This document shows positions 1 through 48,030 of a stretch of DNA of 48,030 nucleotides, in pieces. A program made the position numbers and the translations under genes. The notes under the pieces are model-generated. The model ran no database searches and was not told the origin of the DNA. It saw only the letters and a list, made by a program, of their open reading frames with translations. Each line of letters starts with the position of its first letter. The stretch's first letter is position 1. The stretch comes from Desulfobaccales bacterium (GTDB lineage: Bacteria > Desulfobacterota > Desulfobaccia > Desulfobaccales > 0-14-0-80-60-11). The stretch spans positions 1 through 48,030 of the forward strand of contig JBGSLA010000091.1 in the NCBI GenBank assembly GCA_041740935.1, read 5' to 3'.

Positions 1-132
1 TGCCCCCTCCCCCCAACCCCCTCCCGCCGAGGGGAGGGGGAATTTCCGGATGGAATCCAACTCGGTTTTAGAGGATTTTTTCCGGCCTCAGGGCCGCACA
101 CCGCCAACCTCCGTTATTGTGAAAAACTTCTC

Positions 133-162
133 TTGACAGGCCCCCTGCCGGAATGCTATTTT
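133..162 (+). promoter_or_regulatory. Putative sigma70 promoter of panCD
   Basis: TTGACA at 133-138, 18-nt spacer, TG-n-TATTTT extended -10 at 154-162, about 95 nt upstream of panC. Confidence 0.6.
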
Positions 163-167
163 TATCG

Positions 168-256
168 TAGGCAGAGCTTGGATCCGTACACAGGCGGACT
201 GAGACTCGGCGGGAGCGGCGACCCTCAACCCCGGCGGATCAGTCCGGGGTTTTTTT
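168..256 (+). promoter_or_regulatory. Structured 5' leader/attenuator of panCD (pan RNA motif-like)
   Basis: Terminator-like hairpin AACCCCGG(227-234)/CCGGGGTT(244-251) with a T7 run ending at the ATG; CGGACTGA(195-202) is complementary to TCAGTCCG(239-246), a possible antiterminator. Confidence 0.6.
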
Positions 257-1105
257 ATGGAAATTATCAGCGATCCCCGGGACATGCGGGCCGCTTCCCT
301 GGCCTGGCGGCGGCAGGGCCACAAAATCGCCCTGGTGCCCACCATGGGGTATTTCCACGAGGGCCACCTCTCCCTGATGCGCTATGGCCGGGAGCAGGGG
401 GACCGGCTGGTGGTGAGTCTGTTTGTCAACCCCACCCAGTTCGGGCCCACCGAAGACCTGGCCCGCTATCCCCGGGACCTGGAGCGGGATGCGGCCATGA
501 CCCGGGAGATTGGGGTGGACGTGCTCTACACCCCCACCGCGGCCGACATGTACCCGGAGGGCTATCAGACCTACGTCAGCGTGGAGGGCTTGAGTCAGGG
601 GCTGTGCGGCGCCTCCCGCCCGGGCCATTTCCGGGGGGTGGCCACCGTGGTCCTGAAATTGTTCAACCAGACGCTGCCTCACCTGGCCGTTTTCGGAGAG
701 AAGGACTATCAGCAGTTGGCCGTGATCAAGCGGATGGCGGCGGACCTGAATGTGCCGGTGGAGGTGGCGGGCCGGCCCATTGTCCGGGAAGCGGACGGCC
801 TGGCCATGAGTTCCCGGAACACCTATTTGAGCCCGGAGGAGCGCGGCGCGGCCCTGTGCCTGGTCCAGGCCCTGACCCGGGTTCGGAATCTGGCCGCGGC
901 CGGGGAAACCGGGGCTGAGAAAATTTTGGCGGAAGTGAAAGAGATTATCCTGGCCGCGCCTCACACCCACCTGGACTACGCGGTGCTGGTGGACCCCGAC
1001 ACATTGAAAGAGGTGGACGCCATCCGGGGTTCGGCCCGGCTGGCCCTGGCCGCCCGGGTGGGGAGCACCCGGCTCATCGACAATATGCTCATCGAGGTAT
1101 CCTGA
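257..1105 (+). CDS. panC: Pantoate--beta-alanine ligase
   Basis: VPTMGYFHEGH, FVNPTQF, RPGHFRGV, FGEKDYQQ, GLAMSSRN, RLIDN motifs. Confidence 0.98.
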   Translation: MEIISDPRDMRAASLAWRRQGHKIALVPTMGYFHEGHLSLMRYGREQGDRLVVSLFVNPTQFGPTEDLARYPRDLERDAAMTREIGVDVLYTPTAADMYPEGYQTYVSVEGLSQGLCGASRPGHFRGVATVVLKLFNQTLPHLAVFGEKDYQQLAVIKRMAADLNVPVEVAGRPIVREADGLAMSSRNTYLSPEERGAALCLVQALTRVRNLAAAGETGAEKILAEVKEIILAAPHTHLDYAVLVDPDTLKEVDAIRGSARLALAARVGSTRLIDNMLIEVS

Positions 1106-1106
1106 C

Positions 1107-1457
1107 ATGCAGCGCGTCATGCTGAAATCCAAAATCCACCGGGCCACCATTACGGAAGCCAACCTGGCCTACGAAGGCTCCCTCACCGTGGATGTCGATC
1201 TTTTGCGGGAAGCCGACATCCTGCCCTACGAGATGGTGCATATCTATAACATCAGCAACGGCGAGCGCTTCCAGACCTATGCCATCGAGGGGGAGGCGGG
1301 CAGCGGGGTCATGTGCCTAAACGGCGCCGCGGCCAGACGGGGTCAGGTGGGGGACCTGATCATCGTCACCACCTATTCCAGCTACGCCCCCGAGGAACTG
1401 AACCGCCATAAACCCAAAATCGTCATGGTGGACGGCCGCAACCGCCTCAAAAAATAA
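1107..1457 (+). CDS. panD: Aspartate 1-decarboxylase
   Basis: MLKSKIHRAT, YEGS autocleavage site, NGERFQTY, LNGAAAR. Confidence 0.98.
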   Translation: MQRVMLKSKIHRATITEANLAYEGSLTVDVDLLREADILPYEMVHIYNISNGERFQTYAIEGEAGSGVMCLNGAAARRGQVGDLIIVTTYSSYAPEELNRHKPKIVMVDGRNRLKK

Positions 1458-1554
1458 TTCCTGCCATCGCCTGCTGGGGTGGAAAGGGGCCGGGGAACGT
1501 TGGCTGCCGGCTCCTTTATCTGACCATCCCACCCTGGCCCCACAGCTCTTCCGC

Positions 1555-2110
1555 CGGTTACAGAAAGCTTTCGCAGACACCGCCCACTCAAACCTGGTGG
1601 CACAGGTTTTCAACCTGTGCCCTTGCACAGGCGAGACGCCTGTGCTACTAATCTCGAGTTTGTGGTTTTTTGACAAAGATTTTGCTTGCAACATGTTAAT
1701 CTTATTAAGAAATCATTCAATTTTATCAGTCTGGTTCCGGCCTTTAGGCCGGGATGTGCCACCAGGCTTTTCATGGTTTGGTAAATACCGGGGCTCATGA
1801 GTAACTGTCCTGAAAAGTTTTTGTGTGGGGGAAGGGGGTTCCCACGGGCAGGATGCCCGTGCCGGGATCGCAGACCCCTGCCCCCTGCCCCGCACCCCCT
1901 CTCCCAACCCCGTGATTCGGGAGCACAGGCAAGATGCCTGCGCTCCCGGGTCATTCCTCTCACGTAGGACCGCAATTCATTGCGCCCACCAAGGGTTCGA
2001 TGAATCGAACCCCTGCATGGTGTTGGGAGGGGAGCCTGGGGGGAAGGGCTGGGGAGCCACCGCTCCTCCGGCTCTCCCCCCAGAGATAAGAAATAACCAG
2101 GCTCATGAGA
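1555..2110 (+). mobile_element. Tandem CTG-cassette repeat locus with REP-like cargo (junction 1768-1820)
   Basis: TTTTCATG...GGCTCATGA-GTAACTG-TCCTGAAAAGT junction; second GGCTCATGAG at 2101; outer boundaries are degenerate and approximate. Confidence 0.6.
1596..1767 (+). repeat. ~170-bp dispersed repeat, copy 1 (copy 2 at 37662-37834)
   Basis: Near-identical direct repeat including ATCTCGAGTTTGTGG...CAAAGATTTTGCTTGCAACATGTTAATCTTATTAAGAAATCATTCAATTTT...GGTTCCGGCCTTTAGGCCGGGATGTGC. Confidence 0.95.
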
Positions 2111-2204
2111 AATTTACTTGAATTTTAGAAACGAATTTAGGATATTTTATAAGTTTAAGCACAGGCTGATTTTCTGCCTGATTTACCGGTAAAGGAGTTG
2201 GAGG

Positions 2205-3395
2205 ATGGCTTCATCCGAATTTCTGTTTACATCTGAGTCGGTCACCGAAGGGCATCCCGACAAGGTGGCGGATCAGATTTCCGACGCCATTTTGGACGCA
2301 ATCATCGGGCAGGACAGATTTGCCCGGGTGGCCTGTGAAACCCTGGTCACCACCGGAATGGCGCTGATCGCCGGGGAGATCACCACCACCGCCCGGGTGG
2401 ACATACCTGATATCGTGCGCCACACCATCAAGGAGATCGGCTATAGCGATTCCTCCATGGGTTTTGATTGGAAAACCTGCGCGGTGCTGGCTTCCCTCGA
2501 CCGCCAGTCCCCGGATATCGCCCAGGGGGTGGAGGGCCGGGGTCTGACGCCGGAGCAGGGGGCCGGCGACCAGGGGCTGATGTTCGGCTATGCCTCTGAT
2601 TCCACGGAAAATTTCATGCCCATGCCCATCTGGTACGCCCACCGCCTGGCCGAACGTCTGGCCAAGGTGCGCAAGGACAAGACCCTGCCCTTTCTGCGTC
2701 CGGACGGCAAGACCCAGGTGACCGTGCGCTATGAAGACTATATTCCCAAGGATATCCATACCATAGTCATCGCGGCGCAGCACGAGCCTGACGTTCAGTA
2801 CCAGGACCTCAAGGAAGCCATTGTGGAGGAGGTCATCAAAAAGACCATCCCGGCTCAATTACTCAACAACACCAAGTACCTGGTCAATACCACCGGAAAA
2901 TTTGTGGTGGGCGGCCCCCTGGCCGACTGCGGCATGACCGGCCGCAAAATCATCGTGGATACCTACGGCGGCCGGGGCTACCACGGCGGCGGGGCCTTCT
3001 CGGGCAAGGACCCCACCAAGGTGGACCGCACCACGTCCTACATGCTGCGGCACGTGGCCAAGAACGTGGTGGCGGCCGGGCTGGCCCGGCGCTGCGAGGT
3101 CCAGGTGGCCTACTCCATCGGCCTACCGGACCCCCTGTCCATCATGATTTATACCTACGGTACCAATAATATCCCGGATGACCGCATCCTGGAGATCATC
3201 AAAGAAACCTTCAGCTTCAAACCCGCGGCCATGATCCAGTATCTGGACATGCAGCGCCCCATATTCAAAAAAACTGCGGCTTACGGTCACTTCGGGCGCA
3301 CCGACCCGGACTTTACCTGGGAATACACCAATAAAGTGGAAATCCTGCGGGAAAAGGCAGGGCTGAACCCCGTCTGCCCGGTATGCGAAAAGTAA
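2205..3395 (+). CDS. metK: S-adenosylmethionine synthetase
   Basis: [45 protein letters not shown]; GGAG RBS. Confidence 0.99.
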
Positions 3396-4670
<1,275 letters not shown>

Positions 4671-4707
4671 GATCGATTTTTTTCACCCAAGCAGGTAGGG
4701 ATTTCCC

Positions 4708-6129
4708 ATGATCAACATAAAATTCGGCACCTCCGGCTGGCGGGGGATTCTGGCGGAGGATTTCACCTTTGCCAATGCCCGTCTGGTCTGCCAGGCCATT
4801 GCCGACTATCTCAAGCAGGAAGGCCTGGCCGACAAAGGGGTGATCGTGGCCTATGACACCCGCTTTCTGTCGGAGACCTTTGCGGCCACCGCGGCGGAAG
4901 TCATGGCCGGCAACGGCATCCCGGCCTTTTACACCATCCGGGACACCCCCACTCCGGTGGTGAGCTTTGCCATCCGGAAGGCCCTGCGGGGCGGCGGCAT
5001 CAACATCACCGCCAGCCACAACCCGGCGGAGTGGAATGGCATAAAATTTTCTCCCGCCCAGGGGGGCCCCGCTCCCACCCCGGTTACGGCCGCCATCGAG
5101 GGGTTCATCCGGGAAATATCCCCGGCCGACGTCAAAAGCATCCCTTTTGCCGAAGCCCGGGACCGGGGTCTGGTCGCCGATATTGATCCCCGGGGGAGCT
5201 ATTTCGATCATCTGCGCAAGCTGGTGGACGTCAAAACCCTGGGGCAGTCCGGCCTCAAAGTGGCGGTGGACGTCATGTTCGGCACCGGCCGGGATTACCT
5301 CGACGCCTTTCTCCGGGAGGCCGGGGTGGAGGTCGAGGTGCTGCATGGCTACCGGGACCCCCTGTTCGGGGGGCAGCGCCCCGAGCCCAGCGGCGAGTAT
5401 CTGAACCCCCTGGCCGAGCGCATCCGGGAAACCGGGGCGCATCTCGGTCTGGCGGTGGACGCCGACGCCGACCGCTTCGGGGTCATGGACGGCCAGGGCC
5501 GCTACCATGAAGCCAACATGATCCTGGGGTTGTTGTTCGACCATCTCATCAAGACCCGGGGCTGGGAAGGCGGCGTGGCCCGCAGCGTGGCCACCAGCCA
5601 TCTGGTGGACAAAGTGGCCGCGGCCTACGGGCGGCCTGTGTTTGAGACCAAAGTGGGCTTCAAGTTCCTGGGCGAGTACATCCTCTCTGAACAGGCCCTG
5701 ATGGTTGGGGAAGAAAGCGAAGGCTTTTCCATGCGGGGGCACCTGCCGGAAAAGGACGGCATCCTGGCCTGCCTGCTGGTGGCCGAGATGGTGGCCAAAA
5801 CCGGGAAGGGCATCCCGGCGCTCCTGGACGACCTGTTTGCCCGGGTGGGGCCGGTGCACACCCAGCGCCTCAACCTGAGCCTGACCCCCGAAGTCAAGGT
5901 GCGCCTGTTGGAGCGTCTGCAGACCACTCCCGACCGGTTTGCCGGCCTCAAGGTGGTGGGGCACGTCACCATTGACGGCCACAAGTATCTCCTGGAAAAC
6001 GGCAGTTGGGTGTGCTTCCGGCCCTCGGGCACCGAGCCTGTGGTGCGCTTTTATCTGGAGGCCTCCACCGAGGCAGAACTGGAGAAGCTGCGCCTGGCCG
6101 GCGGCGCCCTGTTGAGGGAATTATTGTAG
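4708..6129 (+). CDS. Phosphoglucomutase/phosphomannomutase family protein
   Basis: FGTSGWRG, TASHNP catalytic Ser, DADADR metal loop, GEES, RPSGTEP. Confidence 0.95.
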   Translation: MINIKFGTSGWRGILAEDFTFANARLVCQAIADYLKQEGLADKGVIVAYDTRFLSETFAATAAEVMAGNGIPAFYTIRDTPTPVVSFAIRKALRGGGINITASHNPAEWNGIKFSPAQGGPAPTPVTAAIEGFIREISPADVKSIPFAEARDRGLVADIDPRGSYFDHLRKLVDVKTLGQSGLKVAVDVMFGTGRDYLDAFLREAGVEVEVLHGYRDPLFGGQRPEPSGEYLNPLAERIRETGAHLGLAVDADADRFGVMDGQGRYHEANMILGLLFDHLIKTRGWEGGVARSVATSHLVDKVAAAYGRPVFETKVGFKFLGEYILSEQALMVGEESEGFSMRGHLPEKDGILACLLVAEMVAKTGKGIPALLDDLFARVGPVHTQRLNLSLTPEVKVRLLERLQTTPDRFAGLKVVGHVTIDGHKYLLENGSWVCFRPSGTEPVVRFYLEASTEAELEKLRLAGGALLRELL

Positions 6130-6136
6130 AAAATTT

Positions 6137-6766
6137 ATGAATTTTGCCTCGCTCCTCGAAATGAGCCTCATGGCGGTGGTGCTGGTATTTTCGGTCATCG
6201 TCCATGAAGTGGCCCACGGGTATGTGGCCTGGCTGAACGGCGATCCCACCGCCCGCCTGGCCGGCCGCATCACCCTCAATCCCCTCCCCCATATCGACCC
6301 CATCGGCACCATCCTTCTGCCCCTGCTGCTTCTGGTGACCCATGCCGGGATCATCTTCGGCTGGGCCAAACCGGTGCCGGTGAATCCCTCCTATTTCCGC
6401 AACATCCGCTGGGGGGAGGTCACCTGCAGCTTTGCCGGCCCTGCCAGCAACCTGATTTTGGCGGCGATCTTTGCCTATGTCCTGCGCCTCAACCTGGGGG
6501 GGCCGGGTCTGGTCCTGTTGGCCTACTATGGCTGCACCATCAACATCTTTCTGGCCCTGTTTAACCTGATTCCCATCCCGCCCCTGGACGGCTCCCACCT
6601 GGTGGCCGCGTTTCTCCCCTATCGTCTGCTGCAGTATTACCGGTATCTGGAACCCTTCGGCTTTGTCATCATCATTCTCCTGTTTTACACGGGTCTCATG
6701 GGCATCATCCTCATGCCCATTTATCGCCAGATAGCCGCCTTGCTCCAGGTGCCCGTGGTGTTCTGA
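6137..6766 (+). CDS. Site-2 protease (M50 family membrane zinc metalloprotease)
   Basis: HEVAH, AGPASN, FNLIPIPPLDG; hydrophobic helices. Confidence 0.95.
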   Translation: MNFASLLEMSLMAVVLVFSVIVHEVAHGYVAWLNGDPTARLAGRITLNPLPHIDPIGTILLPLLLLVTHAGIIFGWAKPVPVNPSYFRNIRWGEVTCSFAGPASNLILAAIFAYVLRLNLGGPGLVLLAYYGCTINIFLALFNLIPIPPLDGSHLVAAFLPYRLLQYYRYLEPFGFVIIILLFYTGLMGIILMPIYRQIAALLQVPVVF

Positions 6767-6938
6767 AAAGCTTCAGACCCAAGTCAGCCGCTTTCCCCGC
6801 AATTGCGTCTTTTCCCCCACTGCCGGAATATGTTATGTTGTGAGGTGTGATACGAGTTTCTCATTGAAATGAGCCACATGAAACGCATAGCATAGTGATT
6901 TCCCTATTTTTTTCCGAAAACCGAAAAACGACCGCCAT

Positions 6939-8714
6939 ATGAAGTGGAAGAACAAAGTCGGGCCTAAGCTCCTGGGGGTCAATCTGCTGTCTCTGTTGGT
7001 GGCTTTGGTGGGACTTTTGCTTCTCATGCAGTTTTTGGCCACCCGCCTGATTTTGGAATGGCACCGCCAAAGGGTGGAGTTGGTGGCCCGCCTGGTCCTG
7101 GCGGAATACCGGGGCAAGCTTCAGCAGGTGGTCCAGGCCGCGTCGCTTCTGGCCGGCAATCTCACTTATGGGGAGCTTCTGGCCGCGGGGGACATGAATA
7201 CCCTGAGGGCCTTGATTACCCCCTTGCTCAAGGCCACCGGCCTTCAGGTCCTGACCATCACGGACCAAAACGGCGTGATCCAGGCGCGCCTCCACGAACC
7301 GGGGGGTATTGGGGTCAATATCAGCGTCAACCCGGTGGTGCGGGCCGGACTGGCTGGCAAGCCCGCCAGCCAGATGACCCAGTGGCAGGACAGCATTTCC
7401 CTGAGCGCCGCGGCCCCCCTGTTCCAGCAGGATCGCCTGGTGGGGGTGGTTCTGGCGGGTGTGCTCATCGACAAGAGCTTTGTGGATTCCCTGTCGCCGC
7501 CGGGGGTGGAAGTTGCCATCTTTTTCGGCAACCGCCTGGTGGTCAACTCCTTCAAAGACCTGCCCAAACCGGCCATGGCCGATCTGATGCAGGCGGTGGA
7601 GGCGGCGGGGCGCAGCGACGCCGGCAACGACGGAGTTCAGCGGCTCCACCTGGGAAATCAGGACTACACCGTCACCTATCTGCCCCTGGGGGAAAAGGAC
7701 AAACCCTGGGAAAATCTCATTTTGGTGGGGTTAAACCGGCGGGAGTTGGACCAGACCCTCACCACCTTAAAATTGATTATTTTCGGGGTGGGCCTGGCCG
7801 CTGCCCTGGTGGGGGCCTTTCTCAGCGTCTGGCTGTCCACGGGCATGCGCCGCCAGATCGCCTTCCTCACCGAGGGCACCCGCCAGGCGGCCAGGGAAGA
7901 GCTGGCCGGGGATATCCCGGTGACCAGTCAGGATGAGCTGGGCGAGCTGGCCGAGTCCTTCAACGCCATGACCCAGGCCTTGCGGGAAAAAACCCGGCAG
8001 CTGCAGGCGGAGCGGGATCGCATCGCGGCCAACGCCGACTTTTTGTCCATGATCGTCCACGACATCAAGGCCCCTCTGACCGGATTGCGGCTTTCGGTGG
8101 AGGCCCTGGAAGACATGACCCTGCCGCCCGCCACCCATCAAAAGCTCAAGGGCATTATCCAGCGGAGTGAGGGCTTGCTCCTGCATCTGCACAATGTCCT
8201 GTATCTCAGCCGGTTCGAGTCGGGACTCCTGGCCCTGCGGCCCGAGGCGGTGCCGCCGGCCTTCCTGGTCCGGCGGCTGCTGCACCATTTCAGCCCCTTG
8301 GCCCAACATCAGGAAGTGGCCATGACCTCGGCCCTCAGTCCGGATTTGCCCCCCGTCCGGGTGGATGAGCCCTCCCTGGAGCGGGTGCTGGCCAACCTCC
8401 TGGTGAACGCCCTGGAGGCCACGCCCCCCGGTGGGGCCATTACCGTTAAGGGCGGCCTCCTGGCAGGCGGCGGCCACCCGGAGGTGGAGCTGGTGGTGGC
8501 CGACACCGGCCCGGGCATCTCCCCGGAAGATCAGCAGGCCCTTTTTGAGAAATACCGGCAGCGCTCCCACCAGGCCAACGGCTCGGGACTGGGGCTCTAT
8601 ATCTGCAAAACCCTGATGGAGGCCAACGGCGGGCGCATCTGGGTGGAAAGCGCTCCCGGCCAGGGCGCCCGGTTCCACCTGGCCCTGCCCATTGCCGCGG
8701 GGGAAAACGGTTGA
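6939..8714 (+). CDS. Membrane sensor histidine kinase (Cache-like, HAMP, HisKA, HATPase)
   Basis: Two TM segments, DELGELAESFNAM HAMP, HDIKAPL H-box, NLLVNA, DTGPGI, GSGLGL. Confidence 0.95.
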   Translation: MKWKNKVGPKLLGVNLLSLLVALVGLLLLMQFLATRLILEWHRQRVELVARLVLAEYRGKLQQVVQAASLLAGNLTYGELLAAGDMNTLRALITPLLKATGLQVLTITDQNGVIQARLHEPGGIGVNISVNPVVRAGLAGKPASQMTQWQDSISLSAAAPLFQQDRLVGVVLAGVLIDKSFVDSLSPPGVEVAIFFGNRLVVNSFKDLPKPAMADLMQAVEAAGRSDAGNDGVQRLHLGNQDYTVTYLPLGEKDKPWENLILVGLNRRELDQTLTTLKLIIFGVGLAAALVGAFLSVWLSTGMRRQIAFLTEGTRQAAREELAGDIPVTSQDELGELAESFNAMTQALREKTRQLQAERDRIAANADFLSMIVHDIKAPLTGLRLSVEALEDMTLPPATHQKLKGIIQRSEGLLLHLHNVLYLSRFESGLLALRPEAVPPAFLVRRLLHHFSPLAQHQEVAMTSALSPDLPPVRVDEPSLERVLANLLVNALEATPPGGAITVKGGLLAGGGHPEVELVVADTGPGISPEDQQALFEKYRQRSHQANGSGLGLYICKTLMEANGGRIWVESAPGQGARFHLALPIAAGENG

Positions 8715-8729
8715 GGCTGGTTTTTTTGA

Positions 8730-8946
8730 CTGTCCTGAAAAGGTTCCTCTTATTCTGGTTCCCAAGCTCCGCTTGGGAACCCACTTGCCCGCCAAGCTCT
8801 GCTTGGCCCCGCCTTGCCAGCCCCCAATAAAGGGGGTTGGGAGGGGGGCCTGGGGGTGGGGGGTGGGGGAGCCACTTCCCCTTAGCCCTCCCCCCAGAAG
8901 GACTTTTCATGCTTTGCGGGTGGGCCAAAGGCCCATGAGGAGCTGT
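8730..8946 (+). mobile_element. Single CTG-cassette with palindromic cargo
   Basis: CTG-TCCTGAAAAGG left end; cargo GGTTCCCAAGCTCCGCTTGGGAACC plus a G/C-run palindrome; right end TTTTCATGCTTTGCGGGTGGGCCAAAGGCCCATGA-GGAG-CTG. Confidence 0.7.
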
Positions 8947-8969
8947 TGCTGTCAATTTAAAGGCGGACC

Positions 8970-9341
8970 ATGAACCCCTGGATTCTAGTCATCGATGACG
9001 ACCCCGGCACCCGGGAAGCCCTGGCCGAGATTCTCGGCCGGGCGGGATACCGCGCGGCCGCCTGGGCTGATGATGCACCCCTCGGGGACCCGCCTCTCGA
9101 TCACCCCTACCGGGTGGCGGTGGTGGATTACCACCTGCCTGCCGGCAATGGGCTGGAGGTGGCCGCCCGCCTCAAGGGCCTTCAACCCGACTGCCGCATC
9201 ATCCTGACCTCCTCCGAACTCCCGGCCGCGGCCGGGCTGTCCGCCGCCGAAGGGGTGGTGGATCGGTTCCTGGCCAAGCCCTTTGCCAAAGATGTTCTCC
9301 TGGAGGTGGTGGCCCGGTTGTGTCACCCCGAGACCCCTTGA
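8970..9341 (+). CDS. Single-domain response regulator (receiver)
   Basis: ILVIDDD, VVDYHLP phospho-Asp, LTS, FLAKPF. Confidence 0.9.
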   Translation: MNPWILVIDDDPGTREALAEILGRAGYRAAAWADDAPLGDPPLDHPYRVAVVDYHLPAGNGLEVAARLKGLQPDCRIILTSSELPAAAGLSAAEGVVDRFLAKPFAKDVLLEVVARLCHPETP

Positions 9342-10822
9342 GTCCGCCCCGCTTCGCCCCGGCCGACCCCGGCCGGCTGCCCTCGGACATCCGCCGCTAT
9401 GCCCTGGAAGAAGGGCTTTTCGCGCCGGGGGGGCGGGTCCTGGCCGCGGTTTCCGGCGGGCCCGACTCCGTGGCTATGCTGCATTTGCTCCACCGCCTGG
9501 GGCCTGAATGGGGCCTTACCCTGGGGGTGGCCCATTTCGATCATGGGCTCAGGGGGGAGGCCTCCAGGGGGGAGGCCCGCTTTGTGGCCGAACTGGCCCA
9601 AACCCTGGGGCTGCCTTTTTATGGCGGCGAAGGGGACGTCCGCCGGGCGGCCCGGACATACAAGGTTTCCCTGCAGATGGCCGCCCGGCGGCTGCGTCTG
9701 GATTTTCTCCTAAAGGTGCGGCAGGAACAGAGCTACCACCGGCTGGCCCTGGGGCACACCGCGGACGACCAGGTGGAGCTTTTTTTTCTGCGCCTTTTGA
9801 GGGGGGCCGGCGCCGAGGGACTGAAGGGCATGTGGCCCCGCACCCCCGAAGGCCTGGTGCGGCCGCTTCTGGCCGTGGCCAAGGACGCGGTGCTGGCCTG
9901 GCTCCGCCACGAAGACCTCGCTTATCGGGAAGACCAAAGCAACCTGAGCCGCCGCTACCTGCGCAACCGGGTGCGCCTGGAGCTGGTGCCCGGCCTGCAG
10001 CGGGACTTTAACCCCCGAATCAAAGACGCCGTCTGGCGGCTCATGGCCCTCCTCCAGGAGGATGAGGCCTTCCTCAACCAGGCTGCGGCTGAGGCCTGGG
10101 GCGCGGTGGGGCGCTTTATCACCCCGCACTGCGCCGCCCTAACCATTCCCGCCTGGCTGGCCCTGCCCCCGGCCCTCAGGACGCGCCTGGTGCGCCGCAC
10201 CCTGGGCCGCTTTCTGGCCCATCAGGAAATCACCTCGTCCCAAGTTAGCAGTTTGTTGGCCCTGGCCCAGGGGCAAAGAAGCGGCGGCGTGATTGACTTT
10301 GGGACCTGCCGGGTGGCCCGGGCCGGGGCGGAGCTGCATTTTTTCCCCCCTCTGCCGCCTGCCCCGGAGGCGTCTGCCACCCTGCTGCCGGGAACTGGAG
10401 CGGTGGAGTCCCCGGCCGGCTGGCGTCTCGAGGCGGGAAGCCTCGCCGGGCCCCTTCCGGGGCCGGGGCCGGATTTCCCCCATATTGTCCGGGTGGATCA
10501 GGACAAAACCGCCTTTCCCCTGATGCTGCGCGGTGTGCAGCCGGGGGACCGCTTCCGGCCGACCGGGGGGAAGGGGGCCAAAAAAATGCAGGATTTTCTG
10601 GTGGACGCCAAAATCCCCCGGTGGCTTAGGCCGCACCTGCCCCTGGTGGCCGACCGCCAGGGCCTTATCTGGGTCCCCGGCCTGCGCCTGGCTGAGGCGG
10701 TCACACCCACGCCCCGGACCGTCAGGGTATTGGAACTTGCCATCTCCCCGATCGACGCCGGCGCCGCCAAGGTTTGGGAATTTCTCCTGGCCATAACCGG
10801 CCAAGCCCCCCATCCGGCATGA
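9320..10822 (+). CDS. tilS: tRNA(Ile)-lysidine synthetase
   Basis: AVSGGPDS PP-loop, HFDHGLR, GHTADDQ, RNRVR, C-terminal GDRF...KKMQDFLVDAKIP. Confidence 0.96.
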   Translation: MSPRDPLSPPRFAPADPGRLPSDIRRYALEEGLFAPGGRVLAAVSGGPDSVAMLHLLHRLGPEWGLTLGVAHFDHGLRGEASRGEARFVAELAQTLGLPFYGGEGDVRRAARTYKVSLQMAARRLRLDFLLKVRQEQSYHRLALGHTADDQVELFFLRLLRGAGAEGLKGMWPRTPEGLVRPLLAVAKDAVLAWLRHEDLAYREDQSNLSRRYLRNRVRLELVPGLQRDFNPRIKDAVWRLMALLQEDEAFLNQAAAEAWGAVGRFITPHCAALTIPAWLALPPALRTRLVRRTLGRFLAHQEITSSQVSSLLALAQGQRSGGVIDFGTCRVARAGAELHFFPPLPPAPEASATLLPGTGAVESPAGWRLEAGSLAGPLPGPGPDFPHIVRVDQDKTAFPLMLRGVQPGDRFRPTGGKGAKKMQDFLVDAKIPRWLRPHLPLVADRQGLIWVPGLRLAEAVTPTPRTVRVLELAISPIDAGAAKVWEFLLAITGQAPHPA

Positions 10823-12144
10823 CCTCTGAGCCGCCGCGCCTGTTGCTCATCAATCCCTGGATCTATGATGTGGCAGCCTATGACTTTTTTGCCCGGCCGA
10901 TGGGGCTGTTGTATCTGGCTGGTTTTCTCGGAGCCCAAGGTTTTTCGATCCGCCTGATTGACTGCCTGGCCGCGCCCCACGCCCGCAGCGGCCCCTTCGG
11001 CACCGGCCGCTATGCCAAACAAATCCTGCCTACGCCCCCGGCCCTGGCCGGCTTCCCCCGGCGCTACGGCCGCTACGGCATCTCTGAGGCCGCCTTCAAG
11101 GCAGAACTGGCCGACACCCCCCGCCCCGCCGCCATCCTGGTCACCTCTCTCATGACCTACTGGTATCCGGGGGTGGCCGCGGCCATCCGCCTGGCCCGAA
11201 AGCAGTTTCCAGATACCCCGGTGCTTCTGGGAGGCGTCTATGCCACCTTGTGCCCCGACCACGCCCGCGGCCACAGCGGCGCCGACCTGGTGATCACCGG
11301 GCCGGGGGAGGAGGCTATCCTGCAGCATCTGACCGCCGTTGTCGGCCATTCCCAGCCACCCTCGACCTCTCCCGATCCCGACGCTCTCCCCTATCCGGCC
11401 CTGCACCTGGCCCGGGGGCTCAGCTTCATCCCGGTGCTCACCTCCCGGGGCTGCCCCTTTGCCTGCGACTATTGCGCCTCCCGTCTGGTGGCGCCCCGCT
11501 ATCAGCGGCGCCTTCCTCTGGCGGTGGTGGAGGAACTTTTACACTGGCAGCAACGCCTCAATATCACCGAGGTGGCCTTCTACGACGACGCCCTGCTGGT
11601 TGACCCAGAACAGCACCTTTTGGTCATTCTGGAAGAACTGGCCCGCCGGGGCGCAGACTTTCGCTTCCACACCCCCAACGGCCTGCACGCCCGGTTCATC
11701 ACGCCGCAGGTGGCCCGCTGGCTGAAGCGGGCCGGTTTCGCCACCCTGCGCCTGGGGGTGGAGACCGCCGGGCCGGACACCGAGCGCCTGGACCAGAAAC
11801 TGGCCGAGGGGGAACTGGAAGCCGTGCTGCGCCATCTCCAGGAAGCCGGCTTCAGCCAAAAACAGTTGGGGGTCTATCTTCTCATCGGCCTGCCTTATCA
11901 GGACGACGCGGAAGTGGCCGGGTCCATCCGTCGGGTCAGGGAACTGGGGGCCACGCCGGTTTTGGCCCTCTACTCCCCCATCCCCGGCACCGCGCTCTGG
12001 CCCCGGGCCCTGGCCGCCTCCCCCTGCGACCTGGAAGGCGAACCCCTGTACCACAACAACTCCCTGTTCCCCTGCTGGCCCGCCTTCTCCTGGGAGCGCT
12101 ACACCCGCTTGAAACGCCTGGCCCAGGGGTTGGAAGTGTGTTAG
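10819..12144 (+). CDS. B12-binding domain radical SAM protein
   Basis: LLINPWIYD N-terminus, TSRGCPFACDYC CxxxCxxC, FYDDA, TPNGLH; ATG overlaps the tilS stop (ATGA). Confidence 0.92.
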   Translation: MTSEPPRLLLINPWIYDVAAYDFFARPMGLLYLAGFLGAQGFSIRLIDCLAAPHARSGPFGTGRYAKQILPTPPALAGFPRRYGRYGISEAAFKAELADTPRPAAILVTSLMTYWYPGVAAAIRLARKQFPDTPVLLGGVYATLCPDHARGHSGADLVITGPGEEAILQHLTAVVGHSQPPSTSPDPDALPYPALHLARGLSFIPVLTSRGCPFACDYCASRLVAPRYQRRLPLAVVEELLHWQQRLNITEVAFYDDALLVDPEQHLLVILEELARRGADFRFHTPNGLHARFITPQVARWLKRAGFATLRLGVETAGPDTERLDQKLAEGELEAVLRHLQEAGFSQKQLGVYLLIGLPYQDDAEVAGSIRRVRELGATPVLALYSPIPGTALWPRALAASPCDLEGEPLYHNNSLFPCWPAFSWERYTRLKRLAQGLEVC

Positions 12145-12145
12145 G

Positions 12146-12330
12146 ATGGTGGCGGAGGGCCGGGGAACGAAGTCCCCCCGCCTTCCCCCACACACCCTTC
12201 AAACCCTCTGTGTAGGGGCGGACCCGTTTGTCCGCCCTGGATTTAGGCCGCACACGCGGGTGCGCCCCTACGTGGATTGGGGGAGGGGGATTGGGGGAGG
12301 GGCTCGCCCCTTAGCCCCCTCCCCCCAACA
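12146..12330. repeat. REP-like palindrome cluster (GTAG doublet and G/C-run palindromes)
   Basis: GTAGGGGCGGACCCGTTTGTCCGCCC ... GGCCGCACACGCGGGTGCGCCCCTAC; TTGGGGGAGGGGG...CCCCCTCCCCCCAA. Confidence 0.8.
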
Positions 12331-12350
12331 ATTCGAATCCACCAATCACT

Positions 12351-13061
12351 ATGGGAACTTCAACAGCGCGGCGGGGGCCAGGCACCGCGGTTTGGCGGCT
12401 GGCCAAGGCCGCGGCCACCCGGTATCTGTCCCCGGAGGGCGGGGCCCCCATGAAGGCCCGGGAGGTGGTGCGCCGCTATGTCGCCGCCCTGGAAGATACT
12501 CAGGTTTCCCAGGGCCAGGACCTGTCGGCGGGGTTTCGTCTCACCCGCAAGGCGGCCCAATGTCTGGGGGAATTCGGCGACGCCGCGGCTGCCTCAGGGT
12601 TGGCGGCGGTGCTGGCCGCCTGGGGCCTGGCAGAGGCGGCCCGGTCTTCCCCCGAGGCGGCCGCTCTGGTCCTGGCCGCGGCCTGGGTGGAGGATGATGG
12701 AGGTCTCGAGGCCGCAGTGGCCCGAAGCGCGCTGGCAAAGGCTCTGAATCAGGTTTTGATTTCCGGGACCGACAACGCCTCCCTCCCGGACGGCCCTTCC
12801 CTGGTCCAGGCCTTTTTTGCCCATGCTCTGCACCAGCGCCTGGTCCTGGACCTGGGCGAATGCCTGGAGGCGGCCGCGCCCGGCTGGACGGAATTCAAAG
12901 CCGGGTTGGCGCGGCTGGCGGACGACATAAGCGCCACCGGGGCCGGGGCGGTTCCGGTGACCCCTCCCCCGGCCGGGCATTGGCAGGGCCTGGCCGGCTG
13001 GGTTTATGTCACCAAGCTCCTCGAACATCTGTGCCAGGGCCTGAAAAAGAATGATTCTTGA
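12351..13061 (+). CDS. qatB: QatB-like protein
   Basis: MGTS N-terminus; KAAATRY, GGLEAAVARSAL and FFAHALHQRLVLDLG segments resemble QatB as I recall it; directly upstream of a QatC-like gene. Confidence 0.8.
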   Translation: MGTSTARRGPGTAVWRLAKAAATRYLSPEGGAPMKAREVVRRYVAALEDTQVSQGQDLSAGFRLTRKAAQCLGEFGDAAAASGLAAVLAAWGLAEAARSSPEAAALVLAAAWVEDDGGLEAAVARSALAKALNQVLISGTDNASLPDGPSLVQAFFAHALHQRLVLDLGECLEAAAPGWTEFKAGLARLADDISATGAGAVPVTPPPAGHWQGLAGWVYVTKLLEHLCQGLKKNDS

Positions 13062-13187
13062 GCCTCTTACACAATGTAGCCGCAGGCTTCAGCCTGCGCT
13101 GGCACAAGCTTTCCAGCCTGTGCCAGCGGGGAATGATTTCTCTGTCATGAAAAACGCGCCTCTCTGGATGAATTTTGCAAGAGGCTC
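13060..13187. mobile_element. MITE with GAGCCTCTT(A/G)CA terminal inverted repeats, copy 1
   Basis: GAGCCTCTTACA...TGCAAGAGGCTC ends; internal REP-like GTAGCCGCAGGCTTCAGCCTGCG. Confidence 0.75.
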
Positions 13188-13306
13188 TTCATTTTCGAAA
13201 TCTTTAATGTGGAGCAGGCGCCCTCGCCTGTTCGTCAAAAGAACAGCCGGCCGCAGCTGTTCTACATTTTGGGCTTCCTTATAATTTAGAGACCGCGCTC
13301 AAAAGA

Positions 13307-14698
13307 ATGACACCTCTTAAGGTCAAAACGAACAGAAAAGGCGGTTCCCCACCGAGACCTTTCTGGCTGCACCTCAAGGCCCCGGGAGAACGCCGCCGCC
13401 CTCCCCCAAAGGCTGACGCAGTGGTTCACCTTGAAGGGCCGCAGACCCCAGGCCTTTGTCTCCACCATAACTTTCGCGACCTCTGGCCCCTGCCTGCTGA
13501 CCAGAAAGACCAGGTTTTGGGGTTTCTCCTGTTCGCCCTGGGAGCCTGGAGTGCGGACAAACTGTCCCCCCGGCGGGCCCAACCGGACGCCTGGTCCCGG
13601 GAATTCGTGGTGGATCTCCCCGTCACCCCCGCCTGGGCCAATCTCGCCCCGGAGATGGCCTCCCTGCTCAATTTCCTCACCGGCGACGCCTGGACCATCA
13701 AACCCCGGGAAGCCAGGATTGATTTAGAATTCGTGGAAATCTGGCCTCACCCCTGGCAGCCCACCGCCGCGGCCCTGTTTTCCGGCGGGCTGGATTCCCT
13801 CATCGGCGCCATCGATCTTTTGGAGCAGGGCCACCGCCTGGTCCTGGTCAGCCACTATGACTATGGGCAGCTGGCCGCGGGCCAACAATCCCTGGCCGCG
13901 GGGCTCATCCGGCATTACGGCCCGGAGCGTCTGGTTCACCTGGCCCTCAGGGTCCAGTTCGAGGGTCCCGAACTCACCCTGCGGAGCCGCTCTCTCCTGT
14001 ATGTGGCCCTGGGCTTGACTGCGGTCAGCGCCTTTCCCGGAAGCCTGCCCCTTTTCATCCCCGAAAACGGCTGGATCAGCCTCAATCCGCCGCTCACCCT
14101 GAACCGCCTCGGGGCCTACAGCACCCGCACCACGCACCCCCATTTTATGAAAGGCTTGGCGGCCCTTTGGCGGCAGGCCGGGCTTTCCCAGGAACTGCAC
14201 AATCCTTACGGAGAGATGACCAAGGGGGAGATGGCGGCCCGCTGCGCCAATCCGGGGCTGCTGGAGAAGCTGGCCCCCCTGAGCCTCTCCTGCGCCCGGC
14301 CGGTGGCGGGCCGTTGGCAAAAAGAGCCCGCCGGGGCCTGCGGCTATTGCTACCCCTGTCTGGTGCGCCGGGCGGCGCTGCACCGCCTGGGGTGGGACCG
14401 GGGCGGGGATTACCGGGTGGATGTTTTGGCCGGCCCTGAAATGCTGCGCCATCGGGTCAAGGGGCGCCATCTCCGGGCGGTCTGCCTGGCCCTGAAAACC
14501 TGGCAGGAAAATCCCCGGGGGCTCCTGGCGCGGCTGCACCTGGGCCGGGGGGAACCCCAGGAACTTGCGGCTCAGACCAGTGCGGCCACACGGGTTCTTA
14601 AGGCCGGCCTGGCCGAACTGGAGGCCTGGATCAGGGAGCAGGGGAAAGGGGTAATCGAGGACTTCCTCGGGGAGAAGGGCGGATTTGTCGAGGCATAA
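13307..14698 (+). CDS. qatC: QueC-like protein of Qat type
   Basis: LFSGGLDSLIGAIDLL PP-loop, LVSH, RSRS, ENGWISLNPPL...STRTTHP, TKGEM, SC...CGYCYPCLVRRAA Zn site; 463 aa, much longer than canonical QueC. Confidence 0.9.
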   Translation: MTPLKVKTNRKGGSPPRPFWLHLKAPGERRRPPPKADAVVHLEGPQTPGLCLHHNFRDLWPLPADQKDQVLGFLLFALGAWSADKLSPRRAQPDAWSREFVVDLPVTPAWANLAPEMASLLNFLTGDAWTIKPREARIDLEFVEIWPHPWQPTAAALFSGGLDSLIGAIDLLEQGHRLVLVSHYDYGQLAAGQQSLAAGLIRHYGPERLVHLALRVQFEGPELTLRSRSLLYVALGLTAVSAFPGSLPLFIPENGWISLNPPLTLNRLGAYSTRTTHPHFMKGLAALWRQAGLSQELHNPYGEMTKGEMAARCANPGLLEKLAPLSLSCARPVAGRWQKEPAGACGYCYPCLVRRAALHRLGWDRGGDYRVDVLAGPEMLRHRVKGRHLRAVCLALKTWQENPRGLLARLHLGRGEPQELAAQTSAATRVLKAGLAELEAWIREQGKGVIEDFLGEKGGFVEA

Positions 14699-14754
14699 TC
14701 GGAGCGGGCCTCTCGCCCGCTGCGGGATATCCACCTGCCCGGCAGGAAAATTTC

Positions 14755-15189
14755 CTGTCTTGAAAAGTCCCCCGTAGGGCGCGTCTTACGCGCCGCAAAA
14801 TGGTGCGTGAGACGCACCCTACAGAGCTTTGACGCCAATCAGACGATGTTTGGCGGCGGGCAGTGCCCGCCCTACGCGAGTTTTCATGCTTTGCGGGTGA
14901 GCCGTAGGCTCATGAGAAACTGTGATGAAAAGTTTTTTTTGTGGGCGAGGGGGTTCCCACGGGCTGGAAGCCCGTGCTACCGGGGTTGGGAGGCCTTTGC
15001 AGCTTTCCCCACGCCCCCTTCCCCACCCCCTGAACCGGGAGCACTGGCTTTGTGCCTGTGCGGCACAGGCAAGATGCCTGTGGTCCCGGTTTAAAAACAA
15101 GGTCCGGGGGGCCAGCACCACTCCCCCGGCCCTCCCCCCAGATCTCTTTTTCATGCTTTGCGGGTGAGTCGGAGGCCCATGAAGACCTG
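14755..15189 (+). mobile_element. Two tandem CTG-cassettes with different REP cargo (junction 14881-14932)
   Basis: CTG-TCTTGAAAAGT [GTAG REPs] TTTTCATGCTTTGCGGGTGAGCCGTAGGCTCATGA-GAAA-CTG-TGATGAAAAGT [cargo] TTTTCATGCTTTGCGGGTGAGTCGGAGGCCCATGA-AGAC-CTG. Confidence 0.8.
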
Positions 15190-15209
15190 TTCCTGTGGGG
15201 AAATTCCTC

Positions 15210-15240
15210 AAAAAAAAGCCCCCCTGTACCAGGAAGGCTT
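15210..15240 (-). terminator. Intrinsic terminator after the tadG-like gene
   Basis: Minus strand AAGCCTTCCTG-GTA-CAGGGGGGCTT stem (G-U pairs) followed by a U run. Confidence 0.75.
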
Positions 15241-15285
15241 GGGGTTCCGGATGGGGATTTCCCCCACCCGGGTTGTGGATTCGGA

Positions 15286-16626
15286 TTATTTAACCAGATA
15301 GGGCACCGACGCGAAGTTCCCCACATTGCTGGCGGAGGGGTTCATGTCCTGATAGCTCCGCTCCACCGGGGTGGGCTTGGCGCTCTGGTCGTAAGACACA
15401 AAGTTTTGGTTTAAAGGGACTTCCACCTGCATGTAGCACTTCTGGTAGCAGCTGCGGTTATCCGGATAGGCGTAATTTTTGCAGGTGGTGTCCCAGGCGC
15501 CGTCGCCGTTGTAATCACAGAGCACTTTCTTGATGTCCAGGGTGACAAAGCCCTGGACCCAGACCGCGGGTGAGGTGTAGGAGGCGCAGGCGTAGGCCGC
15601 GGTCGGTCCCGGCAGCAGGCGCTGGGCCAGCTTCAGCCAGGAGTTGGGGGTGGGCGCCGCGGCCAGCGGGTTGGAGGTGCCGTACACCGCCACGGTGACG
15701 CGCCACTTGCCGGTGGCCGGGTCTTTTTCGGCGTTGAACCGGTTTTTCATGTAATTGAAGTTGTCATACACGTTGCTGGCCCAGCGGTACTCACTGATGG
15801 GGTACACTTTCTGGCCGGTTTGCACCTGGGGATAGCGCAGTCCTCCCAGGTCCTGCCCCTTGATGTACTTCTGGAGCTTGCTGAGGTCAGTGCGCTCTCC
15901 GTACAGGGGCATGATGAAGGTGCCCCGGGAGGTGTCCAGGGTGTCGCCGCCCAGGTCCTTCCAGGTGTAGGGCTGGGGGTCGGCGGCGATGGCCGGCCGG
16001 GGCAGCAGCCAATCCAGCAAAGGATTGGTGCGGACGTACGGGGACTGCCCCGCCGGGTAGTTGGCGGGCACCCCGAAGGGGACGGACAGGGAACTGGTCC
16101 CGGCGAGCCCCAGATAGGCCACCGCGGTGGCCGCGGTGTTCATGGTGGCACTGCCGCCCACCATGCTGCCGAAGGTGGCGCCGAGGCTGGGATTATCCGT
16201 GCCGTCCCGGCGCACCGTGACCTGGATGGCGGTCACATCCATGGGATTGGCGGAGCAGCCGGTGCGGGTAAAGGTGCCCGTGGTGAGATTCCACTGTCCC
16301 ACGGTGACGTCGGCCCCGGTGACCGTCATGGCGGCCCCGGAGGACTGGTTCTCCGCGGCAATGGCCTGGGCCGTGGTTATGGCCTCGCTGCAATACACTG
16401 CGGCCAGACCCGGGTTGGCGGGATCCTTAGCCTGTATGAGCTTTTTGGCCCCGGCCAGTGCCGCGGCGTCGGCGACGTTCTGGAGCTCGTTTTTCCCCAC
16501 AAACAGCTGCCCCAAATCGACCGTCAGAGCCATTAATCCCAAAGCCATGGCCATACTTACGGCCAGGATGGGAGTAATGGCGCCTCTCTCCTGGGGAGAG
16601 CCGCGGCAGGTTCGAGTTTTCAGCAT
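15286..16626 (-). CDS. TadG-like Flp pilus assembly protein
   Basis: ERGAI prepilin-like cleavage site, TM helix, VDLG...ELQNVADAAALAGA; Cys-rich C-terminus; GGAGG RBS. Confidence 0.88.
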   Translation of the reverse strand: MLKTRTCRGSPQERGAITPILAVSMAMALGLMALTVDLGQLFVGKNELQNVADAAALAGAKKLIQAKDPANPGLAAVYCSEAITTAQAIAAENQSSGAAMTVTGADVTVGQWNLTTGTFTRTGCSANPMDVTAIQVTVRRDGTDNPSLGATFGSMVGGSATMNTAATAVAYLGLAGTSSLSVPFGVPANYPAGQSPYVRTNPLLDWLLPRPAIAADPQPYTWKDLGGDTLDTSRGTFIMPLYGERTDLSKLQKYIKGQDLGGLRYPQVQTGQKVYPISEYRWASNVYDNFNYMKNRFNAEKDPATGKWRVTVAVYGTSNPLAAAPTPNSWLKLAQRLLPGPTAAYACASYTSPAVWVQGFVTLDIKKVLCDYNGDGAWDTTCKNYAYPDNRSCYQKCYMQVEVPLNQNFVSYDQSAKPTPVERSYQDMNPSASNVGNFASVPYLVK

Positions 16627-16689
16627 ACGCTTAACCTCCTTGGCGATATGAGTTTAAGCCCGGGGAGCTGTGCTGCGCCTCCCGGGTCC

Positions 16690-17202
16690 CTAAGGGCTTG
16701 GCGCCGTGGACCACTCGGCTGCCATGCTCGTTTGGGCATCCAGTAGAATAACGTTGTCCCCCGAAGTGCGGGGCACCCCCACCAAAGCCTTGGCGCTGGG
16801 CAGCAGCAGGAGCTGACAGGGAATTTGGTTAAGGTTGACGGTCAGGACGGTGCCCGAGGCGGTGGTGGTCCAGTCGTAGGTAAAATTGCCGCTGTTCAGG
16901 ACCAGATTGCTGCCGTCCAGGTTCTTGAGGGCGAACTGGTTCAGGTAATTCTGCACCACCGTTTTCACTTCGGATTGGGTCATGTCCGCGGTCACGGCGG
17001 TACCGGTGTCCACGGCCTTGGCTGCGGCCCTGGCCCCCTCCCGGGCGGCGTTGGTGATGACGTGCTTCTCCCAGAACAACATCCCCAGGTCAAAAACCCC
17101 GGCGACCAGCAGGAGAAACACCGGTATAGCCAGGGCCATTTCCACCGTGATATTGCCCTGTTCCCGGTGGTTCCGGGGGCCGCTGAGCCTGTTGATTCGC
17201 AT
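16690..17202 (-). CDS. TadE-like pseudopilin
   Basis: QGNITVEMAL (G/xxxxE) motif, TM helix, NAAREGAR; start placed at ATG 17202 after a GAAGGGG RBS. Confidence 0.9.
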   Translation of the reverse strand: MRINRLSGPRNHREQGNITVEMALAIPVFLLLVAGVFDLGMLFWEKHVITNAAREGARAAAKAVDTGTAVTADMTQSEVKTVVQNYLNQFALKNLDGSNLVLNSGNFTYDWTTTASGTVLTVNLNQIPCQLLLLPSAKALVGVPRTSGDNVILLDAQTSMAAEWSTAPSP

Positions 17203-17478
17203 GGCTGTCCCCTTCATAACCAAGAAATCGCGCCGGTCTTGGTCCTGCCGGCAAAAACCCTGGCGGCCGGGTGTGGTCCAGGCCGCCAGCGGTTTCCCCG
17301 GACCACGCCCCGCCTCGCCGGTCAAGCCCCGTGGGGGGGAAGTCCGGCTCGTCCTGGAAAAAAGAAGCAATGAGCGTGCCACCCCCGGCTGAGGGTTCGT
17401 CCGTCCGGGAGAAGAATCACCGGGGCGCCAAAGGCAGGTCGACAAGGGGAGGTGCAAGGGGGAGGGCTGGGAAGCTTA

Positions 17479-17571
17479 TCACTTCGGCAGCCCCGCTACC
17501 CTGGCCCGCAGGCTGTAGGTCGGAAACTTTGCGTCCTACCCTTTCGGCGTAGTTTGCCTTTGTCGGTGACC
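17479..17571 (-). ncRNA. Cyclic di-GMP-I (GEMM-I) riboswitch
   Basis: Minus strand GGUCACCGACAAAGGCAAACUAC-GCCGAAAGG-GUAGGACGCAAAGUUUCCGACCUAC...GGUAGCGGGGCUGCCGAAGUGA matches the GGCAAAC/GAAA/GACGCAAAG/GGGGYURCCGA consensus. Confidence 0.95.
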
Positions 17572-17690
17572 TGATAGTTCTTCGTTGTGCTTATCGGCTT
17601 TCGAGGAGGGAAACATTAATTGGGAGCCGGGCCTTCTTGTGGGGAAGATGAAACATCTGTCCGATTTTTTGGACAGGCGCAAAAAATGTC

Positions 17691-17951
17691 TCAATTTTCG
17701 GAAAATTCCTGAAACAGGCGGCCAGGATACTCCGTGGTCAGGCGGGCCGCCAGACGGTAGTGCAGATCCCAGGCCTCGTCTTTGGTGCGGGTTTCCACGG
17801 TCAATTCCGGCTTGCTCAGCGTCTTGGGAGCATAGAGAAAGGTGGCGGCAAACACCGCAGTCTCAAACAGGGCCTCTCCCTTCCGGATGGTGGAAACCAG
17901 ATAACGCTGGCGGGTGTGGCGGTTTTTTACTTTGTTGAACAGCCCTTTCAT
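17691..17951 (-). CDS. Hypothetical protein (86 aa)
   Basis: Protein-like composition, fills a gap, co-oriented with the upstream carboxypeptidase. Confidence 0.7.
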   Translation of the reverse strand: MKGLFNKVKNRHTRQRYLVSTIRKGEALFETAVFAATFLYAPKTLSKPELTVETRTKDEAWDLHYRLAARLTTEYPGRLFQEFSEN

Positions 17952-18076
17952 GGGTTTGAGCCTGACGGGGGCGGTGGTCGGTCAACCTGAGGCCCGGGCG
18001 GCGCCGGGGATGGCCCGGCCACCGGGCCCCACGGCCCCAGGCCGGGAGGACCTGCAGGCTTTTTTCCGCCCCTCCT

Positions 18077-19123
18077 TTACTTTTTGTGAGATTTTTTCTT
18101 CTCCGGCGCCCCGGCCAAAGAACTCAGGGAAACCTGGGAATTATTCTTTCCTGTGGGGACCCTGGCTTTTTTTCGATACACCCGTTTTTTCTTTTTGGGT
18201 TTTGATTTGACTTCGGTCACGGGCACGCTGTTGCCCCAATGTTTTTTGGCAAAGCGGAGCTTTTCCTCTTTGGCTTCCAGCTTGGCGACGGGCTTGCCGC
18301 TCAAGGCGAAGCCCTTTTCAATGAGGGTGCGCAGGTCGGCCCATTTCTTTTTGCTGCCCATGAGGGAGATGATGATGGCCTTGTCCTGATTCTGAAACAT
18401 GCCCACATAGGTGTGCTGGGAGGCCCGGGTGTAGCCGGTTTTGCCCCCCTTGGCATAGGGGATGGTGAACAGAAAGCGGTCATGGTTGCGGAGTTCGCGC
18501 TCACCCTGGATTTCGTAGGTTTTGGTGCCGATGATGCGGGCGAACTCCGGGTCCTGCATGGCCCGGCGGAAGATGATGGCCAGATCCTCGGCGGAGGAGT
18601 ACTGGTTTTCCTTGGGCAGGCCGTTGGCGGTGGCCACCGTGGTGCGATAGGCGCCCCACTGGCGCACCTGCTGGGTGAGCTTTTGGGTGAAGGTCTCTTC
18701 GCTGCCCGCGGCCTTTTCCGCCAGGGCCCGGGCCCCGTCGTTGGCCGAGGACAACAAGAGGGCATACAGCAGTTCCTTCACCGTGTAGGTTTCCCCCGGC
18801 TTGATGTTGATCTTGGAAGGGGGCGCGGCCGCGGCATAGGCGCTGACCTTCACCTGGTCGTCCAGCTTCAGGTGGTCCAGGACGTACTTGGCGGTCATCA
18901 CCTTGATGGTGCTGGCCGGCGGCAGCATCAGTTGGGGGTTGAGGGCCAAGAGGGTCCTGCCGGTTTCTGCGTCCATGATCACAAAGGCCCGGGCCGTGAC
19001 CTCCCATTCCTCCTGGGCGGCGGCAGACCACGGGGCAAGCAGGGCCAAAAGGCCGGCGAGGCCCAAGGTCAGCCACCACATTCCCCATTTCCCCCTCCTG
19101 CCAGAACGCGCTGCTCTCCCCAC
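18077..19123 (-). CDS. D-alanyl-D-alanine carboxypeptidase (peptidase S11)
   Basis: Signal peptide, PASTIK (SxxK), SAN (SxN), KTG; Lys-rich tail. Confidence 0.93.
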   Translation of the reverse strand: MGRAARSGRRGKWGMWWLTLGLAGLLALLAPWSAAAQEEWEVTARAFVIMDAETGRTLLALNPQLMLPPASTIKVMTAKYVLDHLKLDDQVKVSAYAAAAPPSKINIKPGETYTVKELLYALLLSSANDGARALAEKAAGSEETFTQKLTQQVRQWGAYRTTVATANGLPKENQYSSAEDLAIIFRRAMQDPEFARIIGTKTYEIQGERELRNHDRFLFTIPYAKGGKTGYTRASQHTYVGMFQNQDKAIIISLMGSKKKWADLRTLIEKGFALSGKPVAKLEAKEEKLRFAKKHWGNSVPVTEVKSKPKKKKRVYRKKARVPTGKNNSQVSLSSLAGAPEKKKSHKK

Positions 19124-19322
19124 AGCTCTCCCCCCTCGTTGCTGGTATGTTCGAATACTATATGAAAAAAATTCTGGTTGCGCAAATGGGAATCAGGCCC
19201 TTGAAGGCTGATGTCAGGCGGAGTCACACAGAGTTTGGCGGGCTCGTGGGTTTTCCAGCGTGAGCTGAGGAACCGGAATACCTGAAAGAGGCGGGAGGCG
19301 CTGCGCTTTTTCGCTACGGCCC

Positions 19323-19357
19323 TATGAGCTATGAGCTGTGGGCTTTGGGCTTTAAGC
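19323..19357. repeat. Heptamer tandem repeat (TATGAGC-like x5)
   Basis: TATGAGC TATGAGC TGTGGGC TTTGGGC TTTAAGC. Confidence 0.8.
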
Positions 19358-19749
19358 TAAAATTCCGTGGCTGCGATTGGCCACCCCTGGAGGATGGATA
19401 AATGGTGAACAGCCGCGCCCGGCTGTCCAGTGAGGGCAGGCGAGGGCGCCTGCTCTACATTTTGGGGAAATCAGCATGGAAAGACCTGCTTTTTTTACTT
19501 TGGACCCTGGACTTTTATAAACCGGAACAAGTAGTAAATGCCGCGGTTTTTTGAATGCCTCCCCCTCCCCGGCCCCGGAAAAAATGCCGCCCTCCTTGCG
19601 GACCAAGCCTTCAAGGCCTAACTTGTAGGAAAAACAGGAGCGCCGGACGCCCCTCATCGCAATAAGGGTGTTATTTTTTTGAATATGTTGATAAAATTAA
19701 AAAAATAACCGAAACAGATGGTGGGGCAGATCAGCGCCGGGAGGATGTC

Positions 19750-20007
19750 ATGTCGTATTCGTTGGACGCCTTGAAGGCCAAGATTGTGGATTTCTACCCG
19801 GAGATCGACAAGCACCAACTGGAAACCAGCATGGATTTTGATAAAGACAAAAACGCCTATGTCATCAAAATCAAAAAGGGCGAGCAGGCGCTCACCACCT
19901 TTCTCGACAAACCGGACGCCGACGCCTGTGTCGAGGGCAAAAAATGCGTGTATCTGGGGCTGCACATCGCCGAGTTCGCCAAGAATTTCGAGTTGCAGGA
20001 AAAATAA
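19750..20007 (+). CDS. Small hypothetical protein (85 aa)
   Basis: GGAGG RBS, host codon usage, DADACVEGKKCVYLG. Confidence 0.85.
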   Translation: MSYSLDALKAKIVDFYPEIDKHQLETSMDFDKDKNAYVIKIKKGEQALTTFLDKPDADACVEGKKCVYLGLHIAEFAKNFELQEK

Positions 20008-20022
20008 CCGGGAGCGCCTTTG

Positions 20023-20376
20023 ATGGAAAAAGAAAAACTGGCGTTGTTCGCCTTTAACGGCGACGCCATGTGCTTCGTGCATGTTTTGTTGAACGGCCTG
20101 GACCTCAAGGCCAAGGGCGCGGAGGTGAAAATTGTCTTCGAGGGCGCGGCCTGCCGTTTGGTCTCCGAGTTGGGGAAGACGGACCACGCCTTCCACCAAC
20201 TCTACGCCAAGGCCCGGGAACAGGGTCTGTTTGACGGCATCTGCAAGGCCTGCGCCCACAAAATGGGCAGCCTGGAGGAGGCCCGAACCCAGGGTCTGAC
20301 CATCCTGGAGGACATGTCGGGTCACGCCGGCCTGGCGCCCTATATCCAGGCAGGCTATCGCATCATCACCTTCTAA
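20023..20376 (+). CDS. DsrE-like family protein
   Basis: FAFNGDAMCFVHVLLN, VKIVFEG, ICKACA, GYRIITF. Confidence 0.8.
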   Translation: MEKEKLALFAFNGDAMCFVHVLLNGLDLKAKGAEVKIVFEGAACRLVSELGKTDHAFHQLYAKAREQGLFDGICKACAHKMGSLEEARTQGLTILEDMSGHAGLAPYIQAGYRIITF

Positions 20377-20492
20377 CGGCGGGTCTGGGGGGACCTGCCG
20401 CCCGGGGCTCCGGAGCAGCCGGCGTTTAAGGGGGCCTAAGCTCTTCGGGGCCAAAACCGTGATTGTGAACCTGTGGTGGGGGGGAAAGTGCC

Positions 20493-22862
20493 ATGAAATT
20501 TTTTCGAGGGAAAACGGATCCCAGATTTGACAGGTTCCATTCCCGGCGGCGGTGGGCCAAACGCCTGGGGTGGATCCTCTACGGTCTGCTGTTCACTGCC
20601 ATTCTGGCGGTGGTGGGGGCCGGCGGCTTTATTTATCATTCCTACATCAAAGACCTGCCGGACTTCACCGCCATCAAGGAATACCGCCCGCCGGTGGTGA
20701 CCCGCATCTATGCCCGGGATGGCCGCCTCATGGGGGAGTTCTATGCCGAGCGGCGCATCGAGGTGCCCTACGGCCGCCTGCCCCGCCACCTGATTCTGGC
20801 CTTCGTGGCCGCGGAAGACGCCCGCTTTTTTGAGCACCCCGGGGTGGATGTGTTCGGCATCGTGCGCGCCTTTCTGAGGAACGTGGAGGCCGGGGAGATT
20901 GTCCAGGGGGGGAGCACCATCACCCAGCAGGTGGTGAAACGCATCCTGCTCACCTCGGAGAAAAGCTTTGCCCGCAAGATCAAAGAGGCGGTGCTGGCCT
21001 ACCGCATCGACAATTACCTCACCAAGGAAGAAATTCTGACGCTCTACCTGAACCACATTTTTTTGGGGCGGGGCTCCTACGGGGTGGAAGCCGCGGCCCA
21101 GGAATTTTTCTCCAAACACGTGGAGGACCTCACCCTGGCGGAGGCCACCATTTTGGCGGGCATCCCCAAGGCCCCGAGCCGCTATTCCCCCTATTTGAAC
21201 CCGCAAAAGGCCAAGGAGCGCCAGGCCTATGTGCTCCGGCGCATGGCCGAAGTGGGCTTTGTGACCAGGGAAGAGGCGGCTGCGGCCCTGCGCCAGCCCA
21301 TCAAGCTCAAATCCATGCGGGCCGACTGGATCAAAGAGTGCGGCTATTTCACCGAGCACGTGCGGGGCCTGCTGGAAGACCGGTTCGGCAAAGAGCAGGT
21401 GATGAATCTGGGCCTCAGGGTTTACACCACCGCGGACGCGGGCCTGCACCGGACGGCCCAGAAGGCCATCCGGGACGGCATGGACGCCCTGGTGAAGCGC
21501 AACGGCTACCGGGGCCCCTTAAGGCATTTGAGCCCCAAAGAGCGGCCTAATTTTCAGGAACGCCAGGTCAAGTATTTTAAGAAATATCCCCCCCGCAAGG
21601 GCATCCTGGTCACGGCCCTGGTGGTCCAGGGGGATAAGAAGGGGCAGGGGGTGGCTGTCCGCTTCGGGGAGCACGCCGGGGTCCTGGTGCCGCCGCCCGT
21701 TGACCCGGAAACCCAGGAGCGCCCCCAGGTGCGCCTGGCCTCTTTTGGTCCGGGGGACGTGATCCAGGTCCGCCTGATCAACCAGGATCGCCAGAAGCGC
21801 TGGACCGCCACCCTGGAGGCCGCGCCCATGGTGCAGGGGGCCCTCTTGTCCATGGAAATTGACACTGGCAAGGTGCGGACCATGATGGGGGGCAAGGATT
21901 TCACCGACAGCACCTTCAATCGGGCCTCCCAGGCCCACCGGCAGCCGGGGAGCGCGTTCAAGCCCATAATTTATGCGGCCGCGGTGGAACGGGGCTATGG
22001 GCCCAATTCCATTCTCCAGGACGAACCCCTGTCTCTGCCGGGGGGCCGCCACGGGGAGATGTGGACCCCCCAGAATTACGACCACAGTTTTTACGGCCCC
22101 ATCCCCCTGTCCACCGCGCTGGCCCGCTCCCGGAACATTCCGGCGGTGCGCATGATGATGGCCCTGGGGGTCCCCGCGGTGGTCAACATGGCCAAAACTC
22201 TGGGGATCGCCTCTCCCGTATACCCCAACTATGCCTCTGCCCTGGGGGCCTCGGAAGTGACGCTCCTGGAGCTCACCCGGGCCTACTCGGTCTTCCCTAA
22301 CCGGGGCAATCTCGTCGAGCCGGTGTTCATTGAACGCCTGGAGGACCGGGACGGCCGCACCCTGTTCGAAGGCAGGCCCCGGCGTCAGAGGGTGCTGACC
22401 CAGGAAAGCGCCGACATCATGACCAACCTGTTGATCGGCGTGGTGGAGCGGGGCACCGCCACCCGGGTGCGGGTGTTGCAGCGCCCCGTGGGCGGCAAGA
22501 CCGGCACCACCAACAAGACCCGGGACGCCTGGTTCATCGGTTTTACCCCGTCGCTGATCACCGGCGTCTGGGTGGGCATGGACAATGAGCGCAGTCTGGG
22601 CCCCAAAGAGACCGGCTCCCAGGCCGCGGCGCCCATCTTTATTTCCTATATGCAGGAAGCCCTCAAGAGCCAGGCGGTGGAGAACTTCCACGCGGATGTC
22701 AAAGCACCGGCGAAAAGAGGCGATGGATACGATGAGGACGCCGACGATGAGGAGTCCGATGAGGAAGAAGAATTTTACCCGGATAACGGGGCGTTCACCG
22801 AAAAGCCTCCCAAAACCCCATCGCCCCATAAGGACTTCTTTAAGAGCGATATAGAGGGCTGA
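20493..22862 (+). CDS. mrcA: Penicillin-binding protein 1A (class A)
   Basis: EDARFFEHPG, GGSTITQQ, RKIKE transglycosylase motifs; SAFK, SRN, KTG transpeptidase motifs. Confidence 0.95.
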   Translation: MKFFRGKTDPRFDRFHSRRRWAKRLGWILYGLLFTAILAVVGAGGFIYHSYIKDLPDFTAIKEYRPPVVTRIYARDGRLMGEFYAERRIEVPYGRLPRHLILAFVAAEDARFFEHPGVDVFGIVRAFLRNVEAGEIVQGGSTITQQVVKRILLTSEKSFARKIKEAVLAYRIDNYLTKEEILTLYLNHIFLGRGSYGVEAAAQEFFSKHVEDLTLAEATILAGIPKAPSRYSPYLNPQKAKERQAYVLRRMAEVGFVTREEAAAALRQPIKLKSMRADWIKECGYFTEHVRGLLEDRFGKEQVMNLGLRVYTTADAGLHRTAQKAIRDGMDALVKRNGYRGPLRHLSPKERPNFQERQVKYFKKYPPRKGILVTALVVQGDKKGQGVAVRFGEHAGVLVPPPVDPETQERPQVRLASFGPGDVIQVRLINQDRQKRWTATLEAAPMVQGALLSMEIDTGKVRTMMGGKDFTDSTFNRASQAHRQPGSAFKPIIYAAAVERGYGPNSILQDEPLSLPGGRHGEMWTPQNYDHSFYGPIPLSTALARSRNIPAVRMMMALGVPAVVNMAKTLGIASPVYPNYASALGASEVTLLELTRAYSVFPNRGNLVEPVFIERLEDRDGRTLFEGRPRRQRVLTQESADIMTNLLIGVVERGTATRVRVLQRPVGGKTGTTNKTRDAWFIGFTPSLITGVWVGMDNERSLGPKETGSQAAAPIFISYMQEALKSQAVENFHADVKAPAKRGDGYDEDADDEESDEEEEFYPDNGAFTEKPPKTPSPHKDFFKSDIEG

Positions 22863-23051
22863 GGCCGGATTGCCATAAAGACCGAGTGGACCAAAGTTCG
22901 GAATTTTCGAATCCGGTGGGATATGGTATGGTCACCCTGAGGCCGGGGCCAAGATTTTTTCAATGGCCGATCGCCGAATTTTTGAATAACTTACCTTGGG
23001 GAAGGCAGGGAACTGTGCTTTTCCCATGGCTTTTTTGCGGTTGAGGGGATA

Positions 23052-23891
23052 ATGCGACAGATTGAGGTGGAAACCATCATCGCGGCGGTAAAAGAGGCGG
23101 CGATCAAAGCGAATTATGAATTAGAGGAAGACATGCTGGCCGCGTTCGCAAAAGGGGAGCAGGAAGAAGAATCCCCGGCCGGACGGGAAATTTTCCGGCA
23201 GCTCCTGGAAAACGCCCGGATCGCCGCCCGGGAGCGCATCCCTTTGTGCCAGGACTGCGGTTTGGCGGTCATTTTTGTGGAATTGGGCCAGGAAGTGCGC
23301 CTTGCCGGGGGCGATTTCGAGGCCGCGTTGCATGAAGGGGTGCGCCAGGGATATGGGGAGGGTTTCCTCAGAAAGTCACTTTGCCATCCCCTGACCCGGA
23401 AAAACACCGGGGACAACACCCCCGCGGTCATCCACACCGAGATCGTCCCCGGGGACCGGCTCAGGCTTACGGTGGTGTCCAAGGGGGGCGGCAGCGAAAA
23501 CGGCAGCAAGCTCTTCATGCTCAAGCCCGCCGAGGGCTGGGCCGGCATAAAGGACCGGGTGATCGCCACGGTGGCCGAGGCCGGCCCCAACGTCTGCCCC
23601 CCCATGATTTTGGGGGTGGGCATCGGGGGGAACTTTGAGCGCTCGGCCCTGCTCGCCAAAAAGGCGCTGCTCAGGAAGCTCGGCGACCGCCACCCGGACC
23701 CGGAGGTGGCGGCCCTGGAAGAGGAACTGCTCCTGGCGGTCAACGACCTGGGCATCGGGCCCGCCGGGCTGGGGGGCCGGATCACCGCGCTGGGGGTCAA
23801 GGTCCTCATGCAGCCCTGCCATATCGCCAGTCTGCCGGTGGCCATCAACATTCAGTGCCACTCCAGCCGCCACCAGGACGTGGTCCTGTAA
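23052..23891 (+). CDS. Fe-S fumarate hydratase/tartrate dehydratase, alpha subunit
   Basis: PLCQDCG, NTGDNTPAVIH, KGGGSEN, CPP, HIASLPVAINIQCHSSRH. Confidence 0.95.
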   Translation: MRQIEVETIIAAVKEAAIKANYELEEDMLAAFAKGEQEEESPAGREIFRQLLENARIAARERIPLCQDCGLAVIFVELGQEVRLAGGDFEAALHEGVRQGYGEGFLRKSLCHPLTRKNTGDNTPAVIHTEIVPGDRLRLTVVSKGGGSENGSKLFMLKPAEGWAGIKDRVIATVAEAGPNVCPPMILGVGIGGNFERSALLAKKALLRKLGDRHPDPEVAALEEELLLAVNDLGIGPAGLGGRITALGVKVLMQPCHIASLPVAINIQCHSSRHQDVVL

Positions 23892-23900
23892 GGGGGGGGT

Positions 23901-24461
23901 ATGAGCGCCAAAGTGAGCCTGCGTGCCCCGGTGCAGGACGACCTGATCAAAACCCTGGTGATGGGCGACCTGGTCCTGGTGAACGGGGTCATCTATACGG
24001 CCCGGGATTCGGCGCACAAGCGCCTGATGGAGCTTCTGGAGGCCGGCCGGGACCTGCCGGTGGATTTTGCCGGCCAGATTTTATACTATGTGGGCCCCAG
24101 CCCGGCCCGGCCCGGCCGGGTCATCGGCGCGGCCGGACCCACCACCAGCACCCGCATGGACGCCTATACCCCCACCATGCTGAAGCTCGGTCTCAAGGCC
24201 ATGATCGGCAAGGGCAAGCGCGGGCCGGAAGTCGTCGAGGCCCTGAAGCAGTACACCGCGGTGTATCTGGGGGCCACCGGCGGGGCCGGGGCCCTCATCT
24301 CCAAATGCATCAAAGCCGCGGAGGTGGTGGCTTTCCCGGATCTGGGCCCGGAGGCCATCCATCGCCTGGAAGTGGAGGATTTTCCCGCCATCGTCATCAA
24401 CGATTGCCACGGCGGGGACCTGTATGAGGTGGGCCGGCGGGAGTACGCCCGGGTGAGGTAG
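23901..24461 (+). CDS. Fe-S fumarate hydratase, beta subunit
   Basis: YTARDSAHKR, GPTTSTRMD, MIGKG, LGPEAI. Confidence 0.95.
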   Translation: MSAKVSLRAPVQDDLIKTLVMGDLVLVNGVIYTARDSAHKRLMELLEAGRDLPVDFAGQILYYVGPSPARPGRVIGAAGPTTSTRMDAYTPTMLKLGLKAMIGKGKRGPEVVEALKQYTAVYLGATGGAGALISKCIKAAEVVAFPDLGPEAIHRLEVEDFPAIVINDCHGGDLYEVGRREYARVR

Positions 24462-24516
24462 ATTAGACAACAGTTTGGTTTTATAGATAATTATGATGTC
24501 TTAAAAATTGACCAAG

Positions 24517-24641
24517 GAGCTTCTTGCCAAATTCAATAGGGAGAAAGGTTGTCATTCTGAGCAAGAATCTCGTATTTATAAAAGCTTGAGATCCTTCACT
24601 TCGTTCAGGATGACAAAAAATAACACTTTTGCAAGAGCCTC
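24517..24641 (+). mobile_element. MITE with GAGCCTCTTGC-type ends, copy 2, flanked by a CAAG duplication
   Basis: CAAG|GAGCTTCTTGCCAAA...TTTTGCAAGAGCCTC|CAAG; internal GTCATTCTGA...TCAGGATGAC palindrome; homologous to the reverse complement of 44460-44590. Confidence 0.85.
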
Positions 24642-24717
24642 CAAGGCCTGATGGGTTTTGCCTCCCCGGTCTTAGGGAAATTTACGGAGAGAGTGGCGTC
24701 AGCACAGGACGATATCT

Positions 24718-26064
24718 ATGGTGGTGGATCTGGAAAAAATCATGGCCCGGATCAGGGAGAAGCGCCGCTCCTTCCAGGAATACAACTTTTCCCCCCAGGA
24801 AAGCGACGCGCTCAAAACCTTCTTCGATCTGGTCCAGGAATATGAGACCCTGGACAATTTTTACCGCATCGCCGTAGGGGTGATCAAAGAATTCCTTGAA
24901 CTGGATTCCCGCCTGTATCTGATTTCCCGGGAGGGGGCCCTGCAACTGGTGTGCGACAGCCTCCAGGGGGTTTACCCCGACAAACCCCCGGCCCCCGAGG
25001 CCATTCAGCTGAACAATCAGGCCTATTTCAACGAGCAATCCTGGGTGGCCCCCATCCGGGGCAACCTGCTGTTGGTGGACCGCCTGCCTTTTTACAGCAA
25101 AGACCAGGTCATCGGCCTGCTGGAAGTCTTTCCCCGGGAAAATATCACGGAGCGGCGGCGCTTTTTCCTGGAAAAATACATCAACCGTCTGGGCTACAAC
25201 CTGCACAACAAGATCATCTCCTGGCAGAATATCCAGCATATCCGCTTCATCAACGGCCTGGTGGCGGACATTGAACACAATATCATCCTGCCCAACATCA
25301 GCTTGAGCCTCTATCTCCGCAAGCTGAAAACCAAAATTAAGAGTCTCAAAACCATGGAATGCAGCTGCTTTCAGGCGGATTCACCTGAGGCGGCCAACCT
25401 CCATGACCTGGTGGCTGACATGGAGCAGGACTACCAGACCCTGGAGAGCCAATACCGGGGGGTGAGCCTGTTCATTGAGTCGCTGTTCCGGCCCTCCCAC
25501 TTCCAAAAGGGTCAGCTGGTGCTGATGCGGCGCACCACACGGGTGATGAGCGACATCATCCAGCCCCAGCTCAAGATGTATCTGCCCAAGTTTCAGGAGC
25601 GGGGGATCGACATCGATGTGAACTTAGGGGGAGTCCCCGACGAGGATTTTGTGCTGTCGGTGGACAAGGGGCTGATGGCCCAGGTGTACGCCAACCTTTT
25701 TTCCAACGCGGTGAAGTACACCCGCACCAACCACGAGGGGCGCAAGTATCTGTCCTTCGGCCGGGAGCAGCTCAAGGATTTTTTCGGCCCGGGCAAGGAC
25801 GGCATCAAGTTCAACGTCTTCACCACCGGTCCCCATATCCCCCCGGAGGACGTGCCCCGCATCTTCGAGGAGGGCTACCGGGGCTCCAATATCGAGGCGG
25901 AAGTGGGCACCGGCCGGGGCCTCTATTTCGTCCGCAATGTCATCGAGACCCACGGCGGCATGGTGGGCTATGAACCCACCCACGAAGGCAACAACTTCTA
26001 CTTTGTGCTTCCCCTGATCACCGGCCTCGAACCTCCCCTGGGAGTGGAACTGGCCGCCTCATAA
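24718..26064 (+). CDS. Cytoplasmic histidine kinase-like protein
   Basis: NLFSNAVKY N-box, IFEEGYRG, GTGRGL; atypical H-box DIEHN; no TM segment. Confidence 0.85.
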   Translation: MVVDLEKIMARIREKRRSFQEYNFSPQESDALKTFFDLVQEYETLDNFYRIAVGVIKEFLELDSRLYLISREGALQLVCDSLQGVYPDKPPAPEAIQLNNQAYFNEQSWVAPIRGNLLLVDRLPFYSKDQVIGLLEVFPRENITERRRFFLEKYINRLGYNLHNKIISWQNIQHIRFINGLVADIEHNIILPNISLSLYLRKLKTKIKSLKTMECSCFQADSPEAANLHDLVADMEQDYQTLESQYRGVSLFIESLFRPSHFQKGQLVLMRRTTRVMSDIIQPQLKMYLPKFQERGIDIDVNLGGVPDEDFVLSVDKGLMAQVYANLFSNAVKYTRTNHEGRKYLSFGREQLKDFFGPGKDGIKFNVFTTGPHIPPEDVPRIFEEGYRGSNIEAEVGTGRGLYFVRNVIETHGGMVGYEPTHEGNNFYFVLPLITGLEPPLGVELAAS

Positions 26065-26066
26065 GG

Positions 26067-26101
26067 CGGTTTTCGGTTTACTGTTTTCGGTTTTCGGTAA
26101 A
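26067..26101. repeat. Heptamer tandem repeat (CGGTTTT family)
   Basis: CGGTTTT CGGTTTA CTGTTTT CGGTTTT CGGTAAA; related arrays at 6914-6927, 27013-27033 and 35387-35408. Confidence 0.8.
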
Positions 26102-26177
26102 ATTATCGGAAAAATCAGCAGATCAGACCCGTTGTTGCTGTAATTTCCATGAAAACTCGTCGCCAGAAAGCCCTCCC

Positions 26178-26375
26178 GTGACCATCCGCTATCTGGCCCA
26201 GGAACTCTACCGCCTCACCCAAAAGGTGGAGGAATTGGAGCGGCGCCTGGCCGCCCTGGGCGCCGGCCCGTCCCCGGAACGGGGACCCCTGGAAATCGAA
26301 CTTTTCCAGACCAAAAAAGAGCGGGATCACCTGCGGCACTTGCTGGAATCGAAGAAGAACAAGCCCCTGGTCTGA
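26178..26375 (+). CDS. Small coiled-coil hypothetical protein
   Basis: IRYLAQELYRLTQKVEELERRL heptad pattern; GTG start. Confidence 0.7.
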   Translation: MTIRYLAQELYRLTQKVEELERRLAALGAGPSPERGPLEIELFQTKKERDHLRHLLESKKNKPLV

Positions 26376-26600
26376 GTTGTTTTTAAAAAATTCCTCAGGC
26401 GGCTATATTTTGGTAGGGTGGCTGTCCCCGGCCGCCCAGGGTTCCGGCGGGCACGGAGGCCCGCCCCACCCCGATTTTTCACGGTTTTGGTCGACCCAAG
26501 GGCTCATGAGCGGCTGTCCTGTTATGAAAAGTTTTTCGTAGGGTGCGTCTTACGCACCAATTAATCAGGAAAAGCGGCGGGCGGTGCCCGCCCTACATAT
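26376..26600 (+). mobile_element. CTG-cassette locus with REP cargo (junction 26476-26533)
   Basis: TTTTCACGG...GGCTCATGA-GCGG-CTG-TCCTG-TTATGAAAAGT, flanked by GTAGGG REPs matching those at 14774-14876. Confidence 0.7.
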
Positions 26601-26627
26601 CTGCTATCTGCTGACTACTGACTGCTC

Positions 26628-26900
26628 TTAACAGAGCCAGCAGCCCTTTTCCCGGATATCCTCATACCACCTGTGCATGAGTTGGGAGCGCTCTCCCTTC
26701 TGCATAAAAAGCAGCCGAATGACCTGGCTCATGTCGATGAAGCCGGCAAAAAAGGCGTATTTCACCAGGTTTTCCAGGTTCTCCGGGGAAAACTCCCGGG
26801 CGTGCTCCGGGACCCTCTCCCACATGTCTTCCCTCTGGATGATGTCCTTCACCAGGCGATAATGGGCCTGCTGCTCCTCCAGGGTGCTCGGGTTGGGCAT
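26628..26900 (-). CDS. Hypothetical protein (90 aa) with C-terminal CWLC
   Basis: Protein-like composition and codon usage; start uncertain (26900 or 26921). Confidence 0.75.
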   Translation of the reverse strand: MPNPSTLEEQQAHYRLVKDIIQREDMWERVPEHAREFSPENLENLVKYAFFAGFIDMSQVIRLLFMQKGERSQLMHRWYEDIREKGCWLC

Positions 26901-27038
26901 GGTGGCTGAAGCTATGAACAAGATATCGAAGTTTGGGCTTTTGGAGATCTCTCCCTGCCGGTCAGTTTAAGCGAGCCAAGCGACTGAAAAATCTCCCGGC
27001 CAGCCGTTTTTGCCGAAAACCGGAAACCGAAAACCCTC

Positions 27039-28496
27039 CTACACCCTGAAGGTCGCCCGCACCCGCCGGGCGGCCTTGCGGCCCTGGGCCAGCGCGGCCT
27101 CCACGCAGGGCAGGCCCTCCATGTCCGAGTTGGCCAGGATAAAACGTCCTTCCTGGGGGCTCACCCGGCCCTTTAAAAAATGAATAAAGCCGGGGTAGGG
27201 CACCACCTGGGCGTGGCCGAAGCGGTACAGCTGAATCTCCTCCACTTCCGTTTCAATCCCCGGAAAATGGCGGGCCACCGCGTTCAGGATCTCCTGTCCC
27301 TGGTCCTCCGGGGTTCGGCTGAGCAGCGCTTCCCTCCCCCCGGGGTAAGGCTGGGGGGCGAAGACTACCATCACCCGGGGGCTGCCCGGGGGCGCGCTGC
27401 GGGGCGTCAGGATAAAATCGGAGAAGGCCGGTTCCCCCACAACCCAGTTTTCAAAGCCCGGGGCCTCGAGGCTGAGTTTGCCGCACAGGGCCGCGACCAC
27501 GTAGCTGCTGTAGTGAAATTCCCCAAATATGTCCAGGTCCCAGCCGCAGTCCGGGGGCAGCAGGCGGCGGGCCGCGAACTTGCCGCAGGCCAGGATGACC
27601 ATGCCGGCCTCCAGCACCCAGGGGCGCTGGCCGGCTTCATCCCAAACCTGGAGGTGCACCGCGTCCGGCCGGTTGTGCAGGCCCACCACTGTCTGCCCCA
27701 GCCGCAGGCGGTTGTTTAAAGAAGCAGCCAGGGCCTGGACCAGGCGGGCGTTGCCTTCCGGGAATGAGCCGATCCGGGAGGTGGCAGAAAATTCCGCCAT
27801 GAGAAAATACATCCCCGCCCAGGCGGACACCGCGTCGGGTCCGGCCCCCAGGCAGGAGCGGCAGTAGGGCTCAAACAGGGCGGTGGCCTCCCGGGGGAGG
27901 CGCTCGATATTTTCCAGATAGTCCTGAAAGGAGCACTGGTCCCACACCGGACGGGTCAAAAAGGGCGTGGCCAGGGGGTCCCAACTGGCTTCGTACTGCT
28001 GCAGTTCGCCGGTGAACTTGAGAAGCTTTTCCCGCACCCCGGGGCTGAGGTCAAGGGAGCCGAGGCCCGCTGGGGAAAAGCAGTCCGGGCGCCAGCGGCC
28101 CTGGTGGAACAGGGCGCTGGCCGGGGGCGCCACCAGGGCCTCATCAACCACCAGACCCAGCTGCCGGTACCAGGCCAGGGTCTCCTGGTCCGCCGGATCG
28201 TGATAAAAATAGGCGGACCCGGCCGGATAGGGGATCCCTTGATAGGAGCCGGGCTGACAGACGCCGCCGGGCCGGCTGCCGGCTTCCAGCACCAGCACCT
28301 CCCGGTCCTGCAGGTCATAGGCCGCGGCCAGCCCCGAGAGGCCCGCGCCCACCACGGCCACTTCCACCCGGGCCTCCGGACGGTCGGGCCAGACCGTGGC
28401 TTTTTTGCCAGTTGATTGTAGATAATGGTGACATGAGTGAGGGGCGTCGCCGCCCCAGGACAGCACCTTGCATTTGTTCGTATCGGTCATGTTCAC
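27039..28496 (-). CDS. FAD-dependent oxidoreductase (amine oxidase/protoporphyrinogen oxidase-like)
   Basis: VAVVGAGLSGLAAA...VLEA...GG dinucleotide-binding motif; start overlaps the upstream stop. Confidence 0.9.
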   Translation of the reverse strand: MNMTDTNKCKVLSWGGDAPHSCHHYLQSTGKKATVWPDRPEARVEVAVVGAGLSGLAAAYDLQDREVLVLEAGSRPGGVCQPGSYQGIPYPAGSAYFYHDPADQETLAWYRQLGLVVDEALVAPPASALFHQGRWRPDCFSPAGLGSLDLSPGVREKLLKFTGELQQYEASWDPLATPFLTRPVWDQCSFQDYLENIERLPREATALFEPYCRSCLGAGPDAVSAWAGMYFLMAEFSATSRIGSFPEGNARLVQALAASLNNRLRLGQTVVGLHNRPDAVHLQVWDEAGQRPWVLEAGMVILACGKFAARRLLPPDCGWDLDIFGEFHYSSYVVAALCGKLSLEAPGFENWVVGEPAFSDFILTPRSAPPGSPRVMVVFAPQPYPGGREALLSRTPEDQGQEILNAVARHFPGIETEVEEIQLYRFGHAQVVPYPGFIHFLKGRVSPQEGRFILANSDMEGLPCVEAALAQGRKAARRVRATFRV

Positions 28497-29212
28497 TCCG
28501 CAGGTTGGCCCGGCTGGGCCATTTTGGCAAAATGTTCGTTGGCCGCCCGGATCAACATTTGCCGGGGGGCCAGATCCCGGCTCAGGGCCGTCTGGGTTTC
28601 CGGCTCCACCCTGCCGGTGCGCACCAGTTCCTCGCCGGCCTGGGCCACCGCGGCCAGGACCTTCGCTACCGGGGAGGCCAGCTCCGGAGCATCCATGAAC
28701 TCTGAGGAATGGCGGTAAATCTCCGCGATCAGGCTATGGCCGAAAATCATTTTGAGGTTGAGGGACAGGGCCTGAAAATTCTCCATTTCGGGAAAGGCGC
28801 ACACGCACAGAGCGACGATGCGGGGGCTCTGGGGCGCCCGCAGGGGGTGTCCGGTCCGGGCGCCCTGGTCTACAAACTCCGGCGATATCATGGGGAGCGT
28901 CCGTTCGATGAAGGCCTTCATCCGGGCGTTGAGGTTGTAGTGGTACAGGGGCGAGGCCAACACCGCCACCTCCGCTCCCAGAAAGCGGTCATAGAGCTCC
29001 CCGGTCATATCGTCGTCCTGGATGCAGCGTCCCGGGGTCTTGAACCAACAGCCGAAACAGCCCAGGCAGTGCCGGATGCGGTAGTTGCGCAGATACAGGG
29101 TTTCGGCCTCGGCCCCGGCCCGGCGCGCCCCTTCCAGGAATTTTTGCAGCACCAGTTCGGTTTTGCTTTCCTCGTGGCCCCGGGGACTGCTGTTGAAAGC
29201 CAAAATTTTCAT
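28493..29212 (-). CDS. Flavodoxin-like iron-sulfur flavoprotein family protein
   Basis: NSSPR, CLGCFGCW..TPGRC (Cx2Cx2Cx7C), ASPLY, MKAFIER. Confidence 0.92.
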   Translation of the reverse strand: MKILAFNSSPRGHEESKTELVLQKFLEGARRAGAEAETLYLRNYRIRHCLGCFGCWFKTPGRCIQDDDMTGELYDRFLGAEVAVLASPLYHYNLNARMKAFIERTLPMISPEFVDQGARTGHPLRAPQSPRIVALCVCAFPEMENFQALSLNLKMIFGHSLIAEIYRHSSEFMDAPELASPVAKVLAAVAQAGEELVRTGRVEPETQTALSRDLAPRQMLIRAANEHFAKMAQPGQPAE

Positions 29213-29306
29213 AACATTTCCTTAATCATTGTATTTTATGCAGTCGGAACCTGTTTCATGAGGGGAGATTAACTTCTTCTCACCCACCAACATCCCCTCA
29301 GGCCGG

Positions 29307-30185
29307 TCAATAACTCCACTGCAGACTCACCATCGCGCCCCCGGACGCGGGTTGCACCCTGACCCAGATATTGGGGTCGTTGGGGCCGATGAAGGCATCG
29401 TTTAAAAATCTGCCGATGAAATTGCCCAGCGCCGCGCCCAGCAGGACGTCGGAGGGATAGTGATAATTGCCCTCCAGGCGGGCCCAGGAGGCCCCGCCCA
29501 CCAGGGTGGCCAGCCCGCCCCGCAGGGCAAGGCGCGACCATCTGGGAATATGCAGATAATCCAGGTTGCGGGAGGCCAGGCTGCCGTAGACCGCGGCCAG
29601 GGAAGAGGTGCTGGAAGGCAGGCTGCGGCGGTTGCTGCCGTCCGGCCGGGGCCGTTGGGTGGCGTCTTTTAAACCTTCGGTGCTCAATTTGGTCAAAGCC
29701 GCGGCACCGGCCCCCACCCCAAACCCCTTGAGTTTGGCCCAGACCCATTCCCCCGGCTTATCCCCGCCGGGCGCGGCCAGCCCGGTTATGACATAGGCCC
29801 CGAGCAAGGCGTTCACCAGATAATCCGAGGCCTCGTCGGCGCCCTGGCGGGAGCCGAAAATCGGTTGGTTTTTGGTGGCCCAACGGGTCAGGTTGCGGTC
29901 CCAAGCGTCGATCTGAAAGACCAGGGCCCCCGCGGCCGGCGCCCAGGTGCCCGGGTCCAGGAGAGCGTTTCTGGCGGCCCGTTTGAGGCGCTCGCCGCCG
30001 GGGAACAGCCTGACGTCACCCCCCCAGCGGCGTCCGTCCGGCAGGGTGCCGCAGCCTCCGCCGAGCCAGATGAGGCTCAGGAGGATCAAGGCCGCGCTGA
30101 GCCATTTTTCACCAAAAAATCTAAACTTCAAAGCCTCAGGCTGCCGTGAACCTGAAGAACGAGGCCGGAGGCCCTGGGAGTCCAT
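29307..30185 (-). CDS. PAP2-family phosphatase-like protein, probable lipoprotein
   Basis: KDATQRPRPD, PSS (His of PSGH replaced), RLEGNYHYPSDV; LGGGC lipobox-like. Confidence 0.8.
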   Translation of the reverse strand: MDSQGLRPRSSGSRQPEALKFRFFGEKWLSAALILLSLIWLGGGCGTLPDGRRWGGDVRLFPGGERLKRAARNALLDPGTWAPAAGALVFQIDAWDRNLTRWATKNQPIFGSRQGADEASDYLVNALLGAYVITGLAAPGGDKPGEWVWAKLKGFGVGAGAAALTKLSTEGLKDATQRPRPDGSNRRSLPSSTSSLAAVYGSLASRNLDYLHIPRWSRLALRGGLATLVGGASWARLEGNYHYPSDVLLGAALGNFIGRFLNDAFIGPNDPNIWVRVQPASGGAMVSLQWSY

Positions 30186-30193
30186 GCCCCTGG

Positions 30194-30946
30194 TTAATCC
30201 TGCCGATTGATCAGGGCCGCCAGGTAGCCGGCCCCGAAGCCGTTGTCAATGTTCACCACCCCCACGCCGTTGGCGCAGGAGTTGAGCATGGCCAGCAAAG
30301 CCGCCAGCCCCCCGAAGGCCGCGCCGTAGCCCACGCTGGTGGGCACCGCGATGACCGGGCGCTCCACCAGACCCCCCACCACGCTGGGCAGGGCCCCCTC
30401 CATGCCCGCCACCACCACGAACACCGCGGCCTGGGCGAAGAGCTGCTGATGGGCCAACAGACGGTGCAGGCCCGCCACCCCGCAGTCATACAGGGTTTCC
30501 ACCCGATTGCCCATGATGCGGGCGGTCAGCGCGGCCTCCTCAGCCACCGGCAGGTCCGAGGTCCCCGCGGAAATGACCACAATGACCCCCCGGCCCCGGT
30601 CGGGCACTTCGCCCCGGCTCAGGGTGAGGGCCTGGGAGAGCGGATGATAGCGGGCCTCGGGAAAATCGGCCAGCAAAACCTCAGCCTTGTCCGGGGCCAG
30701 CCGGGTCACCAGGATGTGGTCGGACCCGGCGGCCAGGGAGCTGAGGATGCCCCGGAGTTGGCCGACGTCCTTCCCTGGCGCGAAAATCACCTCCGGAAAG
30801 CCCTGGCGCAAAGCCCGGTGATGGTCCACCCGGGCGAAGCCCAGATTTTCAAAGGGCAAATGACGCAGGCGCTCCAGGGCCTGAGCCGGGCTTACGCGGC
30901 CGGCTTGCACCTCTTCCAGGAGTTGTTCGAGAATTTTGACATCCAT
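30194..30946 (-). CDS. larB: Nickel pincer cofactor biosynthesis protein LarB (PurE-like)
   Basis: DHHRALRQGFPEVIF, AGTSDLPVAEEA, AGMEGALPSV, PTSVGYG, VNIDNGFGA. Confidence 0.95.
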   Translation of the reverse strand: MDVKILEQLLEEVQAGRVSPAQALERLRHLPFENLGFARVDHHRALRQGFPEVIFAPGKDVGQLRGILSSLAAGSDHILVTRLAPDKAEVLLADFPEARYHPLSQALTLSRGEVPDRGRGVIVVISAGTSDLPVAEEAALTARIMGNRVETLYDCGVAGLHRLLAHQQLFAQAAVFVVVAGMEGALPSVVGGLVERPVIAVPTSVGYGAAFGGLAALLAMLNSCANGVGVVNIDNGFGAGYLAALINRQD

Positions 30947-31072
30947 GGGAGTTACCGGTGATTCCGGAGAATTATATCCTGTGGTTCATCCCAGGGGAAT
31001 TCTTAACAACAAAGAATCATATCTTTTCAGGAATTTTTCCTTTGGCTCTCCGGCCAGCTTTGCCTGTGACCG

Positions 31073-32209
31073 TTATTCCTCGAGGGGCGTCAACAGGCCC
31101 TCCCGGCTGAGTCTGTAGCGGCGGCCCTGCCAGTCCACCTCATTTCCCAGGAAGCTCGACAGCCACAGACCGAAGGACAAGAGGTCCTTCAGGGGCAAAA
31201 GCAGGAGCGCCGGGAGAGGCAGGGCGCCCCTGAGGCACAGCCTCTCCGAGAACCAGGCCAGACCCAGGCGCAGGGCCAGGGCCGCGGCCGCCAGGCCCCA
31301 GGCCCAGGGAGCCCCGCCGCTGAGCAAGGCCACCAGGAGGCTCAGGACCAGGGCGTGGGTGATGCCGTAGGCCAGGTAGCCCCGGGGGCGGCACACCCGG
31401 TAGGTGCGGGTCCAGCGCCGCTGATGGGCCAGATAATCCCCGAAACTCAGGCGGGGGTTTACCGTTTCCACCACATAGGGCATGAGGCCCACCGTGAACC
31501 CGGCTTCACGAATGCGCCGGCCCAACTGGTAGTCATCCGCCAGATAATCCGCCAGGGGGGCGAAGCCGCCGATGCGGTTTAAGGCCGTGCGGCTGAAGGC
31601 CATGGCCCCGCCCAGGGCGAAGCGGATGCCCTCCAGGCCCTGGGCCGCGGCCACCGAGGGGATGAAATCGGCGCTGATGGTCAGGGCTTCCAGCACGGAG
31701 CCCAGGGACCCTCTGCGGCCGGCCCGGTAGGGGCAGGAGACCAGGCCCGGGGCGGGGTCCCGGAAAGCCCCCGCCACCCGGCCTAAAAAGTCGGGGCCCA
31801 CCTTGACGTCCTGGTCGGCCACCACCAACAGATCATAGCGGGCATGGGGCTCAAGCTGGCGCAGGGTGCTGACCTTGGGATTATGCCCCAGGGACTCGGG
31901 GCACACTCTCACCTCTACCCGGCCGGGGGGCGCGGTGCGGCGCAATTCCTCCAGGAGCGGCGCCGCCGGGTCGGTGGCCTGGGCCACCCCGAAGATTACC
32001 TGATAGGAATCATAATCCTGGCGGAGAAAACTCTCCAGACACTCCCGGGTCCCCGGCGCCAGGCCTTTGACGGGTTTGAACACGGTGATGCCGGGAGCTT
32101 TCTCCCTGACGGGTGCGGGGGGCGCCTGACCAAAAAAGCGCGCCAGCCAGAACAGGGCCAGGATCTGATAGGCCAGGGCCGCCGCCAAGAGCAGAAGGAG
32201 AGCGATCAT
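31073..32209 (-). CDS. hpnI: HpnI-like GT2 (ceramide glucosyltransferase family) glycosyltransferase
   Basis: KPVKG, NPKV, DQD, LADDYQLG, HQRRWTRT. Confidence 0.85.
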   Translation of the reverse strand: MIALLLLLAAALAYQILALFWLARFFGQAPPAPVREKAPGITVFKPVKGLAPGTRECLESFLRQDYDSYQVIFGVAQATDPAAPLLEELRRTAPPGRVEVRVCPESLGHNPKVSTLRQLEPHARYDLLVVADQDVKVGPDFLGRVAGAFRDPAPGLVSCPYRAGRRGSLGSVLEALTISADFIPSVAAAQGLEGIRFALGGAMAFSRTALNRIGGFAPLADYLADDYQLGRRIREAGFTVGLMPYVVETVNPRLSFGDYLAHQRRWTRTYRVCRPRGYLAYGITHALVLSLLVALLSGGAPWAWGLAAAALALRLGLAWFSERLCLRGALPLPALLLLPLKDLLSFGLWLSSFLGNEVDWQGRRYRLSREGLLTPLEE

Positions 32210-32380
32210 AGAAGGGGTTTTTCTTTATAATATCGTGAGATGGCCCGATAACAAGAAAGGAGAGGCGCCGAAGGAATTGGCCCTCCGCCTTACGGGCCGC
32301 CGCTGTCTAAGGGTGTATCATGAAAACCCCCCAAGCGGTAGGCCTGGGCCGCGCCCCGGCGCAACCCGGCGAGGTTTGTC

Positions 32381-33094
32381 ATGTCCCTGGAAGCAGTCAT
32401 TTTTGATCTTTATGGCACCCTGGTGGATATCTGGACGGACGAAGCCGACCCCTTCGTGTATCAGACCTTATCCAGGTTTCTGCGGTATTATGGCATTTCT
32501 TTCGAGCCGGATGAATTGGCCGCCCGCTATCAGGAAAGCGCCGCTGCCCAGAAGATGGAGCGAGCCTGCCTGCATGCCGAAATCGACGTGTTTCTGGTGT
32601 TCGAGGAGATCTTGGCGGAGGGCCTCAAGAAAACCCCCGAGCGGGCCCTGGTCATCTGGCTGGCCCGTCTGTTCCGCTCTCTCACCATCAACACCCTGGG
32701 GCTCTTCACCGACACCCTGCCGGCCCTGGAGATGTTGGCGCCCCGTTATCGCCTGGGTGTGGTCAGCGACGCCCAATGGGTCTTCAGCGAACCGGAAATC
32801 CGCTTTCTGGGGCTGGAAAAATTTCTGGAGACCGTGGTGCTGTCGTCCCGCTATTTCATCTGCAAGCCCTCGCCGCTGATTTACTCCCATGCCCTGAGGG
32901 CCATGAAGCTGGAGCCTTCCCAGGCCCTGTATGTGGGCAACGACGCCAACCGGGATGTGGCCGGCCCCCAGGCCATCGGCATGCCGGTGGCCCTGATCCT
33001 CAGACAGGGCTGGCCTCCCCCGCCCCCCGAGGTGCCGGCGATCAGGAGCCTGGAGGAGATTGCCGGGCTTATTTCCTCCCATTTTCATGACTGA
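32381..33094 (+). CDS. HAD-family hydrolase
   Basis: FDLYGTLVD, VSDA, KP, VGND...D. Confidence 0.93.
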   Translation: MSLEAVIFDLYGTLVDIWTDEADPFVYQTLSRFLRYYGISFEPDELAARYQESAAAQKMERACLHAEIDVFLVFEEILAEGLKKTPERALVIWLARLFRSLTINTLGLFTDTLPALEMLAPRYRLGVVSDAQWVFSEPEIRFLGLEKFLETVVLSSRYFICKPSPLIYSHALRAMKLEPSQALYVGNDANRDVAGPQAIGMPVALILRQGWPPPPPEVPAIRSLEEIAGLISSHFHD

Positions 33095-33134
33095 AAGCGG
33101 CTGGCGTTCGGAGAACAATTTTCTGCTTCGAGAA

Positions 33135-33172
33135 GTTCAAAGTTCAAGGTTTAAGGTTCAAAGTTTAAGGTT
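33135..33172. repeat. Heptamer tandem repeat (GTTYAAR x5)
   Basis: GTTCAAA GTTCAAG GTTTAAG GTTCAAA GTTTAAG. Confidence 0.85.
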
Positions 33173-33192
33173 AACACATTGATTCAAACAAC

Positions 33193-33369
33193 TTTTCCTA
33201 ATTTATGGGTGATCGTTAGCTCATGAATGACTGCCTGGAAAAGTTCTCCTGGGCACCGCCCACCAACCACCCGGTGGCACAGGTTTGCAACCTGTGCCTG
33301 CACAGGCTCGACGCCTGGGCCACCGGGGTTTTCCTGTGTTTGAAAGAGCCTGGGCCTCAGGAGCGACTG
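33193..33369 (+). mobile_element. Degenerate CTG-cassette with GGTGGCACAGG REP cargo
   Basis: TTTTCC...GCTCATGA-ATGA-CTG-CCTGGAAAAGT [cargo] TTTTCCTG...GGCCTCAGGA-GCGA-CTG. Confidence 0.65.
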
Positions 33370-33388
33370 CCGGGCCTGGGTCAAAAGG

Positions 33389-33802
33389 CTATTCCTGGAG
33401 CCGAAAGGCGCGGGGCAAAAGCTCGGTGATGGGGGCTTCGATGGAGCCTGTTTCCCCCGGAAAGATGACCAGGGCCTCGGGGCCGAACTCAAAGATCACC
33501 TGGCGGCAGGCCCCGCAGGGGGAAAAGGGCCCGGGCCGGTCGCTCGCCACCGCAATGGCCCGGATTTGCATACCCGGCCCTTCCGCGGCCACCGCCCCGG
33601 CAATGGCGGCCCGTTCGGCGCACAGGCTAAGGCCATAGGAGGCGTTTTCCACATTGGCGCCGACAAACACCTGCCCCTTCTCCGTCAACACCGACGCCCC
33701 CACCTTCACCCCGGAATAAGGGGCATAGGCCCTTTCAAGCGCCTCCCTGGCCATTTGCACCAGCAGGGCTTTTTCCCTTTCCGAACTTGACTTTGAGCTC
33801 AT
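33389..33802 (-). CDS. cdd: Cytidine deaminase (homotetrameric type)
   Basis: AYAPYS, GANVENASYG, CAERAA, PCGACRQ. Confidence 0.97.
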   Translation of the reverse strand: MSSKSSSEREKALLVQMAREALERAYAPYSGVKVGASVLTEKGQVFVGANVENASYGLSLCAERAAIAGAVAAEGPGMQIRAIAVASDRPGPFSPCGACRQVIFEFGPEALVIFPGETGSIEAPITELLPRAFRLQE

Positions 33803-33807
33803 GGCGG

Positions 33808-35340
33808 CTAACTGGTAAACTTCCGATCCAACGTCCGGTACTGGATAGCCTCGGCCACGTGGGTCGGGGAGAGGGCGGTCTCGCCTTCGAGATCGGCGAT
33901 GGTGCGGGAGATCTTGAGTATCCGGGTATAGGCCCGGGCGGAGAGGGCCAGCTTCTCCATGGCCGCCTCCAGCAGGCGCCGGGTCGCCTCGGTCAGGGGG
34001 CAGTGGTCCCGCACTTGGCGGGGGGTCATGTGGGCGTTGGCGAAGATTTTGCTTTTGGCGAAGCGCTCCTTTTGCCGGTCCCGGGCGGCCAGCACCCGGG
34101 CCCGCATGACCGGGGAGCCCCCCTGGTCGTCTTCGGCGCCGGCCAACTCCTGGAAGCGCACCGCGGGCACCTGCACCTGGAGGTCGATGCGGTCGAGCAG
34201 CGGCCCCGAAATGCGGGAGCGATAGGAGTTGATCTGGTTAGGGGTGCAGGTGCAGGGCTTCCGGGGGTCCCCGAAAAAGCCGCAGGGGCAGGGGTTCATG
34301 GCCGCCACCAACATGAAGCGGGCCGGATAGGTGAGAGAACTGGTGGCCCGGGAAATGGTGACCCGGCCCTCCTCCAGGGGCTGGCGCAGGACCTCGAGGG
34401 TGGCCCGCTTGAATTCCGGCAGTTCGTCCAGGAAAAGGACGCCGTAGTGGGCCAGGGAGACCTCGCCGGGCTTGGGGCTGGTGCCGCCGCCGATGAGGCC
34501 GGCGTCTGAAATGGTGTGGTGGGGGTTCCGGAAGGGCCGCTGGCGGAGCAGCGCCTGCCCCGGCGGCAAAAGCCCCATGATGCTGTAAATGCGGGAGGTT
34601 TCCAGGGCCTCCTCGAAGCTGAGAGGGGGCAGGATGCTGGGCAAACGTTGCGTTAACATAGTCTTGCCGGCCCCGGGAGGCCCCATCATCAGGACATTGT
34701 GGCCGCCGGCGGCGGCGATCAGCAGGGCCCGCTTCACCGGCTCCTGGCCGCGCACCTCCCGGAAATCCACGTCGTCCTGGGGGTCCCAGCCTGCGTCCTC
34801 CGGGGCCAGGGGCGGGGTGGGCTGCAGCGCCTCCCTCCCGGCCAGAAAATCCACCACCTGGGCCAGGGTGTCCACTGTGTAAAGCTCCAGGCCCTGGACC
34901 ACTGCGGCTTCCCGGGCGTTTTCGGGGGGAAGGATGAGGCTCAGGCCCGCCTCCCGGGTGGTCAGCGCCATGGACAACACCCCCCGGGTGGGCTTGAGGC
35001 GGCCGTCCAGGGAGAGTTCCCCGAACAGCAGATATTTGTCCAGGCCCTCCGGGGGCACCACCCCCTGGGCCGCGAGCAGCCCCACGGCCACCGGCAGGTC
35101 AAAGCCGGTGCCCTCCCAGCGCCCGTCCGCCGGGGCCAGATTGATGGTGATGCGGTTGCCGGGAAACTTGTAGCCCGAGTTCTTGAGCGCCGCCCGCACC
35201 CGGTCCTTGGCCTCCTTCACCGCGGTTTCAGGCAGACCCACGGTGGTGAAGGCCGACAGGCCCGGCGAGATGTCCACCTCCACCTCGACGATGTAGGCGT
35301 CCACCCCCTTCAGGGCGCCGCTTTTGACTTTGGCCAGCAT
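33808..35340 (-). CDS. comM: YifB/ComM Mg-chelatase-like AAA+ ATPase
   Basis: [55 protein letters not shown]; start placed at ATG 35340. Confidence 0.95.
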
Positions 35341-35596
35341 GCCTGCTCTTTCCGGGGCGAGTTGCTCGGGGAAAAGGAGCAAAAAACGTTTTCGGTTTTC
35401 ACTTTTCGATAAAAATAATTAATAAAATCAAATCAATACGCGTTTTTCTGATTGCATTTCAAGGTAAAAATCGCCTCAGACGGGAAGGTTCCCCATCTCC
35501 AGGTTTTTTTCCAGTCGGCTTGGGGGAATTCTACCGGAAATCAAGGGGAAAAGGACAGGGTTTTTGTGTGAGGGGTGTGAAATAGGCAGGTAATTT

Positions 35597-35710
35597 ATTG
35601 TGAAAATTTTTTATGTAGAACCGCCGCCCGCGGCGGTTTGTTCGCCGGCGAGGGCGCCGGCGCCACATTTTTTATGCCTCATTGGTGGGCCGAAGGCCTA
35701 TGCGGAACTG
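35597..35710 (+). mobile_element. Degenerate CTG-cassette with GTAGAACCGCCG REP cargo
   Basis: Cargo nearly the same as the reverse complement of 40007-40060; right end TTTTATGC...GTGGGCCGAAGGCCTATGC-GGAA-CTG. Confidence 0.65.
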
Positions 35711-35753
35711 TGTCCGGATGGGCACTCAATCAGACAAGGAGAAGGCGTCGGAC

Positions 35754-36362
35754 TCAAATCTTAAAGGTGACCGAGGTGCGGGCCTGCTCTCCCAGGGAGA
35801 TGAATTCCTTGAGCATGTCAAGGGTCCCGAGGACCAGGCCCTTGACCTGGAAATGCCGTTTTTTCAGATAGATGAAGAAATTTTCGAACTCCTGCCGCAC
35901 TTCCCTGGCTTCAAACAGATTGACATTGCTCTTCAGGCGCACCTCCTGATGCTTGTTGTCGAGGCGCTGGTAGGTGTTGAGTTCGTCAAAATAGACCTTC
36001 AGGTTCACGTAGGTATTGATGAGGCGCCTGCCGGAGTCCGGGTCCAAAGCGCCCAACATCTGGGCCGAGTTGTCATAGACCCCGAAATAATGTTGGGAGG
36101 CGCTGATGATCCCGGCGAAGGTCAATTCCTCGGCCTTGTCGAGGCGTTCCAATTCCTCCCCCACCAGGGCCAGGTAAGCGGTCCAGAGCGCATCCAACTC
36201 AGAGTGCAGGGCCTGGAAGAGATTGAGCAGGGTGCGGGCCTGGCCCTCCCGTTCCAGCTTCTGGTTTTTGAGATAGTGGGCATAGGCGATGACCCGGCCG
36301 CTCAGAAAGCCTCCCACCAAGGCGCCGCCCAGACCGCAGATCAGGGCCAGGATGAAATCCAT
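35754..36362 (-). CDS. Hypothetical protein with an N-terminal membrane anchor
   Basis: GAGGAGG RBS, hydrophobic Gly-rich N-terminus, helical body. Confidence 0.8.
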   Translation of the reverse strand: MDFILALICGLGGALVGGFLSGRVIAYAHYLKNQKLEREGQARTLLNLFQALHSELDALWTAYLALVGEELERLDKAEELTFAGIISASQHYFGVYDNSAQMLGALDPDSGRRLINTYVNLKVYFDELNTYQRLDNKHQEVRLKSNVNLFEAREVRQEFENFFIYLKKRHFQVKGLVLGTLDMLKEFISLGEQARTSVTFKI

Positions 36363-36449
36363 GGGTTGTCCTCCTCAACAATGAATCCCATCCTATTAAT
36401 TCGGCCTAAACGTCAGGAAAATTGAGACTTGGGTTAAAAAATTCCTGCT

Positions 36450-37298
36450 TTACTTCGGAGGCGGGCTCAGGGGCGGCGGGGGCGGCTCCACGTAAACCCA
36501 CAGGGCGCCCCGCATCTCCACCGGATAGGTCTTGCGCTCGTGGACCTTTTTGCCTCCCGGGGCGGACACCGACATGAGCCACCAGCCGGGGCTGTCCAGG
36601 GTGCAGGTGAAATAGCCCAGGCGGTCGGTCTTGACCACCCGGGTGATGAGGGGGGCGTTCTCCTCCCCGAGGCGGTCTTTGGGCATGTTATCCGCGGGGA
36701 CGAAAAAGCCGTGGAATTTCTCGATCTCTACAGGGGCGCGGGTCAGGGCCTGGTTTTTCACCAGAGCCTGCCCCTTGAAGACCGACCCCGCGGGCCAGCC
36801 GTAGGGCCGGGTCAGGGGGATAATCTCCACCGGCAGGCCCACCGCCTGGTCCCAGCCTTTCTCGGCCCGGACGTGCAGGGGCTCTTTGACGTAGTCCTGC
36901 CAAAAGACCTGATTTTCGGGGATGAAATAGGGGGGGCTCTCCAGGCAGAGATAATAATCCCCCGGTCCGGGGGGCTTATAGGCCACCGCAAAGGCCTGGC
37001 GGTCGCGGCCGCTGGCCTGGTCCTTGAGGGTGATTTGGTTGACGGCCGGGATGTCCTTTTTCTTGTCCGGGGTGAAGACGAAAAACTTGGGGGGCTGGGC
37101 GTCGTCGATGAGCATCTCGAAGGGGTGGCCCCAGAAATATCGCCAGTTGACCTCCTCCCCCGGTTTGGCATAGCAGCCTTCGGTCTGGGGCCAGAAGACC
37201 TGGAAGTGGGCCAGAACTGGTGTAGCCGAGAAGAGAACCCCCATCAGGGCCGCCAAAACCCAAAACACCCGTGGTGAAATTCCCCCCGGCTTCACCAT
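36450..37298 (-). CDS. DUF4198 family periplasmic protein (Ni/Co uptake-associated)
   Basis: Signal peptide ending VLA-HF, FWGHPFE, VGLPVEIIPLTRPYG, VKTD..G.F; AAGGAGG RBS. Confidence 0.85.
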   Translation of the reverse strand: MVKPGGISPRVFWVLAALMGVLFSATPVLAHFQVFWPQTEGCYAKPGEEVNWRYFWGHPFEMLIDDAQPPKFFVFTPDKKKDIPAVNQITLKDQASGRDRQAFAVAYKPPGPGDYYLCLESPPYFIPENQVFWQDYVKEPLHVRAEKGWDQAVGLPVEIIPLTRPYGWPAGSVFKGQALVKNQALTRAPVEIEKFHGFFVPADNMPKDRLGEENAPLITRVVKTDRLGYFTCTLDSPGWWLMSVSAPGGKKVHERKTYPVEMRGALWVYVEPPPPPLSPPPK

Positions 37299-37446
37299 GA
37301 ACCGACCCTCCTTGGAAAACCAAGCCACTCTTGGCCAAGGTTAAGCCACCCTGGCCTGCAAGGCTGATTGTTTCAAAGAGGATCGACCTGACCGGGGAAT
37401 AACTTAAAATCTTTTTTAAGATTCCTGCACTTCTTTCTACCTTTTC

Positions 37447-37890
37447 CCCCTGAAAAGGGTTGGGAGGAGGGGGCTGGCGAGAGGGGGTGAGGCTGCCATT
37501 TTGGTTCCGAATCTCCCGCTGGGGGATTGCTTGGCTCCGAATCCGGCAGATAATAGCGGGGGCGGAGCCCGCCCACGGCTTATGGGTGTATTGATAGGCG
37601 GCCCGTGGCCGCCGGCATCAGCGTGCACGGCACGCCCTATAATTCCGCCCTCCCACCACCCGGTGGCACAGGTTTGCAACCTCTCGCCACGCACAGGCGG
37701 GACGCCTGTGCTACTGAATCTCGAGTTTGTGGTTTTCTGACAAAGATTTTGCTTGCAACATGTTAATCTTATTAAGAAATCATTCAATTTTTTCAGTTTG
37801 GTTCCGGCCTTTAGGCCGGGATGTGCAACCAGGCCTCTTCCTGGTTTTGAGAGAGCCGGGGGCTCATGAGCGTCTATTCTTTAAAGTTCG
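37447..37890 (+). mobile_element. CTG-cassette locus carrying copy 2 of the ~170-bp repeat
   Basis: CCCTGAAAAGG left end, REP cargo, right end TTCCTGG...GGCTCATGA-GCGT-CTA; boundaries approximate. Confidence 0.6.
37662..37834 (+). repeat. ~170-bp dispersed repeat, copy 2
   Basis: Near-identical to 1596-1767. Confidence 0.95.
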
Positions 37891-38056
37891 CCTGATGGAG
37901 GGAGGCTCTGGCCTGCCACGTCCAAAATTATTTACAAGATACAAGGGCGGCTGTTCTACATTTTCTCCATCCCAAAAGAGGGATGTTGCCCATAAGCCGC
38001 TAGAAACCATAGGAATCCAATGGCACTTCCCATGTTCTTAAATGCGACCTTTGAGT

Positions 38057-39745
38057 TCATTCCTTGCATGACTGTTCCGCGGCCAATTGCTGGCGCACCT
38101 CCACCACCTGGCGGGCCGCCAGGTCCACTGCGGCCAGGTCGGTCCAGGGGCTGAGGATGAAGGATTTCAGCGCAGAGATGGGCGGGCCTGCCTCACCATC
38201 GTATTCGGCGTGGCGGTAGGCGTTGGTCCAGGACAACAGCACCCCCTGCCCCGCCATAGCCCGGTCGTGCACCCGCCGGAAGATGCGCCGGTTGTAATCG
38301 TTGTGGGCTTCGAGTTCCTCCCGGTAGGCGGGGTCGCTCACCTCCCGCTGAAAAGCCTCCTTGGCCGTCACCCCCTCGGGATACACCCGGAACAGGGTCA
38401 CGGGCCCGTAATTAAAATCGTTCAGCACCTCGATGCAGGGGTAGGCCTCCAGGCGCTCCCTGAGCATGGCGGCCATTTCCACCACATGGCCGATCAGGAC
38501 CCTAAAGCCCTGCTTGCCGAACAGGCGCATGTTGGCCAGAGCCGCCAGGGCGCCGCCCCCGGGCCGGGAGCACTCCAGGGTGTAGATGCCGGGGCGGTAC
38601 TGGCCGAACTGGTAGAGATAGGGCATCTCCTCGGGGTGCCGGGACAGGAGGGTCAGGTCCTGGCGCTCCTTGACCAGAAAGGTGCTGGAGATATACGGGG
38701 TGTAGCCGGTTTTGTGGAAGTCCACCCCCAGGGAATCGGCCCGCCCCAGGTGGGCCAGGCGTTTGACCGAGTCCTGCAGGGACCGCACGGTGCGGGCGTG
38801 AAAGCCCAGGGGGTTGGCCTCGAAGTCGTAGTCCCGGAATACCGACCAGATCCAGCCGATGACCGCGTCAGCGTGGATATGCGGCGGGGGCACCTGAAAT
38901 TCCTGGACAAGTTCCTCCCGCAGGCGCACGATGCCCGCCAAATCGTCGATGCCGAAGGCGTCGGTGGTCCCCTGGGTGGCGATGATCACCGCCACCTTCT
39001 CCCCGGCTGCATAGGCCCGGCGCAGATAGTCCTCCAGGTCGGTGAGGTCCATCTCGTTGTCCCGGGTGGTGGGGATGGCCACGAGGTTTCTGGTGCCCAG
39101 CCCCAGCCAGCCGGCGGCGTTTAAGCGGGCATAGTGGGAAGATTCGGAGGCCACCACCTTCAGGTCCTCCCTGAGCCCTTCGGTCATGCCCCGCCCCCCC
39201 AGATATTTTTCCAGGCCCAGTTTTACGCCGTAAAAGATGGTGCCGGTGCCGCTGAAAGTGAAGACCCCGCCGGCCCGCTGGGGGTCATAGCCCACCAGGT
39301 CGGCGAGCATGGCCACCGCCTGGATTTCCGCTTCGGCGAAGCGGGCGGCGTATTCGTCCCAGATGATGTTGGGATTGAGCAGGGCCGCAGCCATCACCGC
39401 AGTAATGCTGGGGATGGAGGCCGAGGGGATGACGTTCACCTGGGAATTGGGGTGGCCCCACACCGGCATGCCCCGGCAATAATCCACCAGCTCGGCGGTG
39501 ACCTCCTCCACGGACTGCATCTCTTCCGGAAAGCCCTCTTCCAGGTCCTGCTGATAGCGTCCCGGCCGGCCGCGCCCCAACACCGGCGCGGCGGATTTCA
39601 GATCGTCCACCCGGTCCAGAAAGCGGGACAGGGTGTGGACAAAATAGCCGTCCATGACAGGGTTGGAGATGGGGTGGGGGAAGCTGTTTTTCAACTGCTC
39701 CAGGATTTCCGAAAAGTGCAGCCGCTCCTGAAAATTACCGGGCAT
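38057..39745 (-). CDS. Group II PLP-dependent decarboxylase
   Basis: SHY, GTTDAFGIDD, HADA, SLGVDFHK (PLP lysine), TLECSR. Confidence 0.92.
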   Translation of the reverse strand: MPGNFQERLHFSEILEQLKNSFPHPISNPVMDGYFVHTLSRFLDRVDDLKSAAPVLGRGRPGRYQQDLEEGFPEEMQSVEEVTAELVDYCRGMPVWGHPNSQVNVIPSASIPSITAVMAAALLNPNIIWDEYAARFAEAEIQAVAMLADLVGYDPQRAGGVFTFSGTGTIFYGVKLGLEKYLGGRGMTEGLREDLKVVASESSHYARLNAAGWLGLGTRNLVAIPTTRDNEMDLTDLEDYLRRAYAAGEKVAVIIATQGTTDAFGIDDLAGIVRLREELVQEFQVPPPHIHADAVIGWIWSVFRDYDFEANPLGFHARTVRSLQDSVKRLAHLGRADSLGVDFHKTGYTPYISSTFLVKERQDLTLLSRHPEEMPYLYQFGQYRPGIYTLECSRPGGGALAALANMRLFGKQGFRVLIGHVVEMAAMLRERLEAYPCIEVLNDFNYGPVTLFRVYPEGVTAKEAFQREVSDPAYREELEAHNDYNRRIFRRVHDRAMAGQGVLLSWTNAYRHAEYDGEAGPPISALKSFILSPWTDLAAVDLAARQVVEVRQQLAAEQSCKE

Positions 39746-39828
39746 GGCGCCTTCTCCTTGTGGGTGGTCAATCCCTGGCTTGCTATGTATCGTGAAAAAC
39801 TCCCCTAAAAATTAATGCATTTGGGGAG

Positions 39829-40079
39829 CCAGTCTCTCATGAGCCTCTGGTTTTCTTAAAAATATGAAAAGCCCGGCGGCACAGGTGTCCTCACCTGTGC
39901 AGGCACAGGTTGAAAACCTGTGCCACCGGCGTAAGGAGTGCTGAGAGCCTCAAACTTTTCATAACAGTTGCTCATGAACCTTCGGCTCACCCGTAAATCA
40001 TGAAAAATGTGGCGCCGGCGCCTCGCCGGCGCAAGAACCGCCGAGGGCGGCGGTTCTACACCAACACTTTTTAGGACAG
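39829..40079 (-). mobile_element. Two tandem CTG-cassettes, minus strand (junction 39954-40006)
   Basis: Minus strand CTG-TCCTAAAAAGT [cargo] TTTTCATGATTTACGGGTGAGCCGAAGGTTCATGA-GCAA-CTG-TTATGAAAAGT [cargo] TTTTCATA...GGCTCATGA-GAGA-CTG. Confidence 0.8.
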
Positions 40080-40306
40080 ATGTAGCAAAGCTCTTCGGCA
40101 GTGTCAATGCAGGCGGAGCGTCCGCCGGGAATTTCGATTTTCGGACGCAAGGGCGCGCCAATTTTATCGAAACCCTGCCCTGACCCAAATCCCCCCAAAA
40201 AACATGCCGAAATCTAACCCAGACATAATCAAGGGCAAGGAAAACGGGTTTAAAGAAACATAATCAGAAAGGTTCTCAACATTATCTGCTTGGGTGAGGA
40301 GACGAC

Positions 40307-41032
40307 ATGCCGATCAGCGCCAAGCTGGGCCCGGAAATTGCAATGCCCTTCAGCCTCAACCCGGAGATGCTCCGGGATATCCTGCAGTTCGCCAAGCCCT
40401 TCGGGCACTATGAAAACCGCCAGAACCTGAACCTGGGTTTCGGGTTCATCTATTACGGGGTGGCCCGGGCCCTGCGGCCCAGGCATATCCTGGTCATCGG
40501 CTCGGGGTATGGCTTCAGCGTGGTCTGCCTGGCCCTGGCCCTCAAGGACAACGGCCAGGGACAGCTCACCTTCGTCGATCCGTCCTATTCGGTCTTCAAG
40601 GACGGCCTCTTCAAGACCGTGGGCGGCCGGGACCAATGGGGCGATGCCGAGGCGGTGACCACCCACTTCCGGCGCTTCGGGGTGGATGACATCATCAGCC
40701 ATTACAAGTTGCGCAGCGATGAGTTTTTCCCCCGATATGACGGCTTGTCGCTGCCGCCCCTCGACCTCGCCTTCATCGACGGCAGCCATGCGTATAAAGA
40801 TGTGCGCTACGATTTTACCCAGGTTATTCAGCAGGCCCGCAAAAACACGTACATTTTTCTCCACGACACCAACATTTACCTGCGGGAGCTGCTGCAACAC
40901 GCCGGAGTGAAGAAGTGGCTGAAATTTCTTTATAAAAATGACCAGGCCTTCGAGGTGGTGAACTTTCCCTTCTCCTCGGGGGTGGCCCTGGTGCGGGTCC
41001 TGGAGCCCAAGGCATGGCAACCCCAGGATTAG
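40307..41032 (+). CDS. Class I SAM-dependent methyltransferase (Methyltransf_24-like)
   Basis: LVIGSGYGFS, FVDP, DLAFIDGSHAY, FLHDT. Confidence 0.88.
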   Translation: MPISAKLGPEIAMPFSLNPEMLRDILQFAKPFGHYENRQNLNLGFGFIYYGVARALRPRHILVIGSGYGFSVVCLALALKDNGQGQLTFVDPSYSVFKDGLFKTVGGRDQWGDAEAVTTHFRRFGVDDIISHYKLRSDEFFPRYDGLSLPPLDLAFIDGSHAYKDVRYDFTQVIQQARKNTYIFLHDTNIYLRELLQHAGVKKWLKFLYKNDQAFEVVNFPFSSGVALVRVLEPKAWQPQD

Positions 41033-41712
41033 CCTGGCTTGCGGCCCTGCCGGTGTTGGGACTCGCGGGCTATGGGTTTTGGCGTTATATCTGGTTTTTT
41101 CGCAATCCCCCCCGCACCGCGCCGCCGGGGGACAACCTGGTGAGCCCGGCGGACGGCACCGTGGTCTATGTCAAAGAGGTGGAACCCCGACAACCGGTGA
41201 TCTCCATCAAGCAGGGGGTCAGGGCCTCCATCAACGACATCGTCCAGGAAGACCTGGAGCGGCCCCGCATCCTGGTGGGGGTGTTCATGAGCCCGTTTAA
41301 CGTCCATTACAACCGCGCCCCGGTCGCCGGGGCGGTGGATTTTATCCGCCACCATCCGCCCCGCCCGGTCAACCGCCACATGGGCCATATGCACTGGCGC
41401 TCGATCCTGAAGCGCCGGCCGATTTACCAAAACAGCATCCACATCCTGGAAAATGAACGCACGGTCACCAAATTTCGGGGATATTTCCGGGGAGAACAAG
41501 TTTCGGCCTATGTCGTCCAGATCGCCGGCAAAAGCGTGCACGGCATCGACAGTTACCTGAAGCCGGGCGCAGAGGTGGCCAAAGGGGAGCTCTTCGGCAT
41601 GATCCGCATCGGCTCCCAGGTGGACCTGGTGGTGACCCGCCTGCCTGACATGGAGGTGACAGTGCGACCCGGGGACAAGGTGCGGGCGGGGGAGAGCATC
41701 CTCATCGCCTGA
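41014..41712 (+). CDS. psd: Phosphatidylserine decarboxylase family proenzyme (short type)
   Basis: FFRNPPR, SPADG, FMSPFNVHYNRAP, NER, FGMIRIGSQVDL (GS cleavage site). Confidence 0.9.
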   Translation: MATPGLAWLAALPVLGLAGYGFWRYIWFFRNPPRTAPPGDNLVSPADGTVVYVKEVEPRQPVISIKQGVRASINDIVQEDLERPRILVGVFMSPFNVHYNRAPVAGAVDFIRHHPPRPVNRHMGHMHWRSILKRRPIYQNSIHILENERTVTKFRGYFRGEQVSAYVVQIAGKSVHGIDSYLKPGAEVAKGELFGMIRIGSQVDLVVTRLPDMEVTVRPGDKVRAGESILIA

Positions 41713-41754
41713 GGAGGCCTGCCCCGGGAAACCGCCGACAAGAGGACAGCACCG

Positions 41755-44157
41755 ATGAAAATCGATCTCCACGTTCACTCCAAGTATTCAAAGCGTCCTT
41801 CCCAGTGGGTGCTCCAGAAGCTGGGGTGTCATGAATGCTACACCGAACCCTCGCGGCTCTACGACATCGCCCTGAAGCGCGGCATGGAGTGGGTGACCAT
41901 CACCGACCACAACACCATCGCCGGCTGCCTGGACATCGCCCACCTGCCCAGGACCTTCATCAGCGAGGAAATCACCGCCTATTTCCCCGAGGACCACTGT
42001 AAAATCCATATCCTGGCCTACTGCATCACCGAGGCCCAGCACCGGGACATCCAGAAGTATCGGGAAAATATTTATGAACTGGTGGATTATCTGCGCCAGG
42101 AGGGCATACCCTTTGCTGTGGCCCATCCCCTGTGGTCAGTGAACGGCCGGCTGAGTGTGGCCCATTTTGAAAAGCTGCTCCTGCTGTCCAAAAATTTCGA
42201 AATTAACGGCAGCCGGGACGACCGCCTGAACGTCTATCTCAAGGGCATTTTCGAGGGCCTCACCCCCGAATTCCTGGATCTGCTGGCCGAGAAACACCAT
42301 CTCTATCCGGTGATGCCGGAGCCCTGGATCAAGCATTACACCGGCGGCTCCGACGACCACAGCTCCCTGAACATCGCCCGGCTGCACACCCAGGTGGCCG
42401 GCGCCGCCAGCCCCGAGGAATTTTTCGCAGGGTTGGCCCAGGGCCGCACCCGGGTGCGGGGCCAGGCCTCCACGCCCCTGACCCTGTCCCACACCATCTA
42501 CAGCATCGCCTATCAGTTCTACCGCAGCCGCTACCAACTGGAGCGCTATGACGCAGAGCCCCTGGTGGGCTTTTTGAATCGGGCCCTGCTGGAGGAGGCC
42601 CCCAAACGGAAGTCCTTCTTCCGCCGCCTCTCCCTGCCTCGCCTGGCCGCCAAGGACAGACCATCCGCCCGGCAAAGCACCCTGCTCCAGGCCGTCAAAC
42701 AGGAGGTCCTGGGCTTCATTGCCGAAGACCCAGAGCTGCGGCAGATGATCAAGGCCATGCAGGGCGGCTCCGGGGACATGGAACAGCGATGGTTCGCGCT
42801 CATGGGCCGCATGGCCAATCAGTACCTGTCCCGCTGCACCCGGAATATCCTCGAGGGGGTGTTGCGGGCCAATATCTTTGACCTGTTCCATTCCCTGACG
42901 GCCTCCGGCTCCATGTACCTCCTGGTGGCCCCGTATTTTGCGGCCTATTCCTCCTTTGCCGGGGACCGGACCCTGGGGCGCACCATAGCCGGCCACTTCG
43001 CGGCGGAGACCGACCAGCCCCGGAGCGCCGCCGCCCCCGCGGTGGCCCACTTCACCGACACCTTCATGGAAATCAACGGGGTGGCCCTCACCCTGAAAAA
43101 GCAGGTGGAGGAAGCGGTGCGCCACGGCAAGGCCTACACCGTGGTGAGCTGCGACCCGGAGGGGCGGGACCTGGGGCCGGGGGTGAAAAATTTCCCGCCC
43201 CTGGCTACGCTCGAGCTGCCCGAATACCCGGAAATGAAGCTTTTTCACCCGCCCTTTCTGGAAATGCTGCATTTCTGCTATCATGAAGACTTGACCCATC
43301 TGCACGCCGCCACTCCGGGGCCCATGGGCCTGGCGGCCCTGGCCGCGGCCCGCCTCTTGAAGCTGCCCCTGTTCGCCACTTACCACACGGCCATCCCCCA
43401 ATACGCCGAACACCTCACCGGGGACGCCGGGCTGGTGGATTTCTTGTGGAAATATCTCCTGTGGTTTTACGAACAGGCCGACTGCGTCTTTGTGCCCTCC
43501 CAGAGCACCGCGGCGGAGCTGGCGGCAAAGGGGCTCAGGCCGGACAAACTGCGCCTCACCCCCCGGGGAGTGGACCTGAAGCGCTTCCACCCCGCCAAAC
43601 GCAACGGCTTTCTGGAAAGGCGCCACCACCTCACCCGGGGCTTCAAGCTGCTCTATGTGGGGCGGGTGTCCAAAGAGAAAAATCTGCCACTGCTGACCCG
43701 CACCTTCAAAAACCTTTGCCGGCAACGCCCCGACCTGAACCTCATCGTGGTGGGCGACGGGCCGTATTATGAAGAAATGCAGCGGGAGCTTCAGGGCGCG
43801 CCCGCGGTGTTCACCGGCTACCTCACCGGGGACGACCTGGCCGCGGTGTACGCCTCCTGCGACCTGTTTTTGTTCCCCAGCACCACCGACACCTTCGGGA
43901 ATGTGGTCCTGGAGGCCCAGGCTTCCGGCATCCCGGTGATTGTCAGCGATATGGGGGGCCCCCATGAAAATGTCATTTCCGGGGAGACCGGCTTGGTGGT
44001 GCCGGCCACTGAGGACAGCCTGATCCGGGCTGTGTTGGAATTGGCCGCGGACCCCCTGCGCCTCCGGGAAATGGGCCGGGCCGCCCGGCGCTACGTGGAA
44101 AGCCGGGCTTTCTCCGACGCCTTTTTGGCCACCTGGGAGATGTACGGGGCCGCCTGA
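41755..44157 (+). CDS. PHP-domain / GT4 glycosyltransferase fusion
   Basis: DLHVHS, TDHN, GGSDDH (PHP); NGVA, YVGRVSKEKN, DTFGNVVLEAQASG (GT4). Confidence 0.93.
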   Translation: MKIDLHVHSKYSKRPSQWVLQKLGCHECYTEPSRLYDIALKRGMEWVTITDHNTIAGCLDIAHLPRTFISEEITAYFPEDHCKIHILAYCITEAQHRDIQKYRENIYELVDYLRQEGIPFAVAHPLWSVNGRLSVAHFEKLLLLSKNFEINGSRDDRLNVYLKGIFEGLTPEFLDLLAEKHHLYPVMPEPWIKHYTGGSDDHSSLNIARLHTQVAGAASPEEFFAGLAQGRTRVRGQASTPLTLSHTIYSIAYQFYRSRYQLERYDAEPLVGFLNRALLEEAPKRKSFFRRLSLPRLAAKDRPSARQSTLLQAVKQEVLGFIAEDPELRQMIKAMQGGSGDMEQRWFALMGRMANQYLSRCTRNILEGVLRANIFDLFHSLTASGSMYLLVAPYFAAYSSFAGDRTLGRTIAGHFAAETDQPRSAAAPAVAHFTDTFMEINGVALTLKKQVEEAVRHGKAYTVVSCDPEGRDLGPGVKNFPPLATLELPEYPEMKLFHPPFLEMLHFCYHEDLTHLHAATPGPMGLAALAAARLLKLPLFATYHTAIPQYAEHLTGDAGLVDFLWKYLLWFYEQADCVFVPSQSTAAELAAKGLRPDKLRLTPRGVDLKRFHPAKRNGFLERRHHLTRGFKLLYVGRVSKEKNLPLLTRTFKNLCRQRPDLNLIVVGDGPYYEEMQRELQGAPAVFTGYLTGDDLAAVYASCDLFLFPSTTDTFGNVVLEAQASGIPVIVSDMGGPHENVISGETGLVVPATEDSLIRAVLELAADPLRLREMGRAARRYVESRAFSDAFLATWEMYGAA

Positions 44158-44459
44158 GAAATTTGTCACGCCAAGGCGCTAAGACGCCAAGGTACGTCAG
44201 GGTGGTAAATCAAGGGAGGTTTCGGATGATTCCGTTATTTCATGGGCAGGGAAACCCGGCGGCTCCAGGCGGGATGAATCCGGGATTCACTTGTTAGGAC
44301 GATCGCAGGCTACCGTCAAAAGAAGGCCCTGGCGGCGGCCGGTCTGGGGGCTGAGACCGGGAGGCGGGGCGTAATTTTTCTGGCCCACCAGGGCCGCAGA
44401 GGCCGAGGTTTCCGGTTTTTTTCAGTTGCCAAGCCTCTGGAAAAATTTCTGTAAAACAA

Positions 44460-44590
44460 GAGGCTCTGGAAAAAATAATTGATTTTGTTATCCTGAACCA
44501 AGTGAAACATCTCAACCTGTTGAAAATACGAGATTCTTCGCTTCGTTCAGAATGACATTCTCTCCAACCAGTGAATTTGGCAAGAGGCTC
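44460..44590 (-). mobile_element. MITE with GAGCCTCTTGC-type ends, copy 3
   Basis: Reverse complement aligns end to end with 24517-24641; a truncated extra end pair lies at 44431-44466. Confidence 0.85.
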
Positions 44591-44621
44591 GAAAAGCGAA
44601 AACGAAATTGTGACCCCTGTT

Positions 44622-45623
44622 TCACCCTGCCCCTTTCCCCTGACAAAAAGCCACAAAGCGCCTCAGGCAGACCGGGTCATAGCCGCCCTGAGCGGCCCAG
44701 GCGGTGGACATCAGACGCAGGGCCTGGCGCTCGCTCACCGGCGGCCGCCAGGGGCGCAGGGAGGTCATGGCTTCATAGCTGTCCAGGATGCGCAACATCC
44801 GGGCCAAGGGGTGGATGTCGTCCCCGGCCAGCCCCTGAGGGTAGCCGGAGCCGTTGAGATTCTCATGATGCTGCCTGATCATCAGCAGCACTTCTTCCGG
44901 GAGCCCGGCCCAGGATTCCAGGAGTTCGGCCCCCCGCAGGGGGTGGCCCTTGATTTCCTCCCAGTCCTCATCGCTTAAGGGCGTGGTTTGATGGTAGGTC
45001 TCCTGGGCCCAGGGCATCATGCCCAGGTCGTGAAAGAGCGCGCCCAGGGCCAGGCTCTCCCGCGGTTCCCCTGCAAAACCCTGGCTCGGCGCAAACGCCA
45101 GGGTTAACAGGCAGACATTGAGGCAATGGCTGAAGAGGCCGGAATCGTGCCGCCTAAGCCCCCTGGCCGCGGCCAGGGCATTCCCTGAGGAGTCCAAGCC
45201 GGCGGCCAGGAAGGCGATGAGCCGGCGGGCTCCGGCCAGGCTATCCGGGTTCCGGGCGGTTTCGTGGCAGAAGAAATGCTGGGTAAAAACCAGGAGGGTG
45301 TCGCCCAGGAGCCGGAGGGACGCCGGGGAATCCCCGCCGGGGCCGGTTTCCTTCAGGCGGGACAGCAGGTGGTTCAACACCTCTCCGGCCTCGGCCACCG
45401 CGAAGTGGCCCCAGATTAAATCCCGGACCTGGGGCGGGAAAAGGTGCCCCCGCCGCCAGGTGAGGACAAATTCCCCCGGCACGCCTTCCGAGGCGGTGAA
45501 AATGTGAAAGGGCAGGGGTTTCTTCGGCGTCAGGTAGGCCAACCTCAGGGGGGCCAGGCCCTCTCCGCCTCCGAAAAGCACCACCTCCTCCGGGTCATCA
45601 ACCATCGTCGGCAATATCTGCAT
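44622..45623 (-). CDS. HD-GYP domain protein (putative cyclic dinucleotide phosphodiesterase)
   Basis: HCLNV, FHDLG, HHENLNGSGYP, DSYEAMTSLRPWR; ATG 45623 after AAGGAGG. Confidence 0.92.
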   Translation of the reverse strand: MQILPTMVDDPEEVVLFGGGEGLAPLRLAYLTPKKPLPFHIFTASEGVPGEFVLTWRRGHLFPPQVRDLIWGHFAVAEAGEVLNHLLSRLKETGPGGDSPASLRLLGDTLLVFTQHFFCHETARNPDSLAGARRLIAFLAAGLDSSGNALAAARGLRRHDSGLFSHCLNVCLLTLAFAPSQGFAGEPRESLALGALFHDLGMMPWAQETYHQTTPLSDEDWEEIKGHPLRGAELLESWAGLPEEVLLMIRQHHENLNGSGYPQGLAGDDIHPLARMLRILDSYEAMTSLRPWRPPVSERQALRLMSTAWAAQGGYDPVCLRRFVAFCQGKGAG

Positions 45624-45652
45624 GTCGGCCTCCTTGTGTTTCACTGCCTCAC

Positions 45653-45695
45653 AAAAAAAGGGAAGGGAGAAGCCGGCCTGCCTTCCTCCCTTCCC
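45653..45695 (-). terminator. Intrinsic terminator between the FlhG-like ATPase and HD-GYP genes
   Basis: Minus strand GGGAAGGGAG...CTCCCTTCCC 10-bp stem followed by U7. Confidence 0.75.
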
Positions 45696-45869
45696 TCAAG
45701 GACGGCGGATTGCCCTCCTCATGCCAAGTCGCAGTCAAACCGCGGCACAGGCTTGCCCGTCTGTGCGGGCGCAGGATAGAACCTGCGGCTGCAAAACCTT
45801 GGACCTTGAAGGCAGCCTGGCGTCAAGCACCCTTGCCCATCCCGTATCGGCAGGGGCGCCGGCTGAGCC

Positions 45870-46883
45870 TTACGCCGGGGCTCGCTGCCAGAAGCGGTCC
45901 CAATCTTCCCGTTCCAGGCCCTCGGAAGCCGGCTGGACCGCGTCCTGAGGCTCCCCGACGGGTTGGCAGGAGAGTTCCAGCACTTTCTGGGCAATAACTC
46001 GCAGATCCCGGGCCGGTTTGCATTCGTCCTTATCCAGGGGAAAGGGGATCATCAGGTTCACCGCGGCTTCCACTGCCAGGTCATGGGAAATATGGCCCAG
46101 AATTTCGGGCTGCAGGGCCAGGTATTTAGAGGCCACCTCCCGGATAATGAGTCCCGACAGGGTATCCCGTTCGCTTTTCACCATATTGACCACCAAAAGG
46201 ATCTGGTAATCCTCCAGGAGCCGGTGCATCCGGGCGTATGACTGGGGGGCCGTGTCCCTGAGGCGGTCGAGAAGGTCTCTGATGGAAGCGACGTCGGCCT
46301 CCGGTCCTTTGTTGTCGGTTTCCCACAACAAATCAAGGACTTCCTCGTCCTTGGCGAATTCCCGGGAGATTTGCCGGTACAGGGCGCTTTTGATGAAGCC
46401 GTAGCCGTTTTGCAGGGAGGTGGCCTGACTGGTGAGGAGGCAGATTTTTCCCAGGGAATAATTGAAGAAATCCAGGGTGTTGAACGAGGTGCCGGCCCCC
46501 AGGTCCAACAGCACCATATCGGCTTCCAGTTCCTCTAGCTGGCTGAGGATGCGGATTTTTTGGGCATAGGTGGGGTTGGCTGCGCCGAGGATGTCGTCCG
46601 CGCCGCAGATCAGACCGATGCCCTTGACGCCGGTCTCGATGATGATATCTTCCAGGCGGGTCACCTTTCTCAGGAGGAAGTCCTCCAGGGTCTGGGACGG
46701 GTAGCGGACCCCCATCAGGGTATGCAGGTTGGCCCCGCCCAGGTCGGCGTCCACCACGACGATCTTGTATCCCAGACGGGCCAGCGAGATGCCCAGCCCC
46801 AAGGTGAAGATGCTTTTGCCGATCCCCCCTTTGCCGCCGCCGATGCTCCATAATTTTTTCTTGATAGTGGTGTTCATCTTCAT
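45870..46883 (-). CDS. MinD/FlhG(FleN)-like ATPase
   Basis: GGGKGGIGKS deviant Walker A, DADLGGANLH, LDLGAG, VVNM. Confidence 0.92.
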   Translation of the reverse strand: MKMNTTIKKKLWSIGGGKGGIGKSIFTLGLGISLARLGYKIVVVDADLGGANLHTLMGVRYPSQTLEDFLLRKVTRLEDIIIETGVKGIGLICGADDILGAANPTYAQKIRILSQLEELEADMVLLDLGAGTSFNTLDFFNYSLGKICLLTSQATSLQNGYGFIKSALYRQISREFAKDEEVLDLLWETDNKGPEADVASIRDLLDRLRDTAPQSYARMHRLLEDYQILLVVNMVKSERDTLSGLIIREVASKYLALQPEILGHISHDLAVEAAVNLMIPFPLDKDECKPARDLRVIAQKVLELSCQPVGEPQDAVQPASEGLEREDWDRFWQRAPA

Positions 46884-46916
46884 CTCCTGTGAGATTGATT
46901 GGTGAACGGCGTCCGG

Positions 46917-47618
46917 TCACCCCTGAGACCGGGGGGGTCGGTGCATCAGGGACCACACACTTTTGCCGACGATGGTCAGACTGCCGTAGGCGGCCAAAAT
47001 GACGCCGAACAGGCGATAGGAATCAGGCGCCAGCAAGTGAACCGCCAAGCCCGCCGCCACGGCGCCCACCCCCACAAAATAGATGGTATGGTCCGGGGTG
47101 GATTGAGGGTTGGCGGCCGGGGTCTGTTTCCGGGGGGAAAAGATGGGTTCCACCGGCGAGGTCTGGGTTTTTTTGCCGGGACCCGCCTGAGTTGGGGCCA
47201 AGAGCTCGTGTTCTTCGTGGACTGCGTCCCAATGGTCCCAGAGGTTTTTGAGATCCTGGGGATAGGCTCGCAGCTGCTCCTCCAGGGCGCGTCGCACCTT
47301 CAGGTTGGAGCTGCTCAGCTCCAGACCGAACACCATCTCGGGTTCCTCATCGTCCCGGGGACGGGCCCACAAAAGGTTGCCGCGGATTTCCCGGACCTCC
47401 CCGGTGGGCAGGTGAATGATGGAATCCCGGCTGGCAACCTGCTCCCAATTCAGTTCCTGGGGGGCCTGACCGCTGGCCAGGATCACCCCGCGGGCCGACA
47501 GGCTCTTGATCCTGACCGGGAACTGTTGGGAGGGTTCACCCCCCTGGAAGATTTCCAGGGTGAGGGGGAGGGGCGCGTCGGGCCTCCTGTGCTCGCTTGT
47601 CGGACTTGCCGTTACCAT
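46917..47618 (-). CDS. Membrane protein with a possible degenerate PilZ-like domain
   Basis: HRR...SLSARGV...GNLLWAR...FGLEL beta-rich pattern; two C-terminal TM helices; start 47618 or 47627. Confidence 0.65.
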   Translation of the reverse strand: MVTASPTSEHRRPDAPLPLTLEIFQGGEPSQQFPVRIKSLSARGVILASGQAPQELNWEQVASRDSIIHLPTGEVREIRGNLLWARPRDDEEPEMVFGLELSSSNLKVRRALEEQLRAYPQDLKNLWDHWDAVHEEHELLAPTQAGPGKKTQTSPVEPIFSPRKQTPAANPQSTPDHTIYFVGVGAVAAGLAVHLLAPDSYRLFGVILAAYGSLTIVGKSVWSLMHRPPRSQG

Positions 47619-48028
47619 ACTCGCCACCCTTTCTTCCCATTTTTAGAGCTCAGTTGCCGGAAGAAATCCAACTCCCGGGCCCACTGGGCCTCGATTTTAT
47701 CCCGCAGCTGCTTGTTTTCCCGGCCCTGCCCTTTCAGGAAATCCTGCCAGGCCCCGAGCTTGCCCAGCTCATAGATCATGGCCTCGTAACGTCGCCGGTC
47801 CACCACCAGGTGGTCCCGGCCCAGGCGGAAGAGCTCGGACCAGGAATCGAAATAGTCTTCTTTATCCGGTTGTGTCTGACGCTGATAGCCGGCGCCATTG
47901 ACCGGATGCCGCCCGTTGTCGGGCAGCTGCACCCCGGCCGCCGGCTCTCCGGGGGGAGCGCTGGGGTAGCCGGCCACCGGGGGCCATTGGCCGTCGGCGA
48001 TTCCCGGGTCGGACCCCGTCTCCGGGAT
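47612..48028 (-). CDS. Hypothetical protein, probably 5'-truncated by the window edge
   Basis: Frame is open to the window end; C-terminal coiled-coil-like YEAMIYELGKL...ENKQLRDKIE; stop overlaps the next start. Confidence 0.6.
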   Translation of the reverse strand: MPETGSDPGIADGQWPPVAGYPSAPPGEPAAGVQLPDNGRHPVNGAGYQRQTQPDKEDYFDSWSELFRLGRDHLVVDRRRYEAMIYELGKLGAWQDFLKGQGRENKQLRDKIEAQWARELDFFRQLSSKNGKKGWRVW

Positions 48029-48030
48029 CC

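Follow-up and report, generated by a model that had tools for sequence, protein, structure and literature searches.

[quoted passage not shown] By themselves, QatB and QatC are sufficient for defence against lambda-vir and P1 (PMC13279940; PMC13434339). A survey of 631 QatD-seeded clusters distinguished seven forms of the system, a qatBC-only form not being among them (PMC13434339), and qatA and qatD adjoin only about 34% of one QatC cluster (PMC13329287). Our literature search turned up no account of a lineage that naturally has qatBC alone, and loci or short tails of this kind may already be given in supplementary material (Table S2 of PMC13329287; Supplementary Fig. 6 of PMC13279940, on tail lengths). 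In E. coli and P. aeruginosa, QatB and QatC require an electrostatic interface to bind each other (PMC13376578). On the QatC side, the QatB-binding basic patch lies on the C-terminal extension and consists of R405, R408, R412 and K419 in E. coli and of R407, R410 and R414 in P. aeruginosa. D63 of QatC has moreover been given as a conserved acidic residue (PMC13329287), and we did not find primary data on it in three structural papers.

The first-pass annotation of the locus described here noted that QueC-like defence enzymes are reported to attach a deazaguanine to the N-terminal Gly of a partner protein. This is firm for Cap9 of type IV CBASS; for QatC, it comes from one low-yield LC-MS/MS peptide, the NDG-modified GTSKAY (PMC13639016). 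Two groups were unable to reconstitute QatC deazaguanylation in vitro (PMC13279940; PMC13376578). Because CDG failed to stimulate E. coli QatC in vitro (PMC13376578), the first substrate of QatC is uncertain. Cap9 is likewise a QueC-family enzyme whose partner has a conserved N-terminal Met-Gly, with the same proposed Gly2 chemistry (bioRxiv 10.1101/2025.04.06.647259). Contrarily to the QatC studied here, which has 463 aa and a Thr-x-Thr site, Cap9 is minimal (about 185 aa) and retains the Tyr/Asp site of QueC (PMC13329287); its partner is a nucleotidyltransferase, whereas the partner here is the helical QatB. Neither a CD-NTase nor a Cap10 was detected with Pfam among the ORFs of the window, that is, the whole stretch of 48,030 nucleotides that we analysed.

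A qatB-qatC pair downstream of a radical SAM gene

The pair has the gene order of canonical qatABCD. The features to which we refer below are the following.

10774..12144, + strand: B12-binding radical SAM gene (Pfam B12-binding and Radical_SAM), conserved upstream neighbour of qatB
12351..13061, + strand: qatB, 236 aa, all-helical, N-terminus MGTSTARRGP, about 12 residues ahead of the ordered domain
12351..12386, + strand: N-terminal tail of QatB (M1-T12), Gly2 being the presumed acceptor once Met1 is removed
13062..13306, + strand: spacer between qatB and qatC, 245 bp, AT-richer
13307..14698, + strand: qatC, 463 aa, QueC-like PP-loop enzyme, extended at both termini in the manner of QatC
13781..13798, + strand: PP-loop SGGLDS (S159-S164 of QatC), invariant in 22 of 22 aligned QatC
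14120..14140, + strand: STRTTHP (S272-P278 of QatC), with two Thr where QueC and Cap9 have the Tyr/Asp residues that bind the nucleobase
14291..14371, + strand: Zn site of QatC (C329, C345, C348 and C351, then R354 and R355), invariant in 22 of 22 sequences

Both ORFs are real at the positions where the first-pass annotation had placed them. QatC scored 325.2 bits against the NCBIfam model NF041925, over the curated equivalog cut-off of 280, and 323.3 bits against the PADLOC model (PDLC02214, profile positions 41-446 of 453). By phmmer, it matched the solved QatC chains 9zee_B and 9vlk_A with an E-value of about 1e-57; residues 74-410 aligned with 65-419 of 9zee_B, and the QatC-specific extensions flank the QueC core at both termini. 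Upstream of the conserved region, the open frame contains no start other than the ATG at 13307. Identity to canonical QatC is only 33-38%. The protein shares with the QatC of the solved QatB-QatC core (9y01/9y02, 9zee/9zef and 9vlk/9vll; PMC13279940, PMC13376578 and PMC13639016) its domain layout, its extensions, the PP-loop, the Zn site and the Thr-x-Thr substrate site. The motifs that the first-pass annotation had named (SGGLDS, STRTTHP and the Zn-binding cysteines) are indeed invariant in an alignment of 18 clade and four canonical sequences, as are RxR, ExG, TKG, RR, Y369 and the D84(x)4R89...W96xR98 motif. Within STRTTHP lie T273, T275, H277 and P278, the threonines aligning with T278 and T280 of P. 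aeruginosa QatC, whose role in replacing the Tyr/Asp site of QueC has been described (PMC13279940), and Cys 329, 345, 348 and 351 align with the Zn cysteines of solved QatC. With canonical QueC (PF06508/TIGR00364), this protein has in common the PP-loop fold and the Zn-cysteine cluster, the PF06508 match being weak (29.3 bits), but the catalytic motifs of QueC are missing from it. A queC deletion is not rescued by E. coli QatC (PMC13329287).

For the 236-aa protein, the NCBIfam QatB model (NF041924) gave 36 bits, under its cut-off of 100, and the PADLOC QatB model 20.6 bits; the single sequence matched solved structures by phmmer at chance level (E 0.11), a result superseded by the family profile, which matched 9vll_A and 9zee_A, both solved chains of QatB, with E-values of 4.8e-10 and 8.1e-8, respectively. 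By hhalign, the family aligned with five QatB from qatABCD loci over 228 columns (98.6%, E 5.5e-16). PF28083, a Pfam family named QatB, is listed in precomputed annotation for the window's protein and most of its homologues. An AlphaFold2 model (pLDDT 92.7, pTM 0.90) was superposed by VIA-align on QatB 9y01_A with a Z of 17.5 and an rmsd of 3.4 over 204 residues, and on a second QatB with a Z of 17.0, the next unrelated entry having a Z of 4.4. In Foldseek, the best two matches were the QatB chains 9y01_A and 9y02_A (TM 0.59/0.63; next TM 0.15), at an E-value of 3e-3 that is weaker than the tool's 0.001 line. To our knowledge, the ten-helix fold of QatB has no other structural relatives. On the basis of the family profile matches and the predicted fold, the MGTS protein is a distant but true QatB, sharing the ten-helix fold and the MGTS N-terminus of canonical QatB; the first-pass annotation had stated that the lack of both a profile and a structural match would speak against its reading, and both matches were found.

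The low NCBIfam score reflects a limit of the model, since the QatB of a complete qatABCD locus from another family of the phylum (L060, genome G223) also fails, with 49.9 bits against 100. Like the QatB studied here, that protein has a short tail (241 aa, N-terminus MGTSTSYDAPTTW). The L060 locus differs in having QatA (373 bits) and QatD (241.9 bits, above cut-off) with a tyrosine recombinase alongside, and its QatC, 35% identical to ours, falls outside the clade in the tree. Annotation rules that need all four qat genes, or the NCBIfam QatB cut-off, will miss pairs such as this one.

Within the spacer, direct reading places a TATAAT at 13280-13285, 22 nt ahead of the qatC ATG. A consensus scan detected no complete sigma-70-type promoter in the spacer or across 11900-15400, and terminator-like sites in 11900-15400 were not above shuffles (6 vs 5.3). 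In many relatives, qatB and qatC abut or overlap. The surroundings are as first described: the GC content is host-like (0.60-0.70 at the pair, 0.54-0.70 window-wide), with a GC3 of 0.77 in both genes and of 0.78-0.85 in their neighbours; Pfam detected no KAP ATPase and no TatD among the window's ORFs; and there is no sign of a defence island, PADLOC finding no defence family in the 32 other ORFs save for one unrelated flavin-binding N-terminal match. Mobile genes were not found in the window. Flanking repeats were considered as mobile-element ends and ruled out, their 19-nt core being present 175 times genome-wide.

QatA and QatD in the genome and in the order

The pair had been identified as qatB and qatC without qatA and qatD, and the genome search agrees. 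A profile search for QatA (NF041923) gave no match in the genome, a 275-contig draft that is 96.7% complete. The first-pass annotation had suggested, as one option, a split system with partners elsewhere, in which QatA and QatD would act in trans. The draft state of the assembly leaves some room for this, and two TatD-family genes are present on contigs C191 and C2, which are not the contig of the pair. However, these genes scored 100 and 94 bits against the QatD model, whose cut-off is 230; the general YchF/TatD family suits them better, with 261 and 171 bits, and they are ordinary housekeeping genes. The QatD model also matched 13 of 14 control genomes at the same sub-cut-off level. Among 61 sampled genomes of the order, QatA and QatD each exceeded the cut-off in one, namely the genome that carries an extra canonical qatABCD. 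A split system is thus not supported by the search results, and we give it hardly any weight. Canonical Qat has qatA and qatD; here, they are absent from the genome and, with that one exception, from the order.

Distribution, descent and selection

QatC was found in 58 of the 61 sampled genomes of the order (relatives of sulfate reducers, labelled Desulfobaccales), representing 17 of 17 genera, and in 38 of 41 relatives. Of 290 genomes from other parts of the phylum, 8 had QatC; for the phylum, the count was 19 of 301. In all five non-clade loci tested, QatA lies within about 2 kb of QatC. The QatC tree is congruent with taxonomy (clade support 99, family f1 100, five genera each monophyletic at 99-100), and the QatC of the extra qatABCD copy, in genome G015, falls outside the clade. 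Canonical Qat is patchy and mobile, whereas this pair is chromosomal, vertically inherited and near-universal in the order. Clade QatB was found on viral contigs in 0 of 122 candidate stretches, and the viral QatC matches were two weak Listeria-phage ones only, with 25.7% identity. A total of 121 plasmid records contained QatC, all below 60% identity (the best among the matches listed having 41%) and annotated as canonical qatC.

Within a genus, NG86 dN/dS was 0.23-0.28 for QatC, 0.34 for QatB, 0.33 for TilS and 0.21 for the radical SAM protein, values that are rough because dS is near saturation (0.85-1.0). The constraint on QatB and QatC equals that on the neighbouring housekeeping genes. 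The first-pass annotation had named complete qatABCD at this place in relatives, with relaxed selection on the pair, as evidence against its reading; relatives have no complete qatABCD there, and selection is not relaxed.

These data bear on whether the pair is a decaying remnant of a former qatABCD operon that has lost qatA and qatD and is drifting to loss. Besides the absence of those two genes, frameshifted or stop-containing copies are found in a few relatives (QatB in G002 and G016, QatC in G001 and G018), which could be sequencing errors or real decay, and a prophage-like insert of 14.6 kb interrupts the resident qatC of G015, the canonical qatABCD of this genome lying elsewhere. Yet both ORFs are unbroken here and keep every catalytic motif, the dN/dS of 0.23-0.34 is not near 1, 58 of 61 genomes from 17 genera retain the pair, 19 QatB residues are invariant across 68 sequences, and the N-terminal tail is strongly constrained. 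The constraint and distribution data contradict decay, which we regard as very improbable.

Retention does not always mean linkage. In 19 of 52 loci, qatB and qatC are non-adjacent, 11 having a gap of 0.7-4.2 kb and 8 having no QatC in the fetched flank, and in some genomes the genes are on different contigs or 385 kb apart. Such unlinked genes are unusual for a defence operon and unlike canonical qatBC. In the three genomes of the order where QatC was not found, QatB is missing as well in two.

The QatB tail and the QatB-QatC interface

The first-pass annotation had pointed out that the N-terminal Gly of QatB is kept. M1, G2, T3 and S4 are invariant in 68 of 68 QatB homologues, together with R7, P10 and W15, and the MGTS N-terminus is found in 14 of 14 QatB ORFs extracted from the loci of relatives. 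Over the first 28 qatB codons, changes within a genus are mostly synonymous (dN/dS 0.076/0.464 and 0.056/0.550). Judged by this conservation, the MGTS start is translated rather than an upstream artefact. The public gene call for the window's qatB begins at Met34, so that the MGTS tail is lost from the annotation. In the AlphaFold2 model, residues 1-10 have a pLDDT of 60 and the ordered domain extends from residue 13 on, this residue being aligned by VIA-align with residue 64 of 9y01_A. The tail is therefore of about 12 residues here, against a long disordered one of 30-90 residues in canonical QatB (PMC13279940), and no tail insertions were found in the 68 QatB sequences.

The short tail is one of three features in which the pair differs from canonical Qat, the others being a non-conserved electrostatic interface and the loss of one conserved acidic QatC residue. 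The basic patch of QatC is not kept, R405, R408 and R412 corresponding to T398, E401 and G405, and the clade columns at these positions are mostly T, E/Q and E/D. Nor is the acidic patch of QatB, where E162 and D166 correspond to K130 and Q134. In many clade members, the charges at the two patches are reversed. The D63-type position, mapped by motif spacing as the acidic residue 12 positions before D(x)4R, is G72 here; it is G, N, A, S or K in 18 of 18 clade QatC, against D, D, D and E in the four canonical sequences.

The upstream radical SAM gene

The radical SAM gene lies directly upstream of qatB in 36 of the 46 loci with room for it, in both families of the order, and in G007 and G019 the adjacency to qatB is kept and qatC has moved away. 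This arrangement speaks for a three-gene unit in which the radical SAM protein acts together with QatBC, perhaps producing or changing the QatC substrate or modifying QatB. Against such a unit, 164 of the 301 genomes of the phylum have a single-copy orthologue of the gene, with 40-52% identity, far more than the 19 with QatC; outside the order, 8 of 8 loci show the gene without QatB or QatC beside it; G016 keeps QatC, with no radical SAM gene detectable; and canonical Qat systems have no such gene. The functional unit was rejected on the two distributions and on the bare loci outside the order, and we consider it improbable. The gene marks the ancestral insertion site, which accounts for its adjacency to qatB, and its membership in the Qat system is not supported.

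Proposed role of the pair

Our preferred reading, to which we assign a probability of roughly 0.55, is that the two genes form a functional QatB-QatC pair, a minimal Qat core gained by the ancestor of the order downstream of the radical SAM gene, kept vertically and defending without QatA and QatD. The pair is a natural and fixed variant without QatA and QatD, since QatBC alone can defend in published work. The near-universal retention in the order implies that a two-gene QatBC core can persist alone in nature.

The pair would have entered the chromosome of the common ancestor of the order just downstream of the housekeeping B12-radical SAM gene, qatA and qatD being absent at entry or lost earlier, and would then have been inherited vertically under purifying selection. 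After removal of Met1 from QatB, QatC would bind QatB and adenylate a carboxylate substrate through ATP use at the PP-loop; this substrate would most likely be 7-carboxy-7-deazaguanine from the host QueD/QueE pathway, and QatC would transfer it to the alpha-amine of Gly2. The tagged QatBC may then restrict some phages without QatA and QatD, in the same way as truncated operons from E. coli and P. aeruginosa, serving as resident chromosomal immunity rather than as a mobile island. Against this reading stand the non-conserved interface, the lost D63-type acidic residue, the short QatB tail, the loci in which qatB and qatC are not adjacent, the failure of CDG to stimulate E. coli QatC, the near-saturated dS and the frameshifted or stop-containing copies.

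Alternatively, QatBC could have been co-opted for a cellular function, N-terminal tagging of QatB being regulatory or structural and phage defence having been dropped. The first-pass annotation had offered a domesticated module with a different output: the long vertical inheritance under purifying selection stands, but a different output is neither shown nor required, since published experiments show that QatBC alone defends. Several observations would fit domestication: the occurrence in nearly every sampled genome of the order, compared with 8 of 290 in other parts of the phylum, strict vertical descent, a dN/dS resembling those of TilS and the radical SAM neighbour, housekeeping surroundings without defence genes, retention of both genes even if unlinked, and the rewiring peculiar to the clade (a short tail, with the basic patch and the D63-type residue lost). 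On the other hand, the pair is dispensable (3 of 61 genomes gave no QatC, and two of these also miss QatB), the broken qatC of G015 coexists with a canonical qatABCD, the pair is not accompanied by any conserved third partner or target gene, and QatBC is already enough for defence in published assays. We see domestication as a possible but unlikely explanation. Its more specific form, in which the order fixed QatBC as a core, non-mobile N-terminal tagging system with a rewired interface (basic and acidic patches lost or swapped), a 12-residue tail and no nuclease or ATPase partner, for a standing cellular modification rather than phage-triggered defence, is likewise possible but unlikely; if true, it would be the first case in which an enzyme of defence origin that conjugates a nucleobase (or a related group) to a protein has been domesticated for host physiology.

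Returning to the minimal defensive core, laboratory truncations had shown QatBC to be the functional core of Qat, and a natural QatBC-only lineage adds to these. It would constitute a natural experiment, with dozens of diverged orthologue pairs and QatBC alone through the whole history of the order, and a test of whether a defence core becomes a stable chromosomal fixture or domesticated. The orthologue pairs are a rich source of co-variation for studying the tail and the QatB-QatC interface, and a short-tailed, minimal QatB substrate may ease biochemical reconstitution.

The genome also contains a second QatC-like gene, on contig C24, whose Met-Gly-His partner has no detectable homology to QatB (hhalign 5.9% and 0.05%). 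As for substrate supply, QueD-type genes are found on contigs C202 and C270, and on contig C9 the true QueC of the genome (163.8 bits, cut-off 150.3) adjoins QueE.

Identity of the two genes

The pair that we analyzed consists of two genes on the same strand, both read directly from the sequence:
12351-13061, + strand: qatB, 236-aa ORF with the start MGTSTARRGP
13307-14698, + strand: qatC, 463-aa ORF

The second ORF is QatC, with 325.2 bits on the NCBIfam model NF041925 (cut-off 280) and 323.3 bits on the PADLOC model, and its residues 74-410 align with the solved chains 9zee_B and 9vlk_A at E about 1e-57. The first-pass annotation had described a QueC-like enzyme with intact PP-loop, STRTTHP and zinc-binding cysteines, and all of these were found again. 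When 18 orthologues were aligned with four QatC from complete qatABCD loci (22 sequences), the PP-loop S159-S164, R226/R228, E253/G255, S272-T273-R274-T275-H277-P278, K306, Y369 and the cysteines 329/345/348/351 followed by R354/R355 showed no variation. Upstream of the conserved region, the open frame offers no start codon but ATG 13307, and the 18-residue N-terminal extension that it opens is common to the genus.

The 236-aa protein had been named QatB as well. It scored 36 bits on the NCBIfam QatB model (cut-off 100) and 20.6 bits on that of PADLOC, and a single-sequence search against solved structures gave no QatB match. We attribute the low NCBIfam score to a limit of the model, because the QatB of a complete qatABCD locus from another family of the same phylum (L060, genome G223) reached only 49.9 bits. 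That locus (L060 1808-7954) adjoins a tyrosine recombinase and encodes a 241-aa, short-tailed QatB; since its QatA (373 bits against a cut-off of 600) misses the NCBIfam cut-off as its QatB does, the curated models under-call divergent Qat systems. Among 8000 public-database candidates scored, 293 were relatives of our protein at E <=0.001; the best 120 of the 293 were listed, and among the matches listed most, including the product of the window, carry PF28083 (named QatB) in the precomputed Pfam annotation. A profile built from 68 family sequences matched QatB in two solved QatBC structures (chain 9vll_A, E 4.8e-10; chain 9zee_A, E 8.1e-8), and hhalign against five QatB from complete qatABCD loci gave 98.6% probability (E 5.5e-16, 228 columns). 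The AlphaFold2 model (pLDDT 92.7, pTM 0.90) has ten main helices and a four-residue tail turn. Its top two Foldseek matches were the QatB chains 9y01_A and 9y02_A, with TM 0.59/0.63 against 0.15 for the next and an E of 3e-3, slightly over the 0.001 line of the tool. VIA-align superposed the model on the same chains with Z 17.5 and 17.0 (rmsd 3.4 over 204 and 200 residues), the next entry being at 4.4. Annotation, profile, hhalign and fold thus settle that the 236-aa protein is QatB.

We then looked at the start of QatB, for which the public gene call uses Met34 (203 aa) and so drops the conserved MGTS tail (window 12351-12449). M1, G2, T3, S4, R7, P10, W15, A18 and K19 are invariant in 68/68 sequences, and within the genus the first 28 codons change mostly synonymously (dN/dS 0.076/0.464 and 0.056/0.550). 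On this conservation signature we take the MGTS start to be genuine, with Gly2 retained as previously proposed. The Met34 ATG has a GGAGG about 10 nt ahead of it, and the Results of PMC13279940 warn of QatB start-site misannotation of this kind. In the genus of the window, the MGTS ATG lacks a clear ribosome-binding site; in the sister family, AAGGAGG-type sites stand before it.

The pair stands without qatA and qatD

The window was confirmed to hold qatB and qatC without qatA or qatD in its 48 kb. The rest of its ORFs have housekeeping functions, among them SAM synthetase, AdoHcy hydrolase, TilS, fumarase, a B12-radical SAM enzyme, a two-component pair, PBPs and Tad pilins, with no KAP ATPase or TatD, as first noted. 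The picture of host-like composition outside any defence island also held up: GC and GC3 of qatB and qatC resemble those of the neighbours, and PADLOC found no defence family among the 32 other ORFs of the window, bar one unrelated flavin-binding N-terminal match. Directly downstream of qatC, on the opposite strand, come pilus genes of TadG-like and TadE-like type (window 15286-17457, - strand), a neighbourhood kept in one of 20 relatives' loci.

A split Qat system, with QatA and QatD encoded elsewhere in the genome, had been proposed as one explanation. The QatD models do pick up two TatD genes, located on other contigs, but their scores of 100 and 94 bits fall below the cut-off of 230. The general YchF/TatD family suits both genes better, at 261 and 171 bits, and the QatD model scores at a similar level in 13 of 14 control genomes. 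QatA (NF041923) had no match in the genome, which is 96.7% complete in 275 contigs. The split system was rejected on these grounds, so that of the earlier interpretation the two-gene pair stands and the distant partners do not.

Distribution and descent in the order

To define the distribution of the pair, QatC of the window was compared with 41 relatives and matched in 38 of them (own family 24/24, sister family 13/14, other families of the phylum 0/2), with identities of 66-73% within the genus, 53-60% within the family and 46-52% to the sister family. In a sample of 61 genomes of the order, QatC occurred in 58 (54 above the cut-off) and in 17/17 genera, and was not found in G333, G342 and G036. 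QatA and QatD each passed their cut-offs in one genome of this sample, G015 in both cases; 11 others gave weak KAP-type matches of at most 80 bits. Across 301 genomes of the phylum, QatC was present in 11/11 from the order versus 8 of 290 others, and QatA lay within about 2 kb at all five QatC loci tested outside the order's clade.

The sequences of the order group into a single clade of the QatC tree, with support 99. Within it, family f1 and each of the five genera with at least two members are monophyletic, with support of 100 and 99-100, respectively. G015 has a second QatC, from a canonical qatABCD, and this one is placed with the outgroups. Measured against relatives in the genus, NG86 dN/dS was 0.23-0.28 for QatC and 0.34 for QatB, next to 0.33 for TilS, 0.21 for the upstream radical SAM gene (rSAM) and 0.16 for the kinase, these values being rough at a dS of 0.6-1.0. 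The suggested check of selection thus found rSAM, qatB and qatC constrained like tilS. Altogether, these results indicate that the pair derives from a single ancestral acquisition and has descended vertically under purifying selection. Canonical Qat shows the opposite pattern, being patchy and mobile, and its QatC occurs on 121 plasmid records, with at most 41% identity to that of the window among the matches listed. Some draft assemblies carry frameshifts or in-frame stops in qatB (G002, G016) or qatC (G001, G018), either sequencing errors or real inactivation.

The suggested synteny check concerned the gene preceding the pair:
10774-12144, + strand: rSAM, uncharacterised B12-binding radical SAM enzyme

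Its best NCBIfam match is 74 bits, far below any cut-off. Because the longest ORF shares 49 nt with the end of tilS, the true start is probably later. Contiguous rSAM-qatB-qatC was observed in 12 of the 20 relatives' loci, across both families; TilS precedes the pair solely in the family of the window. We also examined 59 further QatB loci, 52 with room downstream and 46 upstream. QatC abutted QatB in 33 of the 52, lay 0.7-4.2 kb downstream in 11 and was beyond the flank in eight, while rSAM abutted qatB upstream in 36 of the 46. Five genomes with QatC standing alone all have QatB, and four have rSAM; in G007 and G019, rSAM and qatB are together with qatC elsewhere. Since a single-copy rSAM orthologue with variable neighbours occurs in 164 of the 301 phylum genomes, and neither QatB nor QatC was beside it at 8/8 loci outside the order, rSAM is not Qat-specific. 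From this gene order, we read it as a landmark of the ancestral insertion site.

Predicted activity and likely role

In published work, QatB and QatC bind 1:1, with the N-terminus of QatB, beginning at Gly2, placed in the active site of QatC; defence is abolished by G2D, by deletions in the tail and by PP-loop or Thr-x-Thr mutations, and QatBC alone guards against lambda-vir and P1 (PMC13279940; PMC13376578 sections 9, 10; PMC13639016 section 9; PMC13434339 section 17). One group reported an NDG-modified GTSKAY peptide by LC-MS/MS (PMC13639016 section 9), two could not reconstitute activity (PMC13279940; PMC13376578 section 7), and 7-carboxy-7-deazaguanine (CDG) gave no stimulation of E. coli QatC (PMC13376578 section 7). 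In the window, every QatC catalytic element and the QatB acceptor motif are intact, and CDG would be available because contig C9 of the host encodes QueE and QueC, and genes of QueD type lie on C202 and C270. For these reasons, we infer that QatC would ligate, in an ATP-dependent manner, an activated carboxylate, probably CDG, onto Gly2 of QatB.

The pair is not essential, because some genomes lack it and qatC of G015 is interrupted. Among the three QatC-less genomes, QatB is also absent from G333 (95% complete) and G036 (81%), and G342 keeps it. In G015, which carries the only canonical qatABCD of the order sample, a 14.6-kb insert of 35-45% GC (L143 about 1750-16380) interrupts the resident qatC at roughly residue 185-188. 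It encodes a 610-aa large serine recombinase at the junction, a portal-like DUF4055 protein, a DnaT-like protein and a tail terminator. The conserved qatC of G015 may serve this prophage-like element as an attachment site. Non-essentiality speaks against a housekeeping role that the cell could not do without, and it fits with a role in immunity. QatA/QatD-independent immunity is the most likely role of the pair.

The pair departs from canonical Qat in several ways. The ordered domain of the modelled QatB begins at residue 13, aligned by VIA-align to residue 64 of the solved protein, leaving a tail of about 12 residues as against 30-90 in published QatB (PMC13279940 Results); this short form is common to all 68 family members and shared by the QatB of L060. 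In the sequence alignment, on which this mapping rests, the basic patch R405/R408/R412 of E. coli QatC, needed for binding, corresponds to T398/E401/G405, and the canonical acidic partners E162/D166 of QatB to K130/Q134. These QatC positions are often acidic in the order's clade, and 30 of 68 QatB sequences have K or R at position 134, which hints at a swapped-charge interface. The QatC position D63, listed as conserved in section 7 of PMC13329287, is non-acidic in 18/18 clade sequences and D or E in 4/4 canonical ones. Between qatB and qatC lies a spacer of 245 bp, richer in AT and containing a TATAAT.

The QatBC components and their sufficiency as a pair are already published (PMC13279940; PMC13434339 section 17). 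In the papers on Qat and deazaguanylation that we searched or read, we found no description of a natural, order-wide, vertically inherited qatBC-only lineage. A QatD-seeded cluster survey gives seven forms, none of them qatBC-only (PMC13434339 section 17), and qatA or qatD beside just about 34% of the QatC cluster is reported in PMC13329287, without comment.

Intergenic repeats and a second QatC-like locus

Repeats flank several genes of the window, and the same genome carries a second QatC-like locus, L066:
Window 8862-8952, 14878-14923 and 15106-15196: REP/MITE-like intergenic repeat
Window 12279-12325: related hairpin
Contig C24, locus L066 6579-8468, 8458-9240, 9288-10655, 3634-6243 and 11258-12397, all - strand: features of L066

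Genome-wide, the 19-nt core of the repeat has 175 copies, 90 of them forward and 85 reverse, against 0 for the reversed-pattern control. The repeat is found twice downstream of qatC and also between the kinase and regulator genes, so it is not specific to the pair. L066 encodes a 629-aa QatC-like enzyme (198.8 bits on NF041925, below the cut-off), whose gene overlaps one for a 260-aa protein starting MGHIRLGRLPRTVKW; 455-aa and 869-aa proteins without family flank the two. With a GC3 of 0.49-0.67 and a tyrosine recombinase alongside, the locus looks like a mobile island. No homology of its Met-Gly-His partner to QatB was detectable by hhalign (5.9% and 0.05%), and two other genomes (L068, L069) conserve this partner at 40-46% identity.

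Follow-up and report, generated by a model that had tools for sequence, protein, structure and literature searches.

A CTG-bounded cassette with REP cargo and one pair of asymmetric ends dispersed through Desulfobaccales genomes

In most genomes, the REPs and BIMEs have mobile-unit edges that are fuzzy. Their spread is still called poorly understood in PMC8266576. The best-described relatives of the element reported here are the BIMEs and REPtrons of E. coli and the REPINs of Pseudomonas, whose features we take from PMC3333891, PMC3116915 and PMC2817692: high-copy, intergenic, GC-rich palindromes with a 5′ tag of the GTAG/GTGG type, inverted REP pairs linked with conserved motifs outside the REPs, single-copy RAYT genes with their own REPs alongside, and tandem arrays that differ between relatives. 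All of these are shared by the element. PMC3333891 places the cuts of E. coli TnpA-REP at C↓T within linkers and, next to iREPs, at CC↓T, as in TGCC↓TGAT/A; the unit edges described below likewise show C↓T. Further likeness is found in the NIMEs of Neisseria, in which more than 100 families of 50–150-bp repeats (RS) are interspersed with a conserved element thought to be a recombinase site. This is dRS3, a 20-bp ATTCCC-N8-GGGAAT inverted repeat present on both sides of each RS, and PMC1797815 states that such arrays had been unseen outside Neisseria.

Like BIMEs and NIMEs, with which we group it, the element is a mosaic in which a conserved sequence links interchangeable repeat families (PMC3333891, PMC1797815). 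It departs from BIMEs, whose linkers are species-specific and mostly variable, in using a single asymmetric adaptor pair, of 12 nt and of 42 nt including a hairpin of its own, for many unrelated REP families and different RAYTs, in conserving those adaptors across at least 14 genera, and in having constant, sharp CTG edges and head-to-tail stacks in one orientation. With NIMEs it shares the short conserved element between interchangeable repeat families and the strain-variable arrays (PMC1797815). Unlike the symmetric dRS3, however, the junction here is an asymmetric 54-nt sequence whose two parts, separated at array ends, differ in length; the cargo is made up of REPs with RAYTs, and no phage uses the site (0 matches in IMG/VR). 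What is new is the single asymmetric adaptor pair, common to many REP families and RAYTs and conserved over an order.

The window, the whole 48,030-nt stretch of DNA analysed, is contig C91 of a Desulfobaccales assembly (3.66 Mb, 60% G+C, 275 contigs). At 14755-15189 two units abut, matching the earlier description. From left to right, CTG and TCTTGAAAAGT lead into 108 nt of palindromes, then CTTTTCATGCTTTGCGGGTGAGCCGTAGGCTCATGAGAAACTG directly joined to TGATGAAAAGT, 210 nt of other palindromes and finally TTTTCATGCTTTGCGGGTGAGTCGGAGGCCCATGAAGACCTG, the right edge of the array, 3′ of which lies unique DNA. CTG 14920-14922 is used doubly, closing unit 1 and opening the left motif of unit 2. The initial annotation had listed eight intergenic loci that follow one grammar, with abutting units sharing one CTG; both points hold, the grammar being present at all eight loci, at some in degenerate form, and the common CTG being seen here and elsewhere. 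The features of the window are as follows.

14755..14757, plus strand: CTG triplet flanking the array at its left edge
14758..14922, plus strand: unit 1, left end TCTTGAAAAGT, REP cargo of the GTAGGGCGCGTCTTACGCGCC type and GGCGGGCAGTGCCCGCC
14881-14922, plus strand: right end of unit 1, terminating in CTG
14923..15189, plus strand: unit 2, left end TGATGAAAAGT, composite cargo of the CCCACGGGCTGGAAGCCCGTG type and others
15148-15189, plus strand: right end of unit 2
8730..8945, plus strand: one clean unit, taking up the spacer that separates a histidine kinase gene from a response regulator gene
39965..40079, minus strand: unit with family B cargo (GTAGAACCGCCGCCCTCGGCGGTTC..GCGCCGGCG..), right end 40006-39965
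39830..39967, minus strand: second minus-strand unit, REP pair of the GGTGGCACAGG type, degenerate right end 39871-39830
35597..35710, plus strand: family B unit, degenerate left end, right end 35669-35710 with 7 mismatches
33123..33369, plus strand: two degenerate units, heptamer-array cargo then a GGTGGCACAGG REP pair, common CTG 33231-33233
26376..26600, plus strand: family E-type unit, variant right end 26475-26516
37447..37890, plus strand: long REP mosaic, ending in a variant right end 37835-37876 and a degenerate left-end-like TTCTTTAAAGTT
1555..2110, plus strand: mosaic, degenerate right end at ~1767-1807, left end 1805-1818

The right-end pattern matches four times in the window against none in 100 shuffles, and the left pattern 13 times against a shuffle mean of 1.72 (maximum 6). 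The minus-strand locus at 39830-40079 counts as clean, like 8730-8945, its two units having CTG 39967-39965 in common. At 35597-35710, 33123-33369 and 26376-26600 an end on one side or the other is degenerate, or the right end is of a second variant (TTTTCCTGGTTTTGAGAGAGCC-N3-GGCTCATGAGCGACTG); within the last of these loci, a left end at 26519-26532 is followed by REP cargo with no right end. The ends of the two long mosaics (1555-2110 and 37447-37890) are recognisable only in part, the former starting without a left motif.

Genome-wide, the left end is CTG followed by TYHTGAAAAG (13 nt; exact form CTGTYHTGAAAAG), with 221 exact copies against 0 in shuffles, and its common 12-nt adaptor reads TYMTGAAAAGTT. 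The 42-nt right end, TTTTCAT..TGRGCC-N3-GGCYCA..CTG, occurs in ~200-320 copies depending on stringency: 199 at up to three substitutions and 218-233 at looser settings, both against 0 in the shuffled genome, and 324 with a pattern that admits the second variant, 27 of these 324 lying inside predicted genes. The right adaptor starts with CTTTTCA, the complement of the left adaptor, and holds a small GGTG-tagged hairpin, TGRGCC-N3-GGCYCA, with the CTG 8-10 nt further on. The junction consensus is TTTTCATGCTTTRCGGGTGRGCC-N3-GGCYCATGAGSARCTG, mostly followed by TYMTGAAAAGTT; the arrangement first read as TCATGA-N7-TTATGA is borne out as TCATGA-N7-TYATGA. The left-end triplet is TTA in about one third of cases and TCC in about half. 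As a marker of cargo it can be dismissed, since TCC and TTA occur in every family.

Array ends settle what is copied. At array starts, conservation sets in with the first base of CTG, preceded by no more than a weak run of T; over 149 array starts genome-wide, C is kept in 128, T in 118 and G in 136. No right end of the R1 type lies upstream of the left end in 149 of 174 units; about 14 of the 149, by eye, carry the variant right end, which the script did not count. Family A copies picked by their cargo alone (n = 79), which are free of end-selection bias, show a left end conserved at 72–90% per position from the CTG onwards, and unique DNA upstream. The copied unit is therefore left end, cargo and right end, as first proposed, rather than the junction alone as one 54-nt inter-REP repeat. 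The initial annotation had also asked whether the two motifs occur independently. A right end lies within 450 nt downstream of 134 of the 221 left ends, and 76 of the 221 directly follow a right end, a set that may overlap the 134; the remaining category, with a right end neither downstream nor upstream, numbers 48, and all 45 of those printed begin recognisable cargo, so that on this count no left end stands alone. From the other side, a left end precedes 186 of 233 right ends by no more than 1500 nt. Lengths of units cluster sharply at 92, 108-110, 127-128 and ~133 nt, and these classes correspond to discrete cargo families with identical ends, the cargo families measuring 76-133 nt and more. 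An "empty backbone" devoid of cargo was not found in this genome, and one cargo-less unit of 61 nt occurs in another MAG (L168). Copying has taken complete units, with both ends, to some 200 intergenic sites (201 arrays in all), and they have persisted across two families of the order.

The right boundary of the units is less sharp than the left. Right ends that finish in CTG continue into a left end in 125 of 205 cases and into unique DNA in 71. The unique flank of these 71 terminal right ends resembles TYMTGAAAA, with per-position frequencies of 0.49–0.83 against 0.11–0.52 after random CTGs, a signal that fades beyond +9. Such left-end-like flanks are expected if every cut falls at one kind of site. 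We found no target duplication beyond the CTG: the triplets at the left and right are equal in 25 of 114 units, where 24.2 are expected. A left/right duplication longer than CTG is ruled out by this test, and the ordinary target duplications of a DDE insertion sequence, which the initial annotation had weighed as an alternative, are absent. A MITE of a DDE transposon is likewise ruled out by the unequal ends and the lack of a target duplication.

The cargo is REP palindromes. Families A, B, E, G and H carry GTAG/GTGG plus a hairpin (79 copies for A, 81 for B), and mosaic units and tandem arrays are built from the REPs together with conserved linker motifs that are not REPs; family D consists only of heptamer arrays without any REP. 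Four ORFs of the genome have weak Pfam Y1_Tnp matches, and all four pass the NCBIfam model for REP-associated tyrosine transposases, NF047646 (90.8–190.7 bits against a cut-off of 80). One of them matches PDB 4ER8, the E. coli TnpA-REP structure, with an E value of 6e-51.

RAYT genes of this genome: C157, C242, C247, C120

Each of the four is flanked by a REP type that is also used as cargo, the flanking palindromes being of types GGTGGCACAGGTG.., GTAGGGTGCGT.., GTGGAACCGCCG.. and GGTGGCACAGGC.., all of them cargo types, including in the window. The REP type of unit 1, whose cargo family has 7 loci, flanks C157, that of the minus-strand unit 39965..40079 flanks C247, and that of the minus-strand unit 39830..39967 flanks C242 and C120. 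No cognate RAYT for families A, E and I is present in this assembly. Cargo is also found outside units: genome G002 has 0 junctions yet 98% matches to cargo, and the cargo of unit 2 occurs in relatives without the right-end motif. Of 20 regions around RAYT-like genes of four junction-rich relatives, 17 hold a recognisable RAYT ORF. Read by eye, REP-type palindromes lie beside 13 of these 17 and were not seen beside the other four (L111, L121, L124 and L127); the junction hairpin flanks none of the 17. The cargo had first been described as interchangeable and made of unrelated palindromes. Different families do sit between identical ends, but that description overlooked that the palindromes are REPs with cognate RAYTs. 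These RAYTs place the element in the world of REPs and BIMEs and offer a HUH enzyme as an alternative mobiliser.

A scan for both ends, suggested by the initial annotation, gave hundreds of copies in this genome where shuffled sequence gave 0. The right end is kept in 23 of 41 related genomes and 14 of 19 genera, in two families of one order, at 0-163 copies per genome; the control with the reversed pattern gave 0. Between the same pair of ends, the REP cargo differs in other species. A phage or plasmid origin finds no match in IMG/VR (0 with two patterns) or PLSDB. At the gathering threshold, Rfam has no match to the element in the window, where its only match is a c-di-GMP-I riboswitch elsewhere, and no paper describing the element was found in a literature search covering main texts; supplements of the REP papers may list REP classes of Deltaproteobacteria. 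The first impression that this is not a named family therefore stands.

Comparison of orthologous spacers, sized rather than aligned base by base in congeners ~77% identical in the flanking genes, showed differences in occupancy. The spacer at 8715-8969, 255 nt with one unit here, measures 35, 69, 68 and 88 nt in four congeners and holds different insertions in three others. Around the decarboxylase gene (38057-39745), two spacers that are filled with repeats here are short and repeat-free in metagenome relatives, which at 84–88% protein identity are too distant for a base-level empty site. The stretch at 37447-37890, ~620 nt, has no counterpart in the orthologous spacer of L048 and L025, two metagenome relatives. 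A contig of a strain ~94% identical has 365 nt in place of 133 nt across 35568-35702 (~35569-35701); public contigs mostly break at repeats and joints between repeat copies are uninformative, so that this one bridging contig was the useful case. No fresh insertion, cleavage or circle was seen. The copies are old: mean pairwise identity is 82%, and pairs at least 97% identical number 0 of 861 in family A and 3 of 406 in family B. The left core, REP stems and right core are conserved at more than 90%, and spacers at 40–70%.

We then looked for a gene that could mobilise the units. In this genome no recombinase or transposase gene lies inside a unit, and no unit above 450 nt contains a Y1 gene; the eight left-to-right pairs at 450-6000 nt enclose only ordinary genes or two separate arrays. 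Among 80 loci of other MAGs there are two large cases, one a stretch of ordinary genes and the other an IS110 insertion. In the latter (L160, a MAG labelled Desulfobacca), a left end and a right end exactly enclose an IS110-family gene (421-aa frame), the only such case among 69 units of other species; it reads better as an insertion sequence inserted into a unit. Apart from L160, large copies enclosing a recombinase, HUH/TnpA or IS110 gene, the autonomous partners sought from the outset, failed to appear. As nothing autonomous lies inside any unit, the element is non-autonomous, as had been supposed, and movement in trans is the sole mobile option.

The genome's set of tyrosine recombinases comprises XerD, a XerC-like protein, integrases of phage type and an IntI/XerA-like protein that falls short of the family cut-offs. 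The last, with a best IntI match of 218.8 bits against a cut-off of 265, adjoins an IS91-type Y2 transposase on contig C62, which carries no junction, and is multi-copy in one congener. It was rejected as mobiliser: it is part of an IS91-like element, occurs in 7 of 41 genomes and is unrelated to junction number. The genome also has one complete IS110-family gene (NF033542, 201.6 bits) and one partial one. IS110 was rejected in the same role, its domain counts being unrelated to junction number: it has no match in junction-rich G009, G015, G016 and G017 (13-41 copies), and G002 has 9 matches with 0 junctions. An IS110-family element as the identity of the units does not fit either, no DEDD transposase lying between the ends here and only the one among 69 elsewhere. 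Across the 41 genomes, whose kin are not independent, junction copy number correlates with the number of Y1-transposase matches (Spearman 0.66), and a Y1-transposase gene is present in 12 of 12 genomes with at least four junctions versus 20 of 29 others. Repeat-rich genomes may have more of everything, which qualifies the correlation. RAYT and junction counts are discordant in G001 (7 versus 2), G004 (6 versus 2) and G031 (10 versus 1).

We tentatively favour, at a little under an even chance, the reading of the units as composite REP cassettes of BIME/NIME kind that move by RAYT single-strand cut-and-paste at a conserved C↓TG, because RAYT substrates make up the cargo, copy number of the element goes with RAYT number, and E. 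coli TnpA-REP cuts at C↓T and CC↓T. In this reading, the REP or REP pair of a unit is what one of several RAYT (TnpA-REP, Y1 HUH) transposases binds. RAYTs seated on the REP cargo or on the right-end hairpin would cut single-stranded DNA at C↓TG on both sides, and the freed piece would be pasted at another C↓TG with a left-end-like sequence after it. An existing left end would be a perfect target, giving tandem stacks with one common CTG. With the cut site and adaptors common and the REP specific to its enzyme, several RAYT paralogues could serve one set of ends, which would account for the interchangeable cargo; a single kind of cut site would explain the common CTG, the left-end-like right flanks and the stacking together. 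That RAYTs cut at CTG is something we infer from the REP nature of the cargo, and we assume that the paralogues have one cut-site preference. In sequence context alone, the left-end contexts AAC↓TG, TCC↓TGA and GTCC↓TGAA resemble TnpA-REP cut sites.

The architecture also recalls IS200/IS605 elements and PATEs, which have no terminal inverted repeats, make no target duplication and insert beside a fixed short sequence. The geometry of the ends resembles that of IS608: the subterminal hairpin lies ~8-10 nt from the proposed right cut, and the proposed left cut falls ~20 nt ahead of the first hairpin. Unlike in PATEs, the two hairpins of a unit are mutually unrelated, the right one being constant and the left one a cargo REP that may be of many kinds; a full-length copy with tnpA was not found. 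Several observations sit awkwardly with the RAYT reading. The large families A, E and I have no cognate RAYT, and family D has no REP. Copies are old, and there are RAYT-rich genomes with almost no junctions. A lagging-strand mechanism like that of IS200/IS605 might leave a strand bias, and none was found relative to GC skew (130 of 277), the skew being weak here. The long conserved right adaptor is not accounted for by what is known of RAYTs.

Site-specific recombination, the initial annotation's own proposal, would instead have a tyrosine recombinase act on a left arm GGCYCATGA, a 7-bp spacer GSAACTG and a right arm TYMTGAAAAGT, as duplex or as a folded single strand in the manner of attC or CTX phage, with a XerCD-like host enzyme, left-end-like secondary sites and circular cassettes integrating beside earlier ones; we consider this rather unlikely. 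As in integron attC sites, CTX-phage-type elements and Acinetobacter pdif, the first bases of a cassette derive from the previous recombination site; the junction, like attC, is an imperfect palindrome with two boxes around an unpaired centre, and, as with pdif, modules are bounded by the putative recombinase sites. attC core sites read RYYYAAC...GTTRRRY, with crossover at G↓TT, and pdif sites alternate in orientation. The units differ in having a CTG-TYM consensus without a GTTRRRY core, no integrase/attI platform and no ORFs, in occupying ~200 dispersed sites rather than one array or dif, and in having sites that are all direct. Known Xer-exploiting elements integrate at dif, to whose arms the junction has a partial likeness of the sort seen in those elements. 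A dif candidate located by consensus turned out to be the dif site of the clade: GTCTGATAA-TATATA-TTATGTAAACT matches in 39 of 41 genomes, once in 36 of these and twice in G015, G016 and G028, with five of the listed matches deviating. Left ends with TTA share 9 of 11 positions with the XerD arm, and GGCTCATGA shares 6 of 9 with the XerC arm, around a 7-bp centre. The likeness appears real, and is more than we would expect by chance, but it is partial and confined to the TTA variant, the TCC form being the commoner, so the XerD-arm resemblance noted at first stands for that variant alone. No unit lies within 700 nt of dif (C37:9387-9412, between two genes), and the left flank of arrays offers only CTG and a weak T-run, with no arm. 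In the hairpin, the outer stem corresponds to the right arm and the inner hairpin to the left arm. The junction can fold as a single strand, as had been claimed, but weakly: folds of −7.2 and −5.9 kcal/mol are equalled by 11 and 12 of 200 shuffles (z −1.7 for the former), whereas the whole unit with its cargo folds far better than shuffles (z −5.8). One pair of the inner hairpin TGRGCC/GGCYCA covaries, with GC 85, AT 45, AC 24 and GT 18 in this genome (n = 182; 0 of 1000 shuffles as paired) and GC 20 and AU 13 in 37 copies, 33 from other MAGs and 21 by record name (10 of 500 shuffles reach this). The covariation anticipated for a folded junction is thereby partly seen, but could equally well reflect two old subfamilies. 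An unchanging enzyme and site would explain a near-identical junction in 14 genera; the right flanks look like the right arm, and no accessory gene tracks the element, as expected of a host enzyme. The sole IntI-like gene, sub-cut-off and part of its IS91-like element, speaks against. With the likeness partial, no unit at dif and a fold no better than shuffles at the usual threshold, a tyrosine recombinase acting on the junction is a serious rival rather than the favoured reading. We find it doubtful, too, that the junction, whether duplex or folded, is a true attC/dif-like recombination site of a conserved Desulfobaccales host enzyme, and the whole a gene-less, genome-wide cassette system that takes up, stacks and reshuffles the REPs of several RAYTs. 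If it were, it would be an "integron without integron", an undescribed class of non-autonomous site-specific element.

The units might also not be mobile at all, which we judge rather unlikely. Their adaptors would then be structural or protein-binding linkers of REP clusters, like the L, S, l and r motifs of BIMEs or the dRS3 of Neisseria; arrays would lengthen, shorten and spread through homologous recombination between copies, gene conversion and slippage in replication, under selection for a host function such as nucleoid organisation or recombination hot spots. The age of the copies fits this account, as do the conservation of functional-looking parts while spacers drift, a mobiliser search that identified none, and array content that differs between relatives at one locus, as in NIME arrays (PMC1797815). 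Homologous recombination, however, cannot seed single units at ~170 unique sites with sharp CTG edges. Nor is there an orientation bias relative to flanking genes (63 co-oriented and 61 anti-oriented in tandem contexts), and units do not avoid divergent spacers, which hold 49 of 247 against a genome-wide 18% of spacers, while convergent ones are mildly enriched (74 of 247 against 22%), with genes taken from a rough ORF caller of our own; this argues against a strand-specific RNA role and excludes no DNA-binding role. Very improbable, finally, is that the units are partners of an IS110-family (bridge-RNA) or other element, with the CT of CTG as donor/target core and the ends recognised in trans. 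The L160 gene lying exactly between two ends and the IS110-family genes resident in this genome would suit it, and IS elements are known to target REPs (PMC1525189). L160, though, is better read as an IS within a unit, and four junction-rich genomes are without an IS110 match, and G002 has matches with no junctions. A bridge RNA needs far less than 54 nt of conserved sequence, a length that the junction reaches in full.

The sharp C↓TG edges, fixed adaptors and at least four REP types with resident RAYTs make up a defined substrate for in vitro tests of excision and insertion by RAYTs, and the element lets one ask whether RAYT paralogues have one cut site. Adaptors that stay near-unchanged over two families while cargo turns over point to a conserved recognition step; with a tyrosine recombinase as the enzyme, the units would form the first system of its kind made of dispersed, non-coding cassettes. 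Hundreds of such cassettes, spread through a genome of the sulfate-reducer type, could help to show how mosaic repeats such as those of E. coli and Neisseria spread.

In a species-level collection, at least 104 stretches carry the junction. The MAGs among the 80 listed are labelled Deltaproteobacteria, Desulfobaccales, Desulfobacca, Desulfobacterales, Proteobacteria, Syntrophobacterales or Thermodesulfobacteriota, and one Gemmatimonadales. Their loci show the same grammar with other cargo, for example a 94-nt unit holding a single GTAGGGGCGGTTCGCGAACCGCCCCTAC palindrome.

Heptanucleotide tandem repeats, with 3-6 copies of GTCCARR or GTTCAAR, make up two of the cargo families found at many loci in the genome of the window (G000). 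The inverse array, (GGTTTTC)n, often immediately precedes a left end in this genome. The heptamer arrays resemble protein-binding arrays of the iteron type. In G000, heptamers are combined with TTTATTCGGTTCCGAAAAGTT and cargo family B in a composite that occurs about 15 times, with no intervening right end. A single cargo-less unit, consisting of left end, AAAA and right end, was present among the units examined in G000 and the listed loci of other MAGs. These and the other features discussed are as follows.

Features of the window, G000 and other MAGs
Window, 33137-33175: heptamer-array cargo
Locus L168 of another MAG, ~5622-5683, minus strand: 'empty' 61-nt unit within an array
Locus L160, Desulfobacca-labelled MAG, 3181-4687: IS110-family gene between the left and right end of one unit
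G000 contig C62, 111-2216: IS91-like element, with an IntI/XerA-like tyrosine recombinase (295 aa) and a Y2 HUH transposase (406 aa)
G000 contig C37, 9387-9412: chromosome dimer resolution site dif, GTCTGATAATATATATTATGTAAACT
G000 contig C106, 21672-22979: XerD equivalog, 386.6 bits, open frame of 435 aa
Window, 17483-17568, minus strand: c-di-GMP-I riboswitch aptamer (RF01051, 69.5 bits)

The IS110-family gene enclosed by a unit adjoins a fragment of a second IS110 gene, and the 3′ end of a partial IS110 on G000 contig C143 is found again on C1, where the left end of a unit with family A cargo is fused to it. These units may be targets of IS110 elements. In the IS91-like element the recombinase gene is directly followed by that of the transposase; the element is present in 7 copies in a congener (G007) and is patchy elsewhere.

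The dif site lies in a very short intergenic spacer between two genes. Of 41 genomes of the order, 39 carry it in almost the same letters, mostly as a single copy. Two matches each were found in G015, G016 and G028. The second is poor in G015 and G028; in G016 its final letter is the sole difference, and this copy may point to an integrated Xer-dependent element. The open frame of the G000 XerD has ~140 additional N-terminal residues; the start may be misassigned, or the extension may be genuine.

The junction between abutting units is also present on at least six contigs of one MAG labelled 'uncultured Gemmatimonadales' (loci L153, L155, L167, L178, L213, L220 and L221), which points to mislabelling or mis-binning of a Desulfobaccales genome rather than to transfer.

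The riboswitch in the window lies between genes of the Tad/Flp pilus type and the operon that follows.
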